From the IMG/VR virus record IMGVR_UViG_3300017917_001562, positions 44,582 through 108,581 of that record: a DNA stretch of 64,000 nt; one strand, given 5' to 3'. This DNA is from a virus. Below the pieces are notes generated by a model. The model was not told the DNA's origin. It saw only the letters and a program-made list of their open reading frames with translations, and searched no databases. Shown here piece by piece: positions 1 through 64,000 of this stretch (position 1 is its first letter; the number at the start of each line of letters is the position of its first letter). The position numbers were made by a program, and so were the translations under genes.

Positions 1-85
1 GTGCTGGGCTTGTGTCGTCAGACATTTATTCTCCGAATAATGTACAGTTATTTAATACTGTAATTGTTCGAAGAAATATTTTTTC

Positions 86-382
86 TTAGCTTAAATTGTT
101 TTCCCAAGTATTCAATTTGTCCAAAATCAGCGCAAAATGACTGGCTTCGCCGGGAATTTCAAAAGCCACACACTGTTGCATAGCGATGTGTTTATTTTCT
201 GGATTTTCAACATAAGCATCTCCAGCAAAAAATCTTCCGTCGCAGTTTTCATTGACCCAGTCTGTAATTTTTTTAACATTGCATCTGAGATCAAATTGAA
301 CTTTAGTAAAATGTGGCGGGCAATGATCTAGCTGTCTAAGCCCAAACACATTTAAAGGATTAACTTCACCGTACTTTAACAT
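86..382 (-). CDS. hypothetical phage protein; possible distant member of the small LRW-type family
   Basis: 98-aa ORF with W-V-x-E-N core and C-terminal 'VAFEIPGEASHFAL', similar to the array proteins. Confidence 0.6.
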   Translation of the reverse strand: MLKYGEVNPLNVFGLRQLDHCPPHFTKVQFDLRCNVKKITDWVNENCDGRFFAGDAYVENPENKHIAMQQCVAFEIPGEASHFALILDKLNTWENNLS

Positions 383-465
383 ATTTGATTTTATTCTTAA
401 GTTGTTGCATATACCATTTTACATAGGCCCAACGCTCGGGACCAAGTTTCAAAAATTTTTTAATA

Positions 466-936
466 TCAAATTTCATCTTGTTTCTTGCAAAGTTCGCAAA
501 CAGTTAAAAATTGTTCGTAGGCATTACGAACTGCGGGATGAGTCATCAGCTTATCTGCTTCTTGTTCTAACGCCTTAATACCAGCTTCGGCAATATCACG
601 GATGCTGTTGTAATGTACATAACGACCTCGTTCGCCCATTACTTTCTTAAAGTGTTCCCATGCGTCATATTGTTCGTTAGTTAGTACTCTATTATTTTCT
701 TCATCACGCTTCATGTCTGAAGCATCACCTATTGCCTTACACATTTTATCAGCTGCAACACGACCTGCGGCAATCATGGCTGCATAGTTTGGATTAATGT
801 TGTAGAAGGTGCTTTGCCCACCCGGATAACTCACGATCAAATGTGTACCTTTTGGAAGGGCATCCATTAGTGTTTGATCATATTCTGAAACAGGCTTATA
901 CCGTCGACCTACTTTTTCATAGAATATCTTCTTCAT
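466..936 (-). CDS. hypothetical phage protein
   Basis: 156-aa ORF, coupled to the upstream gene; ends in an 'HPAVRNAYEQF..L' helix. Confidence 0.7.
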   Translation of the reverse strand: MKKIFYEKVGRRYKPVSEYDQTLMDALPKGTHLIVSYPGGQSTFYNINPNYAAMIAAGRVAADKMCKAIGDASDMKRDEENNRVLTNEQYDAWEHFKKVMGERGRYVHYNSIRDIAEAGIKALEQEADKLMTHPAVRNAYEQFLTVCELCKKQDEI

Positions 937-1213
937 TGTCTTTACCGTTGCTGTGAGTGTTACGATGGTTGTCTATGTCTTGAAACAGTTTCTTTTCTTG
1001 GGCTGTTGGTTCTTTAAATGTTTTTCTGGGATTACTACACATTACACATTTAGGATCTCCACAGTTCATAGCGTGGTGTTTGGCAAATCTGTGTCCTTGA
1101 TGTTGATGTTCAGGTGCACCATGCGACTTGGCAATTTTTTGTTGTTTATGAATAGCAGTTTCTTCTTGATGTAGTCGCTTGCTGTGTTTGAACTTGTCGT
1201 TGGGATCACTCAT
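917..1213 (-). CDS. small Cys/His-rich putative zinc-binding protein
   Basis: HxxxCxxxxCxxC (HAMNCGDPKCVMC); AAGGA RBS and consensus promoter upstream. Confidence 0.7.
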   Translation of the reverse strand: MSDPNDKFKHSKRLHQEETAIHKQQKIAKSHGAPEHQHQGHRFAKHHAMNCGDPKCVMCSNPRKTFKEPTAQEKKLFQDIDNHRNTHSNGKDNEEDIL

Positions 1214-1230
1214 ATTTTGTCCTTGTATTA

Positions 1231-1259
1231 ATTATATAGCCAAAACGGTTTTATGTCAA
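1231..1259 (-). promoter_or_regulatory. consensus sigma70 (early) promoter
   Basis: - strand TTGACA-17 nt-TATAAT directly upstream of 917..1213. Confidence 0.85.
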
Positions 1260-1261
1260 TG

Positions 1262-1549
1262 TTACATCCATTTTAATCTAAACCAATTGGCATCTTCTGG
1301 AGATTCAAAAGCTATTTTTACGCCTTGAATTTTATATTCACTTTGGCAATTTTCTTTTAACCAATCTCTTTTTTGTTGACATAAATTATCTGTGACCATA
1401 TGATTGGTAACATGAACAACATATCCGGACCCAAGAGCATTGTTTACCAATGTCCACCCCGATACTTCTACCCAAACACTAAAGTCTATTTCGTATTGAA
1501 CCTGCTCAGCTAGTTGATTTAGAATGTGTTCTTGTATATTATTGTTCAT
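1262..1549 (-). CDS. LRW-family small protein
   Basis: WLKEN core; ends FESPEDANWFRLKWM. Confidence 0.75.
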   Translation of the reverse strand: MNNNIQEHILNQLAEQVQYEIDFSVWVEVSGWTLVNNALGSGYVVHVTNHMVTDNLCQQKRDWLKENCQSEYKIQGVKIAFESPEDANWFRLKWM

Positions 1550-1551
1550 TG

Positions 1552-1773
1552 TTAACTCCATCTAAGACAAAAAGCTGTCAGTGTCGGTTTATCGGGCAAC
1601 ACCACAGTCATACCTTGGACCTTACTTTTATTTTGTTTACACCACACTTGTAGATCATCGTAGTGTATATTCCAGTATGCTATGTCTGACAGCACAATCA
1701 ACAATTCGCCGCCTGTTACTAGCGTATCAGGAATAATGAATCTTCGTCGGTGACCGTTGTCAAGTAAACTCAT
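1552..1773 (-). CDS. LRW-family small protein
   Basis: WCKQN core; ends TAFCLRWS. Confidence 0.75.
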   Translation of the reverse strand: MSLLDNGHRRRFIIPDTLVTGGELLIVLSDIAYWNIHYDDLQVWCKQNKSKVQGMTVVLPDKPTLTAFCLRWS

Positions 1774-2129
1774 CTTACTAAGTTTAACATGGTTTGATAT
1801 TGTTGCCAAAGATCTTGAAGTCCGGGATGTTGATGTCTAAGCCTAGTTTCTTCTTCTTGCTTATATACAATTTCTTGAATATCTCGCTTTAGGTCTACTG
1901 CATGTTGCTTTTCTTCCAACCATTGATCGTGTTCCATTAAAGCACGAAAACGATCTTCAGGCATGTGAATTTCTACACAAGTAAGATCCTCATATGGATT
2001 ATTGTTATAAATGTTTGGATCACTGGCCCATATTTTATAATCAACTCGTCTTACTCGTCTATGCATTTTTGTACTAGGCACTACATAAGCATCATATTTG
2101 TAACAAAACTCTGTAAAATCTTTTGTCAT
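1770..2129 (-). CDS. hypothetical phage protein (not LRW family)
   Basis: 119-aa ORF; ends HPGLQDLWQQYQTMLNL. Confidence 0.7.
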   Translation of the reverse strand: MTKDFTEFCYKYDAYVVPSTKMHRRVRRVDYKIWASDPNIYNNNPYEDLTCVEIHMPEDRFRALMEHDQWLEEKQHAVDLKRDIQEIVYKQEEETRLRHQHPGLQDLWQQYQTMLNLVR

Positions 2130-2130
2130 T

Positions 2131-2415
2131 TTAACTCCATTTTAATAACCATAAAGCTATATCGTCTTTATGTGTAAATCCCCACCATTCTTGTTGATTA
2201 TGAAAGTCGGAACTGTAAGACAGAATTTGGCCGCGGCAATGCAAATTACACCAAGTCCAGTATTCGTTGGAAAATTTAACAGGTTTAACACAAACAAACC
2301 ATTTACTGGGCTTGTGCGGTTTAACTTGTTCTGGCACCCAAAGTCCACTATCATCGTCACCAAGTCCTGGGCGAATATCGTTCCAAAATTCTTTGAACTG
2401 CTTTCGATTTATCAT
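2131..2415 (-). CDS. LRW-family small protein
   Basis: WC core; ends DDIALWLLKWS; start overlaps the upstream stop (ATGA). Confidence 0.75.
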   Translation of the reverse strand: MINRKQFKEFWNDIRPGLGDDDSGLWVPEQVKPHKPSKWFVCVKPVKFSNEYWTWCNLHCRGQILSYSSDFHNQQEWWGFTHKDDIALWLLKWS

Positions 2416-2624
2416 GACCACTTCAACAATGTTAACAAGGCTTTTTTCTCGTCTGCGAAATGCCAAGTAGTACCATAAGTGGGGCTCCTTAGATTCATAT
2501 CATATGTACGCCACCAGTCTTGTTTAAACTCACCTACATAAGTTTCTAACCACTCATTAAATGATACATCTGGTACTAATGAACGATGAAGACCCTTGAG
2601 TTGACTTTGATGTATTTTATTCAT
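2412..2624 (-). CDS. LRW-family small protein
   Basis: WLETYVG core; ends FADEKKALLTLLKWS. Confidence 0.75.
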   Translation of the reverse strand: MNKIHQSQLKGLHRSLVPDVSFNEWLETYVGEFKQDWWRTYDMNLRSPTYGTTWHFADEKKALLTLLKWS

Positions 2625-2626
2625 AC

Positions 2627-2857
2627 TTACGCCCATCGCAGTTTCCATATTACATATAGTTCTGGAGTCAAGTATAAAGCAGTATTACTGTCGGGATCAT
2701 CTCGCATTGGTCGCCATAAATCAGGATCTTGCACTCGGATCCACTCAAACATACCCTCGGGGGTCCTAAATCCTTCAAAGCTTGGATCATCAAAACAATA
2801 TGTTTTGTATCCGTGTGTAAAAAGTTCGTAACGACCGTTGCGTGGCAAATGACTCAT
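2627..2857 (-). CDS. LRW-family small protein
   Basis: ends YVIWKLRWA. Confidence 0.75.
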   Translation of the reverse strand: MSHLPRNGRYELFTHGYKTYCFDDPSFEGFRTPEGMFEWIRVQDPDLWRPMRDDPDSNTALYLTPELYVIWKLRWA

Positions 2858-3066
2858 CGGTTTCCTTTTAAAATAAACCACACAGCATCCTGCTCACGCT
2901 CAAACCACACTGTTCGACTACCGTAGTAGAGATAGAACTTACCAGGCGAATCCATTAACTGCAATTCACGCTTGAGTTGGGCATAGTTCCAATTTAGGTT
3001 GATTGTGCGTAGAACAGGATGCCAGTGCTGTTGCCGAACCTTTTTATCTTTGTTCCAATATTTCAT
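2854..3066 (-). CDS. LRW-family small protein (variant end)
   Basis: ends WFEREQDAVWFILKGNR. Confidence 0.75.
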   Translation of the reverse strand: MKYWNKDKKVRQQHWHPVLRTINLNWNYAQLKRELQLMDSPGKFYLYYGSRTVWFEREQDAVWFILKGNR

Positions 3067-3290
3067 GACCACCTTAATATAAACCAACTCATATCTTTAC
3101 GAGCATCCGGATAATCTAAAAAATAAAAATTAATTAAATCGTGTGTAATAGTATTACCATCACTGTGATATTGATTAGTAATGTAATGTGGACAGTTTTT
3201 CTTTGCCCATTGAATAGCACTATACAAATCAAGTTTACTACGGTCTACTGTTATGTAGTTATCAGTAATCTTCATATGCCAGTTGTCCAT
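3063..3290 (-). CDS. LRW-family small protein
   Basis: WAKKNC core; ends DMSWFILRWS. Confidence 0.75.
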   Translation of the reverse strand: MDNWHMKITDNYITVDRSKLDLYSAIQWAKKNCPHYITNQYHSDGNTITHDLINFYFLDYPDARKDMSWFILRWS

Positions 3291-3502
3291 CAACTCCACC
3301 TTAACAAAAATGCTGTATAATCTTCTTCATGCTCAAATACCGCAGTAACAAACTTGTTGTCTTTGTCCTCGACCATTTTGCAGCCAAACTCCTGTAACCA
3401 TTTTTTTCGGCTTTCTTCTAGTCCCAACGACTGAACACCAAGTGTTTCACGCCACGCACGACGAAACATTGAATGATGCTTTTTTAAATCTACTTCAATC
3501 AT
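3290..3502 (-). CDS. LRW-family small protein
   Basis: ends FEHEEDYTAFLLRWS. Confidence 0.75.
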   Translation of the reverse strand: MIEVDLKKHHSMFRRAWRETLGVQSLGLEESRKKWLQEFGCKMVEDKDNKFVTAVFEHEEDYTAFLLRWS

Positions 3503-3558
3503 GACCACCTCAATGCTAGCATTGTAGCATGATTTGCATATTTTCGTCTAACAAATTG

Positions 3559-3639
3559 ATAAATAAAAATGCGAGTCGCGATGCGTCAACATCCACCCGC
3601 CCTAACAGTTGAAAAGGAACTATCAGCATGAATATTTAT
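3559..3639 (+). promoter_or_regulatory. structured leader of the GIY-YIG gene (TAAATA, bulged hairpin, RBS-occluding hairpin, opposing TAAATA)
   Basis: same architecture with compensatory stem changes at 37259-37336. Confidence 0.65.
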
Positions 3640-4002
3640 TCCCCGGCACGACCCCCATCTGGGTATTATGTTTACGCATATATAAGATCAAAAGATTCGA
3701 AAACAGGTAAAGCAGGGACTCCGTATTACATTGGTAAAGGCAAGGGCAATCGAGCCACTCGACGTCACGGAAAAAACCCTATTCCAGATTTTGATTTCAT
3801 AGCAATATGTGAAGAAAATTTAACTGAAATTGGTGCATTAGCGATTGAACGATTCCTTATACGTGTTTGGGGGAGAAAAGATATCGGTACCGGAATTTTG
3901 TTAAACAGAACAGACGGCGGGGATGGGACATCGGGTAGATCAGCAGAGTCAATCTGCACCCAAACTGCGCCACCAAGGTCTACCCATCTTGGATCATTAT
4001 GA
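3628..4002 (+). CDS. GIY-YIG homing endonuclease, truncated after the catalytic domain
   Basis: YVYAY...YYIGKG...R...E...[10 protein letters not shown] motifs; the last ~20 aa are antisense of the interrupted gene. Confidence 0.8.
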
Positions 4003-4150
4003 TCTACAATTAAAGGGCCCACAGGCCACCTTACTTTGATAACAACACCAGGAACAAACCTCCACCAAAGTTTTTGCCAAATGTTTAATCCGCAAGGCAA
4101 ATATCTGCCAGACGGCAATTGAAATAAACTTTTAATTTCCCACTTAGCCA

Positions 4151-4552
4151 TTATGAATATTTCAATGCTATCATTACGGCATCTTGCTCATTGTTAGTTG
4201 CTACAAACACTTTATCCTCACCGCCTAGTTCGTTTACTGTCCATTCCCAATCAGTAGAAGGCTCACACATAACACGATGAAACTCCCAAACAGCATTTTC
4301 ACCTAAAGCACGAGCAGGCCAAAAATAATGTTTTGTATCTTCTCGCACGGTCCACCCAAACGGTTGTTCTAAGTTAAAAAACTTGTTAGGATCAACGATA
4401 ACAATATGTTTAAAATTTCTAAAAATATCTTTGATACGAGTAGCACGGACATTAACGGTTTGTTCATACCATGCCTTATACTCACGCTCTGCTTTTGTAT
4501 AACCAGTTGTGCGAGTAAGATACCAATCTTTGATATTGTCGAATAAAATCAT
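4151..4552 (-). CDS. LRW-family protein (longer variant)
   Basis: ends NNEQDAVMIALKYS. Confidence 0.75.
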   Translation of the reverse strand: MILFDNIKDWYLTRTTGYTKAEREYKAWYEQTVNVRATRIKDIFRNFKHIVIVDPNKFFNLEQPFGWTVREDTKHYFWPARALGENAVWEFHRVMCEPSTDWEWTVNELGGEDKVFVATNNEQDAVMIALKYS

Positions 4553-4555
4553 GGT

Positions 4556-4795
4556 TTATTCTGCTAATACTTCAAACAGTTCAGCATACTGTGTTTCGGG
4601 TTCATCAACGAATCCAGTATAGACCCATACTCTGCGACAATAAACTTTTTTAAGCCACACCCAACGGTTGTTAATAGTTTTATGCGGCAACAACACAAAT
4701 GTTTCAACCCAGTCGTGTTCTACCGCGGTTATGTCGCCTATGTTTGGGATAAACATTGCTCCTCTAACTATTTCTTTAAATAGGGAAAAACTCAT
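4556..4795 (-). CDS. hypothetical phage protein (not LRW family)
   Basis: W...F.LLP.KT...WVWLKKVY pattern, loosely like 16283..16540. Confidence 0.65.
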   Translation of the reverse strand: MSFSLFKEIVRGAMFIPNIGDITAVEHDWVETFVLLPHKTINNRWVWLKKVYCRRVWVYTGFVDEPETQYAELFEVLAE

Positions 4796-5013
4796 GCCCA
4801 CCTTAACGCTAATAAAATGTAAATTTTTTCATGAACATCAAATACATTATAGTTGATATGCCATTTTTCGTCAATGTTTTGAAACCATTGTTTATCTTCC
4901 TGCTCACAGAAAGATGTTCTTAACCAAATACTAACTTCTTTTTTACAAGATATAGTATACCAAGATTCATTATTAACTATAGCCTTAGTCCTTACTTTGA
5001 AGTTAGATTTCAT
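4792..5013 (-). CDS. LRW-family small protein
   Basis: ends YILLALRWA. Confidence 0.75.
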   Translation of the reverse strand: MKSNFKVRTKAIVNNESWYTISCKKEVSIWLRTSFCEQEDKQWFQNIDEKWHINYNVFDVHEKIYILLALRWA

Positions 5014-5258
5014 ACCCACCTCAACGCAAACATAGTATATTTTTTCTCATCTACCACTGCAACCTGCACAACTTCGTATCCGTGCCTACCATATATATCT
5101 TGTTTAGGACATAGATCTAATCTGAGCCCGGCTGTTTGTTCAATATGATACTTAAACCCAAGCATACGGTCCTCTCCAGAACTGGGCCAATCTGGGTCAT
5201 ATTCCATATAACATTTGTTTAGCAAACGATTTACGGATTTTGTATCTATAAATCTCAT
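5010..5258 (-). CDS. LRW-family small protein
   Basis: ends VDEKKYTMFALRWV. Confidence 0.75.
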   Translation of the reverse strand: MRFIDTKSVNRLLNKCYMEYDPDWPSSGEDRMLGFKYHIEQTAGLRLDLCPKQDIYGRHGYEVVQVAVVDEKKYTMFALRWV

Positions 5259-5467
5259 GAGCTCCACCTCAATGCAAACATAGTTGCATCCTTGCTATTG
5301 CGGAAGTAATAATCCACACCCTTCATTGAGGGCACTCGATTCCAGCGACCTTTAAACGGGCCCATGTTTTCGCCTAGCCATTCCTCAATCTTGTAATGCC
5401 CGGCGTGATCCATGGGCATAGAGATAGGAATCTTTGCTGGCCAAATTTCTTTCTTTAGTTGTCTCAT
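5255..5467 (-). CDS. LRW-family small protein
   Basis: WLGENMG core; ends FRNSKDATMFALRWSS. Confidence 0.75.
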   Translation of the reverse strand: MRQLKKEIWPAKIPISMPMDHAGHYKIEEWLGENMGPFKGRWNRVPSMKGVDYYFRNSKDATMFALRWSS

Positions 5468-5754
5468 GACCACCTCAACTCTAAGAATGTTACCATTTCC
5501 GGAGGAACTAAGAATACACTTTCAAACCATAGGTACCATGTGAACTTTTCTCGTGAGAAATGTTCGTTCATCCACACAACCTCTGGACCTAATACATCTA
5601 CGCAAACATAATCTTCATATCCCATGGGAGGGGCACGGCCAGTATCAACACGCGGCGGAATCAGGAATGTTGATTCATATTCGGCCAACCATTTAGCGTG
5701 AGCGGCTAGTTCGTTATCCGGTATCAGAGCAACACTTTGGAAATTTACTTTCAC
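5464..5754 (-). CDS. LRW-family small protein
   Basis: GTG start in a GTGA overlap; ends VTFLELRWS. Confidence 0.75.
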   Translation of the reverse strand: MKVNFQSVALIPDNELAAHAKWLAEYESTFLIPPRVDTGRAPPMGYEDYVCVDVLGPEVVWMNEHFSREKFTWYLWFESVFLVPPEMVTFLELRWS

Positions 5755-5984
5755 GACCACCTCAACATAAACCAAGTATACGCTTGTTCATCATAAAAGT
5801 CAATATACCTATCACCGTAACCGCTTAACGGATTTATGGGTTTGGCTATCCAAAAGTTTGCCGACCAGTCCATGAGAGCATGATTGATTTCTTCCTCGCC
5901 AAAACTATCTGGTAAAAAGTTATACCACCATCTTGGGATTTCAGATGGATGGCGATCTTCTTCAAATATCTTTATTCTAATCAT
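5751..5984 (-). CDS. LRW-family small protein
   Basis: ends FYDEQAYTWFMLRWS. Confidence 0.75.
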   Translation of the reverse strand: MIRIKIFEEDRHPSEIPRWWYNFLPDSFGEEEINHALMDWSANFWIAKPINPLSGYGDRYIDFYDEQAYTWFMLRWS

Positions 5985-6190
5985 GACCACCTCAACACAA
6001 ACATCATATAATCATCTACACGGCGAAATTCAAATACACCTTCACTAACATAACGCCAGTTCTGTTCCTTGAATCGTCCTCTACACCATTCCATCGCAGG
6101 CAACCAGCCCCAGTGCTCATACTCCTTGTGTGCAGGTTGAGGCACACTTGCAATAATCCAACTGTTGATAGGATTTCTTGGCAATTTCAT
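5981..6190 (-). CDS. LRW-family small protein
   Basis: EWC core; ends FRRVDDYMMFVLRWS. Confidence 0.75.
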   Translation of the reverse strand: MKLPRNPINSWIIASVPQPAHKEYEHWGWLPAMEWCRGRFKEQNWRYVSEGVFEFRRVDDYMMFVLRWS

Positions 6191-6441
6191 GACCACCTCA
6201 GAATAAACATACTAGCGTCTTTTTCTTTTTCAAACATCCAGATGCTACCTCGACCTTGATGGTTACCTTGTAAGTTTTCTCTGCACCATTTTTTGATTTC
6301 GTATATCTGCGTCTCGTGCATCCTTGCGGGCCACTTTATCTCAACCTTTGTATAGCCTAGTTTAATCATCATGTCGCACATGATTTCCCAGTCTGTTTCT
6401 TCCTGGAGGGTTTTTGCAAGGTCTTGTTTTATTATTGTCAT
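6187..6441 (-). CDS. LRW-family small protein
   Basis: WCREN core; ends FEKEKDASMFILRWS; 'ETDWEI' resembles 'EIDFSV' of 1262..1549. Confidence 0.75.
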   Translation of the reverse strand: MTIIKQDLAKTLQEETDWEIMCDMMIKLGYTKVEIKWPARMHETQIYEIKKWCRENLQGNHQGRGSIWMFEKEKDASMFILRWS

Positions 6442-6659
6442 GACCACCTCAACATAAACAAAGTAGCATGTGCGGGATCAGAAAACCACATTACATATCC
6501 AGAGCCGGGTTCTAGTCGCCAGTAGTGTTCGCTAGCTGGTTTTCCATATTGACAGTTATTAGGACTACCAAAAGTTTTTAAACACCATGCCCACCAAACA
6601 GGCAGGCCTTGTTGATTATATACATGTCTATGTTTCATGGGTACAATTACAATATTCAT
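6438..6659 (-). CDS. LRW-family small protein
   Basis: WCLKTFG core; ends FSDPAHATLFMLRWS. Confidence 0.75.
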   Translation of the reverse strand: MNIVIVPMKHRHVYNQQGLPVWWAWCLKTFGSPNNCQYGKPASEHYWRLEPGSGYVMWFSDPAHATLFMLRWS

Positions 6660-6901
6660 GACCACCTCAACGCAAATAACATAGCCTTTTTTTCGTCTAC
6701 GATAGAGATCATAGTATCACCTAACCTTGCGCTATACACTCCCCACTCATCGCCCGCTTCAGGCTCAATATCAATGCCGTCAGGCCAACTATTTTTTAAC
6801 CAACGGCCACCGGGTCCTACATTGTTGTATAACCAATGTTCTAACTCTACAAACTGTATCCGGTGTTTGCTCATAATGGTAGTAGCATCAAAGTTAATCA
6901 T
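6656..6901 (-). CDS. LRW-family small protein
   Basis: WLYNNVG core; ends DEKKAMLFALRWS. Confidence 0.75.
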   Translation of the reverse strand: MINFDATTIMSKHRIQFVELEHWLYNNVGPGGRWLKNSWPDGIDIEPEAGDEWGVYSARLGDTMISIVDEKKAMLFALRWS

Positions 6902-7146
6902 GACCACCTCAGCGTTGTAAGCATCATGTCTTGCTCAAATTCAAAATAAAATCGGCCGGTTGATTCACAAAAACTATATCGGCCATGGCTGGGATAATTG
7001 TTACACCAGTTTACAATAGCTGCTTCTTTAACGAGCCATTCTAAAGTACCAGTATCGTAACTATCGAACTCTTCCTTATTCCAAAAGTTAGTAGAGTCTA
7101 CAACATATTTGAAATTTTCTATGTCTAAGTTGGCTATTTTCTTCAC
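6898..7146 (-). CDS. LRW-family small protein
   Basis: GTG start; ends FEFEQDMMLTTLRWS. Confidence 0.75.
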   Translation of the reverse strand: MKKIANLDIENFKYVVDSTNFWNKEEFDSYDTGTLEWLVKEAAIVNWCNNYPSHGRYSFCESTGRFYFEFEQDMMLTTLRWS

Positions 7147-7355
7147 ACCCACCTCAACAGTGCAAACATTCTATCTTTTTCATTTGTAATATACCACAAG
7201 TCAACACCATTAAGTGTGCCCTGGTATTCTGTTTCTATAGAATTTTTTTCACACCACTTATGAAAGTTTATTCTTTGCTGTGAGCTAACAGTAAAGCCCC
7301 GCGGATCACCTACTAATTTTACTCTGCCCTTTTCTGCAAAAACTTTAGTGGTCAT
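7143..7355 (-). CDS. LRW-family small protein
   Basis: WCEKN core; ends NEKDRMFALLRWV. Confidence 0.75.
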   Translation of the reverse strand: MTTKVFAEKGRVKLVGDPRGFTVSSQQRINFHKWCEKNSIETEYQGTLNGVDLWYITNEKDRMFALLRWV

Positions 7356-7555
7356 GCCCACCTCAGTGCAAACCACTCTTTGTTTTCTCTAACTTGAAAT
7401 ATGTATCCGTTAGAGCCTGAACTTAGAAGAAAGTATTCTACTTTGTTTTCGCGCATCCAACCGTAGATGTCAAGCCACTCCTGAAATGTGCGAACAAGGT
7501 AAGTAGGGTAACCTGCCCAACCTGGGTAGCTAGTAGATTCGACTTTCATATTCAT
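7352..7555 (-). CDS. LRW-family small protein
   Basis: WMREN core; ends EWFALRWA. Confidence 0.75.
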   Translation of the reverse strand: MNMKVESTSYPGWAGYPTYLVRTFQEWLDIYGWMRENKVEYFLLSSGSNGYIFQVRENKEWFALRWA

Positions 7556-7562
7556 TGTGTTA

Positions 7563-7901
7563 TCAATCATGAAAATCGTAATCGTAGCAGTGTCTAATTT
7601 CGTGTCCTAAATTTGAAGTGCTGGTGTTGGTACCTGTAATTACAGTACACTGATCACCTCGCCAAACAGCACAACCAACAATTCTATTTTTACCAAATCT
7701 ACCATTGGTGCTTTTATCACAGATTTGTTGCAGCTCTTGGTCAGACACTTGACGCCAAGTAATAGTTCTTACTCTTGTTTGTGATTTAGCAGTACTGATG
7801 TGTTCGGCGTTGTATTCCCATGCCTTAACGGGGTTGACAGGTTGAGCACTACAACCAGATACTGCTGCAACAATCGCAAAAACTAAAGACATTTTTTTCA
7901 T
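7563..7901 (-). CDS. lipoprotein with HExxH zinc-peptidase-like motif
   Basis: signal peptide with lipobox VSGC; LGHEIRHC near the C-terminus. Confidence 0.7.
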   Translation of the reverse strand: MKKMSLVFAIVAAVSGCSAQPVNPVKAWEYNAEHISTAKSQTRVRTITWRQVSDQELQQICDKSTNGRFGKNRIVGCAVWRGDQCTVITGTNTSTSNLGHEIRHCYDYDFHD

Positions 7902-7902
7902 G

Positions 7903-8127
7903 TTAATTCCACCTTAACAAAAACATTGTCAAATCTTTTTGATTTTTAAATTCAAACATATCGTAGGCAATCCTGTAACCACAATGATTTTCCCTGCACC
8001 ATTCTACCATTTCAGCTATAGGATAGCCTAAATAATGACCTTCTTGATCAAGTATAAATTCATCCACCGAAATTTTTACAGCAAGCCTAAGCCTTGGATC
8101 TGGTTCAATGGCGTAGGCTTTGCTCAT
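7903..8127 (-). CDS. LRW-family small protein
   Basis: EWCREN core; ends FKNQKDLTMFLLRWN. Confidence 0.75.
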   Translation of the reverse strand: MSKAYAIEPDPRLRLAVKISVDEFILDQEGHYLGYPIAEMVEWCRENHCGYRIAYDMFEFKNQKDLTMFLLRWN

Positions 8128-9404
8128 TATGCTTTGGCCAATTCCTTGGCTCGTTCATAAATTGCCCAAACACCAAAGGGAGGTTCTGCTTGCTCGTTGC
8201 CTTTGATAATGAATACAGTATCGCAGTATTCGCTGTCACCCCACTCACCAAAAGGCATACCGTCAGTGAACATGATAAACTTCTTAGGTTGAATATCATT
8301 TTCCTTCATGTATTCCCAATTAGCCATAAAGTCAGTACCACCACCACCTTGGGGCTCATAGGTAAGAATGTCCTCTAGTGATTCTGAACTGTAAACTTGG
8401 TGATTATACACTGCGGTGTCAAAACTCCACACTTGAATCTTGTACTCGTCATAGGCTTCCATAATGCCTTTGATCTCAGCCATAAAAGCCTTGATGTCTT
8501 CCTCGCCAATAGAACCCGAAGTGTCAATGGCAATACAAACATCAATCTGTTGACCCGGGATCATACCAGGCATAACAGCATCCAAGTGCCAGCTACGGCG
8601 TGAAGGGCGCAACCAAGTAAAGTCGTTTTTAACGGTGCTTTGGATTTGTTGTTCCAACAGCTCACGCCAGTTAACTACAGGCCTAGTCAAGTCTTTGATC
8701 AGACGCTTAACACCTGACGGCAAATTGCTGGCGCCTGTGGCCTGTGCGGCCTGTAGCAGTGCTTCGCGGATTTCGTCTTTGATGGCCTGTCGTTCTTCTT
8801 TGCTGAGACGGGGACGACCTTTGCCTTCTTTCTCGTCACCATCTTCGTCGCTACTGCCGTTGTCACCATCACCGTCCAAGTGCTCGTCTAACAGTTGATC
8901 CATCAAATCGCTGATGTCAATTTTTTCTGCATTTTCATAAAGGTCGTCGTAGACTTCTTCAGCACTCCAACCTTTGTATTTGACATCATACAGGCAAGGG
9001 GTAATTTTGTCACCAATCCGTTGCTCAATCAAATCACTGTTAACACAATAGTCAGCGGCACAATTAAACAAACGGCGATCGCGGTCGCCATTACGACCCA
9101 TATGGTCATAGACATTGTGCAGAACTTCGTGGCCAAACAAGAACTCAAGTTCTTTGGGTTTCAGTTTATTAACGAACTCAGTGTTGTAATAAAATTTACG
9201 ACCATCGGTTGCAGCAGTACCAAGCCAACTGTCTGCATTAACCAATTGCAGTCTGGTAGCAAGGTTACCAAAGAATGGTGCCTTAAGCAAGAGACCGATA
9301 CGAGCAGTAGTCAATTTTTCACGCACTGCACGATCCAAAGCAGGATCGGTATTGTCAGTGAGACGACCTGCGATGTCTTTTTGTTTACTGTCTGATGTAG
9401 CCAT
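8127..9404 (-). CDS. metallopeptidase-like + VWA domain protein (DUF2201-type)
   Basis: TAATDG, HEVLH (HExxH), MIDAS DTSGS, GGGTDF, FTDG. Confidence 0.9.
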   Translation of the reverse strand: MATSDSKQKDIAGRLTDNTDPALDRAVREKLTTARIGLLLKAPFFGNLATRLQLVNADSWLGTAATDGRKFYYNTEFVNKLKPKELEFLFGHEVLHNVYDHMGRNGDRDRRLFNCAADYCVNSDLIEQRIGDKITPCLYDVKYKGWSAEEVYDDLYENAEKIDISDLMDQLLDEHLDGDGDNGSSDEDGDEKEGKGRPRLSKEERQAIKDEIREALLQAAQATGASNLPSGVKRLIKDLTRPVVNWRELLEQQIQSTVKNDFTWLRPSRRSWHLDAVMPGMIPGQQIDVCIAIDTSGSIGEEDIKAFMAEIKGIMEAYDEYKIQVWSFDTAVYNHQVYSSESLEDILTYEPQGGGGTDFMANWEYMKENDIQPKKFIMFTDGMPFGEWGDSEYCDTVFIIKGNEQAEPPFGVWAIYERAKELAKA

Positions 9405-9429
9405 TTATCTGCTCCTTGTTAATGTATAT

Positions 9430-9458
9430 ATTATAACACACTTGCGAATTTTTGTCAT
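9430..9458 (-). promoter_or_regulatory. sigma70-type promoter
   Basis: ATGACA-17 nt-TATAAT upstream of the VWA gene; AAGGAG RBS. Confidence 0.6.
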
Positions 9459-9471
9459 TAATACCAAAGTA

Positions 9472-9765
9472 TTACAACCATTTAAGTGTAAACAGTTCTA
9501 GTTCTTGATTTGTTTTAAGATAAATTAATGGAGTATCGTATTTAATATCCTCTAATCTATAAGACCAAGATTGGTTCCTAGTAAATTTTGCATGACTTAA
9601 ATGAAGGTTGAGTTGGACACCCATACCCCATATTTCATTGCACCAATGACACCATTCTACAAATTTAGGAATTCTAGAGTCAAAGGGTTCGTGCAGTTCA
9701 ATCCTGTATGCAAAATGCCCATATCCTCCATGACGGCGATCTAATTTTACAACCTTGGCGGGCAT
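9472..9765 (-). CDS. LRW-family small protein (outlier copy)
   Basis: WCNEIWG core; ends ELELFTLKWL. Confidence 0.7.
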   Translation of the reverse strand: MPAKVVKLDRRHGGYGHFAYRIELHEPFDSRIPKFVEWCHWCNEIWGMGVQLNLHLSHAKFTRNQSWSYRLEDIKYDTPLIYLKTNQELELFTLKWL

Positions 9766-9784
9766 GATTGTTACTAGTAATTGG

Positions 9785-9828
9785 GGACTTACGGGAGAAA
9801 GGAGTTGGAAAGCCCTGCCCCGTAGTCC
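9785..9828 (-). other. GC-rich stem-loop after the AAA gene (terminator or processing site)
   Basis: GGAC-TACGGG ... CCCGTA-A-GTCC arms. Confidence 0.5.
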
Positions 9829-10938
9829 TTACTTGCTGTTGGCGGCTACAATGTATTTGCCAAATCGCTTATGGAACTCGTCGAAATGTTTCAACTTGCC
9901 AGGAATGAAAGGCAGATTGTAGGTAGTCAGTGCAACACGAGCACCCATAACAGTCAATTCGGTAGTGAAATTGTCCATCATGTAACGGAAGAAGAAATCT
10001 GCCATACTGTTAAATTTCTCGTCAGGCTTGCCGTTATTTTTTAGCACATGATCCTGAAGTTCATAGCAGAGGTTCACAGTTAGTGAGTACATGGCTGAAA
10101 TTTCTTTGACCTTAAGATCAGTGACTTTGCCGTCAAGAATGTCAATAGGCTTAGGCAACTGACCTGCAACCTTGCGGTGCGCCATAAACTTAACTGCAAC
10201 ACCTTCGCCCACAGCACCTGAAATCAAGTCAGTAAGTTCGCTGTCAGTGCAGTCATTGTCCTCCAACAGTTCACTGACAAAAGTCCACGAACGAGGAGTA
10301 GCGAACGCACGGCTTGAACTACGGGGGTCAAAGTCGTAAAGGTCTTGTTTAGCAAAACCAATATAACCAATCACATCTGAACTGATGCGGTTAATGGTAG
10401 CCCATTGCTCCCACGATTCGTGATCAACTCGCATCTCCAAGTGAACGAAGCGGTTAGCCAACGGAGCAGGCATACGATAAGTAACGCCTTTATCAGTTTC
10501 ACGGTTACCTGCGGCAATCACAACCACATTGTCAGGCAGTGTATACTTGCCAATACGGCGGTTCAAAACCAGCTGATAAGCTGCGGCCTGGATGCTGGGT
10601 GCAGCACTGTTCATTTCATCAAGGAACAAAACAACCACAGGATACTGTTTGGCCAGTTCTTCACTGGGCAAGTCGATTGGGGGAGCCCAATCCATCAAAC
10701 CATTGTCTTTGTTGTAATAAGGAATACCACGCAGGTCAGTGGGTTCCATCTGTGCCAAACGAAGGTCAATCATAAGACCGCCCATTTCTTCAGCAATACT
10801 AGCAACCAGTTCGGACTTGCCGATGCCTGGAGGACCCCACAGGAACAGGGGTCGTTTTTTCTTAAAACACTTGGTAATGGCACGACGAGCGGTCAGTGCG
10901 GTTACAGTGCGATTTTCAGTAATTGAGTCTTTCGACAT
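9829..10938 (-). CDS. MoxR-like AAA+ ATPase
   Basis: Walker A GPPGIGKS, Walker B LFLDE, AAGN, NRF; adjacent to the VWA partner. Confidence 0.9.
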   Translation of the reverse strand: MSKDSITENRTVTALTARRAITKCFKKKRPLFLWGPPGIGKSELVASIAEEMGGLMIDLRLAQMEPTDLRGIPYYNKDNGLMDWAPPIDLPSEELAKQYPVVVLFLDEMNSAAPSIQAAAYQLVLNRRIGKYTLPDNVVVIAAGNRETDKGVTYRMPAPLANRFVHLEMRVDHESWEQWATINRISSDVIGYIGFAKQDLYDFDPRSSSRAFATPRSWTFVSELLEDNDCTDSELTDLISGAVGEGVAVKFMAHRKVAGQLPKPIDILDGKVTDLKVKEISAMYSLTVNLCYELQDHVLKNNGKPDEKFNSMADFFFRYMMDNFTTELTVMGARVALTTYNLPFIPGKLKHFDEFHKRFGKYIVAANSK

Positions 10939-11000
10939 CGTCTTCTCCTTTGCTTTAAAAAGTATATTATACCTAATCTGCGAATTATTGTCTGTAGTTA

Positions 11001-11273
11001 TTATACCACAGTCAACATATTAGCAGGAACTCGCCACAGACCTGCCACAGTGCGAACAGTGACATATTTCTGTGCAATTTTGACCACTGTACCAGTGTAA
11101 TCACGGCCTTGTTTGGAATTGTGAAAGTTAACATTGTCGCCCAACATCAAACTGGCTTTGGTTCGCTTGGTCAGCTGAGCCCTAGCATATTTTAAAGCTT
11201 CTGTAATTTTACTAAGGTCTTCGTTGGTAAAATTACCGGCCACCAATTCACGGACGATATCGTTTGTGTTCAT
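11001..11273 (-). CDS. small early protein, SH3/KOW-like C-terminus
   Basis: GDNVNF...GTVVKI.QKYVTV...WRVPANML; own promoter. Confidence 0.7.
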   Translation of the reverse strand: MNTNDIVRELVAGNFTNEDLSKITEALKYARAQLTKRTKASLMLGDNVNFHNSKQGRDYTGTVVKIAQKYVTVRTVAGLWRVPANMLTVV

Positions 11274-11281
11274 GTTAGTTC

Positions 11282-11339
11282 AACTCCTGTTTTGTTACTG
11301 TATGCCATTATTATAGCAAAATTGGGAATTTCGGACAAG
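11282..11339 (-). promoter_or_regulatory. early promoter/leader repeat, copy 1
   Basis: TTGTCC-17 nt-TATAAT with TGn extension, then ATGGCATA..TAACAAAACAGGAGTT; near-identical to 11976-12032. Confidence 0.75.
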
Positions 11340-11352
11340 TACTACTTGAGTA

Positions 11353-11778
11353 TTACTTTTCTAGGGCGTAGGGTTTGTCCCAACGGCCAATGTTGACATC
11401 AATATACCAACCCACATCAAAATAGTCAGTCATTGCATCGCTATTGTCGTGATTGCCGTTATTCATTGCAGGAATAACTTCCTTCAAAAAGTTAAGGGCC
11501 CGGCCACTGAAATGCTCTTTGTACCAATAAGGATTAACATCCAGGCTACGGTTCTTGCGGATGTAGTCAATTTGATCTTGACCCATCTTTTTACCAGACA
11601 GACCATTGGTGTCAGTTTCAATGAAATTTTCAATGAAGTCAATGCGACCCTGCTTGATGTTCAGAACCAAGGTGCTGTGATTGCGAACTGCAATACTGGC
11701 CTTGACACCATACTTCTTGCAGATTGCTTTGATGGCAGGTGCCAGCATAGCCTTCTTTTCTTGCGACATATAAGCCAT
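11353..11778 (-). CDS. conserved phage early protein
   Basis: MAYMSQE... DNSDAMTDYFDVGWY pattern; AGGAG RBS. Confidence 0.75.
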   Translation of the reverse strand: MAYMSQEKKAMLAPAIKAICKKYGVKASIAVRNHSTLVLNIKQGRIDFIENFIETDTNGLSGKKMGQDQIDYIRKNRSLDVNPYWYKEHFSGRALNFLKEVIPAMNNGNHDNSDAMTDYFDVGWYIDVNIGRWDKPYALEK

Positions 11779-11791
11779 TTTTATCTCCTAA

Positions 11792-11971
11792 TTAAACAGC
11801 AAGCGCGAACAGTTTCGCCATATTAGAAAACACCACACGATAAGCACGGACTTCACGATCCGTCAAGTCTTCTATGCTGTCTTGCATTTCTTCAAGAGTT
11901 TCCAGCAGGCCCGGAAGAGCCCAGTTTTGCTGATAATCTTGGACAATTTCCATGGCTTGTTCAAAGTTCAT
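11792..11971 (-). CDS. 59-aa hypothetical protein (below the ORF-track cutoff)
   Basis: MNFEQAMEIVQDYQQNWALPG...KLFALAV*; promoter and AGGAG RBS upstream. Confidence 0.7.
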   Translation of the reverse strand: MNFEQAMEIVQDYQQNWALPGLLETLEEMQDSIEDLTDREVRAYRVVFSNMAKLFALAV

Positions 11972-11975
11972 TTCA

Positions 11976-12032
11976 AACTCCTGTTTTGTTAACCTATGCC
12001 ATAATTATAGCAAATTCAGGAATTTCGAGCAA
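11976..12032 (-). promoter_or_regulatory. early promoter/leader repeat, copy 2
   Basis: TTGCTC-17 nt-TATAAT with TGn extension, ATGGCATA..TAACAAAACAGGAGTT. Confidence 0.75.
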
Positions 12033-12048
12033 CCAAAAAAATGTATAC

Positions 12049-12420
12049 TTAGGTATTACTTTCTAAGTTGTCTAAGTAAGTGGCAAGGTCTCCGCCCATT
12101 AATTGCAACCAACTAGCATCCTGCTCATCTAAGACAATAAATTTTGCAGTACGGCTCCAATAGTAATATGGACCAGGAAACAATCTTTCAAGTTGCAGTA
12201 AGTTCTTGTTGGTCAAGGGCTTGGGCAATTCAAAAGAGAAAATTTCTAATTTTAATTCTTTGACTACAAACTGATAACCAGTCATGCTTAATCTAATGCT
12301 GGCATCGTCAGTATGGTTGTGCCACATAAATTTCAAATCAGCTGTGGGCCTGCCAACTTGATGTGCAAATATTTTTGTAAGTTGGCTTTGTGTAAATCGC
12401 TTAAGGGAAGATTTGATCAC
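12049..12420 (-). CDS. hypothetical phage protein
   Basis: 123-aa ORF; C-terminal 'DEQDASWLQL' echoes the LRW-family helix. Confidence 0.65.
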   Translation of the reverse strand: MIKSSLKRFTQSQLTKIFAHQVGRPTADLKFMWHNHTDDASIRLSMTGYQFVVKELKLEIFSFELPKPLTNKNLLQLERLFPGPYYYWSRTAKFIVLDEQDASWLQLMGGDLATYLDNLESNT

Positions 12421-12688
12421 CGCTTTTCAACAGTACTACAGTGAACTTGTCGGTCTTGAACAGTGTGTTTAACTTTTTGCAAAGATTAATAGCATGTCCT
12501 GGATTGCTGAAACTGGTCTTTTTATATTTAGGTCCAGGATAGTTGACCAACATATTGTGGCTTTTTAAATTGATTGGTTGATTATCGTAGAACACTGCCC
12601 AGATGCCTTCACTGCTGAGAATCTGTTCTGTTTTGTAAGTCTGTTTGTCGACATAATCGATTAAGACTGTGGGCTTGGGTCTACTCAT
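12401..12688 (-). CDS. conserved hypothetical phage protein
   Basis: MSRPKP...YKKTSFSNPGHA; TAAATA upstream. Confidence 0.75.
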   Translation of the reverse strand: MSRPKPTVLIDYVDKQTYKTEQILSSEGIWAVFYDNQPINLKSHNMLVNYPGPKYKKTSFSNPGHAINLCKKLNTLFKTDKFTVVLLKSGDQIFP

Positions 12689-12730
12689 AATATTTGATCT
12701 TACTGTATATTTATGCCTTAATATACGCAG

Positions 12731-12952
12731 TTAAAAAGTACCACCATCCATGTTTACAGTAACATCACTACTTTGACCAGTGGTGGATAATTTCCTAGTC
12801 AAAACTGCACAAAAATTAAGTATTTCAAACAATTCTGCTTGAATATCTCGTGCTTCTTGAGCCGAAAGGATCAGTTGTTTACTGTTGCTTTGATTCATGA
12901 CTTTTACTTTGTCATTGAACATTTTTAAGTGCAGACTAAGATTATTCTCCAT
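12731..12952 (-). CDS. hypothetical phage protein
   Basis: ORF from MENNLS; ends MDGGTF. Confidence 0.65.
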   Translation of the reverse strand: MENNLSLHLKMFNDKVKVMNQSNSKQLILSAQEARDIQAELFEILNFCAVLTRKLSTTGQSSDVTVNMDGGTF

Positions 12953-13418
12953 TTGCTGCCTTAAGTGCTTCACTCATTTCTTCTTTGGTCATAAAAGGAC
13001 CTTGAAATGGATATCTGTTTAATGTGATTAATTTTGGGCAAAAACTTTTGACCCAACCATTGTTGAATTTAATTATGTAATGGCCAGCACAATAATAGCT
13101 TTTGCTTTTACTGGTCTTAGTATAAACACCAAACTGATGTTTAACATCCCATAGAATATTCCAAGGCTTATTGGTTACTGGATATCCATATACTAAATGT
13201 TCAGGCGCCGGCTTAGTTTTGGCTTTTGAATCTTTGTCAAAAGTAATATTGTATTCTTTAGACAATAACTTAATTGTTGGAAATTTAGTTCTGCTGTTAG
13301 TGTCTGCGTAGACAAACCCCCCATTGTCTACAGCTTGGATCGTAGCAACTTGATTGCCATGATCTTCTACTACCCAGAATTTATTCTTTAGAATCGGTTT
13401 GGCTATCAGTTCCGTCAT
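12942..13418 (-). CDS. conserved hypothetical phage protein
   Basis: ORF from MTELIAKP; SFCPKLITL.RYPFQGPF. Confidence 0.7.
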   Translation of the reverse strand: MTELIAKPILKNKFWVVEDHGNQVATIQAVDNGGFVYADTNSRTKFPTIKLLSKEYNITFDKDSKAKTKPAPEHLVYGYPVTNKPWNILWDVKHQFGVYTKTSKSKSYYCAGHYIIKFNNGWVKSFCPKLITLNRYPFQGPFMTKEEMSEALKAANGE

Positions 13419-13575
13419 TGTTTTTTTGACCTTTCGTATATTGCTCATTGAGCCACTCGTGATACCGTTCGTAGTATTCTGCAGCATCATACATTGGCAT
13501 TTGTTTATACCACTCAAAATATTCATCGCAGTGGCTTTGCCACATTTCATATAACCAGTGTTGAAATTTTAACAT
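13381..13575 (-). CDS. hypothetical protein
   Basis: 64-aa aromatic-rich ORF in operon context. Confidence 0.5.
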   Translation of the reverse strand: MLKFQHWLYEMWQSHCDEYFEWYKQMPMYDAAEYYERYHEWLNEQYTKGQKNNDGTDSQTDSKE

Positions 13576-13585
13576 AATAATTCTG

Positions 13586-13828
13586 TTATTCGTTTTGTAA
13601 ACTTAATTTTTCCCACATAAGTTCTTTATCATAGACATACGCCACAGGTTTTAGCCAACCTTGGTTAATGCATTCAGCAATAATTTCTTTGTAGTTACTA
13701 GGACACCCAGATGAAATTTCAAACCCTGCTCGGGGAGTTATGGTATATCCATTGGTAATCATAAAGTCGTCGTCGCGATGACGAACTGTACGAATACAAG
13801 CAGTGAATTTTTCGTTATTAATAAACAT
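13586..13828 (-). CDS. hypothetical phage protein
   Basis: 80-aa ORF in operon context. Confidence 0.65.
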   Translation of the reverse strand: MFINNEKFTACIRTVRHRDDDFMITNGYTITPRAGFEISSGCPSNYKEIIAECINQGWLKPVAYVYDKELMWEKLSLQNE

Positions 13829-14051
13829 CGAATTTTTGTTTAATTTGTTTTACAATTCGCTCTTTGACACCGCGAGCAAAGTCAGCTTGATAAGTAGTCA
13901 TGACCATGTCTTGCAACTGTGCATTTTCAACAAGGCCTATACAGTATTTAACAATCTCTCGTGCAAAATGTTCTTGCTGTTCGGGATTGATGCCAGGATA
14001 ATGGCTTCCGCCTGCTTGTAATTGAAATTCTTTAAGTAGTTCTTTGTTCAT
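13818..14051 (-). CDS. small paralogous 'QAG...FA..IV..C' family protein
   Basis: shares pattern with 63674..63877 and 63396..63677. Confidence 0.65.
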   Translation of the reverse strand: MNKELLKEFQLQAGGSHYPGINPEQQEHFAREIVKYCIGLVENAQLQDMVMTTYQADFARGVKERIVKQIKQKFDVY

Positions 14052-14054
14052 AGT

Positions 14055-15026
14055 TTAATCCGGATAACTTGCAGATAAAAATTCTGCAAAACTGGTATTG
14101 CTTTCGCTTAGTTTAATAAGGTCGTACTTGCCGCAAAATTTAAGAAACTGTGCGCCAATCATTGGTTTGTTTTTCTGAACAGCATTTTCCTGAATAGTCT
14201 CAATGATTTTAAGTTTGATATCGTCAGGCTGTGCAGACAAATCAACTAGTACACGATTACGATTATAATCGTCTAGGACTTTGTGCTCAATATCATTGTG
14301 ATCGGTCCAACGCTGTAGCATTAAATTATTCCAAGCAAAGCCTTTGTTGTCTCTGTCATTGTATGCTTCTAGGAGTTTTGTTTTACGAACGCCAGGATAA
14401 GCACTAAACACATTGTCAGTGGGATCACCACGGATGCATTTTTCAAACAAGATCCATTCTGGGTCGGGGATAGTCTTAGGCTCTTTGGTTTTCTTATCAA
14501 TTACAGGCCGACCTTTTTTATCAAAGATACCTTCAATGGTATGAAGCTCGTCTGCAATGCCATTGTACTGATTAACATTTTCAGCCAACAGTTGATGAAA
14601 GTCAGTGTCTGAGCTTACGATTGTGTGGTGATCTTCAGGGTGACTTTGAATCCATCCTGCCACCAAGTCATCTGCTTCCAAGCAGTCGTGCCGGAGAACA
14701 GTACAATTTGTCTTGTCGATGAGATATGTTTTGAGTGCGTCAAAAGTCTCCCAAAATAGTCGATCTTCTTCTTGTTCGGCTTCTGTCTGCGCTGATCTTG
14801 CGACTGCACGGTTTTTCTTGTAGGGTTCATAGTAATCTTTGCGCCACGAACGGCCCTCTAAACAAAATACTACATGGTCTGCTTTTTGATCTCGCCATGC
14901 TTTATTAACGCTGCCTAGCGTAACATGCATGGCAAAACCTAGTCGATCCCAAGTATCGGCTTGACGATGTGCTGCGTGGCGAGCACGGAAGAATGTATTG
15001 GCTGTGTCAACAATAAGATATCGCAT
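14055..15026 (-). CDS. rnh: T4 RNase H-like 5'-3' exonuclease (FEN/PIN fold)
   Basis: LIVD, YKKNR, EADD, SSDTDF.QL, GDPTDNV motifs; TTGACT-type promoter upstream. Confidence 0.9.
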   Translation of the reverse strand: MRYLIVDTANTFFRARHAAHRQADTWDRLGFAMHVTLGSVNKAWRDQKADHVVFCLEGRSWRKDYYEPYKKNRAVARSAQTEAEQEEDRLFWETFDALKTYLIDKTNCTVLRHDCLEADDLVAGWIQSHPEDHHTIVSSDTDFHQLLAENVNQYNGIADELHTIEGIFDKKGRPVIDKKTKEPKTIPDPEWILFEKCIRGDPTDNVFSAYPGVRKTKLLEAYNDRDNKGFAWNNLMLQRWTDHNDIEHKVLDDYNRNRVLVDLSAQPDDIKLKIIETIQENAVQKNKPMIGAQFLKFCGKYDLIKLSESNTSFAEFLSASYPD

Positions 15027-15043
15027 AGGATTATAATAGCATA

Positions 15044-15694
15044 TTATTCATTTGTAGTCAATATGCTTTTAACTTTTGGTAAAATGAAATCTGCCCAAGC
15101 TAGATGTGCCTCTGCACCATAATGATAATATTTTGGATTAGCAGGTTTAAATCCTGCATTTTCCAACCAAAAATAATAGGTAAAATTTTTGTCGTAAGGG
15201 TCGATGTAACTTTTACCCCAATCATATTTAGATTTATTTTGTCTTATTGTATAAAAGAAATGACTATAGCAGTTAAAAAACAAGTGAGGAATATGTTTTA
15301 TTTTTTGATGAAATTCCCAAATTTTATCGTGTGCTGTAAATTCATTGAGCCATTGTTGTTCAGGAACACTTTGGTCAATTACCCATTGTTTATACTTGTA
15401 TTGTAATTCTAAAGGAACAGTATCATACCCACTAGCAGTAATATTGTAAGCCTCATCGTTCCAATACCAAGTTTCTCGCTCCCAAGTGCTCCACCCAATG
15501 ATTAGAAAATCTGGTGTGTTGGATTCTAAATAACTTAAAGTTCTTTGTATAATGCTGTCATTGCTACAGCCTTGAACAGCTGCACACACATATTCATAAC
15601 CTAATGCATCTGCTATGTGTTTACCATAGGCAAAATTTGGACCACCGGCATCATGCCCTGCACTGTGGCTGTCACCGTCTACATATAGTTTCAT
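15044..15694 (-). CDS. SGNH/GDSL-like hydrolase
   Basis: GDSHSAG, G.SN, HYGAEAH. Confidence 0.75.
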   Translation of the reverse strand: MKLYVDGDSHSAGHDAGGPNFAYGKHIADALGYEYVCAAVQGCSNDSIIQRTLSYLESNTPDFLIIGWSTWERETWYWNDEAYNITASGYDTVPLELQYKYKQWVIDQSVPEQQWLNEFTAHDKIWEFHQKIKHIPHLFFNCYSHFFYTIRQNKSKYDWGKSYIDPYDKNFTYYFWLENAGFKPANPKYYHYGAEAHLAWADFILPKVKSILTTNE

Positions 15695-15921
15695 ACATAT
15701 TTCAGTGTTATAAATGAAGCAAGACTTTCGTCGTCTAGACTTATATTAATATTGCCGCTATAAAAGCCACGATCAATGGCCCAATGCTTGCCACCTACCC
15801 TAGAGTGTAAATAGTAAGTTCTTACACCAACATTTTGTTCTAAATAACATTGAACTTCGCGTTCGTGCTTTGACGGAATAGTAAATGTTACTTTGAATTT
15901 TTGTTCAAGTACACTAGGCAT
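15691..15921 (-). CDS. LRW-family-like small protein (outlier copy)
   Basis: YLEQNVG core; ends DDESLASFITLKYV. Confidence 0.65.
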   Translation of the reverse strand: MPSVLEQKFKVTFTIPSKHEREVQCYLEQNVGVRTYYLHSRVGGKHWAIDRGFYSGNINISLDDESLASFITLKYV

Positions 15922-16286
15922 TAACTTACCTCTGTGCGGCCGCCACCCAAATCAGTTTTCTTCACACCACTGGTCGGCCTAGGATTGTTTGCTTCATATT
16001 GTTCAAATGTTTCAAGCACAACATTACGACAAACATCTTGGAACCAACGGTCCACAATGTCTGCATCTGTTTTGCCTTGGTATCCTGCACGAAGTAGTTT
16101 GGTAATGAATTGATCATTCCAATCAAGCTCAAACGCACCTTGCCCTACATTTTCGGGATCTAAATCAATGCTGAGAATATTAACATAAGGCTCATTACGC
16201 TTGGTTGCTTCTGCCTTGGGATCTTTTACTTTTACTGTTAATTTACCTGCTGTCTTTTTAGCAGGAGTCTTTGCTGTTGCCATTAA
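15921..16286 (-). CDS. conserved hypothetical phage protein
   Basis: EPYV...GAFELDWN..FI..L..AGY...IVDRWF. Confidence 0.7.
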   Translation of the reverse strand, partial: LMATAKTPAKKTAGKLTVKVKDPKAEATKRNEPYVNILSIDLDPENVGQGAFELDWNDQFITKLLRAGYQGKTDADIVDRWFQDVCRNVVLETFEQYEANNPRPTSGVKKTDLGGGRTEVS

Positions 16287-16540
16287 TGATTCCTTTTTAA
16301 CTGCCATATTATGTATTCGGTCTTTTCAATCCAGTAGTGTTTTACTATTGGTTCACCTGGACCGGTAATCCATCTTTCGCCATGGTACGCATACTTACCC
16401 CACAATGGTTTTCCTGTTAAATAACACCGCTGTGGACGCCAACATAGTTTTAAATCCCAGTATCCTGCTTGTTTCAATCCCCAGTCTTCACTAGGTGGTG
16501 ATGCTTGTGGACTCATATCTAACATACGCATAATCTCCAT
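16283..16540 (-). CDS. hypothetical phage protein
   Basis: 85-aa Trp-rich ORF coupled to queE. Confidence 0.65.
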   Translation of the reverse strand: MEIMRMLDMSPQASPPSEDWGLKQAGYWDLKLCWRPQRCYLTGKPLWGKYAYHGERWITGPGEPIVKHYWIEKTEYIIWQLKRNH

Positions 16541-17415
16541 TAAGCTAAACTGGCATATAAATGTTGTTGCAAGTTCAATCGCAACCCATGTTGAATACAG
16601 TATTGTCCTGTGTACTCATGATTGGCTTGATTGTCTCGCAAGTTCAACAAACCTGGTTCCCAAAAACTAATAACTTCATCTACTGTACTGCGTTCAGCCA
16701 TTGTGATTTGACCTTTTTCTGCGCGAAGTAATTTAATCTTTTGTGGGAAACTATTATAGACATTCATTGGACTGCAATAAATTTCTTTGTCTGGATTATT
16801 CCGTTTCCATTCTAGTGCCCAGTCTGGAATACTGTTATATGGACTGTCTGGGTCTGCACTCATAACAAACTTTAAACAGTCTGCACGGTCTAGAATAGTT
16901 TTACTTGGTGCTAGATATTTAACAGCTCTGCCGTTCTTTTCCATACACTTAGGACTGCATACAAGAGTAACGCCATCCGGTACATGAGTATCAGGAATGC
17001 CATTGCTTTCAACTTGTACTGCCTTAAAATGGTTCAACTGCCTAGCCATCCATGGTGTAATGTTATCCTGTAGCAGTGGTTCTCCACCGGTCATTACCAA
17101 CACAACGCCCGGATAATCATTGCGGCCACGAACTGCCCACGCAGGAACTTCTTGTCCTTGGCTGACCCAAAAGTCACGAATAGTATCATACATCTTTGCT
17201 TCAATGTCAGCAAAGGTCAACCAATCACCGTCATCAAAGAAAGTGTCACAGAAACTACAATCTAAATTACACTTGGCTAATCTAATAAAGAACGCAGGCA
17301 TACCAGCATAAGGACCTTCACCCTGTAGCGTAAAAAACATACTGGTTACAAATAATTGATTTTCTGGTGCGTCTTTAAAGTATTTCTTACCAATGATAGC
17401 GTTAGTTCCAAACAT
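16540..17415 (-). CDS. queE: 7-carboxy-7-deazaguanine synthase (radical SAM)
   Basis: F.TLQGEG..AG.PA.FIRLAKCNLDCSFCDT, TGGEP, ESNG, SPK, LQQH. Confidence 0.9.
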   Translation of the reverse strand: MFGTNAIIGKKYFKDAPENQLFVTSMFFTLQGEGPYAGMPAFFIRLAKCNLDCSFCDTFFDDGDWLTFADIEAKMYDTIRDFWVSQGQEVPAWAVRGRNDYPGVVLVMTGGEPLLQDNITPWMARQLNHFKAVQVESNGIPDTHVPDGVTLVCSPKCMEKNGRAVKYLAPSKTILDRADCLKFVMSADPDSPYNSIPDWALEWKRNNPDKEIYCSPMNVYNSFPQKIKLLRAEKGQITMAERSTVDEVISFWEPGLLNLRDNQANHEYTGQYCIQHGLRLNLQQHLYASLA

Positions 17416-17441
17416 TTTATTCCTTGCTGATAATTTTTATT

Positions 17442-18290
17442 TTATGATCCGCAGTTATTAACACATACAGGATGTGTTAAATCTAACTCATTATAAAGTA
17501 ATTCTGCGACATTGTCAACATCATCTATTGTTGATTTGTAACAGCATGTGCTAAATTTGCCGTTAGCAGCCAAATAGATGCCGGGCTGAGTCAAATGCAT
17601 ACAATTTTCTGTCAAAACCTTTTTGTTATTTAGATTAAATTTTATAAGAGGTAAAATAGTTTTTGGTGGAAATAACTTATAATCATTTCCTGTGCGATAA
17701 TGTTTTACATTTTCTATATTTCTTGACGATTTTACAAGTTTAAATTTTTTAAAACCTAATTTTTGACTTAGCTTTAAGCAATCTTTAATTTGATGTTCGT
17801 TGTGTTCAAAAGGAATAAATTGCCATGTAGCTGTACCACCCGATTGTATAAATGCTGTTGCGTTATTAATGATTTTTTCATATGAAGTGCCTTGACGATA
17901 TATTTCATGAATTTTTTCTAATCCATCAATGCCAAACCATACATCGTGTTCGATATCAGATAATTGTTTAGCGAAATCAGACCACCACTTAACAGACCTT
18001 AAACTACCATTGGTATGGATTTGTATTTTTTTAACATACTTTTTTGCAATATCTATAAATTGGTTTATTTTACTTGCAGCAATAGGATCTCCAAAATTTC
18101 CACACAGTTGAATTGCATAAAGATTTTTAAGTTGTTGTAAAGTGTCTTCAAAGATCTTTGTATCTAAATCTTGTTCAGTAATAAAATCAGAAAGACCAAA
18201 ACCGTTATTGTTTCTGGGGCATTGTGGACACCATGCATTACATTTACTTGTTGGTTCTACATGCAACCATTTTACATCATTGAGAGTCAT
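17442..18290 (-). CDS. radical SAM protein
   Basis: CxxxCxxC (CNAWCPQC), GNFGDP, HTNG, C-terminal Cys cluster. Confidence 0.85.
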   Translation of the reverse strand: MTLNDVKWLHVEPTSKCNAWCPQCPRNNNGFGLSDFITEQDLDTKIFEDTLQQLKNLYAIQLCGNFGDPIAASKINQFIDIAKKYVKKIQIHTNGSLRSVKWWSDFAKQLSDIEHDVWFGIDGLEKIHEIYRQGTSYEKIINNATAFIQSGGTATWQFIPFEHNEHQIKDCLKLSQKLGFKKFKLVKSSRNIENVKHYRTGNDYKLFPPKTILPLIKFNLNNKKVLTENCMHLTQPGIYLAANGKFSTCCYKSTIDDVDNVAELLYNELDLTHPVCVNNCGS

Positions 18291-18558
18291 TATACAAATT
18301 TGACCAAACTTTTAGTTTTTCAATCTTATTATACTTTGCTTTATTTAGGTTGTCAAGGTCAAGTATGCCTTTTTCTATTAAGATATCAACTAAGGCCAAC
18401 ATGTCACCAATTTCCAATTCTAGCATTTCTTTGTGCAGCTGACCTGTTTTATAGTGTTTGGTATCTAAACCAAATCGTCGTATCTTACTGACTTCCACAA
18501 TAACTTCAGCACATTCTTCTTGCAGAATGCCCAATGCTTCTTCGACTTGTTTGTTCAT
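18277..18558 (-). CDS. MazG-like NTP pyrophosphohydrolase
   Basis: EECAE...EIGD acidic motif. Confidence 0.75.
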   Translation of the reverse strand: MNKQVEEALGILQEECAEVIVEVSKIRRFGLDTKHYKTGQLHKEMLELEIGDMLALVDILIEKGILDLDNLNKAKYNKIEKLKVWSNLYNDSQ

Positions 18559-19175
18559 TTTTTAACTTTACAATTATCTAAATGCCATCTAACCATAGCG
18601 CCTTTCGGACCTTGTTTGCCACAATGTGGACAAATGACAGGAGGCATACTATTCATATGAGTTGTGCGAGCATAAGGATTTGATTTTCCTTTATTCCACG
18701 GCTCTCTGCCTTTACAAGATTCGCTTATTTTTTTGCCCCATGTGATTTCTCTCCCTTTTAATCTATTAGAAATTTTCTGACGAATTTCGGGAAGTTTGGC
18801 ATAGTTACTATCCCCAACATATCTATTAGGTTCTTGTTCGTAACCAAATCTATTGCCGTGTGTTTTGCGGTGACTAGCCGGGCCCGCACCGCCCTGGCCG
18901 TCTTCTGGAACTAAATTAGCAAAATCTTTGCTCTCTACTATATTCCATTTTTCACTGTAATGCAATCCGAGTGTTCTTGCTTCTTCTATCGTTGCACATT
19001 TTGCAATTATTTCTGTAGTTATGTCATCACCATATTTTTCTAAATGGCTTGTCCAATATACCCCGCTACCTTTATATCTATAGCAAGAATCTTCGTATTC
19101 AGTAATATGACGACATAGATACTTTAGACCTGTTTTATTGTGAGTTTTTAATAATAAATATATTTTTTTGTCCAT
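18555..19175 (-). CDS. GIY-YIG-like homing endonuclease
   Basis: IYLLLKTHNKTGLKYL, YKGSG.YW, ANL..E.G.GG, PWNKG, CPHC..WH..NC; TAAATA just upstream. Confidence 0.8.
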   Translation of the reverse strand: MDKKIYLLLKTHNKTGLKYLCRHITEYEDSCYRYKGSGVYWTSHLEKYGDDITTEIIAKCATIEEARTLGLHYSEKWNIVESKDFANLVPEDGQGGAGPASHRKTHGNRFGYEQEPNRYVGDSNYAKLPEIRQKISNRLKGREITWGKKISESCKGREPWNKGKSNPYARTTHMNSMPPVICPHCGKQGPKGAMVRWHLDNCKVKK

Positions 19176-19221
19176 CAAGTATACCCCCAATGTATTTAGC
19201 TTTTGGCGGTATATTTGCTGG

Positions 19222-20256
19222 TTATTTACTGATAGTATCTCGCTCATGAATGGTATTATATTGAGTGTTAACGCGAACAAATGTGGTGCATTTTGGCAAT
19301 TGTTTAAGGGTTTCGGCGCCTACATACGAGCAGGTACTCCGAATGCCACCTAAAATATTTTGAACTACAGTACCTACGTCTCCTTTATGGGGGATACTAA
19401 CTGTTCGGCCTTCGCTCGATCTATAATCTTTTAATCCGCCGAAATGTTTTTCATTTGCAGTATCACTGCTCATCCCATAAAATATAACCTTACCATCTAA
19501 AATTTCGCCCCCGCCTTGGTTTGTTCCTGCTAACATTGAACCAAGCATGACAAAGTCCGCGCCTGCGCCAAATGCTTTAGCCACATCGCCTGGGCAAGTG
19601 CAACCGCCATCAGCAATAATATGGGCATTGAGGCCATGAGCCGCATCAGCGCACTCAATAATCGCACTAAGTTGCGGGTAGCCAACCCCAGTTTGTATCC
19701 TAGTTGTACATACCGATCCCGGCCCGATTCCGACTTTAACAATGTCTGCTCCTCGTAAAATAAGTTCTTGTGTCATGTCTGCGGTAACAACATTACCAGC
19801 AATGATAGTTTTATCTGGAAAGGCTTCACGCACTGTTGCTACATAGTCGGCAAATCTTTCCTGATAACCGTTGGCAACATCAATACAAATAAATTTAACT
19901 TCGGGGTAGGTATTAACAATCAACTTTAACCGAGTAAAATCACTATCACTGGTACCAGTACTGACAGCAAAGTATTTTCCACCAAACTGACCTACTAGAT
20001 CATATAAATCAGTTTCGTTATAATTTTTAACAAGGCATGTAAACATTTGATGCTTATACAATGCCTTGGCCATATCAAGGGTTCCTACCCCGTCCATGTT
20101 ACTGGCCATGATAGGAACTCCCTGCCACTCATATCGACTGTGTTTAAATCGATAAATTTTGGTTAGATCAACTTGTTTCCTGCTGTGTAGAGTACTGCGC
20201 TTGGGCCGTATCAGCACATCGCGAAAATCAAGTTTAACTTCGTCTTCAATTCTCAT
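19222..20256 (-). CDS. guaC: GMP reductase
   Basis: [49 protein letters not shown]. Confidence 0.92.
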
Positions 20257-21431
20257 AATTTTTCTTTTATTAATTCCACTATCTGTTTGGCAGTAACAGC
20301 ACCTAAAGTCCATCCTAGGTGACCGTGTCCTGTATTATAAAATATTTTTTGATTTTTGTCACTCTGTTTAACAACAGGCATCATATTCGGAGTCATTGGC
20401 CTCAAACAAGTCCATTGACTGTAGTCATGCGTGTTCATTTCTGGAAAGTTTGTATGTACCCAGTTTAACAAAGGTTCTATTCTTTCTCTTTTAATGTCGT
20501 AGTTTTCGCCAGCCAGTTCGGCTGTGCCTGCAACTCTAAATCTATTACCTAAACTACTAGTAACGATTTTAGCTTCGTCATCTAGTAAACTTACTTGTGG
20601 ACAGTTTACATTGTTGATAGTAATGCTGTAACCTTTTACTGGATAAACATCTAACCTATCACCTATACTTCTTGCTAGTCGTTCGCTACCAACACCTGCT
20701 GAAACAATTACAGCGTCAAAACTTTTGGCGTATGCAGGTAAAGAATTAGCTTCCACATTATTAGAAAATGTAACTTGATACTTATTTTTAAGGATATCCA
20801 TAAGTTCGTAACAAAATTTATGAATGTCCCCAGTCCAGTCACTGGCTGTAAAAGTCGCACCTACGCAACCTTGTATATTTTTTAAAGTTGGATCGTATAT
20901 TGTAATAGATTCAACAGGTATAATTTCCCGATCTAATCCGTGTTTGTTATATAATTGTGTAGTTTCTTTTGCATTTTGATAATAACTAAGTGATTTATAA
21001 AAATGTAAAATACCACAATTGCTTCTATCAAAATTTATTTGTTCTTCATTGCAGATTTCATCATAAAGTTTTCTAGACTCTAACCCTAACTCTACAGTTT
21101 TAACTGTGTTAGCTTTGTATGCACCTGTGTAAGTATAATAAAGAAATTTAACAATCCATCGCCACATTGACCAATCTAGTCTCCAGGGTTTAAATAACAA
21201 AGGAGCGTCTTTTTTGAACATCCATTTAATGCCTTTAAGGACATTGCTGTGTGTTGTCCATACTTCACTGTTACTTACACTAATCTGACCGCCATTTGCA
21301 AAACTGGTACGCATACCAGCATATCGTTCTTGATCGATTACTGTTACTGCGTACCCTTGTTTTGCGGCGTAGTAAGCAGACAAAACTCCCGTAATGCCTG
21401 CCCCTATAACTAACACCCGTTTTGACATCAA
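20253..21431 (-). CDS. FAD-dependent D-amino acid dehydrogenase-like oxidoreductase (DadA family)
   Basis: [36 protein letters not shown]. Confidence 0.88.
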
Positions 21432-22054
21432 ATTGCCTGTTCTTGATTGCCTAGTCGTTTTTGCAAATAGTTTAACAACATGCCATAAGCAGGAAGAATA
21501 ACCAACAGGCTTACGATAATTTTACTGATTGAATTATTGGTTGCAACAATGTGCCAGTTAGCAGCCATGAACTCATTGGCACCGTAAGCAAATGCTGTAA
21601 AGAAGAACACATAAGTGTCAAAGAATGTACTGACAATAGCACTTAGCGTTGGAGCAATGTACCATGTGTTAACATACTTTTCACGGAAGTATTGGAATAC
21701 ATAAACATCCAACAAGTTACTCAGGAAGTAAGCAACACCCGAACCTAAACCGATTCGCAATGCTACGCTTTCTGGTGCACCACCTGCTAGCACTACAAGA
21801 ATACTAACAATGATAGCAGGAATAAACGCCAAGCTGATTACAGCACGACCTGTTTCCTTACCAATCAAACGAACAGTCAAGTCCGTAAGTACAACTACCA
21901 ATGGGAATGTAAAGGCCGCCGCGGCCAATGGGTACCCAAATACGCTCAATTTAAATTGAACAAGATAGTTTGAAATTGCGATAATAATGATGTGAGCCAA
22001 CATCAACTTTGTCGCTAGTGCGCGGTCTACACCGGCTAATAGTTTGTCTAACAT
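21428..22054 (-). CDS. yhhQ: queuosine-precursor (preQ0/preQ1) transporter, YhhQ/VUT family
   Basis: multi-TM; ISNYLVQ, FTFP....TDLTVR..G, LDVYVF, DT..FF..AF, LPAYG. Confidence 0.85.
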   Translation of the reverse strand: MLDKLLAGVDRALATKLMLAHIIIIAISNYLVQFKLSVFGYPLAAAAFTFPLVVVLTDLTVRLIGKETGRAVISLAFIPAIIVSILVVLAGGAPESVALRIGLGSGVAYFLSNLLDVYVFQYFREKYVNTWYIAPTLSAIVSTFFDTYVFFFTAFAYGANEFMAANWHIVATNNSISKIIVSLLVILPAYGMLLNYLQKRLGNQEQAI

Positions 22055-22063
22055 AGTTTCTCC

Positions 22064-22396
22064 TTAATGGTTTCGTTTGCCATCAAACACACATACAAAG
22101 TATAATGTTGAGGCTTGGCTTAAGTTATGAACACGATGAAATACACCGTCTTCTATTAGAACGACATCGCCACCTTGTACAGTGAATCGCTTGTCATCTA
22201 ATTCCATTTCACCCATGCCACTTACAAAGTAATAGACTTCTTCCTGGCCTGGGTGTTTGTGACCTCTTGTGCTTTGGTTTGGTTTCAACTCAGTTGAACT
22301 CAGCACAAGATTTTTTAGTGTTTTGTTGTCTTTAAGAACATAGGTTTCGTTGTCTTTTACAACTTCACCACCGATATCGTATAAACTGTGTTTCAT
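22064..22396 (-). CDS. cupin domain protein
   Basis: GHKH..QEEVY.F.SG.G, GD.V.I..G.FHRV.N. Confidence 0.85.
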   Translation of the reverse strand: MKHSLYDIGGEVVKDNETYVLKDNKTLKNLVLSSTELKPNQSTRGHKHPGQEEVYYFVSGMGEMELDDKRFTVQGGDVVLIEDGVFHRVHNLSQASTLYFVCVFDGKRNH

Positions 22397-22563
22397 TTGT
22401 TTTTTAGGTCTCCGCCTGTACAGCTACCGTCTTCAAACCATTGCTCCATGGCCTGTCGACGATATTCTTCCAGCGCCTTTTGCCTTTGTCGTTCTGCTTC
22501 CAAAAAAGCAGGATCAGTTAAAGGCACTGTTTCGAATTCGTCTTTTGGTTTTGTTGTATTCAT
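22393..22563 (-). CDS. 56-aa hypothetical protein (below the ORF-track cutoff)
   Basis: MNTTKPKDEF...; ATGA overlaps at both ends. Confidence 0.55.
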   Translation of the reverse strand: MNTTKPKDEFETVPLTDPAFLEAERQRQKALEEYRRQAMEQWFEDGSCTGGDLKNK

Positions 22564-23066
22564 TCGAATAAATTTTCATTCCATTCGCGATAACCTTCGC
22601 GGAATGCCATATTGCTTTGTGTTTCGCGAACTTCAACACGATAGCACCAAAGTCTATTAGCTTCACCTTCACCTAGCAAGTCTGGAATATAAACGCCATT
22701 GACATACTTGTATAGCATGTCAGCAAGACCTTCACAGCCCAGTCTGGGCAGGATAGTTAACTTGGCCATTTTCTTTTCTTGCAGTACTTTGTATGTTTCC
22801 ATCTCTGGATCATCTGCCGCAACTAACAGTGTATGATCAAATTGATCTTCAAGAATCTTTTTTAATTCTTTAAGGCCACCATAGTCCATGGCCCAATTAC
22901 GAACATCTAGTTCGTTAGTGCCAAAGTAAAATTTCATACTGAAACTGTAACCGTGAATAGTGTTACAGTGACTGTCAGCACGCCATTGTCTATACGCACA
23001 GGGGAAAGCATCGTGATATTCTTTTGTACTTACATATTTGTAATGTACAGGTTGTAGATTTGCCAT
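22560..23066 (-). CDS. queD: 6-carboxy-5,6,7,8-tetrahydropterin synthase
   Basis: CxxxHGY, MDYGGLK, FDH, E.LA, VRET motifs; AAGGAG RBS. Confidence 0.88.
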   Translation of the reverse strand: MANLQPVHYKYVSTKEYHDAFPCAYRQWRADSHCNTIHGYSFSMKFYFGTNELDVRNWAMDYGGLKELKKILEDQFDHTLLVAADDPEMETYKVLQEKKMAKLTILPRLGCEGLADMLYKYVNGVYIPDLLGEGEANRLWCYRVEVRETQSNMAFREGYREWNENLFE

Positions 23067-23099
23067 CTCTAGTCTCCTTTTATAAAGTAGCAAGGTTGA

Positions 23100-23143
23100 T
23101 GACACGCAGAGTATTTAAAGAGGGATGAGCGTCAAGACCTCTT
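23100..23143 (-). ncRNA. preQ1-I-like riboswitch candidate in the queD leader
   Basis: AAGAGG-UCUUGACGCUCAUC-CCUCUU-UAAAUACUCUGC-GUGUCA: stem, A-rich tail and loop/tail pseudoknot upstream of queD. Confidence 0.55.
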
Positions 23144-23153
23144 AAGCAAGTAT

Positions 23154-23696
23154 TTATCTTACTAGTTCCTCATAGTTTTCAAAGATGTTACTTAGAGTTT
23201 CTTTTTTGATATGGGCTTTTTCCATATACCATGCTTCATCGTTGATATTACCGATTGGTTTTTGACCTACAACAGATTCATAGTTGTTGATTAGTTCTGC
23301 TTCCATGGCCAATATTTCGTCTCTACTGTTTATAGATTCAAATGGATAGTTTGTAACGTCCCATACTGTTATTTTACAGTCTGTAACAGAAATGTCAATG
23401 CCGTATGTTAGTTTAAAATCTTCTTCAATTACACGCCAGTCTGCACCGCTATGACCTCTTAGTCTTAGACTATTTGACCAACTGGCACTATGCCCTATTT
23501 GTCTATATAACCTATCACCATAATTACGAGAATTATCAGCACTCATTCCAAATTTAATAACTATGCCTTTGTAAACTATCCTATATAGATATTTGTCTAT
23601 GTTGTAGTGTGCAAGAATATTACAAATTAAACTAGGATTGGATAATTTGGCGCCGTCAATATGATACTTAGGAATAATACTCCAATTAACCTTCAT
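23154..23696 (-). CDS. GIY-YIG-like protein
   Basis: YLYRI...IKFGMS...R...E.ELI...P.GN pattern. Confidence 0.5.
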   Translation of the reverse strand: MKVNWSIIPKYHIDGAKLSNPSLICNILAHYNIDKYLYRIVYKGIVIKFGMSADNSRNYGDRLYRQIGHSASWSNSLRLRGHSGADWRVIEEDFKLTYGIDISVTDCKITVWDVTNYPFESINSRDEILAMEAELINNYESVVGQKPIGNINDEAWYMEKAHIKKETLSNIFENYEELVR

Positions 23697-24238
23697 ACTG
23701 CCCACCATTCTTCCCAGGGAAAAACAATCCATTCAGGCGTTTCTTGTTTGTTAATTTCTTTACCAGCAAAGTCCATTTTTACACTGCATTTACTGGCCAG
23801 ATTATCAATGGTAACAGCAAATTTAACATTGTTGTTCCAAACATCAGACCAAGCAGGGTCATTGGGCCTGCAACTATCCTGCCAATCCTTCATAATCCAA
23901 TTGAAAGTTTCGCCGCTGTCATTGATATCATCTACTAGCAGAATATTTTTCCTTAGTGCAGGATTAGAATGACCAACCATGTCATCTACTCTGTGGTAAC
24001 CGAACGCATCTTCAGCCATCCATAAATTACTTTCAGGACCCATTGTGCTGTCACGCAACTGCACACTCAGCGTCTGCATAGGTGCATTTAGATAATGACT
24101 TAGTAACAGTGCAGGATAAAGTCCGCCTCTGGTGATGCCTACAATATAGTCGGGACGCCAATTGCTAGTAGCAATCTTGCGACCAATTTGGCTAACAAGA
24201 CTTACATAATCTTTGTGTTTGTAATATGTTTTTTGCAT
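23693..24238 (-). CDS. purine phosphoribosyltransferase-like protein
   Basis: GITRGG, LLVDDINDSGET PRPP loop, WIVFPWE. Confidence 0.88.
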   Translation of the reverse strand: MQKTYYKHKDYVSLVSQIGRKIATSNWRPDYIVGITRGGLYPALLLSHYLNAPMQTLSVQLRDSTMGPESNLWMAEDAFGYHRVDDMVGHSNPALRKNILLVDDINDSGETFNWIMKDWQDSCRPNDPAWSDVWNNNVKFAVTIDNLASKCSVKMDFAGKEINKQETPEWIVFPWEEWWAV

Positions 24239-24240
24239 GG

Positions 24241-24702
24241 TTATTTGTTATTTTCTAAGACTCTTTGAGTAAGGTATTGTTCGTGTTGCACCCAACCTTT
24301 GCGTGTAGCAAAACCCCAATCTCGTTGTTGAGGACCAGGCATGAACAAGGTCCAACATTCGATACCGGGGTCTAATTCAATTCTATGAAAACTTTTGGAA
24401 TTAGAGATTCTAAAGTGACCGGGACCACGCCACTTTTGCATCTCGCCGATCTTTTTACCTCTAAAGTCAAACATAGGCACCCATTCCCAATAACCACCTT
24501 TGAGAATTACAGTAGCATAAGGCCAAGGATGATCGTGTAAGTCGTCTGGATCACTTTTTAAAAACTTGTGTAGAAACACATTAAAGGGAAAGTGTTTGCG
24601 ATCTTTGAGAAAAAGATAATATCGTTCCAAATAAGGTTCATTGTTGACCCTATCCATAACAATGCGTTTACGGCCCAGGCGTTCCAAAAGTTTTAAAAAC
24701 AT
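24241..24702 (-). CDS. cupin-like protein
   Basis: DLHDHPW...ILKGGYWE...FHRIEL; TTGACT-17-TATAAT promoter at 24722-24750. Confidence 0.7.
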   Translation of the reverse strand: MFLKLLERLGRKRIVMDRVNNEPYLERYYLFLKDRKHFPFNVFLHKFLKSDPDDLHDHPWPYATVILKGGYWEWVPMFDFRGKKIGEMQKWRGPGHFRISNSKSFHRIELDPGIECWTLFMPGPQQRDWGFATRKGWVQHEQYLTQRVLENNK

Positions 24703-24746
24703 ATTTTTCTCCTTATAGCCAATTATACTATAATGTAGAATTATAG

Positions 24747-25037
24747 TCAATGACGCAGTAGTTCCATAGCCACAATTTGGCCTACTCGTTCAGCAACATC
24801 GTCACCATCGGGAATAAGGTAAGTGTTATAAAGATGGTGATCAGTTTTGTTATTGTATGTTCTAGTTTGGAGAATTGCGCCACCATGTGCCGCCATCATG
24901 GTAAACCTAATACCTTCGATATCAACAGAATCTGATTCACGAACGGTGCCGCCAATTGCGCTAGCCTTTGTAATGTTATTTGCATTTGCCCAATCTTCTC
25001 TAACCCATTTTACTACCAATTTTTTAAACCAATTCAT
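24747..25037 (-). CDS. hypothetical phage protein
   Basis: 96-aa ORF with ATGA overlap. Confidence 0.65.
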   Translation of the reverse strand: MNWFKKLVVKWVREDWANANNITKASAIGGTVRESDSVDIEGIRFTMMAAHGGAILQTRTYNNKTDHHLYNTYLIPDGDDVAERVGQIVAMELLRH

Positions 25038-25240
25038 GATTGTTCTCCCAAATATTTCATAGCTTTGTCTGTGGCTTCTTCCAAAGTTACTGCGTGAATT
25101 TTTAATGTAATTTTATCGCCATTGATAACGGTATCATAGGGTACTGCTCCACGAAACTCAAATGTTTCGGGTAAGTCTGTAGTCACAGAAAACTCCTGCA
25201 AGTTTTTGATTCTATCTATAATGTCTTTTACTTGTGTCAT
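25034..25240 (-). CDS. hypothetical phage protein
   Basis: 68-aa ORF with ATGA overlaps. Confidence 0.65.
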   Translation of the reverse strand: MTQVKDIIDRIKNLQEFSVTTDLPETFEFRGAVPYDTVINGDKITLKIHAVTLEEATDKAMKYLGEQS

Positions 25241-25956
25241 CTTGGGGCAAACTCCTGTTGTAGTTTAATATTGTCCATAAACTCTTTTTTAGTGCCTTGA
25301 TCTTCTTTAAAAGCACCTTTAAGCACTGTGGTTTGAGTCAACGAACTATGCGCCATAATGCCTCTGTTTTCGCAGCAGCCATGCGTGGCCTGTATGTAAA
25401 CACCAACATCCTTACTGCCTGTTGCTGACATAATTTCCCTAGCAATGTCCATAGCCAATTCTTCTTGCAGTGTTCCTCTACGAGCACACCACTGTGCAAT
25501 TCTAGTATACTTGCTGAGTCCAATTAATTTGTTAGCAGCCAAAATACCAATATAAGCAACACCTGTTACTGGTTGGTGATGATGACTGCACATGCTTTTG
25601 AGTTCACTGCGTACTACCAACATACCATCATAGGGTTCATCGGTTTCATTGGGAAATGAAGTAGCATCCGGCTTTGCTTCATATCTACCTGCCATGATCT
25701 CATTGTAATACATTTTAGCCAATCGTCTAGCAGTGCCATGACTGTTGGGATCAGTTTCGCGATCAATAAGTAGTGCATCTAGTACTTGTTCAAATGCTGA
25801 TGTTGCTTCGTTGATTAGATTGTCTTTTTCAACATCGCTAATGTATTCGCTAATGTTATCACCTGCCCAAAAGCGTTTATTGCCTTGTCTAAGTCTTTCC
25901 CTGATAACTTGATTCAAGGGTCGACCATCTTCTTCCCTGTAATGTAGTTGTGTCAT
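25237..25956 (-). CDS. folE: GTP cyclohydrolase I
   Basis: T..R.AKMY, SMCSHH..P..G, GLSK..RI, LQE, H.C...RG. Confidence 0.93.
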   Translation of the reverse strand: MTQLHYREEDGRPLNQVIRERLRQGNKRFWAGDNISEYISDVEKDNLINEATSAFEQVLDALLIDRETDPNSHGTARRLAKMYYNEIMAGRYEAKPDATSFPNETDEPYDGMLVVRSELKSMCSHHHQPVTGVAYIGILAANKLIGLSKYTRIAQWCARRGTLQEELAMDIAREIMSATGSKDVGVYIQATHGCCENRGIMAHSSLTQTTVLKGAFKEDQGTKKEFMDNIKLQQEFAPR

Positions 25957-25997
25957 ATATTCTCCTGCCTAAATTATAAGATTATTTAGGTCTTGTG

Positions 25998-26594
25998 TCA
26001 ATGGATAATTGTAATTTTTCTTAAGTCTGGATATTCTACATATACAGGCTCAGTGCTTTGATATTTGGCCAACAATTCGATTCCTCGTTCAGCTTCTTCT
26101 ATGGTAGGTCTATAATGATAACCAATTCGGAATGTTTGCTGTTGTGGCCAGGGTGTAATGTTTAAATCTCTTCCATCGTAACGCATTTGTCTTAAATGAT
26201 CGTATTCTTCTACATCATCTAATAAAATAGCACCACCACGACCAATGTTTAGAGGCTTACCGTGTCCGAAACTCAAACACATTAACGAACCTGGCCTATA
26301 CATATCTTGCTCCAGTCGTCTAGCAGTATCTAAAATTCTAGTGCCATAAAAGTAGTATTCGCCCTTCCAAGTTTGTTGCCTTTCTTCCACAAACTGATAT
26401 TCAATACCAAGTTTGTGCATGGTCATAGGAATACTTAGATAAGTGTAGGGAGTAAATCTACATTCTTTAACTTGATCATAGCGTAAGCAAAGCTCAATGG
26501 CATGGGTACAACAGTCAGTCATTACCGCATATGGTGCGCCTGTAAATTTAGCTAACTGTTGTTCGAACTCAGCAATTTTATCGAATGTTGTCAA
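25998..26594 (-). CDS. short DegT/DnrJ-type PLP aminotransferase
   Basis: FEQQLA..TGAPYAV..CCTHAI.L, DTA, SFGHGKPL.IGRGG; about half the usual length. Confidence 0.75.
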   Translation of the reverse strand: MTTFDKIAEFEQQLAKFTGAPYAVMTDCCTHAIELCLRYDQVKECRFTPYTYLSIPMTMHKLGIEYQFVEERQQTWKGEYYFYGTRILDTARRLEQDMYRPGSLMCLSFGHGKPLNIGRGGAILLDDVEEYDHLRQMRYDGRDLNITPWPQQQTFRIGYHYRPTIEEAERGIELLAKYQSTEPVYVEYPDLRKITIIH

Positions 26595-27642
26595 GCAATC
26601 GTCCTGCACTAAAAAAGTTGTCAGTTAAGTCCTGAGTAAGTTTGGCTACCTTGGGCAACAACTGTTTATAGTTGGTCATAGTGTGCCTAATCAAATCCAT
26701 TAGTTTAGATTTGTTTGCTATGTATGTAGGATAGTCTTTGGTCCAATCGCTGGGATATTTGAATTCGCTGTCATACATTTCTGTATAACTTAGTCTGTCG
26801 GGTACCAAAGGAACTGCATCAACAATAGCACCTTCATAACAACCAATGCCCAGTGTTTCCTGCAAACTACAACTAAACACAATTTTTGCTTGTCCAAGAA
26901 TATTATGATATTCTGTTTTGGTCAGTGTTTGATCCTGACAAACAATAAACTCATATTGTGGCATACTAGCTGCCAAGTCTCTAAAAATTTCAACTTGTTT
27001 TTCAGGAGCAATACGATGCGGAAATACAATTAAATCACGCTTGGCCATACCAACAAACGGAGCTAATGTATTTTGCATATACTCCATTGGCCAACCACTG
27101 CGTATAACTTTTTCTTTGTTATAAGAACGGTCTCCGAATGGAAGCAATAAGTTTTCACAAAACATGTCTATATGAAACTCTGTAGCAAAGTAGTTATAAT
27201 CAATAGCTTCGTAGAAACTCTTTTCGGCATGTCTAACCCAAGGAGCATCTCCGATTAAACGACCTAAAAAGTCTTGTGGATCATAACTGCCGGCGTGCCA
27301 TAATGCGTGAATCTTAACTTTAATATCAAGAAGCTCGCTCATGTATTTTAAGTTTATGATGCCAGGATGCCAAGCATCAGTAAAAAGAAAATGATCGCCA
27401 GGCCTAACTGCTCCGGAGCAAAATAAACGGCCCATTCCTTCAACTTGACTAGACTTATAGATATTAGTCCCACCAAAATTAAGAAAAGCGCCAGGAGTGG
27501 TTGAATCAGGAATGTCCTTAGGACCAGATAAAATTTGAACATGGTGCCCTGCCTTTCTTAGTAATTCAGGTACATGGGTTTTCCACTGCGCCGTATAGCG
27601 AGTTTCAACCGGTTCGAGATCAACTAAAAATACATTAGCCAT
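26578..27642 (-). CDS. GT-B glycosyltransferase
   Basis: HAGSYD, FPHRIAPEKQ, QETLGI..YEG, P...SY.E motifs. Confidence 0.8.
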   Translation of the reverse strand: MANVFLVDLEPVETRYTAQWKTHVPELLRKAGHHVQILSGPKDIPDSTTPGAFLNFGGTNIYKSSQVEGMGRLFCSGAVRPGDHFLFTDAWHPGIINLKYMSELLDIKVKIHALWHAGSYDPQDFLGRLIGDAPWVRHAEKSFYEAIDYNYFATEFHIDMFCENLLLPFGDRSYNKEKVIRSGWPMEYMQNTLAPFVGMAKRDLIVFPHRIAPEKQVEIFRDLAASMPQYEFIVCQDQTLTKTEYHNILGQAKIVFSCSLQETLGIGCYEGAIVDAVPLVPDRLSYTEMYDSEFKYPSDWTKDYPTYIANKSKLMDLIRHTMTNYKQLLPKVAKLTQDLTDNFFSAGRLLDNIR

Positions 27643-27830
27643 TATTGTTTTTCTGCACGACGGCGATCGCGCTCAAATCTACGATATTGATCACTGCGAT
27701 ACAGATCCCGTTCATTATATTTCAAACCATTGAATCTGCAATAATCCTTATATCCTTCTAGATCTTCAAAGATCTGTGTAACTTCAGGAGTCATGCGTAG
27801 ATATTTTTCAATGTATTTAGGCTGTGCCAT
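27642..27830 (-). CDS. small hypothetical phage protein
   Basis: IFEDLE.YKDYCRF.G..YNE.DLY; AAGGA RBS. Confidence 0.7.
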   Translation of the reverse strand: MAQPKYIEKYLRMTPEVTQIFEDLEGYKDYCRFNGLKYNERDLYRSDQYRRFERDRRRAEKQ

Positions 27831-27868
27831 TGTTTTTCCTTTAAAGTAAAGTAATTATAAAAAGAATT

Positions 27869-28780
27869 TTAAAAAGAGTCAAGGTTAAAGTCTGCCAAAT
27901 GTTTGACTACATTTTCATATGCTAACTCTGAATTAAATTTAATAGATGAGTTTTCAAAAAAAAGTTTTGATTCAAAGTAATTTGGTATAATTTTAACTTT
28001 ATCATATTGTAGTTTTTGTTGATTAGAACTAAATTGTTTCGTGATATATTCTGTAGTAGTGTGAAAAGTTGGAATCTTTAATATATATTTAGAAAACATA
28101 GCAGAATCTAAAGTTATTTTAATTTGATTTGCCCAACTATTAATTATCCAACTTTTGTCTATAGGTTCTACAATTTTTTCAAACACAACAGGTTTTTGGT
28201 CTGCATATTGATGGGAATATTTATAGTTAGTGCATACAGCAATCCAATTGCTGGTTAAACACTCCCATTGATTTTCTCGCCACAATAAAATATTTTTTGT
28301 TGATGTCAAAAAGTCACTATCTAATGTTTTAGATGATTCTTTCGCATCAATATTTTTTTGTCTAAGAACTTGTTGAAGATGTGTGTTGGCAGTTCTTCCT
28401 GTAGTTATAATAATAGTCTGATGTTGTTTTGTATCAAATTCTGTTAGGTCTGAAATTATTTCGTCAGACCAACTTAAGTTATGCAATACTGTTTGATTCA
28501 ACCATTGTTCTTTTGATGTTTTAACAACTTCAGGCATTAAATTGTTTAAGTCATCTTCGTAAGTAGATATATGGCGGATAATTTTAATATTATGGTTTCT
28601 TGCTTTTAGTAACAACTCGTCGGATGCATCTGCATGACAAATTTCCCACAAGCAACCTGTGTTAGGAGGAGTATTGCCCGCCAATATCCAATTTTCAGAA
28701 AATTTCAAATTCGGAAACTTTTCAATATAGTTTGCAACTATTTGTTTGTTTCCGTTATGAAATAAACAAATGCTTTGCAT
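27869..28780 (-). CDS. AT-rich hypothetical protein, possible sulfotransferase-like/P-loop domain
   Basis: IIITTGRTANT and L.R...E...S..IA patterns; weak. Confidence 0.5.
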   Translation of the reverse strand: MQSICLFHNGNKQIVANYIEKFPNLKFSENWILAGNTPPNTGCLWEICHADASDELLLKARNHNIKIIRHISTYEDDLNNLMPEVVKTSKEQWLNQTVLHNLSWSDEIISDLTEFDTKQHQTIIITTGRTANTHLQQVLRQKNIDAKESSKTLDSDFLTSTKNILLWRENQWECLTSNWIAVCTNYKYSHQYADQKPVVFEKIVEPIDKSWIINSWANQIKITLDSAMFSKYILKIPTFHTTTEYITKQFSSNQQKLQYDKVKIIPNYFESKLFFENSSIKFNSELAYENVVKHLADFNLDSF

Positions 28781-29232
28781 TAAACTTTGACAGTTAAATT
28801 AGCTCGGTGAGTTTCATATTTTATCAGTGCGCCGTTCTCACCATCTTCGGCTACTTCAATCCATACAGCTCTGTCAGGATATCTTTGTGCAATTTGATCA
28901 TACAGATCATCAGCAATCATTTCACAGCTCTTATAGTCCAAACTCAGAGTGGAATCGCGATACAGATTCTCCAGCCATCTTTTGAATTGGATGAATTCGA
29001 TGTCCCTGTCGTTATGCCACACATCGATCCACACCCTGAAATGGAAAATGTGACGATGAGGAACACCAAGAAACGAAACATCATATTCATCACCAGTAGC
29101 TAGTGCAGGGTCTGTGGCCGCTGCCGGGTATTTATGAATACCTTCCTTGCGAAAAGTTACCCAGATTTTTCGTTCAGCCTGATCTTTAATTCGTTGCCTT
29201 TGTTCTTGTAGTGCTTGTTGTCTTTGTTCCAT
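28780..29232 (-). CDS. QueD-paralogous T-fold protein, DpdL-like (putative CDG decarboxylase)
   Basis: LxxxHRHxF (LGVPHRHIF), SCEMIA, EDGENG; located in the deazaguanine cluster. Confidence 0.7.
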   Translation of the reverse strand: MEQRQQALQEQRQRIKDQAERKIWVTFRKEGIHKYPAAATDPALATGDEYDVSFLGVPHRHIFHFRVWIDVWHNDRDIEFIQFKRWLENLYRDSTLSLDYKSCEMIADDLYDQIAQRYPDRAVWIEVAEDGENGALIKYETHRANLTVKV

Positions 29233-29243
29233 GTTAATTCCTA

Positions 29244-29783
29244 TTATAAAGGTTGATCATTTTTGTACTGTGACCAGTCTGTAAATTTACTACGATCCAT
29301 TAGTGTATGCAAACTGTGCGACCATACACCTGGGTTAGTTGCTTTAAAATCTTTGTCATCTATTTTAAGCATTGTATTATAATTCCAAAGTTTTACATAA
29401 GGAATTGGCACTCTAATTTGCGGAATAAAATTATTATATTCGCAAAGACCACTTTCGTGAAATTCTTCAACTTGATTAATAGGAATATCAAGACTACACA
29501 GATAATCTTTATCAAGGAAAAATCGAATCATAGTCTCCCAATCATTGTGCTCTTTAGGAATACTAGGGTTATAACTATGATTAGCACCAAAGAAAATATG
29601 CTTAAAATGTTTTTTGATGTCGTTGTAAGCATTTTGATCGACAAGGATACTGTTAATTATATTAGTCGACTGAACTCCTACTACAAAGAGTGTGTTCATC
29701 CCATAAGCAGGAGTATGCTCTACTTCTCGACCAGTGAAGAAAACTGCACGGTCTGATGTACCAGATATATAATCTCTTTTCAT
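29244..29783 (-). CDS. conserved hypothetical protein of the modification cluster
   Basis: FFTG.EVEHTP..G..TLFVVG, HIFFGANHS, KIDD.DF.ATNPGVW. Confidence 0.7.
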   Translation of the reverse strand: MKRDYISGTSDRAVFFTGREVEHTPAYGMNTLFVVGVQSTNIINSILVDQNAYNDIKKHFKHIFFGANHSYNPSIPKEHNDWETMIRFFLDKDYLCSLDIPINQVEEFHESGLCEYNNFIPQIRVPIPYVKLWNYNTMLKIDDKDFKATNPGVWSHSLHTLMDRSKFTDWSQYKNDQPL

Positions 29784-30106
29784 TCAGATTCTTTCGTTTT
29801 AAGAAAGCTAATTATTAGCCATGCAACTAATCCAATATAGGGAAAAAGTGTTGTCGCCGTCCATGCAGTATTAATGCCAGCATCTCTGCATCGTTTTATA
29901 ACTGACATTAAGTTACCCCAAAACATTAGCACAAACCCTACACCCATAATAAACAATGTTTTAGGACTGCCTTCTCCAGCAGTGCCTGCAAAAAATAGTG
30001 ACACTGCAAATATAGCAAAAAATCCAATCAACAACATTAACTGCGTATGCCAAAACTCTTTGATTGACAGTTTGCCCTTGGGTAAAAAAATATTTAGATA
30101 ATTCAT
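29780..30106 (-). CDS. DUF805-like membrane protein
   Basis: F.PKG.L...EFW, KRCRDAG, three hydrophobic helices. Confidence 0.7.
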   Translation of the reverse strand: MNYLNIFLPKGKLSIKEFWHTQLMLLIGFFAIFAVSLFFAGTAGEGSPKTLFIMGVGFVLMFWGNLMSVIKRCRDAGINTAWTATTLFPYIGLVAWLIISFLKTKESE

Positions 30107-30387
30107 TTGTCCAGCTTGGGTTCGATTTTAGGTGGAGGATCTTCGCGATCTCTAATCGCCATCATTTTTTGATATTCAGCAAATTCTTCTTCAGTCATAA
30201 AACGCCTAGGTTTTTTATCGTCATAGGCTTCTTTGATAACATTAGGAGCCCAATATCCGATATTAACGGGTCGCCAATACTTGTAAAAAATGTAGTTCAA
30301 GAATACTAATAGTACACCAATTACAGCCAAAGCCAAACTGATTAAAATTGAACCAATAAAAAAGGTTGCATAGCCTTCTAAGGTCAT
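30103..30387 (-). CDS. single-TM membrane protein
   Basis: N-terminal hydrophobic helix, YKYWRPV. Confidence 0.65.
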   Translation of the reverse strand: MTLEGYATFFIGSILISLALAVIGVLLVFLNYIFYKYWRPVNIGYWAPNVIKEAYDDKKPRRFMTEEEFAEYQKMMAIRDREDPPPKIEPKLDK

Positions 30388-30420
30388 AGTGTCTTTCGTT
30401 TGTTATGTGTTATTATATTA

Positions 30421-30630
30421 TCAGTGATCGTCAAAGTCAACTACTTCGTGATCATGTTGCCACTGCAATCGTTCCAAACGACGAATTTCGTCTTTAAATT
30501 GGAGCTTTTGCTTTTTCCATTCTACCACTTGCGTATGTTCTGCGCCGGGGTGTTGCTTTTCGTGATTGGCAATTTTCTCATCCAAAACGCGATGCATTTC
30601 TTTCAAATGTTTGATTCTATTTTCATACAT
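30421..30630 (-). CDS. DUF465/YdcH-like coiled-coil protein
   Basis: L.E.H..LD..I...KKQKL..KDEI. Confidence 0.75.
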   Translation of the reverse strand: MYENRIKHLKEMHRVLDEKIANHEKQHPGAEHTQVVEWKKQKLQFKDEIRRLERLQWQHDHEVVDFDDH

Positions 30631-32203
30631 TTTGTGCCTCCAGTTCATCTAGTTTTGCTTCATTTAGACCTGAATCGTCTATATGATGCTCTTCAGTTTC
30701 TTCAACTTCAAACAATGTGTTAAACATGGTGTTGGCGTTAACAGTTTTCTTACCTGTATAACCGCGAGTACCAACAATACTTAGCCAATATCTGTTGTAA
30801 TGTTCTACTAGCTGTTCTGCCTTGCCCCTATCCGAAGTAGCAAAAATGTCGTTAACAATATCTCTAAAGTATGTGCGGTCATACAGTCTAGTATTACGGC
30901 GATCTGTACTGGTAGCTACTAACATATCTGGATATAGACCAGCATCACACTGTCTATTAGCTTCTTGAACTGCATGAATGTGTGTCCATACATTATGACC
31001 CATTTGTAGCGTATAGCTAAAACTGTCCCACGAAGTTTTGCCTTCTTTACCTATTTTATTTAGGTCGCCGGGCTTGTAGTAACAAACATCGTTGATTTTT
31101 AAACGCTCACTGACGGGACTTTCTAAGAAACTGTCAAAGATTTTATCCTGCAGAACAGCGTCCCTAAATGGCCTGGTATCTGTAGAATACTTCTTGTTAT
31201 CAACACTGGGTTGCATTTGATAACTCCACTTGGCACGATCTGGAGTAACTACATCATAGTAGATTTGTCCGTTGGCAGTTGCTAGGAAAGGACTGGCACA
31301 ATCAAAACTGATAGTAAAGTTTTCGTTATGATATCTACGAACTGCTCGTTGGATGTCTGTTAATAACAATGCCCATTCTAGTTTACTGGTACCAAGAAAA
31401 TGCATCCAATCATGTAGCCCTGGTTCTAATAATCCGTCGAACCTTAAGGCCACAATTCTTTTTAAGGTTAAATGTACATCACACATGTTCTGGCCGCCCA
31501 TAGCCCAACCATTAAAGTGATCGTTGGGATATTGTTTTGGGTCACAGTATTTTTTCATTTGATCATACCAAATGTCTGCTTCAGTATGATTTTCACCTTG
31601 TAAAACATTTAAGAATTTACACTTACCTGTACGATTACGCATAAAGTAATCGTTGTTAATATAAGTGCCTTCTACTGCTTCTGCAAAAGTGGTAATACCA
31701 GTGGCTTTTTGTCCTGCGGCACTACGAGCAACCCACGCAGGAATATCAAGAATCATGCCCCGATCCATGTAAGCATCCATCCACTTAAGAACTTGCTCAC
31801 GCTTCTTTTGTGCTTTGGGACAATTGGGATCTTTCCAATTACCTTCCCATACACCCTTACCAATTTGGAATCCGCCACTATCTCCTAATACAAAACTATT
31901 TGGATCACGATTACGAACCATGTCCTCTTTGGCGTCAAACTTGTTTGTATCTAAGTTAGCATGGCCAGCACTGTACAGTGCCCACTTATATGGAAAGTAC
32001 GCTTCGTTAGGATTAAGCCAGTTAAGGCCTTCCATGCCACGATCAAACAGTTTAGGCATACGATTTGCATCAATATAGCTTGGATCGTGTCGTTGCTTGC
32101 CTACATAGGTAGCATAGAAACCACTGAGTGCCGGCAAAAAGACTGCCCATTGACTTTGCCCGTCTTTACCGAGTTGTTTCTCTGTCAGATTATCTCTTTT
32201 CAT
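30623..32203 (-). CDS. tRNA-guanine transglycosylase-like protein (DpdA-type deazaguanine DNA insertase candidate)
   Basis: TGT motifs DSGGFQ, MILD.P, VLQG, GWAMGG, HFLG, SFDCASP. Confidence 0.8.
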   Translation of the reverse strand: MKRDNLTEKQLGKDGQSQWAVFLPALSGFYATYVGKQRHDPSYIDANRMPKLFDRGMEGLNWLNPNEAYFPYKWALYSAGHANLDTNKFDAKEDMVRNRDPNSFVLGDSGGFQIGKGVWEGNWKDPNCPKAQKKREQVLKWMDAYMDRGMILDIPAWVARSAAGQKATGITTFAEAVEGTYINNDYFMRNRTGKCKFLNVLQGENHTEADIWYDQMKKYCDPKQYPNDHFNGWAMGGQNMCDVHLTLKRIVALRFDGLLEPGLHDWMHFLGTSKLEWALLLTDIQRAVRRYHNENFTISFDCASPFLATANGQIYYDVVTPDRAKWSYQMQPSVDNKKYSTDTRPFRDAVLQDKIFDSFLESPVSERLKINDVCYYKPGDLNKIGKEGKTSWDSFSYTLQMGHNVWTHIHAVQEANRQCDAGLYPDMLVATSTDRRNTRLYDRTYFRDIVNDIFATSDRGKAEQLVEHYNRYWLSIVGTRGYTGKKTVNANTMFNTLFEVEETEEHHIDDSGLNEAKLDELEAQNV

Positions 32204-32218
32204 TGCGTTATCTACATA

Positions 32219-32950
32219 TTACTTAGTCTGTGCTGGAAGAATATAGTTGTATTCGGCAATGCCACTGTCTACGGTAATCATTGCTGCACCTTCATCACTG
32301 ATTTTAAATGTCTTGTCTCCAGGCAAGCTCAAAATGCTGATAACTACACCAACAGGCCAAGCCCAAGATTTAGTTAGTTTACCACTTACACCTTGTGCAA
32401 ACACAAAATTACCTGCGTGACTGCTATGGTCACCAAAGTAAAACTTCAAATCGCCATTTTCAGTTTTGGCAATAAAGTTATTTTCTTCACTGTTGGCACT
32501 GGCCTGAAACTTCAAACGCTGAATGTTTGCGGCCGCTGGAACAATGTCCACATTCCAGTTAACTGCTTTCATTTTAACAGTCTTAAGTTTGTCATTGACA
32601 ATTTCAGCGGCCATAAAACGATAGTCGTTTTTAAAGTCGCCGGCTTTGTTTTCAAAGTGTACTCCTACTGGTACAGACTCGCCTTCTTTGTCTTGACGAT
32701 TAACGGTAATAGCTGCTTCTTCTTTGTATTCGGGAATATTAAGAATGGTATTGAGTTTGCCCAAGTTAGGCATACCAAAAGTGCCTACAAATTCTCCTAC
32801 AGTGCCTTTGAATTTAGCCTGTAGAATAACACTGCGGTCTTCAGCAATTGCTTCAAGTTTAGTTTCTGTGTCACTGCCTACAATTTTTACTAGGTCAATA
32901 ACGCCTAAGCCATGAGTATGTTGTACGATGTCTAATAGATGGTCTTTCAT
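32219..32950 (-). CDS. probable sliding clamp (gp45/PCNA-like)
   Basis: 243 aa, two-domain beta-rich pattern ending YNYILPA; near DNA polymerase; clamp loader present in the window. Confidence 0.6.
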   Translation of the reverse strand: MKDHLLDIVQHTHGLGVIDLVKIVGSDTETKLEAIAEDRSVILQAKFKGTVGEFVGTFGMPNLGKLNTILNIPEYKEEAAITVNRQDKEGESVPVGVHFENKAGDFKNDYRFMAAEIVNDKLKTVKMKAVNWNVDIVPAAANIQRLKFQASANSEENNFIAKTENGDLKFYFGDHSSHAGNFVFAQGVSGKLTKSWAWPVGVVISILSLPGDKTFKISDEGAAMITVDSGIAEYNYILPAQTK

Positions 32951-32995
32951 ATTTTCTCCAATGATTGTTAATTTTATATGGTTTATTTAGGTTTG

Positions 32996-33952
32996 TCAAG
33001 CATTAACTGCACAAATTTTACCCAATGCTTGATGTCGCTTAGTAGTTGTTAGTATACCGGGTTTTTTGATTTCTACCCAGTGTACATTAGTGCTTGTAGA
33101 ACGGTATTGAATAATCTCAAAACCTAGTTTGTCGAAGATACTGTTTAATAATTTTTGAGTAAGATAGCTTTTGTAGCCAGACTCTGCAGCTTCTGCACAC
33201 TGTACTACATCGCAGTTATTGTAACTAAACATCATTACACCCCCAGGTCTTAGTAAATCATAACACTGTTTGAGAGTATGTTTAGTTTCTTTAAAAGGCC
33301 AAAAGTTTACAACATTCCAAGCAAATATAAAACCAAATTGGCCTTGTGGTAGCGCACTATAATCAAATTCTTTAACCCCGTGGGTACCGACAAAGTAAGG
33401 TCTAACTCGTCTTCTATAAATTTCATTAAATTTACTCAAAGTTGAATCTATAAATTCTTGATGTCTATCCACAATATATAATGGATCACCTGCAACTAAA
33501 CTTTCGGTCCATTCACCATCCCCTGGCCCTATTTCTAAAGTAGGATATTGCCAACTAGTGTAAGATCTTACAACTGTGCCAATCTCTCCCCGCTCGTCAC
33601 GTGATAAATCTAAAACACGATCAGATCTTTCTACAATGTAATTACTCAAACACGGAACCATTGGATTTTTATATGTGTAATCCAATTCCATCATTGTAGC
33701 TGTAACTTCAGAAATTTCGTTATCTATTTCTTTGATTAACTGTAAAATTTGCTCTTGTTGATTTTCAATTTGGTTTTCTATTAGACTTAGAAATTTTATA
33801 ATTTCATTTAATGATGATTTATAATTTTCGTGCAATTGTAAATTAAGATTTTTACTAACAGCTGCATCTACACTATTAAGTTCGTGATTTAATGCACCAA
33901 ATGAAATATTTTGCAAATTATTTCTTAAATTAATTAATTCACTTAATTTCAT
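32996..33952 (-). CDS. class I SAM-dependent methyltransferase with N-terminal coiled coil
   Basis: LEIGPGDG, YIVD, LLRPGG. Confidence 0.8.
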   Translation of the reverse strand: MKLSELINLRNNLQNISFGALNHELNSVDAAVSKNLNLQLHENYKSSLNEIIKFLSLIENQIENQQEQILQLIKEIDNEISEVTATMMELDYTYKNPMVPCLSNYIVERSDRVLDLSRDERGEIGTVVRSYTSWQYPTLEIGPGDGEWTESLVAGDPLYIVDRHQEFIDSTLSKFNEIYRRRVRPYFVGTHGVKEFDYSALPQGQFGFIFAWNVVNFWPFKETKHTLKQCYDLLRPGGVMMFSYNNCDVVQCAEAAESGYKSYLTQKLLNSIFDKLGFEIIQYRSTSTNVHWVEIKKPGILTTTKRHQALGKICAVNA

Positions 33953-33960
33953 TTGTTATT

Positions 33961-36624
33961 TCACTCAAAGCTAAACAGTGTTGTAAAAGTAGATCTAATG
34001 TCAGTGGCTTCGCCTAAGTTCCATTCCAACACACCCAACAAGTTATCTATCTTTTGGTCAACAATGGTATCTTCCATGTTGTTGTCATCAAATGGCAAGT
34101 CTTTAAACCACTGCGGAATGTGTGTTTCATCTGTAGGATATGCTACGCTGGTATAACCTAAAGGATTATCTTTGACTTTACAAACAATAACTTTCATACC
34201 ATCAGTGATAGACAAACTGTAGTTGTCACTGTGCATACGACGCAGGTTGTTCCAGTTCATGGCTGCACGAACATGTCCTGGCATGTTAGCTTTGCCTAGT
34301 CTTACTTCTTCTGCGGTATACTTGGTTAAGTTATTAACACGCTTGGGTGTACCTTTCTCCCACGGCGGCCGCTCTTGGAACTGATATTTAAATTCTTTAA
34401 TTTTTTCTACAACGGTGTCACGATCAATGCCAGTTAGTACATCCAATAAAATTTCACTTAAAAAGTCTTGTACAATCTTTGGTGTATCACTGCGCTTAAG
34501 ATCTAGGCCCATAGCCTTAACTTTACCTGGCTTGCCGTTAACATCCTGTCGCTTGCCTTCTTTATCATAGATAAGAACAGCATAACGCTTTTTCTTAATA
34601 AACAGGCCTTTAGTAGCAATAAGTTCACGGCCACCTTTAATGATAGCACCGTTTTCTCGGGGACAATGACAGGCTCGTTCCATAAATGCAGGAAAGCTTT
34701 CATTGACTTGATCTGCTATGTTGTCATAGACCTGTATGGCAATGTCTTTGTTCCATTCCATACGACCTGCTTCTACATCTGCTCTAACAGCAGGCCACGC
34801 ACTGAAATAAACACTGTCAGTGTCACCGTATATGATTGCATCCCCTACATGGTCATACTTGCCTGTAATTGCTTCATTGACAAAACTGTCCATGTGTTTA
34901 GCAATAGTTCTACCAGTTAGAGTTGTACTTTGACCAATACGCTGATCAAAGAATCTACAGCCTGGATTTAAAATAGCACCATACAAACTGTTCAAGTTAA
35001 TTTTCTTAACTAACTGTCGTTTGTCCCAATATTCTTGATCTTCGGGAGTTGTGGCTTCTTTTAGTTTAGCCTGCATTTGTTTTCGTTCAGCATACCAACG
35101 CTCCAACAAACCTGGCACAATACCTTTCCGTTCGTAAGTAAAGATAGTACCATTGGCACTTAATGTCCATGGTTTATTGCTGTCAAAGATAATGCGCCAA
35201 ACATCTGCTGCACTGACAATGTCACTGGTACCATCCTGTTCCCAGTCTATGGTAATTTCTACACTGGGATCACCACGCATCACTGCTTCATATTCAAGAC
35301 TACCAAACAAACCTTCCCACGCAGCCGCAAAGCTGTCTCCGGAGGCAATTTTATCTTGAATATACTTTTCAGTCATTATAGGTCTTAATTGACCTACGAT
35401 TGTTTCCGGTCCCATGTTAAGGGCTCGAATAGCCGAGGGATAGAGCGAGTTGATGTCAATGGCGCCGATGTACTCGTGCATACCTCTTTTGGGGTAAGCA
35501 ACATAGGCACCTGCTGCCTGCGTTTCTCCATCTTCTTCTCTACCTTTCCTGTTAGGTACGACCAATCCTTGCCTGTGTGCTTCATTGATAATTGCCTGTT
35601 CTGTAGTTGCTACGGCACCCAATGTTGTCTGCAATAACACCGTGTTATCGTGAGCAATGGTATTTGCCAAATCTAAGAAACGAAGTTTCTTATCCAGTTT
35701 CGCTATCAAGCGAGTATCTTGTCTGTTATACACTAAAAACTTTTCAAAGTCTTTGTTGTATAATTGATCTAGTGTACCTTCATAAGGTGTCTTTCTTTCG
35801 TCAAGTTCGTATTCGCCAATGGCATCCAAACTATAACTATGCCGTTCTTCGTATGTATATTTGCGATACAACTGCATATAGTCCATATGCACACGACCAA
35901 TTAAGTCAAAGGTTGTATTAACAGCACCAAATCGTTCAAACTCTCGTTGCTTGGGAAACTGACCCCACAAACACATACGGCGTGTATCGTCTTTACTCAG
36001 CACACGAGTAATACGGCCAATGGTATATGGAATGTCATAGCCTTCACTGTTCCAACCCGTTAAAATGTCTGCGTCATCGATCAAGTTTAAGAATGTGTCC
36101 AGCATATCCTCTTCACGGTCGAAGATATAACAGTTATCAAACTTAGCACAGATTTCTTCAGCAGTGGCCCAGCTCATTGATTTGGGAGGAATGGCCAGCG
36201 TGACTAATTTGTCTAACCAATCTAAATAAACAGATATAGCGGTAATGTTATTGAATGGATCAGTTGTTGGTGCAAAGCCTCGTTCAGGGTCAAAGTTTGC
36301 TTCAATGTCAAAAAACGCTACATTTAGTTTAGGAGGCTCAGCACCTAAATAGTTTTCTTCAAGACACCTGAATACAGGCTTAAAGTCACTTTCCCAAAGC
36401 CTTTTACCGCTTTGTACTCTAAGTTCTTTTTGGAATTCTTTGCCGTTGCGTGTGGCAAATCTAGTTACCGGAGTACCGTAGATGGTACGATGTTTACCTC
36501 GGGGGTCATCATAATAAAACACATAGTTAGCGGGATATTCTTGGTACTGTCTTTGACCGTTTATCCGTTCAACTACATGGATTCTATCACGCTGTTTGTC
36601 AAATAATGCGTCAATGTAGGACAT
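33961..36624 (-). CDS. family B DNA polymerase
   Basis: ExoI FFDIE, ExoII GWNSEGYD, ExoIII YNRQD, DINSLYPS, KINLNSLYG, YGDTDS, KKRY. Confidence 0.97.
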   Translation of the reverse strand: MSYIDALFDKQRDRIHVVERINGQRQYQEYPANYVFYYDDPRGKHRTIYGTPVTRFATRNGKEFQKELRVQSGKRLWESDFKPVFRCLEENYLGAEPPKLNVAFFDIEANFDPERGFAPTTDPFNNITAISVYLDWLDKLVTLAIPPKSMSWATAEEICAKFDNCYIFDREEDMLDTFLNLIDDADILTGWNSEGYDIPYTIGRITRVLSKDDTRRMCLWGQFPKQREFERFGAVNTTFDLIGRVHMDYMQLYRKYTYEERHSYSLDAIGEYELDERKTPYEGTLDQLYNKDFEKFLVYNRQDTRLIAKLDKKLRFLDLANTIAHDNTVLLQTTLGAVATTEQAIINEAHRQGLVVPNRKGREEDGETQAAGAYVAYPKRGMHEYIGAIDINSLYPSAIRALNMGPETIVGQLRPIMTEKYIQDKIASGDSFAAAWEGLFGSLEYEAVMRGDPSVEITIDWEQDGTSDIVSAADVWRIIFDSNKPWTLSANGTIFTYERKGIVPGLLERWYAERKQMQAKLKEATTPEDQEYWDKRQLVKKINLNSLYGAILNPGCRFFDQRIGQSTTLTGRTIAKHMDSFVNEAITGKYDHVGDAIIYGDTDSVYFSAWPAVRADVEAGRMEWNKDIAIQVYDNIADQVNESFPAFMERACHCPRENGAIIKGGRELIATKGLFIKKKRYAVLIYDKEGKRQDVNGKPGKVKAMGLDLKRSDTPKIVQDFLSEILLDVLTGIDRDTVVEKIKEFKYQFQERPPWEKGTPKRVNNLTKYTAEEVRLGKANMPGHVRAAMNWNNLRRMHSDNYSLSITDGMKVIVCKVKDNPLGYTSVAYPTDETHIPQWFKDLPFDDNNMEDTIVDQKIDNLLGVLEWNLGEATDIRSTFTTLFSFE

Positions 36625-36928
36625 AAGTTTGTAATATTAACTTAATTAGGCCAGTACTGTCAATGGTTGCTAACAATACATAATTGCCAAATATACCAAA
36701 ACTACCGCGGCTGTAAGCACAGCCTGCACTGATTGTACAACCAATAATAAAGGCCGCATAAAGTGGGATAAATGGTAAGTTGGGAACTGTGATAGCATAG
36801 GTAAGACTGCAACCAATGCTGATTGCCCATGCTATCATTTCAAACACAAATCTTACTTTATGACTGCGCCAATCATTAACAATAAATTCTTTGGCACCAG
36901 CCCACCAGCTTTTAACGCTTTCGGTCAA
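36611..36928 (-). CDS. small membrane protein
   Basis: three hydrophobic segments. Confidence 0.65.
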   Translation of the reverse strand: MTESVKSWWAGAKEFIVNDWRSHKVRFVFEMIAWAISIGCSLTYAITVPNLPFIPLYAAFIIGCTISAGCAYSRGSFGIFGNYVLLATIDSTGLIKLILQTYVLH

Positions 36929-37197
36929 AGAGTTTTTCCTACAGTTTCAAGAATAGTATTCAATTCATCGTGGTCGCGATTGGTTTCGCCTAGCTTGGCT
37001 TTATGTGCAATCTTAATTGCTTTTTTCAGTGTGGCCGGTTTAATTTCTAGTTCTTCGGCAATGGCCTTAATGGTTTCATTAAGACCCTCGTTAAGGGTAT
37101 CAACTTCTTGAAGCACGGTCATGCCTTCTGTAATTAATTGCGTCAATTTGATTTTGGCTTCGCCGTTGAAGCTGCGTGAGTATCCAGAGTCTGACAT
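36925..37197 (-). CDS. small dsDNA-binding protein (T4 DsbA/GapR-like)
   Basis: helical 90 aa, L.E.IKAIAEELEIKP..LKKAIKIAHK. Confidence 0.55.
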   Translation of the reverse strand: MSDSGYSRSFNGEAKIKLTQLITEGMTVLQEVDTLNEGLNETIKAIAEELEIKPATLKKAIKIAHKAKLGETNRDHDELNTILETVGKTL

Positions 37198-37258
37198 ATT
37201 AGATCCTTTATAAAAATGTTATTGTAAATTATTGAAAAGTAAAAATCAATTTAATTGG

Positions 37259-37336
37259 ATAAATATTAGTGTAGTTCGCGGAGCGGGAACTCCCAACTAC
37301 TCTATGATTGAAAGGAATCACAGCATGAATATTTAT
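37259..37336 (+). promoter_or_regulatory. structured leader of the GIY-YIG gene, copy 2
   Basis: ATAAATATT...AATATTTAT inverted repeat enclosing GTAGTT-CGC-GGAG-loop-CTCC-C-AACTAC and GATT-GAAAGG-AATC hairpins. Confidence 0.65.
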
Positions 37337-37915
37337 TTTAAACCCACCTACCTGTATATTAAACAACACAACATAACAGGATTGAAATACTTTGGGAAAA
37401 CAGTTAAACTTGATGTGTTTAAGTATAAAGGATCGGGTAAACATTGGTCGAGACATTTAAAGAAATACGGTAATGATGTTACTACTGTTTGGCACCAACT
37501 TTTTCACAATAAAGAAGAATTAGTTGAATTTGCTACTAAGTTTTCTATAGATAACGACATTGTGAATTCCCCGCAGTGGGCCAACTTAAAAATAGAAGAT
37601 GGGTTATGGGGTGGTGGGGTAAAAGGTATAAAACTAAAGCCCATGTCTCTGGAACATAAAGCAAAGTTATCAGAGTCGGTTAAAAATGCATACGAGAAAA
37701 AAGGTTGCAAAATAAAAGACAGAACTCCCCTTGTTATCAAAACTAAAGTTAAAAAAGTAGGATGGACTTGGGAAAAGGAAAGTAAAGAAAGGCACTCATT
37801 GCGTCAATTGGGAATTCCAAAAAGACGAATGTGTTGTGTACATTGCAAAAAAGAAGGTAGCATAGCTAATATTCTTCAATGGCACGGTGATAAATGTAAA
37901 ATGAACCCTGTTTAG
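37325..37915 (+). CDS. GIY-YIG-like homing endonuclease
   Basis: YLYIKQH..TGLKYFGKT, YKGSG.HW, WANL..EDG..GG, NUMOD3-like SLEHKAKLS, C-terminal CxxC..WH..KC; paralogue of 18555..19175. Confidence 0.85.
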   Translation: MNIYFKPTYLYIKQHNITGLKYFGKTVKLDVFKYKGSGKHWSRHLKKYGNDVTTVWHQLFHNKEELVEFATKFSIDNDIVNSPQWANLKIEDGLWGGGVKGIKLKPMSLEHKAKLSESVKNAYEKKGCKIKDRTPLVIKTKVKKVGWTWEKESKERHSLRQLGIPKRRMCCVHCKKEGSIANILQWHGDKCKMNPV

Positions 37916-37980
37916 TATAACAAGTAGCGAATTTGTTATACTAGGCGCGGGTTCCCGCCTACCCGGTCCTAAGGCCAAGG
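37911..37980. ncRNA. GC-rich structured intergenic element (candidate ncRNA/terminator)
   Basis: TAGTATAACAA/TTGTTATACTA hairpin plus AGGCG/CGCCT and CGGGT/ACCCG pairings. Confidence 0.45.
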
Positions 37981-37981
37981 T

Positions 37982-39097
37982 CTATTTGCTCAATAATATA
38001 TTTAATTCAGGCCAAAGTTCTTGAAAACTATATTTTGGTATAATGACCTGTTCCATTTGTTGTATCCAATCTAAAAATCGTTTTGATTTAGTGGAGTCTT
38101 CAATATCATCTAATAAACTTTGTTTTACACCAGTTAAAAAAATATCATCAAATCCCAAACTATCTATTTCTTGTACAGCTAAATCTCTTATTGGTTTACT
38201 GTGTCCAAATGATAAAAAACTATCTGTAGATAAATTATATGGATCATTGCTAGCAAGTCCTAATTGCCAATTAACTCTTAAATTGCCTTTGCTGTCAGCA
38301 AATTCATATAATTCTTTTAATCTTGTTGCATTGAAAATAGTATATACTGGGTGTAAAGTAACATTGTTGGTTGTAAAATCTATTTTAAGTTGCTGGATAT
38401 TTTTACATAGTAAATCCCAATCACCGCCTGCCCTTACATATTCAAATCGATCTTCTATATTATCAAAACTTAAATTCCAATAAGTTTTTGGAAAGTTTAA
38501 AAGTTTTTCATAGATTTTGTTTTTTGTCAAATCAACACTACCGTTTGTAAGTACATCAATTTTAACATGTTTAGGCAACATATCTAACAATCGTATATTG
38601 TTTTTTTGCAGTAAGGGCTCGCCACCTAACAAATAAACACATTCAATTGTATCTAAGTTTTCTTCTATTAGGTCAAATAATGATTCTGTGTAATCTCTAT
38701 TAACAGATTCTATAGGTAAGTTTCTTATTTTTCGCCATTCGCTGCTGTCATGTGTGTTACAATACCTGCAAGTTAAATTGCAGACATTGCTCCAGCGGAT
38801 ATCAATTAGTTTTAATTTTCTATATTCTTGTCGAGGAAATTGATCATTGAATGCTGACCATTGGCTACTGCCTGGTGCTGTTGATTCTATGCTATAACAA
38901 CCTGAACAATAGTTATTTGCTTTACCATTCTTTAGATCATGTTGTAGTTGAATAAATTTGCTTTTTTGAAAAATTTGCTGTACAGGTTCTTGCCTTACAC
39001 TACCCAAAGGCACCGACCCACTACAGCATAAACCAACATAGCCGTTCACAGACACGAACAGCCCTGTGTCTACAGCACTACAGTAATAATCTTTCAT
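37982..39097 (-). CDS. radical SAM protein with SPASM/twitch-like N-terminal domain
   Basis: N-terminal C..G.V.LCC...CSGC; CNLTCRYC; GGEP; TNG. Confidence 0.85.
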   Translation of the reverse strand: MKDYYCSAVDTGLFVSVNGYVGLCCSGSVPLGSVRQEPVQQIFQKSKFIQLQHDLKNGKANNYCSGCYSIESTAPGSSQWSAFNDQFPRQEYRKLKLIDIRWSNVCNLTCRYCNTHDSSEWRKIRNLPIESVNRDYTESLFDLIEENLDTIECVYLLGGEPLLQKNNIRLLDMLPKHVKIDVLTNGSVDLTKNKIYEKLLNFPKTYWNLSFDNIEDRFEYVRAGGDWDLLCKNIQQLKIDFTTNNVTLHPVYTIFNATRLKELYEFADSKGNLRVNWQLGLASNDPYNLSTDSFLSFGHSKPIRDLAVQEIDSLGFDDIFLTGVKQSLLDDIEDSTKSKRFLDWIQQMEQVIIPKYSFQELWPELNILLSK

Positions 39098-39100
39098 TAA

Positions 39101-39535
39101 TTATTTAAGACTGGCTCTCAGCATCCAACCATGTTTTTGGTGTGCGTCTAGTCTTTCAGCTAAAAAGTTGCTGAGACCGTGTTGACCTTCGCGTTCTGCT
39201 AGGTCGTAGACCAATTTGATTACCTTAAGAATCTTATCGTTGTCAGCAAGTAATTCTGCAACCATTTGATCCTTGGGCAACACATCAGTTTCATCTTCAA
39301 TTTGGGTAAGCATACTTAAGCGTGTATAACTACCGGGAGTATAGCTGCCTAGTTTACGAATGTTTTCAGCAAAAGAATCAATACTGCCATACACTTCTTC
39401 GTAAATTTTACCAAACAAGTCATGATACTCTAAAAAGTCTGAACCTTCTACATTCCAATGAAAGTAGTGTGCTTTTAGATAAAAACTAAATTCTGTGCTG
39501 AATGCAATTTTCATTGCTTTTACTAATTCGTCCAT
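39101..39535 (-). CDS. dps: Dps family ferritin-like DNA-protection protein
   Basis: HYFHWNVEG..F...H.LF..IYEE...D.FAE.IR, KHGWML. Confidence 0.92.
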   Translation of the reverse strand: MDELVKAMKIAFSTEFSFYLKAHYFHWNVEGSDFLEYHDLFGKIYEEVYGSIDSFAENIRKLGSYTPGSYTRLSMLTQIEDETDVLPKDQMVAELLADNDKILKVIKLVYDLAEREGQHGLSNFLAERLDAHQKHGWMLRASLK

Positions 39536-39536
39536 T

Positions 39537-39965
39537 TTATTCTGCCTTTTTATTCTTGTCTTTTTCAGTTATGGGTCCGCCTGTGATCCAAGCTCTACAA
39601 CTTCTTGCACCTGCACATTTGAAGTGCAAAAAGTTACAATAACCAATGTCAGCAATATTTATGCTGGCATTAGCATCTATGTTTGGTTCATCACCTTTGA
39701 TACCATTGGCTATGCATTCGCGCATACTGTCGCTGACATCAAAGGCCGCACAGTTTGCACACTGCATGGTTTTTGCAATAGCTTCTGTAACTTTAAATCC
39801 TTTTGCAGCTTTTTTCCAATAGTCGCCGGGATTATCAGGGTTAGCAGGACCATAATTATATTCATCTATGGCCTTTTGTCTATTTTTAAGATTAATATCT
39901 ATGTTATGAGTAGCTACAGGACAATTCTTTGTAGCTGCTTCCATGATCTGTATATAATTACGCAT
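39537..39965 (-). CDS. Cys-rich hypothetical (probable virion) protein
   Basis: CANCAAF, GYC..LHFKC...RSC.AW. Confidence 0.7.
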
Positions 39966-42900
39966 ATTTACGACCTTTGCGAGGTAAACTACCAATTGGA
40001 CTGGTAGCGTTTTCGTCACCAATGGTACTAGCACGACCAGTAAAGTCACTTATCCTAACTTCTTTTAATTTAACTTCCTTAATCTTAGGAATGCCAAATG
40101 CTCGTTGTGCTTCTAATACAGCAGCAGGACCTTGCGATTCTGTTATGTACCAGCCTTGGCTATCTTGTGTCATTTTAAAATCATTGCGTAAACTTGCAGT
40201 GTCTGTGGCTTTGGGTGTAAAATAAAATCTTGTTTCTACTACACCTTGTGGTGCTTGTTGTGCTTGAACAGCCTGTTGAGGATTTTGACGGAGCATTTGT
40301 GGGGCCATTGTAGCTATGTTTTGAGCATTAGGATTAGGTGCAGTTACTGCATTTACAACTTGGTTAATTAAACTATCATGTTGTTCTAGCTCTTGATAAA
40401 CATGTTCGTTTTCTTGATCAAGTTGATCTAATTTTGGTTTTACACTATTAGCTAAAGCTGAATTTAAATTATCAATCTCTGCATTTAATTTTTCAATTTG
40501 TGCTGTATAATCTTTAACTTGACCAACTCGAGCCTGTGCTGTTTTTGCAGCCGCTTCTGCATCTTTAAACTGTTGTTCTAATTTTTCAATTGCTTTAGCA
40601 TCAACAGTTTCACCTTGCTGAACAGCCGCAATGGCCTTTTCTAGTTCTGCAATTTTATCAGCTGATACACCGGTGCCCTGTTTGTTTTGCATACGCTGTT
40701 CTAAGTCAGCGATCTGACGCTCTAGTGTAGCAGTAGCTTCGGGATCAATGTCAGGTGTGGCCTTAAGTTGATCCAGTTGTTGAGCTAGTGTTTGTAACTG
40801 AGCTTTACTGGCCTGTTGCTTTACTTTTTCTTTTTCTAATTCGCCGCGATGCTTGGTAAGTTCCTTGCTAGTAATTTCACCTTGTTCAGCACCAATGTCT
40901 GCTCGTTCACCTGCAGCCTGCAACTCTGATTTTAATTCTTTATTATAAGCCTTGGTCTTTTCTAATTCTTTGAACAATGCCACAGCCACTTGTTGTTCGG
41001 GAGGTACACCACTCAGTCTTTGTCCTTGTACAAAATTCATCATCTTTTGATAATCTTGTGAAGGGGAAGCTTTGGCTTCGTTGGTTTTCTTTTTATTGCC
41101 CCAGTTTGCTGCACCTTTTTTACGGCACTGTACTAAGGCACCTGATGCATAAGCACTTGGCCATACTTTGTAACGGCTTTTAACTTTGTGATAGCAAGCG
41201 TCTTGTTTTTCAGCTAAGATTAAATTACTAAATGCTGGACCACCACACTCTGGACAAGTTTGTTGAGCTTCTGCCACATCTTGTTGTCTACGATGAAGTG
41301 TAACTTTATGTTCACCAGGCGTTTCTTTCCTCCATTTTTGTGCGGCACCTAAACTATCAAACTTCGGACCTGGTTGAAACTCTCCGTTTTTGTCTTTGGT
41401 ATGACCACGATAGTAATGTTCTTCATCGTATGCATCTGCGTTAAATCCTTCCGCTACACCTTGCTGACCTGTTACAGCCTGCAATAGTGCTCTTGCAACT
41501 ACACGATCTTTTTCCTGTTCGTCGTTGTCTAGTTCAGAATAACTAATTTTCATTAGTTTAGCTCTTTGCTGTAGTTTAGCTTCAAGTTTTCCCGCTTGAC
41601 GAAGTTTTTCGGTATCGTCAAATTGATCAGGGTCTTGAACAAATCTCAGTGCTGTGGTATTCCAACCTTTGTGAATTGCGTCTGCAATAGCTTCAATGTC
41701 TGTTACACCAGCATCAATCATTTTTTTAGCATAAGCAGCAGATTGAAGATTGGCTTGCCATCCAAAATTGTTGCCAGGTGTGCTACGACCATAACCATAT
41801 GCTTGGTCCAAGGCTGCATCGCTGACAGCAGCTAACTGCTGTATAGATAAACTATTAGCGTTTTCTGTCATTGGGCTTTCTACTGGTTCTGCTGAAGTAA
41901 CTGATATAATTATTCCACGCCTCTTAAACTTCTTTATTGTTTTGGCTATTGCTTCTTCTTTTGAATCTGCTTTAGTTTTGGTAGAACTATGAATTGGTTG
42001 TCCAACCTGTGTATTCCATTGAAAGTTAACTTTCCAAATTGGGGCAGTGTCTACAGCCACAGTGGGTTTAGCTTGAAGCAATGCATCTTGTTGTTTTGGT
42101 GGCAACGATAAAAACTCAGTTAGTTTCATCTTCTTGCCATTAATTGTTACAAGGTTCTGTCCACCACCCGCAGTGCCACCTTCGTATTTGATCCACTCCA
42201 GTGCAGGGCTTTTTACAATAAAACTGGTTAAGAAGAATGGTTTTGGATCGTTTCGGTTAGGCGCAAGATAAGATCTTCTGGCAGGATATGTCATTGCGTC
42301 AATATGTGTAAACTTCATGCCGTTTCGTGCAAGAATGCTTGATAGTGTATCGTAGTGGTTTTGTTGGACTTTACTAAAAGTATATGTGTCAGGTTTGCCA
42401 GAATACTGTGTTGCACCAGGACTGTATATGCTGCCTTCCGCCACACCTTGCTCGAACGATTTGAACACAGAACGAGCAACTGCTTTAACCTGTTCTGGAG
42501 AAAGTTTTTTACCTAGTTGCTCCTGGGCTTGTTGATAGATGTCTTTGATATCTGGATTGTTGAAATCGTCTTCGTAGTCCCAATATGTAAAGGACACTTT
42601 GTTACCATCTACATCAAGCACATACACCATTTGATCTAAATCGTAATCTTGCTTGACAATGGCAACGCCTTCCGCCACACCTTGCGTCAGGAATGATTGC
42701 AAAGCGTCGGATCTGCTAGGATGTTTTAGTTTTCGAAGTGCCTTTGCTTCAATCTGTCTAATTCTTTCGTTAGATACTCCTAATTTTCTGGCAACATCGG
42801 CTAATGACATATCATCATAGAATCTCATGTCGATGACTGTTTTTTCAGTATCAGTTAAAGTGGACATCTGTTTGGCCATCACACGCTGCAATTCTGCTTG

Positions 42901-43605
42901 GTCATACTTGTCGTTGGGATCATAAGGTTCGTCGTATTTTGTATCATATCGATCGGCATTGTGCACCGGATCTTGCGGGTCCAGTGTAGGCATCTTATTT
43001 TTTGCACCCTTATATGTTGCGCCGTTTGGATTGTATCGTGATATCTGTTGATTAGGATTTGCTTCCGCCACACCTTCATTGGATTTTTTCTTTGTAGCAA
43101 CATTGATCGCCGCACCACTACGCTCAGGATTTGGGTCTTCTCTGCGCTTTTTAGCAGCCGCATACTTACGGCCTTTTTTGCCTAGTGCATGTGCCTTGGC
43201 CTGTGGTAAACATTTTGGTTTACCTTCACTGCTATCGCCTCTAGCACAACTACCACGAATTTCGCCATCAGGTCCAAAACGAACCCACTTTTCTTTAAAC
43301 CACTTGCGTAGATTTTCTGTAACAGGTGCTGACGAGTCTGGTTCTAAATCATTTGTACGGTCACCGCGGTAGTTTTCTAAATTGTTGACAATTTCATCAA
43401 CAGCCATATCAACATCACTCATGCTGTGAATGTCATCTGCTTCCTCAGCATAATCAATAATAGCATCACCCACTACTTCATGCCCATAACGAGTAATTGC
43501 TTCGGGATATTTTTGTTGTAAGCCGTTAAACAATATCTCAGCCAAATCAATGGGACTGATATTTTCAAATAGTTTATTGTTATTATATAAATCGTTTAAA
43601 AACAT
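39958..43605 (-). CDS. modular polyprotein-like protein (sigma70 region-4 module, RyR-like module, coiled coil); probable internal head protein
   Basis: 1215 aa; five (Q)GVAE-type linkers; [30 protein letters not shown]; IH.GW...YSEL...EQEKDR. Confidence 0.75.
41268..43076 (-). repeat. in-frame linker repeat CAAGGTGTGGCGGAAGG (QGVAEG)
   Basis: 19-bp exact copies at 42433-42451 and 42667-42685; near copies at 43062-43076, 41447-41464, 41268-41283. Confidence 0.85.
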
Positions 43606-43609
43606 CTCG

Positions 43610-46600
43610 TTACTTTCCTTGTTTAGCTAAAATGCCTGCTTGTTGTAGTGCTGTCTTAAGTGGGCCCGCCGCGGTTGGAGTTTCTGCAGCTTTTAGAACC
43701 AATGGAGTTATTGTACCCATTGCTCGTTGTTGATCTCTTGTTAAAGGCTTACCGTCATTGGCATTAACAATTGCCTGCGCCAATGCATCAGTGTTTGTTC
43801 CCGGAGGAGCAACACTGCCAATTGTATCTGCTACACCTCTTGCTGTGCTGGCATCAATGGCTTGATCTCTTTTTTGCTGTTGTTGCTGTGGTGTACCTGC
43901 TTGACTTGTTGCTTGTGTGCCCGCTGTTGTATCTTGTGCATAAGGATTGGTAGCTTGTCTTGCTGGGCTAGTTGCTTGCATTGTTGGGTTAGTTGCCAAA
44001 CTAGGAGGTTCTTCTTCCTTGATGGGCTTGTCATCTTTATCTTCAATGTCGCGCAATCTTTGCATTAATTTTCCAAGATCAACAGGACCTTGTTTCTTTT
44101 CCTGTGCTTTGGCTTTGGCTCGCAATCTATCAACTAAATCGTCAAACTCATCATAGCTGTAGCGTCCTGCAACTTTTTTATCATCGCGATTTTCTCTCAT
44201 AGCTATTTGTGTTTGTTGTGATTGTGCTTGTAATTTATCGTTATATTTTTTATCCATAGAAGCTATCCAATTACCTGCAGTAGTTGATGCTAATGCAGGA
44301 TTATTTTTGCTAAGGTATGCCATGCGTTCTTCGTGTGCAGGGGTGCCTGGAGCTCCTGCTTTTCTTGCTAATATATCTGCAACAGTTGCATTTGGCTCAG
44401 TTTTGGCAGCATTTAGTACCTGATTAGTTCCGGCAGGACCTATAAAGTGTGCGCTGTATACAGTGGCAGGGCTTACTGGAATTTTGTTTCTTTGCAATTC
44501 TGCTAAATTATTATTTAATAATTGATTTTGCATTGCTTCCTGAGTTTTAGCATCAAACACTGCATTGTCTGGTATGTCTAGTTGTTTTTTAAGGGCATCA
44601 AGAGTCGTACCTGTAAAACCGTACATACCGACAGCATTGGCTTGCCCGCCTCTGGCCTTTTGAAATTGTTGAACTTCAGACATGGTCATTTGATCTAAAG
44701 GTTTTGATTGACCTAGATTCTGTTGTGACCATTCTTCAGGAGTAATATAAGGTCTTCCTGCATTATCTTTAGCTCGCATCTTGCCACCAAAGAATCCATA
44801 GTGTCCGCTATAACTTTGACCTTCAAGCCCGCCTACTACTTTATTAAGGTTTGATCGATCTTGATATGAAAGATCGTATTCTGCAGGATTAGCAGCTTTG
44901 GCTCTAGAAACAATAATAGAATCAGTTGGATCTGCCATTCCTACATAAGCCTGTTGGCGAGGTGTAAGCTTAGACCAAGCTTCAGCTTTGGCAGGATCTT
45001 TACCAGTCCAAGGATTAACACCCGGGGCTGGTTTTGTTGGTGCAGGTGTTTGTCCTGATGTCCATGGTTCACCGGAACCACTAAGCCATGGCTGACCAGT
45101 TGTAGGTGATGTAACGGCATTGGGCGGGAGTTCAACTTTACCTGAGGATCCTGCAGGCACAGTAGGCTGTTGCGGTTTTTGTACTGGCGGTTTGGTCGTC
45201 GGAGGTTTAGCACCAGCAGTAAATCCCATTTGTTGGTTCCAATTTGCCGCAATCTTACTTAAAGTGTCACCTTTTTGTACAGTATAAATGTCACCATTGG
45301 GTGCTGTAATTTGTTGGCCTACATAAATCAAATTAGGATTTTTAATCTGCGGATTTAATTTAGCTAACTCTTGCCAAGAAGTAGATTTTAATTTACTGCT
45401 ATCTCCGTAGGTTGTAGATCTTGGATCAGTGTCACTGGTTTTTCTGCCAGATGGATCTAATCCTGTTGAACTTGGCTCCATTTGTTGTGGAAGTTCGTCA
45501 GCATCAATTTCTGGTTCCGGTGTTGTGTCGGGTTGAGTTTTTGCTGAACTGCCTGTGGGGGTAGAAATTCCTGATAGTTGTTGCAGTCTTGCAGTATTAT
45601 CATCTGTACTAGCTATTGGTTTAGCCGCTGGTTGTTTAACCAATGGACCTGCAGCTGTTGCTGGTCGTGTAGTATCAGGTTTAACAGGTGTGCTTTGAAT
45701 TTGTTTTTCTATTTCAGCTTTTTGTTTTTCTGCCTGTTGTGCTATTTGTTGATCAATTTGACGAATTACAGCTTTATGGTCCGCTGCAGTTGGCGGTTTG
45801 TATTCAATACCCGCTTCTGCACGTTGTTTAGCAAGCCATTCTGCTTCACTTTTGTTTAATTCACCTGAGTATGTACCTAATGCACCTGTCACTCCTATAA
45901 CACCAGGAATCAATCCTAAAATGTTTGCAGGTTCTGAATCTGTCCCTTTATAAATTGGTGATGGGTCTCTTTTAGGAAATGCTTTCGGATAAATGCCAAA
46001 AGGTGTGCCACCCGGTCCTTCGATAGGTTTAGTTTCTACGCCTTTATTCCAACCTGGCTTTCCAGGAACCATCTGATCAGATGTTGCACTGGGCGGTGTT
46101 GTTGTTGCTGTAGTTGTTGGTTTTGCGGCGCTAGTATCAGTTGTCTGATTAGGCTCTGCTGCCCAATTGTCTTCTTTAAACTCTTTATATTTTTCTTGTA
46201 GCTTACGCTGTATAGCAGTGTCTTTAGCTGTTTTATCTAATTCACCTAGGACACTTTCTTGTTGTTCTTCACTGCCGCCAACCATTTTATGTTTTGCATC
46301 ACTGGCCGGATCTGTGCCCATCCAGTAACCGGGAAATTTAGGACCAGTAGGATTTTTTGTAGCAGATGACATTGATTCAACAATGTACAAACTTTTTTGT
46401 ATATCAGTCATTTGTTCAAATTCTTTTAAATCTTTTAACGGTTTAAAGTCTGGTATGCCTTTAGGAGGAGTAGGTCCGCCAAAGCGCCAAAAGTCTAATC
46501 CACTGCCAATGTTATTGCCACCGGGAATAGGTATAGGCAACGGAACAGTTGGCGAAGGTTTAGTTTCACCTGGCTTAGTTGACTCCGGTTTAGATGGTGT

Positions 46601-46969
46601 TGGCTCTTGCCTGGGCCCCGGCGTTGGTTCTTGTTCTGGTCCGGGTATTGGTATAGGAGTTGGTGTAGGTATTGGCTTAACCTCTGGCCCTGGTGTTGGA
46701 GCAGGTTGTGGTTTAGGCGCAGGTGTTGGTTTTACATCGGGCCCAGGAGCAGGCTCTGGTGTGCTTGGGCGTGAAGGTGCTTCACCTGGTTTGGGTTGAT
46801 CTATCTTTGGTTGGGGTTCGGGTCTTGGTGTAGGTCTTGGCTCTGGTCTAGGAACCGGTTTTGGCGCTGGCCTAGGCTTTGGTATAGGGAGTTTAGGCAG
46901 TGCTAGCTCTGCTAATTTTTTAGCCTCAACTTCATTTAAAAAGTCCTGAAAACTTTTTTTATCGCTCAT
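43610..46969 (-). CDS. large Pro-rich virion-associated protein with LysM and lysozyme-like domains
   Basis: PEP/PTP repeats; [20 protein letters not shown] and [13 protein letters not shown]; E...Y...MT..EV...AVGMYGF..TL...FD..TQ...Y.AHF.G. Confidence 0.75.
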
Positions 46970-47547
46970 TACTTTTTAGCCTTAGGTTGCTTGTAAGTGC
47001 CGCCAAATAGTGTGCCTGTTTTGGCTTTGTTTTTAGGTGTAGGATTAACTACTGTAGCAACACTACCTGAAGACATTTCTTTTACTTGCTGATGGCCTTT
47101 GTTTGTGCCCAACAACTGTTGTTGTTTTTGTTTCAATTCCTTAAACAATTCTCCAGCTCTGGTGCTGTAACCTTCAACTTCAAGCGCATACTGGCCGATT
47201 TGTGCATCTGTGGCAGTCTTTAACCATTCATCGCTTTCTCTTTCCATTGGAGCGTTTTCTGCTATGGCCATTACATCAACTTGTTCCGGTTGCGCGGCCG
47301 CAGTCATTAACTCATATTCCATGTATTCTAACACGGTTTTTAAATAGTCATTTGCCAGTGTAATCTTACTGCTGACCCAGCCTTCTAAACCTTGGCGCTC
47401 GTCAACATTGCGTAATAATTTGTGTAGTTTCAGTGCGTACTCGGCAGCGTGGTATAGTTCTTCACGAGCCATTTGTACTTCGTGGTCTTGATGCACTGAA
47501 CTTGCATCTTCAACAAAGTTTTCGCCTAAAAAATGTGAACTTTTCAT
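46969..47547 (-). CDS. conserved hypothetical (probable internal head) protein
   Basis: DHEVQMAR.ELY...LEGWVSSKITLA.DYL; TAAATA upstream. Confidence 0.7.
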   Translation of the reverse strand: MKSSHFLGENFVEDASSVHQDHEVQMAREELYHAAEYALKLHKLLRNVDERQGLEGWVSSKITLANDYLKTVLEYMEYELMTAAAQPEQVDVMAIAENAPMERESDEWLKTATDAQIGQYALEVEGYSTRAGELFKELKQKQQQLLGTNKGHQQVKEMSSGSVATVVNPTPKNKAKTGTLFGGTYKQPKAKK

Positions 47548-47576
47548 AGTTTTATCCTGGATATTGTATATTTAGT

Positions 47577-47888
47577 TTAGATAATAAACTTACCGCAGTC
47601 TCTGTGTTTTATTGTATCATTGAAAGAAAGTGGATAAAATTTATTGTTTATGGCAAAATTTGCCATTCTGAATATACTAGTGTTTATACTTTTGTTAACG
47701 GATTCTATTTTTATTGTGTGTTCGCCTGGTTCTAGTTCTGCTACCAGTATTTCTCTAACCCAATTATGTGGATTGCGCCATATGTATGTTCGTTCAGTAT
47801 ATAAATCGTTGTCTATATAAAGTCTATATGCTTCGGGTTCAGTTTGCCATTCGCAATAAACATCAACTTCAATTCTTAGATCCTGCAT
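47577..47888 (-). CDS. hypothetical beta-sandwich protein
   Basis: YRLYIDNDLYTERT...L.PGEH.IKIE; distantly like the 49911/50358 pair. Confidence 0.65.
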   Translation of the reverse strand: MQDLRIEVDVYCEWQTEPEAYRLYIDNDLYTERTYIWRNPHNWVREILVAELEPGEHTIKIESVNKSINTSIFRMANFAINNKFYPLSFNDTIKHRDCGKFII

Positions 47889-48405
47889 TTTCCTTACCTC
47901 GACGCATGTTAAGCTGCCAGCGAGCCATGCGACCTTTTTCGCCTTCGGCATGTTTGAATTTTTCAAGTTGTGCTATTGTAGCATTTTTAGGAATGCCCAT
48001 TCTTTGGCTGAGACCTTTACGACCTGGGTTTTTACCATCAGCAAAGTTTTCTCCTACATTATAAGTAGGATCTAACTTTTGTCTAGGCCCTTTTACAGTA
48101 CTAGGGGGATCTATGTCAGTAGTTTTAAGGCCTGTTTTTTCTAGGTCTTTAATATATTTGTGTTCTTCTTCTTCACTGCCAAATGCCATAATGGTACTTG
48201 GTGGCCCTTGTCCAAAATCATGATGGCCTAGTCCTTTTAAGTTACTGATATGTTGTCCTAATTTATACCAGTCGTAGACATCGCTGACATCTACTCGCAC
48301 TGTACCTTGGGGCATAGTTGGTTTAAATTCGGGACCTGGGGGAGTATCATTTGGGTGATAATCTTCATCAAAATCCCTATGTTTAATAAACTCTTTTGCT
48401 CGCAT
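47869..48405 (-). CDS. hypothetical (probable internal head) protein
   Basis: MRAKEFI start; basic C-terminal module ENFADGKNPGRKG. Confidence 0.7.
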   Translation of the reverse strand: MRAKEFIKHRDFDEDYHPNDTPPGPEFKPTMPQGTVRVDVSDVYDWYKLGQHISNLKGLGHHDFGQGPPSTIMAFGSEEEEHKYIKDLEKTGLKTTDIDPPSTVKGPRQKLDPTYNVGENFADGKNPGRKGLSQRMGIPKNATIAQLEKFKHAEGEKGRMARWQLNMRRGKENAGSKN

Positions 48406-49880
48406 TATAGATCCAATGGCTTACTTTGAATAGCTTCCGGGTGTTCTTTGTTAAAGTGTCGCATAATAATGCCTGCTTCGGCATTAGCTTCATTTTCAAT
48501 TGGAGTGCCGGTCTCGCCGGCGCCTGCGTACATTTCACCATCTAAGTATTGTTTAAAATGTACTAGTTCATGCGCTAATGTACGCAGTATATCTACAGGG
48601 TGTCTATTTGCAATACCTAAATAAATTTTTAATTCATCATTAACAAAACGACCAAATGTTGCTTGACCGTCGTGTGCTTTTAAATGTTTTTGAATTTTAA
48701 TGTGAGGTAATTTATCGAGTTCTAAGTGTTTAGCTGCCAACGGCAAAAAATCAGCCAGCATCTTAGATATTTCTTCATAGCTTGCCCCGGTACCCTGATC
48801 TTCAGTCACTGATTTACTTTTTGTACTGTGTCCTGCTTGTCTTGCACGACGGCCAGCACAGTGAGCTCGTTGACTAAAACCTTTTGGATTGCTACAGTTG
48901 ATGCTTTTCTTATATTTCTTAGTCCACTTTTCCTCAAGCTCTTCTTCACCGTAACCTAACTGTGCCGCAGCTTGTTGTTGTGGACTAGCAATACCCGGTG
49001 GAGTAACTAAAGGCATACGAGGCTGTTCAGCTAATTTAAAGGCTTTAAGATTTTTTTGTATTGCGCCAGGTCTTATGTCCTGTGTCAAGCTCATGCTGTA
49101 TCTAGGATCTTTAGCTTGTTTCTTGCTGGCGATAACACCAACCCCGCCCATTTCCTCAAGGTGTCCGGGAATAGGACTGGCAGTGCCTGCACCGTCAGGC
49201 ATGATGTCTTCATTGGAAGTTGCGGGAATTTTATCAAAGATTGCAGCTAATTCTTGACTGGGTTTTGAATACATTTGTGTAAGGAATTCAGCACGGGCTT
49301 TAGCGTCTTTACGAATCTGATTCCATAAATTACGGCATTCTGTTCCGTGACTTACATCGTAATCCTTGCCTTTAATTTTAATTGTTTTGTGTATTTCAGG
49401 AATTACAATAACATAACCGTGTTGGTCAGCAGTAGCAGGATTTTTGTTTGTAGGATCCCATACTTTATAATAACTGGGACTGCCGGCGGGTTTTGTTATG
49501 TTACCATCTTTATCTTTTTGATCCCGTTTAGTGAATGTATCTGGATTTAATCTGTCTGCATCTGGCGCACCAACTGCTGTAATTAAAATTGTTGTAGTGG
49601 GATCAAAAGCTTCTGGTAATACATACATCTTGTTGGTTTCAACAATATGATTTCCGGGAACACCTGCAGCTGTGATTAATTGGTACTTGTCGTTAAAGTT
49701 AAATGGGCTTTTAGCACTACTGGTATCATTGCTAGTTAAAATGAAAACATTTTCATTGCCAAACTTCTTTTGTAGTTGTGCAAAAACCCCTGCATGTCCT
49801 TGATGGAAAGGCTGAAAACGGCCGGGGTAAGTGACAACGACACGGGGTTTATTTTGTTCGTATAATTCGTGGGCAAACAT
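48405..49880 (-). CDS. cytidyltransferase-like (HxGH) domain fused to a HExxH peptidase-like module
   Basis: YPGRFQPFHQGH; KKSINCSNPKGFSQRAHC; LRTLAHELVH..Q...ENEANA. Confidence 0.8.
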   Translation of the reverse strand: MFAHELYEQNKPRVVVTYPGRFQPFHQGHAGVFAQLQKKFGNENVFILTSNDTSSAKSPFNFNDKYQLITAAGVPGNHIVETNKMYVLPEAFDPTTTILITAVGAPDADRLNPDTFTKRDQKDKDGNITKPAGSPSYYKVWDPTNKNPATADQHGYVIVIPEIHKTIKIKGKDYDVSHGTECRNLWNQIRKDAKARAEFLTQMYSKPSQELAAIFDKIPATSNEDIMPDGAGTASPIPGHLEEMGGVGVIASKKQAKDPRYSMSLTQDIRPGAIQKNLKAFKLAEQPRMPLVTPPGIASPQQQAAAQLGYGEEELEEKWTKKYKKSINCSNPKGFSQRAHCAGRRARQAGHSTKSKSVTEDQGTGASYEEISKMLADFLPLAAKHLELDKLPHIKIQKHLKAHDGQATFGRFVNDELKIYLGIANRHPVDILRTLAHELVHFKQYLDGEMYAGAGETGTPIENEANAEAGIIMRHFNKEHPEAIQSKPLDL

Positions 49881-49910
49881 ACTGTACTATTTCTATTACA
49901 GTATTTAGCT

Positions 49911-50354
49911 TCATGTATTTTTTAAGAACCAAAGATAAAACGGACTAGTAAACTTTAATCTATAACTGCCGTTCCAACCTAAGTTGAGGCATCCCTCAAT
50001 AGTAGAGTTTTCTGGATTATCTGCTACAAATTCACTGTGCGACCATTTCAAATATTTTAATTCAATGTCATCAATTTCGATACTTTCGATGTTTAATAAC
50101 ATATCTTGAACGATCTCTGAGGTAACCTCATTTGTGATAGTATCCCCTGCTTCTTTATTTTCTAGTCTTATTTCTAATAAATGCTCTTGATCTTCGTCGA
50201 GTTCACATGTAAATCTATAAAGTTCAGTATCTTGCTTGGCATAGCCTGAAACCATTTCTTGTCCATCGAGTCTAATAGAAAATTTAGGTAATTTCTCCCA
50301 AAAAGTTCCATTTAATCCTATACAAAAAGAAATTTTTTCTTTATATTGAGTCAT
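49911..50354 (-). CDS. hypothetical protein, tandem paralogue A
   Basis: shares QEHLLEIRLENK, DMLL.I.SI.ID.I.L, LG.NGS..LKF..PFYLW with 50358..50801. Confidence 0.75.
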   Translation of the reverse strand: MTQYKEKISFCIGLNGTFWEKLPKFSIRLDGQEMVSGYAKQDTELYRFTCELDEDQEHLLEIRLENKEAGDTITNEVTSEIVQDMLLNIESIEIDDIELKYLKWSHSEFVADNPENSTIEGCLNLGWNGSYRLKFTSPFYLWFLKNT

Positions 50355-50357
50355 TTA

Positions 50358-50801
50358 TTAACCATTTTCCATCATCCATAGATAAAATGGAACAGAAAAT
50401 TTAAGCTGAAAACTACCATTATAACCCAAATCTGTACAATTTAATTGTGGTTCTATATTAGGATTATCGGGCAAATATTTTCCCTTATCAGCAATTAAAT
50501 AGTCTAGATCTATTTCATCTATTTTAATGCTGTGTATATGTAACAGCATGTCTTTTATAATATTCTTTTTTTCACTGTCTAATAAAGTATCTTTTTTGTT
50601 TTTATTCTCTAACCTTATTTCTAATAGATGTTCTTGGTCTTTTTCTAAATCCGCTGTAAATTCATATATACATGGCGTAGTGTCTGCAAACCCGGACAAA
50701 TATTTTTTACCATCTATTAGAATTCTGAACTGTGGCGGCTTAAACCAATAGTCGCCACTTAGTTCTATATCAAATCTAATAGATTCTTTAAGCTGACTCA
50801 T
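50358..50801 (-). CDS. hypothetical protein, tandem paralogue B
   Basis: see paralogue A; start at MSQLKES. Confidence 0.75.
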   Translation of the reverse strand: MSQLKESIRFDIELSGDYWFKPPQFRILIDGKKYLSGFADTTPCIYEFTADLEKDQEHLLEIRLENKNKKDTLLDSEKKNIIKDMLLHIHSIKIDEIDLDYLIADKGKYLPDNPNIEPQLNCTDLGYNGSFQLKFSVPFYLWMMENG

Positions 50802-51723
50802 TGGCTGTTTCTTGAGCCCTAGCCAATGCTTCTGCAGCTGCAGCTTTTTGTGCTTCGATAGCTGCTTGGCCTTCAGGACTGTCAGCGGAAACACGCTTCA
50901 AGCCTTTACGCTCCAATGCCGCCAAGTCGCCCTTGAATTCATAATGTCCAATGTGGTTCAACAGTACACGGCTGTCTGCCCAAATGTCACCACCCATTGC
51001 TTGCCAGCGACGGCAGAATGTCCAGTCTTCGCTCAAGTAGTGTCCACGCTCGTCAATAACAGTATCAAAAATACTGTACATGAAAGGCTCGTATTGCTTG
51101 CCTAGACCGATGTCATCGACATATTTGCACTCTGGATGAGCTTTAATTAATTGCTCATACACAGATTTTCTAAACAACAAGAAACCTGTACCTTGCGTGT
51201 CAACTTGGAAGATAGGACCTTCAATGCGGCCACCGTTTTTCAAGTTAATAACATAGTCAATGGGCAATGACTTCTTAGGATACAATCCACCGATAACATC
51301 TTTGTCTGCAGCAATCATACCAAAGATAGCTTCTGGTTCAAAACGAATGTCTGCGTCAATGAACATAAAGTGAGTAGCCGCTGCATTGGTCATCATTTTA
51401 GCGCACAGGTTATTTCGTGCTCTAGTAACCAATGATTCGTTAACCATAGTATCTAGGCTCCAGTTTAGGCCTACTCGTTGTGCCAATAGCGTAAAACGCA
51501 AGAAGCTGGTCATAGTTGGTTCGCTGACCATACCACCATAGCATGGAACTGCAAAGTGTACATGAACCTTGCTAAAATCAAATTGATTACCTTGAGGCAT
51601 TTGAGGTGAAGTTTTTGCTAGTTCGGGCACAGGCATAATTGCTTTTGTTAGTTTAGGCACTGGGGTAGCAGTAGCTTTGCCGGTGATTTCTTTAGCTTCG
51701 ACTGGTTTTTTTGAATCGCTCAT
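50788..51723 (-). CDS. GT-A fold glycosyltransferase-like protein
   Basis: PCYGG, ESLVTRARN, FMFIDADI (DxD), GTGFLL, YLSEDWTFC. Confidence 0.8.
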   Translation of the reverse strand: MSDSKKPVEAKEITGKATATPVPKLTKAIMPVPELAKTSPQMPQGNQFDFSKVHVHFAVPCYGGMVSEPTMTSFLRFTLLAQRVGLNWSLDTMVNESLVTRARNNLCAKMMTNAAATHFMFIDADIRFEPEAIFGMIAADKDVIGGLYPKKSLPIDYVINLKNGGRIEGPIFQVDTQGTGFLLFRKSVYEQLIKAHPECKYVDDIGLGKQYEPFMYSIFDTVIDERGHYLSEDWTFCRRWQAMGGDIWADSRVLLNHIGHYEFKGDLAALERKGLKRVSADSPEGQAAIEAQKAAAAEALARAQETANESA

Positions 51724-51746
51724 GAGTTTCTTTCTTAAGTAATTGA

Positions 51747-51911
51747 TTATGCTATATTAACTTCGACAACAAAACCGTTGCCAAGTAATTCTTCTGCTAC
51801 GGATGCTAGTGCATCTGTAACTTCTTGTGTGATTTCCATTTTGTCAGCTGTGTCATCTTTAACTAGTCGACTAACAGTAATCACAATGTTCTGTTCTTGG
51901 ATTTTAGCCAT
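51747..51911 (-). CDS. 54-aa hypothetical protein (below the ORF-track cutoff)
   Basis: MAKIQEQNIVITVSRLVKD...VVEVNIA*; TAAATA and AAGGA upstream. Confidence 0.65.
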   Translation of the reverse strand: MAKIQEQNIVITVSRLVKDDTADKMEITQEVTDALASVAEELLGNGFVVEVNIA

Positions 51912-51941
51912 TATACCATCCTTGGGTTATACGGATATTTA

Positions 51942-52673
51942 TTAGGGTATATAGACCTGTTTAAAAATTTGTGATACAATTCCCGGAGCCATTAAGCCCA
52001 AATATGTTAAAATTTTATCATCTTTAGCATAGATATAACAGCCCCTAAACCATAATCTTCTGTTTTCAAAGTTATATTTGGCTCCTTGTGGTACTTTGAC
52101 TTCGTCGCCTAAATTTTCCAAATATTGTCCTATGCTGACTCTAATGTCAGTATCTATGTTGTAATTTTCCTTAAAATATATTTTATATTGATATTCAGTA
52201 GGCTTTTTAACAACAATCTGATTAGACTCCAAAGTCAATTTGGCAAGTTCACTTTGCGGTCTAAAAATCTCTCTTAATGCAGCACTGTCGCCACCGGACA
52301 ATTCATAAAGCAGTTGTTCGTCATTGGTATATACAGATAGGTGTGGTTCTTCAACTCTGTATTTTACTGTGCTTTTGTTTTCAGTTAATACCTTAGTCCA
52401 ATATTCTAACTGTTCAACCGTGGCCGCTAAGTAGTCCTTTTTTCTTTGCGTTATGTAAGGAGTATGATTGTGCCCATGCCATTTGAAAAAATTGTATTTT
52501 CTTTGTTCAACAAAGCTTTCTATACTAAGCACATCGGGCTGAGTTCTTATAATTAACCCCATGGGCACATACAGTATGGCTTTATACACATACTGATTAA
52601 AAAACCTTTTATTAGTAGCTTTTACTTTACAGGTTGGATTTAACTTCGTCCAAGACAACGTATCCATTTTCAT
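51942..52673 (-). CDS. hypothetical phage protein
   Basis: 243-aa ORF downstream of clpA. Confidence 0.65.
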   Translation of the reverse strand: MKMDTLSWTKLNPTCKVKATNKRFFNQYVYKAILYVPMGLIIRTQPDVLSIESFVEQRKYNFFKWHGHNHTPYITQRKKDYLAATVEQLEYWTKVLTENKSTVKYRVEEPHLSVYTNDEQLLYELSGGDSAALREIFRPQSELAKLTLESNQIVVKKPTEYQYKIYFKENYNIDTDIRVSIGQYLENLGDEVKVPQGAKYNFENRRLWFRGCYIYAKDDKILTYLGLMAPGIVSQIFKQVYIP

Positions 52674-54921
52674 CTATGGCCTTATTAGTAGGGTAAAGGA
52701 TGTATTCGTTTTCACGAACATCAAAATCAAACTGGCCGTTGATAAAATCAACATACACAGTACAATTTTGTAAGTTTTCAAACAAAATCTTTTTACTCAA
52801 AGGTACTTTGATCAATTCATTTATCTTACGAGCAAGCGGTCTGGCACCCATCTTGCTGTCGTAACCTTTGTCAATAATTTCGTCGACAGCATCATCACGA
52901 ACTCTAACACTGATGTGTTTGTCACTTAGCAAGTCATTGATGTCTTTAATGAACTTGTCGACAATTCGTTCAATGTGTTGCTTGCTGAGTTTATTAAACT
53001 TGACCACACCGTCAAGTCTGTTTCTAAATTCGGGCTTAAAAAAGTCCTTAACAGCTCGGTCATCTTCGCCTTCGCGGTCTAGGCTAGTAAATCCAATGCT
53101 GTTACGCTCACTGTCTTGTGCGCCCAAGTTACTGGTTAAAATAACAATGCTGTTGCGGCAGTCTGCTTTTTTACCGTTACTGCTGGTAATGACACCTTCG
53201 TCCATCAAACTCAACAACAAGTTACTGACATCAGGGTGTGCTTTTTCAATTTCATCAAACAAGATGATACTGTTGGGATTCTTTTCAACTTCACTAATTA
53301 ATAAACCGCCACCTAAGTTGCCATCGTCATAGCCTACATACCCGGGGGGAGCACCAATCAATTTGGCTACACTGTGCTTTTCTTGATACTCGCTCATATC
53401 ATATCTTAATAGTTTCATACCAAGATTTTCAGCTAACAACTTAGCAAGTTCTGTTTTACCTGTGCCTGTGGGTCCTAAGAACAAGAATGAACCAACAGGC
53501 TTGTTCAATGCTTTTAGACCAGCACGGCTAACATAAATCTTTTCCAATACATTTTCAACTGCGGCATCTTGTCCAAACAGTTTTGATTTAATGTTAGGCT
53601 CAAGGCTTTCAAGATTTTTTGTAGTTTCATTGTCTAATTGGTGTACTGGAATCTTAGTAAACTTACTGAGACTGTCGATAATATGACTTTTACGCAGTAC
53701 AAAATTGAGCTGTGCAATTTTTAATCTTGCCATACTGGCATCAATTAAATCAATGGCTTTGTCAGGTAACCTTTTATCTGTTTGATATCTAACACTCAAA
53801 TCAACTGCGGCGTCAATGGCTTCATCGCTGACAGTGCCGTTATGGAATTCTTCAAAGTATTCTTTAAGTCCATGCAGAATGTCTTTGGCCACTGCGGGAG
53901 TTGGTTCTTCCACAGTCATGCGATAAAAGCGACGCATTAATGCACGGTCTTTTTCAAAACTCTGACTGTATTCTTCCCAGGTGGTGCTGGCAATGACTTT
54001 AATGTTGCCTTTGGTCAGCGCAGGCTTAATCATATTACTAAAGTCCAAGCTACTGCTGCTGCCTGACCCTGCACCACGCATGGTATGTGCTTCATCAATA
54101 AACAAAATACATCGGCCTTTTGTGGCCAGTGCTTTCATTACATCTTTAAACTTTTCTTCAAACTCGCCACGATATTTACTGCCGGCCAACAAACTGCCAA
54201 TGTCTAGATTATAAACAGTGTAGTCTAGCAAATAATCAGGCACTTCTTGTTCAAAAATGCATCTGGCAAGACCTTCGGCAATGGCAGTTTTACCTACACC
54301 GGGATCGCCTACCATTAGAATGTTGCTTTTATTTCTTTTTGCCAGTACTTCAACAATTTCTTGGATTTCTGTAGCTCTACCAATGACAGGATCGATTTCA
54401 CCTTTTTCAGCTTTGGCATTTAAGTTAGTACAATATTCGTTAAGAATAGCATCTGCTTGATTAGCAGGCTTTTTCTTTGTGTTCTTACTGAAATTCTTAT
54501 TCCAATAAGTGATTAATTTGTCTTTTTCAAACCCATACTTTCTAAGAAAGTAACTAGCATGGCTGGCTTCTTCATCTAAGATACTTAGAAATAAGTCAAT
54601 GACTTGCAATGTTGCACGACCGCTGAATAGAACCTGTGTAAATGCACGATTAAAAACACGCTCCAGCGTTCTTGTTTTCTTAGGAGTACCAGACTGACTT
54701 TTGTCAGTTAAGACCTGTGTTTGATTTGTAAGGTGTTGATCTAAGTCTTGTACCAGACTGTCTACATCAACACCATAGTCTCTGCAGAATTGACCGAATG
54801 TCTCGTCCTGAACAATAGCCAAAGCCAAATGTTCCAATGTGCTGTATTGATGATTTTTTTCTACTGCAATGGCTGTGGCCGCAGCAACGATTTTGTCAAT
54901 TTCTGGGGAAGATTCAAGCAT
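52627..54921 (-). CDS. clpA: ATP-dependent Clp protease ATP-binding subunit, ClpA-like
   Basis: Clp N-domain, DPVIGR, GDPGVGKT, FIDEAH, LPDKAIDL, GPTGTGKT, DEIEKAHP, MGARPL; no ClpB M-domain. Confidence 0.93.
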   Translation of the reverse strand: MLESSPEIDKIVAAATAIAVEKNHQYSTLEHLALAIVQDETFGQFCRDYGVDVDSLVQDLDQHLTNQTQVLTDKSQSGTPKKTRTLERVFNRAFTQVLFSGRATLQVIDLFLSILDEEASHASYFLRKYGFEKDKLITYWNKNFSKNTKKKPANQADAILNEYCTNLNAKAEKGEIDPVIGRATEIQEIVEVLAKRNKSNILMVGDPGVGKTAIAEGLARCIFEQEVPDYLLDYTVYNLDIGSLLAGSKYRGEFEEKFKDVMKALATKGRCILFIDEAHTMRGAGSGSSSSLDFSNMIKPALTKGNIKVIASTTWEEYSQSFEKDRALMRRFYRMTVEEPTPAVAKDILHGLKEYFEEFHNGTVSDEAIDAAVDLSVRYQTDKRLPDKAIDLIDASMARLKIAQLNFVLRKSHIIDSLSKFTKIPVHQLDNETTKNLESLEPNIKSKLFGQDAAVENVLEKIYVSRAGLKALNKPVGSFLFLGPTGTGKTELAKLLAENLGMKLLRYDMSEYQEKHSVAKLIGAPPGYVGYDDGNLGGGLLISEVEKNPNSIILFDEIEKAHPDVSNLLLSLMDEGVITSSNGKKADCRNSIVILTSNLGAQDSERNSIGFTSLDREGEDDRAVKDFFKPEFRNRLDGVVKFNKLSKQHIERIVDKFIKDINDLLSDKHISVRVRDDAVDEIIDKGYDSKMGARPLARKINELIKVPLSKKILFENLQNCTVYVDFINGQFDFDVRENEYILYPTNKAIDENGYVVLDEVKSNL

Positions 54922-54929
54922 AAAAATAT

Positions 54930-55760
54930 TTAGTGGTTGTATTTCAGTTTTTGAATTTGTTCAAGAGCATCATTGCTTAGATCAGTTGGAATAGTAACTT
55001 TGATTTTAACATACAAGTTGCCTTTGATATCTTTTTGAAACGCCGGTAATCCTTCACCTGCAATTTTCAATTTGGTATCTGGTTGACAACCTGGATGGAT
55101 CCTAATCAAAAATTGTTTACCATCTAGTCCCACAACTGTTTGCTCACAGCCTAGTATAGCATCAAAGCACGATATAGTCAAGTTAGTTAATAGATCTAAT
55201 CCGCTGATTTCAAAATCTGTGTCGTTAACAACTCGTATGTTGATATACAAATCACCCCGTTGCAGATTGGTAAACATACTGTCACCCAATTGCGGGTATT
55301 TAATTGTAGTTCCACTGGTTACGCCTGCAGGTATAGTAATATCCACAGTATATATTTGATCGTTACTGGTTCTTATTCTTAATGTTTTGGGCTGTGCAGT
55401 TAATGTTTCGGTTAACATAACTTGAACATCTGCTCTAATGTCTTTGTTACGGCGTTCTGGTTGTCTAAAATTTGGGTGATTACCAAAGGGATTACCGAAC
55501 CCAAACCTACTAAAAATCTCATCTAGATTAATATCTTGGCCTTGTCCAAAATTGAAATGAATATTATTGGGCTGTGGGTTATCATACTGTGCCCGTTTTT
55601 CGGGATCACTAAGTACACGGTACGCTTCTTCTACTTGTTGGAATTTGGCCGTATCTCCTCCCTTGTCGGGATGGTGCTGACTGGCCAGTTTTCTATATGC
55701 TCGTTTAATTTCTTCAGGTGTGGCAGTTTTTGCAATGCCTAAAGTGTCGTAATGACTCAT
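54930..55760 (-). CDS. DnaJ-class (CbpA-like) co-chaperone
   Basis: J-domain with HPD, G/F region, C-terminal domain, no zinc finger. Confidence 0.92.
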
Positions 55761-55766
55761 AGGTTA

Positions 55767-55806
55767 ATTATAAATGAAAATCCGGACAGAGTCAAACAGT
55801 CCGGAT
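55767..55806 (-). promoter_or_regulatory. sigma70 promoter for dnaJ-clpA overlapping an inverted repeat
   Basis: TTGACT-17 nt-TATAAT; the -35 lies in the loop of ATCCGGAC/GTCCGGAT. Confidence 0.65.
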
Positions 55807-55820
55807 CTCAATGCACCCAA

Positions 55821-56039
55821 TTACTTCTTTTTGCCGTCGGGTACTTTTTCACCTTCGACTTTTTTGTGTACTTTGATTTTGCTACACTTTTGGACTGGAT
55901 TGCCTTTGTTGTCTTTCATTGGCTTGCCGTCTTTGCCTACGACATCTTTACATACTTCTTTTACTTCTGCTTCTGCCTGCGCCGGAGCAGTAAATCCAAA
56001 TGCTAGTGCTAGGCTGACAATAATTGCTTGTAGTTTCAT
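55821..56039 (-). CDS. small secreted protein
   Basis: signal peptide ending AQA, two Cys, Lys-rich. Confidence 0.7.
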   Translation of the reverse strand: MKLQAIIVSLALAFGFTAPAQAEAEVKEVCKDVVGKDGKPMKDNKGNPVQKCSKIKVHKKVEGEKVPDGKKK

Positions 56040-56211
56040 AGTTTTGTTTCCTTATGGTTGTGGTTTAGTTGATTCTTACGAAGGTGAGCTTCTAAAGCCG
56101 CTTGTAATAATGCCGCTTGATGCGGATTGCTTGAATCTTTTTTGAGGTAATGTTGTATTACTTGTGCCAAATCGTGGGCTTTGGCCTGTTGTAGGTATGC
56201 TAGACGATAAT

Positions 56212-56469
56212 TCATTTTTGCATTCCTGCTAATTTTTCTTCACTTCTTTTCCATGCAGTAACACCTATTATACCGCCCATAGCCATATGGAATAGGCCTG
56301 CACCTTTCAGTGTCAATGGCTCCCACTGGCTAGTAACTTGTCCCGAATAATGTGCTTGAAGTACGCTCCACAACACAGGAAAAATCGCAAAGTCTAAAAT
56401 ACAGACAACCATGTACATCCATGCCATGTATGGTCGCCATTTACGATCTGTCCAATGTTCAGTTTTCAT
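56212..56469 (-). CDS. holin-like membrane protein
   Basis: WRP.MAW.Y...DF.IFP...G...G.....RS.EK, like 3TM/GTA holins; in the lysis cluster. Confidence 0.7.
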   Translation of the reverse strand: MKTEHWTDRKWRPYMAWMYMVVCILDFAIFPVLWSVLQAHYSGQVTSQWEPLTLKGAGLFHMAMGGIIGVTAWKRSEEKLAGMQK

Positions 56470-56660
56470 TATACTACTGCCATTGCTACATTACAACACT
56501 GTACAATATATCTAAACATTTCTTCATTGCCGGCACATTCTTGTGCGGCCCTAATGTCTCTGATTTCTTGTAACAAATAATTTTTTTCCTCGGCACTGAT
56601 ATTGCCCAATTGGTACTGTTCAGTGATTGCTGTGATTTCGTGTTCTAATAAATGCATCAT
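56469..56660 (-). CDS. hypothetical protein
   Basis: ORF coupled on both sides. Confidence 0.6.
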   Translation of the reverse strand: MMHLLEHEITAITEQYQLGNISAEEKNYLLQEIRDIRAAQECAGNEEMFRYIVQCCNVAMAVV

Positions 56661-57022
56661 CTTCCTTTCCATGCAGACAAAGCTGCTTCGATTCTTTGTT
56701 TACCTGTTTTTTTACCTAGATCACAAAATACTGGATTTTTATTTGAGCTCAACTTTTCTAGATGTTTATTGAGACCTTGTAGGTTTTCTTTTTGCGGATC
56801 ATCACGCAGTGTGGCATAACGATCTAACTTCTTGGCTTGATACTGTACCCGAGTCCAGTCTGGATTCTTACAGTCTACAGCATCAAGTTCTTGTTCAATA
56901 ACTACTAATGTTTCAAACATAACAGGATCGTGATCTCTAGGCCAATATTGTTTAACTGTAGCAACTACGCTACAGCCAGATAATAATACAGCAACTGTTA
57001 TGGCTGATAAAAATTTAATCAT
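56657..57022 (-). CDS. lipoprotein
   Basis: lipobox LLSGC. Confidence 0.75.
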   Translation of the reverse strand: MIKFLSAITVAVLLSGCSVVATVKQYWPRDHDPVMFETLVVIEQELDAVDCKNPDWTRVQYQAKKLDRYATLRDDPQKENLQGLNKHLEKLSSNKNPVFCDLGKKTGKQRIEAALSAWKGR

Positions 57023-57324
57023 TTGTAAGTACCTTCATAAATTGATTTTTGTACATGATACCACTCAATCCATGCATCATTTCTGACTGCACATTCATAA
57101 TAGGTGCTGTAGTTCATAGTAATAGTTTTAGAAACATCACTTAGTTGAGCACCTGGTTGTAGCTTTTCTAATTGGGGACACGCTGTGTTAGAAAACTTAG
57201 GAGCATCAGGCCACTTTTGTCTGACAGGTGGAGTAGTACAGCCTGTGCAAGTTGCTAATAGTACCAAAGCAAATAGCAAACATATGATTAGTGTACTACG
57301 AGAATTTTGATCTTCGTCGGTCAT
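57019..57324 (-). CDS. o-spanin-like lipoprotein
   Basis: hydrophobic segment and CTGC, Pro-rich, CP.L, NY..YYEC; follows the i-spanin. Confidence 0.7.
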   Translation of the reverse strand: MTDEDQNSRSTLIICLLFALVLLATCTGCTTPPVRQKWPDAPKFSNTACPQLEKLQPGAQLSDVSKTITMNYSTYYECAVRNDAWIEWYHVQKSIYEGTYK

Positions 57325-57794
57325 TTTGATTCCTTAGCGGGAAAAGGATTTTCTGCAGCTTGATTATGTAATTCAATAAACTTGTCAGGAATAACACAAG
57401 TATTGTTATACCTGACTACTTCTTTTTCAATGTCTCTATAGATAGTATTTGCTTTTTGTTTAATAACTTTTGTTTTTTCTACTACTTTAGTTTCTATTTT
57501 GCTGGTAGCTTCTGCGGCCTGTTGTTCGGCAATCTTGACCTTTTCTTCTGCTTCTTTTACTTTTGCACGCCACTCTGCTTCTGTTTGATAACTGCCTTTA
57601 AAATAAACACCACCCAATAACAGTACAGCACTTACTAACTGTAACAAATGATAGTAAGGGCTCATACCAGGCCAACGGTTTAGTATTTTGTTAATAACAA
57701 AGAAACTGAGGAAAGTCATAACAGCTCCAGTGATCAATATAAAATTGACCACCGTGTTCAAAAAGCTGTCAGGTACAAAACTCAGTAAAAACAT
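57321..57794 (-). CDS. i-spanin-like protein
   Basis: N-terminal TM helices, coiled coil, C.IP..FI..HN.AA. Confidence 0.7.
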   Translation of the reverse strand: MFLLSFVPDSFLNTVVNFILITGAVMTFLSFFVINKILNRWPGMSPYYHLLQLVSAVLLLGGVYFKGSYQTEAEWRAKVKEAEEKVKIAEQQAAEATSKIETKVVEKTKVIKQKANTIYRDIEKEVVRYNNTCVIPDKFIELHNQAAENPFPAKESK

Positions 57795-58426
57795 TATCCA
57801 CCAAACACTTCCATAGCATGTTTATAGTGCTTGATACGATCTTCTAAACCAAGTGTACCGCCGTTAATGCGTTTTGTTAGTGTCAACATATCACCTTTAT
57901 CGGCCCACTGGTTCAAATTGTTTGCTTCCCAGAACCAGGCAGCACTTTGTACGCAACCTTCAAAAGTTAGCAAATGTTCTGCTGCTTCTTCTACGCTGAT
58001 TTCTAAACTTTCAGCATAGCGAGTATAATTGTCCTTGCCAGTTAACTGGATAAGCCCTTTACCACGATACTTCCAGCCATCACCGGATTCTTCGGGCCCA
58101 TTGCCCATTCTACCACCATAAGCACGGTTAGCAATCATTTCTGGTTTGTTAGCATATCTTGCAGCTGTAGCATCATCGGGGAAATACTTGGGCCATACCT
58201 TACGCAAGCTGGCAGCTTTGTAGTTAAGGTTTTCGCTAATAAATTTAAATCCGCCACTTTCATGTGCTGTTTGTGCTACAAATGCAGCTACTCTTGGTAT
58301 TGTGTGAATTTCGTAATCGGGTAATATTTTGCAAAATGCGCTGTACCACTGTTGAATATAAGGGTTACCGTGTACGCATTCGTTTAGTTTGTCTACTGTA
58401 AAATCAAATTGGAATCCATCAGCCAT
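57794..58426 (-). CDS. glycoside hydrolase family 19 endolysin
   Basis: AAFVAQTAHESGGF, ENLNY, YRGKGLIQLTG..NY, SAAWFW, TKRINGG..GL.DR. Confidence 0.93.
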   Translation of the reverse strand: MADGFQFDFTVDKLNECVHGNPYIQQWYSAFCKILPDYEIHTIPRVAAFVAQTAHESGGFKFISENLNYKAASLRKVWPKYFPDDATAARYANKPEMIANRAYGGRMGNGPEESGDGWKYRGKGLIQLTGKDNYTRYAESLEISVEEAAEHLLTFEGCVQSAAWFWEANNLNQWADKGDMLTLTKRINGGTLGLEDRIKHYKHAMEVFGG

Positions 58427-58489
58427 TGCTTTGTCCTTGAAAAGTTATCTCAAAGTATTTAGCTTTTTGGAAGGGGTTTTAAGTAGGTA

Positions 58490-59050
58490 TTATTTAAGTC
58501 CAGCTGCTACTCGAAGTTGCTCGGTCCATGAATTGACAGGGGCAGTTTTATTGATAGGCACCCTAGCGGCTTCTTGCATTGCAGTGATTTCGTCATCTGC
58601 ATCTTTGTACTGTTTGCTGTAAAACTCTGGTGTTAATGGTATAACATTTGCAAGATTATCCATGGTCAAATCATGCTGTTTAGAATTTTTACGATATTGA
58701 AAATTCCAATCAGCAATGTCTTGGTCTGTTAAATTAAGCATACCATCTACTAATTCCATGATTTGTTCTGGGGCATCTATACTGCGCTCTAATTCAACGA
58801 ACAACATATAATTACCGTTGTCCATTACACCCGCACTAACATCACTGTCTAATACAAATTTGTAACCTGTTTCAAAGAACTGCATCAATGCCCCAGCCGG
58901 CTCTTTTTCTTTTACTTCAAAGCTAAGAACTATGATATCAGCATCTGTGCCCATCTTGCTTTTGAATTCGTCAATATGCAGTTCAGGAACAACTAATCTT
59001 TTTAAGTCACCTTGCTCCAAGCCTTCAAAAATATTAGATTGCTGGTGCAT
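58490..59050 (-). CDS. conserved hypothetical phage protein
   Basis: EGL..GDL..LV....HIDEFKSKMG; ends VAAGLK. Confidence 0.7.
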   Translation of the reverse strand: MHQQSNIFEGLEQGDLKRLVVPELHIDEFKSKMGTDADIIVLSFEVKEKEPAGALMQFFETGYKFVLDSDVSAGVMDNGNYMLFVELERSIDAPEQIMELVDGMLNLTDQDIADWNFQYRKNSKQHDLTMDNLANVIPLTPEFYSKQYKDADDEITAMQEAARVPINKTAPVNSWTEQLRVAAGLK

Positions 59051-59564
59051 TTTGTTGCTCCATGTCTTGTTGGAATACATCATCAGTTTGGCCTTCTTCT
59101 GCGGCTTGTTCAATGTCTTCTTGATCTAGTAATCCGTTTTCTAATTCAATACTGCCTTGCTCAATATCGTTCATTAACTGTTTAGGCATGGTTATGGTAA
59201 CTAACCAAATTGGTTTGTTGACCATGCGGGGCATTTTGGTACCAGGTTTAAAATCGTCGTAGCTTTTAACTTTAATAGGATACTCAAGATTATCCTTTTT
59301 GTAAGAAATTTCGCAGCCGTAGTTTAGTAGTCTTTCACCACCTGCAGGATCAGGCATATTTTTGTAATCGTACATAAATGTGCAGGTTACAAAATACTTT
59401 TCGTAAACTGGACCTTCAACTAATTCGCCTTTTTTCCAGTTATCAAAAGCATAAAGATCTAAATCAGCTAATACACGCTCAAAATCCAACAGAGTTTCTA
59501 AACTACTGTCAGTCATATAAATTTCTTTAGTATTGTCTAATATTTTCTTAATGTTAGCGGCCAT
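59034..59564 (-). CDS. conserved hypothetical phage protein
   Basis: LLDFERVL..LDLYAF.NW..GELVEGP, MPDP.GG.RL; TAAATA upstream. Confidence 0.7.
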   Translation of the reverse strand: MAANIKKILDNTKEIYMTDSSLETLLDFERVLADLDLYAFDNWKKGELVEGPVYEKYFVTCTFMYDYKNMPDPAGGERLLNYGCEISYKKDNLEYPIKVKSYDDFKPGTKMPRMVNKPIWLVTITMPKQLMNDIEQGSIELENGLLDQEDIEQAAEEGQTDDVFQQDMEQQNAPAI

Positions 59565-59607
59565 ATTGTTATTTATGCTTGTTATCTAAGTTTTGTGCAG
59601 AGAATTT

Positions 59608-60249
59608 TTAGTTGATCAATTGTGCAACTAAATCCTGCAAAAGTTTATGATGCCGCCCTTGATGCCAGTGGGGTTTTATGTAATCTTGTGTATACCAGCT
59701 TTCTAAACTATCTGGGCAAGCCCCCATAACGCCAATTTTTCCTTGTACAATACACATAGGATCGCCGTTAGCATAAGTTGCTGTTACAGAACAATTATTT
59801 AAATTTCCCACAAAAGTACAACCGTCCCTGAAAAACATTCGTTCTAGTTGCCCTTGCCAAGTAACTTTTGCAACGGTGTCATAGCACTTACGAATATCTG
59901 CTGTGGGTTGTTTAATGTATTGTACCGCATCAATTTGATCTAAAATATCAAAGTAATATTTGCCGGCCCAATATGCTCCTACACAAATACCTAAATAAGC
60001 GCCGCCTTGTGCTACAAAGTCTGCTACAGCATTTGCTCTTTTTCTTAAAAATATACCATCATAGTCATCTGCGTCTCCTACTCCTCCAGGAAACGCGACC
60101 ATGTCTACATCTTTAAAAGTTTCCGCGGTGCATTGTTCATCTGTGAATATTTTTATGTTGTAAAAAGGGCTTAGTGCAGCTAATATACCGTCGCCACATT
60201 CAGCGGCTTCTTGAGATGAAGTATCTTTAAATAGCGCAATAGTTTTCAT
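59608..60249 (-). CDS. class I glutamine-amidotransferase-like (BPL_N-type) protein
   Basis: FPGG.G, GGAYLGICVGAY nucleophile elbow. Confidence 0.75.
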   Translation of the reverse strand: MKTIALFKDTSSQEAAECGDGILAALSPFYNIKIFTDEQCTAETFKDVDMVAFPGGVGDADDYDGIFLRKRANAVADFVAQGGAYLGICVGAYWAGKYYFDILDQIDAVQYIKQPTADIRKCYDTVAKVTWQGQLERMFFRDGCTFVGNLNNCSVTATYANGDPMCIVQGKIGVMGACPDSLESWYTQDYIKPHWHQGRHHKLLQDLVAQLIN

Positions 60250-60416
60250 GTTTGTTGAATTGTTTTGTATTTAAAGAAAGTTAGCCTAATACTTAGCCAA
60301 TTTGGTAGAAAAATTATAACTGTGGTTTGTTGGTTTAATGTGGTTTTAAATAGTATTGTGGACGCTGAGTTTAGTGTCCGCTGCTCAAGTCCACACTTAT
60401 ACATTTGGAGGACATA

Positions 60417-61157
60417 TTGTCGAAGCGTAAGAGTAGGTTGCTCTACCAACCTGAACAAAAAGTAGAAAACAACATAGTTAGTATTAACACTTACTACAAT
60501 ACAAAAAAGCGAGCTGTTCAACTACTACCTAAAACACTAAATCAAGAAACTTACATCAACCTTTTAACAGATACCAACAAACTAATTATTTTTGCCACAG
60601 GCCCTGCTGGCACTGGCAAAACCATGTTGGCCATGTTAGCAGGCATAAGAGCTTTGAGAGAGGGCAGTGTAACTAAAATAGTTTTAACTAGACCCGCTGT
60701 TGGGGTAGATGATGAACAGCATGGATTTTTGCCCGGGGATCTAAATCAAAAAATGGAACCTTGGACAAGACCCTTGTTTGATGTATTGCTTGAATACTAT
60801 GATAAAAAAGAAGTAGCCCGAATGCTAGACGAACAAATTATAGAGATATCTCCACTGGCATTCATGCGAGGACGGACATTTAAAAATGCGTGGATAATTG
60901 CAGACGAAATGCAGAACGCAACACCAAATCAAATGAAAATGCTGTTAACTCGTTTAGGTGAAAATAGTAAAATGATTGTCACCGGTGACACTCGACAAGC
61001 GGACCGCACAGACCCCGACAATGGTTTGCTAGACTTTAAAGCACTGGTCGAGGATTATAAAAATTGTCAGTATATAGCAGGAGTAGAACTTACCGGAAGA
61101 GATATCCAAAGACATCCTGCTGTTAAAGAAGTGCTGCGAGTATATCGGGAGATATAA
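60417..61157 (+). CDS. phoH: PhoH-like ATPase
   Basis: GPAGTGKT, LTRPAV, GFLPG, PLAFMRGRTF, DEMQN, TGD..Q.D, I.RHP.V; TTG start after GGAGG. Confidence 0.95.
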   Translation: MSKRKSRLLYQPEQKVENNIVSINTYYNTKKRAVQLLPKTLNQETYINLLTDTNKLIIFATGPAGTGKTMLAMLAGIRALREGSVTKIVLTRPAVGVDDEQHGFLPGDLNQKMEPWTRPLFDVLLEYYDKKEVARMLDEQIIEISPLAFMRGRTFKNAWIIADEMQNATPNQMKMLLTRLGENSKMIVTGDTRQADRTDPDNGLLDFKALVEDYKNCQYIAGVELTGRDIQRHPAVKEVLRVYREI

Positions 61158-61165
61158 TCGCTTGG

Positions 61166-61195
61166 GTAGTCGGTTTCGGCCGACTACTTTATTTT
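61166..61195 (+). terminator. intrinsic terminator with UUCG loop
   Basis: GTAGTCGGT-TTCG-GCCGACTAC-TTTATTTT between convergent genes. Confidence 0.85.
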
Positions 61196-61778
61196 AGTTT
61201 TTTACGATAATATCGTAAATTTCACGCCAATTTTTAACTTTAGGAAACACAACATCAGCATCCATATTGTGTCCGTGTTCCATTAAAATGCTGTTAAGTC
61301 CAAGACTGTAACCAACTTTGGCATTTGTGATCTTATCTTCAATCCAGTAATAACCACTATTTCTATATGGTTCTAATGCATCATCTTTGTCTGCACCTGT
61401 ATCTAAAAAGATAAACTTTTCAAATGCTGTTTCGCCGAATAGTTTTTTAAGATTCATACGACGAAGTTCTTGTGCATTTTCATCGGTGGTTAATGAAGTA
61501 ATGCAGTGAAATACATACCCGTGTTCTTCATGCAATCTTTTAACATAGTACATGGCGTCACGCAAGGGAGGCAAGAAACCCATGTGTGCAGACTCGTTGA
61601 AAATTTTGATAAGTTTTCGTCCCTGTTCGGCGTCTATACCGTATCTAGTGCCAATATTGTATTTTAGATTGCCGCCATCAACTTTGTTAAATCCATGCTG
61701 TCGCATCCAAACATCAAAACTATACTCCCAATCTAACAAAACGCCATCGGCGTCAGTTAGAATAATTCGATTTTTCAT
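61194..61778 (-). CDS. HAD-family 5'(3')-deoxyribonucleotidase-like protein
   Basis: DADGVL, ITS, K, WIEDK..N, HN, WREIY. Confidence 0.85.
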   Translation of the reverse strand: MKNRIILTDADGVLLDWEYSFDVWMRQHGFNKVDGGNLKYNIGTRYGIDAEQGRKLIKIFNESAHMGFLPPLRDAMYYVKRLHEEHGYVFHCITSLTTDENAQELRRMNLKKLFGETAFEKFIFLDTGADKDDALEPYRNSGYYWIEDKITNAKVGYSLGLNSILMEHGHNMDADVVFPKVKNWREIYDIIVKN

Positions 61779-61781
61779 AAT

Positions 61782-62027
61782 TTATTTTCTTTGTTGAAGT
61801 CTTTGTACAACGCCAATTGTCGCTTCAAGTTGGCTTTCAAGTCTGTTTAGTTTTCTACGGAGAAAAGCTATTTCCATGGCCTGTTCTGTATTAGTTTGTG
61901 CAAGTTTACCAAACTGTTCACGCCAAGTTTTCATTTCTTTTTCGTGTCCCAATAGTGTGGGACGAGGAGGTGCGTTAGGATCCACTTCCTTCTTTTTCTT
62001 GGGTTTGAACATTCCTGGAATCATACA
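61782..62027 (-). CDS. hypothetical coiled-coil protein
   Basis: KKKKEVDPNAPPRP..L.HEK. Confidence 0.6.
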   Translation of the reverse strand, partial: CMIPGMFKPKKKKEVDPNAPPRPTLLGHEKEMKTWREQFGKLAQTNTEQAMEIAFLRRKLNRLESQLEATIGVVQRLQQRK

Positions 62028-62031
62028 GTAT

Positions 62032-62955
62032 TTAGTGCTGAATACCTGCAAGTTCAGTTATAGTAGCACTTAAATTAATTTCTGGATCACCGCATTGACT
62101 ATGCCATACAATGCCTTTACGAATAATCATAATAGCTTCGTCGCGACCTTCTTCAGTCTTGGACCAAAGATCTAAGTTGTCATACATCCAGCGAAAGATT
62201 TCTTCCATTTCTTCAGGACGAGCCTGTTCACACAACAGTTTTCTTGCTTCACGAATCCTGCGCTGTTTGAACAAATCTACCATGGTCAGTCGGTAGTCAG
62301 CGGTACTGCTTTGTTCTTCTCGGGGACTGATTAACTTACCTGTACTGCTGTTCTGTTGAATTAGTTTTAAACAGTTGCGAAGATCTGGATAAGTTGCTTT
62401 GACATAACTGTCAAGAGTATCTAAGTCAAACTCGATATCTTCAGTTACCAACACAGTGGCTGCACGAGCAGTAAACTCAGTTGGGTCTGTTTTGTTAATC
62501 TGCAGGTCTACACAACGACTTTTAATTGGAGTAATGATCTTATGCACCAAGTTACAAGTAAGAATAAATCTAGCCTGTGCTTGATAAGTTTCCATTAAGC
62601 CACGCAGTAGTCCTTGTGCGTTTGGACTCAAATAGTCTGCTTCGTCTAAGAGTACAATCTTAATGTGTCCAAATGGCAGTGTACTGACAAAACCTTCAAT
62701 TTTAGTTTTAAGAAAGTCTACACCGTTATCACGACTGGCGTTGACTTGTAAAAAGTCATAGTCATCAATGCCCAATTGATTAACCAATACCTTGGCCAGT
62801 GTAGTCTTGCCTGTGCCTGCAGGACCATGTAACAGTAAATGTGGGCAAGCACCTTCTTCAATCCAACCCTGTACTTGTTCTTTTACTGCTTGATCAGTAA
62901 ACACATATTCTTCGACTGTTTTGGGTCTGTATTTTTCTGTCCAAAGTTCTTTCAT
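62032..62955 (-). CDS. clamp loader ATPase subunit (RFC small subunit/gp44-like)
   Basis: LWTEKYRP, GPAGTGKTT, NAS, LDEAD, SRC, YPDLR. Confidence 0.92.
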   Translation of the reverse strand: MKELWTEKYRPKTVEEYVFTDQAVKEQVQGWIEEGACPHLLLHGPAGTGKTTLAKVLVNQLGIDDYDFLQVNASRDNGVDFLKTKIEGFVSTLPFGHIKIVLLDEADYLSPNAQGLLRGLMETYQAQARFILTCNLVHKIITPIKSRCVDLQINKTDPTEFTARAATVLVTEDIEFDLDTLDSYVKATYPDLRNCLKLIQQNSSTGKLISPREEQSSTADYRLTMVDLFKQRRIREARKLLCEQARPEEMEEIFRWMYDNLDLWSKTEEGRDEAIMIIRKGIVWHSQCGDPEINLSATITELAGIQH

Positions 62956-63137
62956 GCTGCTTCCTTAAACAATGGCATACCTTCACTCAAGTGTCGGATA
63001 TATTCTAAGTTGGGAAATGTATCTAGTGTACCTTTGTGACTTTTTACTTCGACCCGTGTTTGGTCTGCATTTTCAAGTGCGTAGAAAAACATTTCTCTAG
63101 CACCTTGTTCAACTTGTTTTGTAAAGTGTTCTTTCAT
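62952..63137 (-). CDS. hypothetical protein
   Basis: 61-aa ORF with ATGA overlaps. Confidence 0.55.
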   Translation of the reverse strand: MKEHFTKQVEQGAREMFFYALENADQTRVEVKSHKGTLDTFPNLEYIRHLSEGMPLFKEAA

Positions 63138-63277
63138 TCCGTATCTTCTATTCTCTCTATCTTAACTGAGCTGGCTGTCATGTGTAATTGCTCATAGATA
63201 AATTCTTCACAGGCCGCTGCCATTTCTTCTTCGGTTTCGTAACCGTCTAACCATAGATCAACAACAAATTTAGGCAT
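63134..63277 (-). CDS. 47-aa hypothetical protein (below the ORF-track cutoff)
   Basis: MPKFVVDLWLDGYETEEEM...; GGAG RBS, TAATG overlap. Confidence 0.55.
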   Translation of the reverse strand: MPKFVVDLWLDGYETEEEMAAACEEFIYEQLHMTASSVKIERIEDTE

Positions 63278-63399
63278 TATTCAACTCCAAAATAATTTTT
63301 TAATAAAACTAAAAACGATCGCAAAAATTGTAAAGTAAGTGGCCGCACCTACCATTAACAGATATACAACAACCCACCAATGTGCTCGTTCACCTTCAG
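63277..63399 (-). CDS. 40-aa membrane peptide (below the ORF-track cutoff)
   Basis: MTEGERAHWWVVVYLLMVG...IKNYFGVE*. Confidence 0.5.
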
Positions 63400-63677
63400 T
63401 CATTCTTTACACCTAACAACTCTTTGATTAAGGTCTTTTTATCTTCCATAGACATGCCAACAATTCCAAAATGTTCCTTGATATCACTAACACAATGTAA
63501 TCTACCAGTATTGTAATCACTATTACCTACACGGCTCTTACATACATCGATACAATCGTAGACAGCAGCGTTGACAAAGTGATTGGCCATTCGAGCCAAC
63601 GCATCGCTCATACCAGCAATACCTTCTGGATGTTCCTCGACATAGGCTCGAATATCTTCTGGTTTAATATAGTTCAT
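63396..63677 (-). CDS. small paralogous family protein
   Basis: DCIDVC...IKEHFGI. Confidence 0.6.
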   Translation of the reverse strand: MNYIKPEDIRAYVEEHPEGIAGMSDALARMANHFVNAAVYDCIDVCKSRVGNSDYNTGRLHCVSDIKEHFGIVGMSMEDKKTLIKELLGVKND

Positions 63678-63877
63678 ACGTTTCTTAATCCAATTCTGCT
63701 GTAACCTAAACTGCTTTTTACTTCTCTGCGACTTTCTTTAAGTTCTTTATTGTACTGTTCAATGACAAGTTTTGCAAACTTTTCGGCATTGTCTACGCTC
63801 ATCCATTTACCACTAGTGTCTGTGCCAGCTTGTTGAATGAGTTTTTTAATCTGGTCATTCATTTGTGGGTTTTTCAT
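63674..63877 (-). CDS. small paralogous 'QAG...EKFA.L' family protein
   Basis: MNDQIKKLIQQAG...AEKFAKLVIE. Confidence 0.65.
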   Translation of the reverse strand: MKNPQMNDQIKKLIQQAGTDTSGKWMSVDNAEKFAKLVIEQYNKELKESRREVKSSLGYSRIGLRNV

Positions 63878-64000
63878 CGGTATTAACTTTCTTTTCGATT
63901 TTAGTTTCGGTTGTATCTAAATGAGTTTTTACAAACTTATCGCCGTAGTGCCAACCTATGGCTGTAAAAAAACCAGCAACAATCAAAGAAACAATCATTA

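Follow-up and report, generated by a model that had tools for sequence, protein, structure and literature searches.

Results

A sigma region-4 unit within a mosaic polyprotein

We analysed a window of 64,000 nt from a 108.6-kb viral record, which carries P0001, a mosaic polyprotein split into seven units by x-V-A/V-E sites (site positions in the ORF are given in Table 1). The original prediction had recognized a sigma region-4 peptide at 42686–43061, corresponding to aa 182–307 of P0001. This peptide is real but is encoded on the minus strand and not on the plus strand: the plus-strand frame of this interval is full of stops, and the minus-strand ORF is open over 1215 aa. No peptidase family was detected in P0001 with either Pfam or PHROGs. 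When the ORF was searched by megablast, none of 50,697 phage records matched, and tblastn returned only single cassettes in cyanophages together with host rpoD contamination. A Klebsiella prophage match annotated as a sigma factor was discarded, being flanking host rpoD–dnaG and not a phage cassette.

Table 1. Features of the cargo locus and of the region-4 module
Feature	Position	Strand	Description
P0001	39958..43605	-	1215-aa mosaic cargo polyprotein (ORF and translation)
P0001 N-terminal leader	43564..43605	-	aa 1-14, ends L-F-E; candidate capsid-targeting propeptide
x-V-A/V-E sites in P0001	aa 178, 309, 387, 716, 776, 1121	-	
Upstream GVAE linker	43063..43074	-	aa 178-181; predicted cut after Glu181
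Region-4 module	42670..43062	-	aa 182-312; predicted released product, 131 aa, 15.0 kDa, pI 7.0
Conserved N-terminal extension	42907..43062	-	aa 182-233, predicted disordered
Sigma-70 region 4 fold	42685..42906	-	aa 234-307; regions 4.1 and 4.2 plus RpoD C-terminal helix
Pfam core of region 4	42721-42867	-	aa 247-295 of P0001
Downstream GVAE linker	42670..42681	-	aa 309-312; two residues past RpoD-like end S-F-L
P0002	43610..46969	-	Upstream operon partner; 1119 aa, Pro-rich, LysM, leader like T4 IPII/IPIII targeting peptide
CTAAATA motif	47569..47575	-	21 nt upstream of ORF at 47547; second copy at 49902-49908

An HMM search had been proposed as a check of the original prediction, and Sigma70_r4 (PF04545) did match the Pfam core (E 1.2e-17; score 63.6 bits, cut-off 24.1). 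With phmmer against PDB sequences, the unit aligned to the extreme C-terminus of SigA/RpoD (residues 538–611 of E. coli sigma70). An AlphaFold model places five helices at unit residues 53–126, and Foldseek searches with this model retrieved sigma70/SigA chains over ~80 columns with 46% identity to E. coli and an rmsd of 2–3 Å. The predicted likeness to the RpoD C-terminus is borne out by all three approaches, as is the description of region 4 as stand-alone: Pfam detected neither sigma region 2 nor region 3 in P0001 or in nine other cassette-bearing polyproteins, where Sigma70_r4 and r4_2 were the only sigma matches. As regions 2 and 3 are absent, the unit is not a sigma factor, and a full sigma factor at this locus is ruled out. 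Automatic pipelines label these proteins ‘RNA polymerase sigma factor’, a name that is misleading. There is no dedicated PHROG family for region-4-only proteins, all of which match phrog_351, a family of full-length sigmas, in its C-terminal part.

The module shares with RpoD/SigA region 4 its fold, the ~46% identity to E. coli and a C-terminal H-P-S-R-S...S-F-L tail, but lacks regions 1–3, has a 4-residue deletion after F563 that is followed by an aromatic residue, varies at R584 and carries a phage-specific N-terminal extension. This extension of ~50 conserved residues recurs together with region 4 in other polyproteins and has, in the alignment of homologues, the motif A-x-P-N-Q-Q-x-S-x-Y-N-P-x-G-x-T-Y ... 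M-P-x-L-D-P. It is modelled with a pLDDT of ~50 and gave no match to PDB sequences at E values up to 10. Its start (Q-Q-L-S-L-Y in several homologues) is loosely like a sliding-clamp-binding motif.

Borders of the module and leader sequences

GVAE flanks region 4 on both sides, as originally proposed, with the second copy just beyond the interval first described. Four copies occur in P0001 and none elsewhere in the 36,199 aa of ORFs on the 108.6-kb record, for a chance expectation of ~0.017 per 1215 aa. The downstream linker and the next one share their 18-nt DNA sequence exactly. Among 62 proteins with the module, Glu precedes the module motif by no more than 9 residues in 59, and by exactly 4 in 51; P3 is V/L/I/M in 50 of the 59 homologues and P1' is Ala in 47. 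Variants at the junctions (GIAE, GMAE, EVAE, NITE, KVSE and TLAE) keep the hydrophobic P3 and Glu at P1. For T4, both targeting peptides and cutting by gp21 behind Glu are established (PMC5694885). As judged from sequence, the statistics of the upstream border fit the T4 gp21 rule, and V-A-E at both borders of the module has the gp21-type [L/I/V]-x-Glu form.

The module also occurs alone behind a leader of 8–12 aa in 11 homologues of 139–263 aa, with starts such as MRAKEFIVE/ANP, MRAREFINE/AHP and MKINELIVE/ANI (slash, putative cut). For comparison, N-termini of Alt, gp24, gp22, IPII and IPIII were read from the T4 record, where IPII/IPIII begin MKTYQEFIAE/A, Alt MELITELFDE and gp24 MAKINELLRE. 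Resemblance to these short leaders ending in hydrophobic-x-Glu extends to the 11 small homologues, whose leaders closely match IPII and IPIII, and to P0001, whose own leader departs further from the canonical form than theirs do. Starts such as MNLFDIFE and MIIDELFE are seen in relatives, where the same units occur both behind leaders and behind internal linkers.

Distribution and origin of the module

At least 62 distinct proteins from metagenomes contain the module, which takes any position along polyproteins and whose fold core and extension are conserved across these proteins down to ~35–40% identity. The whole unit recurs in other polyproteins at 42–94% identity, is present in 52 of the 150 top cluster representatives and has its region 4 between aa 201 and 1125 of these other polyproteins. 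More than 1297 mosaic relatives have cassettes in common with P0001, with up to eight GVAE copies each, and their Pfam domains include Zeta toxin, ParB, SLT, LysM, methyltransferase and nucleotidyltransferase; another region-4 polyprotein, P0023, also bears an SLT cell-wall domain. A search for loci with a single small homologue detected nothing, and an alignment of the 11 small homologues succeeded as query. Among the uncultured giant T4-like phages seen in environmental metagenomes, the family is common.

In a tree built from a short alignment, 51 of 64 modules separate from cellular RpoD with a support of 0.66. The best cellular identity of the module is just 50–58%, spread over alpha-, beta- and gammaproteobacteria, and recent capture from a host is therefore ruled out.

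Contigs of uncultured viruses also yielded free-standing C-terminal fragments of RpoD, ~142 aa in length, two of which adjoin T4-like gp5 genes. These fragments are previously undescribed. Like the module, they consist of region 4 with no region 2 and lie in phage genomes, and no region-2 gene was found beside five of these free-standing genes. They differ in lying nearer to cellular RpoD, with whose sequences 18 of 21 group, in mostly keeping R584, in an N-terminal part unlike that of the module and in the lack of a protease-type leader.

Relatives, gene neighbourhood and promoters

Three complete or nearly complete relatives (G001–G003; 333–352 kb, DNA polymerase 62–74% identical) encode an S77 (gp21-type) protease and a gp23-type capsid protein, with candidate propeptide sites L-A-E/S and L-K-E/N; Peptidase_S77 is thus present in 3/3 relatives that are at least 92% complete. 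No region 4 was found in these three genomes, nor in a fourth relative at 68% completeness, which makes the region-4 cassette accessory. A protease or head gene is absent from the present 31%-complete record, and none was found on five other region-4-bearing fragments, where absence is uninformative as all records are 8–31% complete; the link to the protease consequently rests on cassette-less relatives. The cargo block is syntenic in relatives, bordered by the DNA polymerase on one side and a ClpA-like gene on the other, and its neighbours there have similar leaders.

CTAAATA occurs in 16 copies on the coding strand and 7 on the other, with 8 lying within 60 nt of an ORF start, and is also found upstream of non-structural genes. 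The copy listed in Table 1 is a possible, weakly evidenced T4-type late promoter of the cargo operon. Neither the canonical T4 late promoter TATAAATA (1 copy versus 5.9 expected) nor the extended -10 TGNTATAAT (8 versus 4.6 expected, with 8 of 100 shuffles reaching 8) was enriched. The window has four perfect TTGACA-N16-18-TATAAT promoters. Promoters of the window include those at 17490–17518 and 25973–26001.

Residues for DNA reading and protein contact

In sigma70, R584 reads -31 and E585 reads -33, and R554, E574 and T583 make backbone contacts (PMC2613000). Within region 4.2, residue n of P0001 corresponds to sigma70 residue n+305, and N279 aligns with R584. The latter is Arg in 80/80 cellular RpoD sequences and is variously S, K, A, R, N, V or P across 13 phage modules. 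E585 is retained in P0001 and is G, A or R in 4/13 phage modules, such that the pair of -35 base-reading residues taken to mark a sigma factor is not kept; T583, R554, E574 and E575 are also relaxed among the 13 modules. Phage modules keep R562, F563, L598, H600, P601, R603, L607 and F610, which we take to lie in the groove that binds flap, AsiA and Rsd. R586, R588, Q589, K593 and R596 are likewise retained, with the conservation of R-I-R-Q-I-E and K-A-L-R-K-L being inflated by searches that were seeded on those words. The original prediction survives as to a discrete cassette with protease-type borders and is weakened as to -35 binding and the blocking of host promoters: the -31 reader is Asn here, variable in the 13 modules and invariant in the 80 RpoDs, and a general -35 blocker would also hit the four perfect TTGACA promoters of the phage itself.

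Discussion

We interpret the module as a phage-adapted copy of primary sigma region 4 that would be released by a protease, delivered by the virion and active through protein–protein contacts, a reading to which we give an even chance. Release and delivery at infection form the best reading because the borders are of protease type and both the gene block and the family have T4-like capsid-targeting leaders. The polyprotein would enter the prohead via its N-terminal leader, a gp21-type (S77) head protease would cut after Glu in [V/L/I]-x-E sites, and the freed 131-aa (15 kDa) product, predicted to begin A-N-P-N-Q-Q and to end at the RpoD-like C-terminus, would be ejected with the DNA in the manner of T4 internal proteins and Alt. 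In the host cell it would act by protein–protein mimicry of sigma-70 region 4 and not as a sigma factor, probably with no sequence-specific reading of -35 elements.

The preferred partner, proposed tentatively and with well below an even chance, would be RNA polymerase at its beta-flap tip. There, competition would come from the region 4 tethered in the holoenzyme, an unfavourable contest for a free region 4 unless the N-terminal extension, as it may, supplies extra affinity. Blockade of the flap would hurt the phage too because of the four perfect -35/-10 promoters in the window. Alternatively, the partner may be a regulator that binds region 4, for example an Rsd-type anti-sigma, which we consider unlikely; were such a factor titrated, sigma-70 would become available to the consensus promoters of the phage.

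Binding of the released module to TTGACA-like -35 hexamers of the host or the phage, whether to block promoters or to mark the early ones of the phage, would be in keeping with the intact HTH fold in the AlphaFold model and Foldseek comparison, the retention of R586, R588, Q589, K593 and R596, and the perfect TTGACA elements in the window as possible targets. We nevertheless find this improbable, given the relaxation of both base readers and of the backbone contacts R554, E574 and T583, the weak DNA binding of isolated region 4 and the silencing of phage promoters that blocking would entail. A similarly small chance attaches to the absence of any delivered effector, with the HTH working as a DNA- or protein-binding domain inside an uncut large protein, for instance by organizing or anchoring DNA, and GVAE serving as a flexible or recombination-prone linker. 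Cassette shuffling by recombination could account for the identical 18 nt at two junctions, but it is the hydrophobic P3 and invariant Glu at P1 that persist among junction variants as other positions drift, and the module also stands alone behind a T4-type leader ending in the same site.

A role in the phage's own transcription within the producing cell, either as a gp33-like co-activator or as the region-4 half of a split sigma with a gp55-like minimal sigma, appears marginally less probable still. Group 2 jumbo phages have gp55-like minimal sigmas, and gp33 takes the place of region 4 on the beta-flap (PMC7824862), a precedent for such a role. Yet the module is not a core part of transcription and an essential split-sigma partner is ruled out, because complete relatives lack region 4 anywhere. 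T4 gp33 gave no BLASTP alignment to the module at E values up to 100 and is thus unlike it by sequence. The loose likeness of the extension start to a sliding-clamp-binding motif would favour this role; against it, no region-2 gene adjoins the five free-standing region-4 genes, and T4-type late promoters have no -35 element. Finally, the relaxed DNA-contact residues could mark a decaying remnant of a captured rpoD with no present function. This is highly improbable in view of the conservation of fold core and extension across at least 62 proteins, the separation of most modules from cellular RpoD in the short-alignment tree and a best cellular identity too low for recent capture.

The proposed virion-delivered module has parallels in several known systems. 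T4 IPI–III and Alt are capsid-targeted, processed by gp21 and ejected with the DNA, and Alt modifies host RNA polymerase. The small module homologues share with them a short N-terminal leader ending [I/L/V]-x-E/A, complete relatives have the gp21-type protease and gp23-type capsid protein, and the proposed target is, as for Alt, the host transcription machinery at time zero. The payload differs in that it copies a host sigma domain and is no enzyme, in place of an ADP-ribosyltransferase or anti-restriction protein, and the module is one of seven polyprotein units with internal cut sites, for which packaging is predicted here.

Thermus phage P23-45 gp39 acts on the region 4/beta-flap interface. 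This interface, the likely target of the module, is shared by T4 AsiA, T4 gp33 and gp39, none of which is homologous to region 4 as the module is; all three are made after infection, whereas the module is proposed to arrive in the particle. In the case of AsiA, region 4 can no longer read -35 elements (PMC2613000).

A further comparison is with the polyvalent proteins found in phages and conjugative elements (Iyer, Burroughs, Anand, de Souza and Aravind 2017; PMC5512222); the text of that paper does not mention sigma. They are likewise large mosaics of unrelated effector-type domains that are proposed to travel with DNA, and P0001 has this architecture in its size and seven units, with other domains found by Pfam in its relatives. 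P0001 differs in having no embedded processing peptidase, cutting being predicted to occur in trans by the head protease at the repeated linker. In polyvalent proteins, a processing peptidase of their own is frequent but not universal.

To our knowledge, known phage take-over of RNA polymerase relies on post-infection proteins (AsiA, gp33, Gp2, P7 and gp39) or on packaged agents. The latter comprise the enzyme Alt of T4 and the polymerases of N4 and phiKZ. Our comparisons suggest that, in a giant T4-like phage, a region-4 unit is trimmed by the head protease and enters the host with the DNA, something not described before. It is possible, at somewhat less than an even chance, that there is a widespread, undescribed class of T4-style internal proteins in which a fragment of the host housekeeping sigma, alone behind a capsid-targeting leader or as a polyprotein cassette, enters with the injected DNA and at time zero reprogrammes host RNA polymerase via occupancy of the beta-flap or titration of region-4-binding anti-sigma factors. 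The 15-kDa form is easily testable, and the sharp borders offer a readout of head-protease specificity in never-cultured phages. If true, this would be the first virus to deliver a host sigma-domain mimic in its particle, and would add a third take-over strategy, in which a domain of a host transcription factor is mimicked by a protein that arrives ahead of all phage gene expression.

Identity of the module

P0001, a 1215-aa minus-strand cargo polyprotein (window 39958-43605), carries a Pfam Sigma70_r4 match at aa 247-295 (E 1.2e-17, 63.6 bits against a cut-off of 24.1) and no further sigma region detectable by Pfam, in agreement with the original prediction of a stand-alone sigma70 region-4 cassette and with the HMM check that it proposed. 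The peptide placed at 42686-43061 exists as P0001 aa 182-307, but the strand is minus, the plus-strand frame being full of stops. Comparison with PDB sequences using phmmer aligned the module (aa 182-312) with the extreme C-terminus of SigA/RpoD, such that module residues 56-125 correspond to E. coli sigma70 538-611 and the C-terminus of cellular proteins falls at the module's S-F-L, two residues ahead of GVAE. An AlphaFold model built with 25 homologues predicted five helices at module residues 53-126 (pLDDT 72-88) and disorder at residues 1-50, and Foldseek searches with this model returned sigma70/SigA chains only (about 80 columns, 46% identity to E. coli, rmsd 2-3 Å). We regard the assignment to sigma-70 region 4 as virtually certain. 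About 0.017 GVAE copies per 1215 aa are expected by chance, and the ORFs of the record, 36,199 aa in all, contain none outside P0001. Taken with the domain evidence, this count therefore confirms a region-4 cassette between GVAE copies, far above chance.

Sites in P0001, perfect consensus promoters in the window and uncultured relatives with similar DNA polymerases
Feature	Position	Strand	Genome size	Polymerase identity
GVAE	P0001 aa 178, 309, 387, 716	minus		
DVAE	P0001 aa 776	minus		
GVVE	P0001 aa 1121	minus		
TTGACA-N16-18-TATAAT	1231-1259	minus		
TTGACA-N16-18-TATAAT	17490-17518	minus		
TTGACA-N16-18-TATAAT	18328-18356	minus		
TTGACA-N16-18-TATAAT	25973-26001	minus		
Relative G001			352 kb	62%
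Relative G002			342 kb	74%
Relative G003			333 kb	62%
Relative G004				74%

Autonomy of the module within a mosaic family

More than 1297 mosaic relatives of P0001 have single cassettes in common with it. Many contain other domains (Zeta toxin, ParB, SLT, LysM, class I chitinase, nucleotidyltransferase, methyltransferase, DUF5872), with up to eight GVAE copies per protein, a linker consensus of K-(Q/E/K)-G-V-A-E-(G/A/E) (n=288 sites) and short recurrent leaders such as MNLFDIFE/S or MIIDELFE/A (slash, predicted cut point). One cassette type can sit behind a leader or an internal linker, as does the C-P-E-C-G-G unit, preceded by D-V-A-E in P0001. The QGVAEG linkers at aa 309 (42664-42681) and aa 387 (42430-42447) are encoded by the same 18 nt, CAAGGTGTGGCGGAAGGC, with GC-rich codons in a gene of 40% GC, and a third linker (43063-43077) has 13 nt in common with them; this identity suggests that cassettes may be shuffled by recombination at linkers.

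The full module, including its 50-aa N-terminal extension, was found again in the metagenomic proteins P0052 (94%), P0122-P0125 (60-63%), P0126-P0127 (42%), P0023 and P0115, in each case beginning immediately past a hydrophobic-A-E site. Region 4 lies anywhere from aa 201 to aa 1125 in these nine polyproteins, none of which has region 2 or 3, and P0023 combines it with an SLT domain. When 1.84 billion representatives were searched exhaustively with phmmer, 13,790 matched at E<=0.001 (218 at E<=1e-10), and the extension motif was present in 52 of the best 150. Adding earlier-found proteins to the 52 gave a set of 62. A Glu precedes the motif by at most nine residues in 59 of these, the spacing being exactly four in 51; the other three have V-H-E/A or M-Y-E/A slightly farther upstream. 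Among the 59 border sites, P3 is V/L/I/M in 50 and P1' is Ala in 47. The module is thus, with high probability, an autonomous unit delimited by sites.

The extension (42907-43062, aa 182-233, and homologues) is better conserved than the module's DNA-reading residues. Its motif, A-x-P-N-Q-Q-x-S-x-Y-N-P-D-G-x-T-Y-R and later M-P-x-L-D-P, includes N-P-D-G, which looks like a tight turn; the extension had no match among PDB sequences, and Q-Q-L-S-L-Y of several homologues bears what we take to be a loose likeness to the sliding-clamp-binding motif.

Leaders and genomic context

In eleven small members of the 62 (139-263 aa), the module comes behind an 8-12-aa leader (for example MRAKEFIVE/ANP, MRAREFINE/AHP, MKINELIVE/ANI and MRISELLNE/AHP). 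T4 leaders direct proteins into the prohead core and are removed by gp21, which cuts after Glu (PMC5694885); the T4 record has MKTYQEFIAE/A in IPII and IPIII, MELITELFDE in Alt, MAKINELLRE in gp24 and MLKEQLIAE in gp22. Because their leaders closely resemble these, including the Glu-end site, the small homologues are built like a T4 internal protein, with the region-4 module as the mature part. In P0001 the same mature part is bordered by internal sites. The metagenomic protein P0264 (199 aa) joins a leader-type region-4 protein straight to a DUF5872-like unit, which is a separate cassette in P0001 (from aa 780).

Module-bearing genes in relatives occupy the same location as in the window, between a ClpA-like gene and DNA polymerase, and adjoining genes start with similar leaders, as do ORFs adjoining P0001 (e.g. 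MFAHELYE). The first 15 residues of a Pro-rich 1119-aa LysM protein (43610-46969, minus) resemble the T4 IPII/IPIII targeting peptide; it, too, is probably ejected and would bind the cell wall with part of its length.

The window is the final 64 kb of a 108.6-kb IMG/VR virus record (CheckV completeness 31%), and no head genes were found on this or five other region-4-bearing fragments (8-31% complete). Its family-B DNA polymerase is closest to those of jumbo T4-like phages (Phosso, Atu_ph07, Rak2/121Q-like; 41-52% identity). In each of G001-G003, all at least 92% complete, a T4 gp21-type prohead protease (Peptidase_S77) adjoins the scaffold and gp23-type capsid protein, the latter with L-A-E/S or L-K-E/N in its N-terminal part, ahead of the conserved mature start. 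None of G001-G004 (G004 68% complete) has a Sigma70_r4 match, so the cassette is accessory. The syntenic cargo island in G002 (C1:72000-91500) and G004 (C1:121800-141000) is split up: its genes differ from those here, are smaller, lack region 4 and have GVAE, GIAE and GMAE sites of their own. As judged from this comparison, the island is hypervariable. Elsewhere in the record (3420-16811), a 4463-aa ORF has several fibre-like genes and an ORF of 1134 aa as neighbours, and a run of radical-SAM/SPASM-like genes comes next.

Residues retained and origin

The residue comparison covered 13 modules from polyproteins and 80 RpoD C-termini of cellular origin; within region 4.2, adding 305 to a P0001 residue number gives the sigma70 number. 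R584 and E585 read positions -31 and -33 (PMC2613000). R584 is invariant in the cellular set (80/80) and S/K/A/R/N/V/P in the modules (Asn in P0001); E585 is replaced in 4/13, T583 is mostly Ser, R554, E574, E575 and G577 are likewise relaxed, and a four-residue deletion past F563 is followed by an aromatic residue. Retained are V558, R562, F563, R586, R588, Q589, K593, R596, L598, H600, P601, R603, L607 and F610, although conservation of the recognition helix is partly ascertainment because searches were seeded on words from it. The retained hydrophobic residues presumably form the flap/AsiA/Rsd-binding groove.

The closest cellular identities (50-58%) are scattered across Proteobacteria, and 51 of 64 extension-type modules form one clade without cellular sequences (support 0.66, short-alignment tree). 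The module therefore represents a long-standing phage lineage and not a recent capture from a host. A second, undescribed family in IMG/VR consists of proteins, each about 142 aa long and free-standing, that comprise the RpoD C-terminus alone (L007, L017, L027, L038, L005, L029, L055 and other loci), which are nearer to cellular RpoD, mostly retain R584 and lack a protease-type leader; neighbours include T4-like gp5 genes at two loci and a family-A DNA polymerase at one, and none of five such genes adjoins a region-2 gene.

Possible function

On the reading that we favour, the head protease would free a region-4 mimic from the polyprotein, and the virion would deliver it to act via protein-protein contacts. 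Judged from sequence, the module is probably packaged and ejected, and the chances are about even that it acts on a partner of region 4 within the host's transcription apparatus. Among such partners we favour the beta-flap tip, itself less likely than not, and rate the titration of an anti-sigma or another regulator somewhat lower.

The original prediction also proposed -35 binding and promoter blocking, which is weakened by the variability of R584 and by the phage's own TTGACA promoters. The coding strand carries four promoters that match the sigma-70 consensus perfectly (about 0.10 expected; none of 100 shuffles gave four). They indicate that part of the phage programme needs host sigma-70 that reads -35 elements normally, which makes a general block of -35 elements or of the flap at time zero less plausible. 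Even with R586 and R588 retained, a -35 DNA binder is quite improbable, and a DNA-binding domain inside an uncut protein, to be set beside the border sites and leaders, equally so. A gp33-like or split-sigma partner, which the lack of region 4 in G001-G004 counts against, is slightly harder still to credit, and a relic, given how well the fold core and extension are conserved across the 62 proteins, scarcely credible. A helper role, such as titrating an anti-sigma, would be worth testing given the phage's promoters. CCTAAATAA lies within the spacer of two of the four, where an early promoter and a late-type motif may therefore overlap. CTAAATA is biased to the coding strand and lies upstream of the cargo operon (49908 and 47575), but also of non-structural genes, and the timing evidence is therefore weak.

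We found nothing relevant in full-text literature on GVAE in phages or virion-delivered region 4, and no module in cultured phages (including an ORF megablast against 50,697 phage records); module-bearing proteins carry the pipeline label 'RNA polymerase sigma factor'. T4 internal proteins and Alt, and polyvalent proteins, have their delivery logic in common with that proposed for the module, and the polyvalent-protein paper makes no mention of sigma (PMC5512222). The proposed delivery system is already known; the payload type is new.
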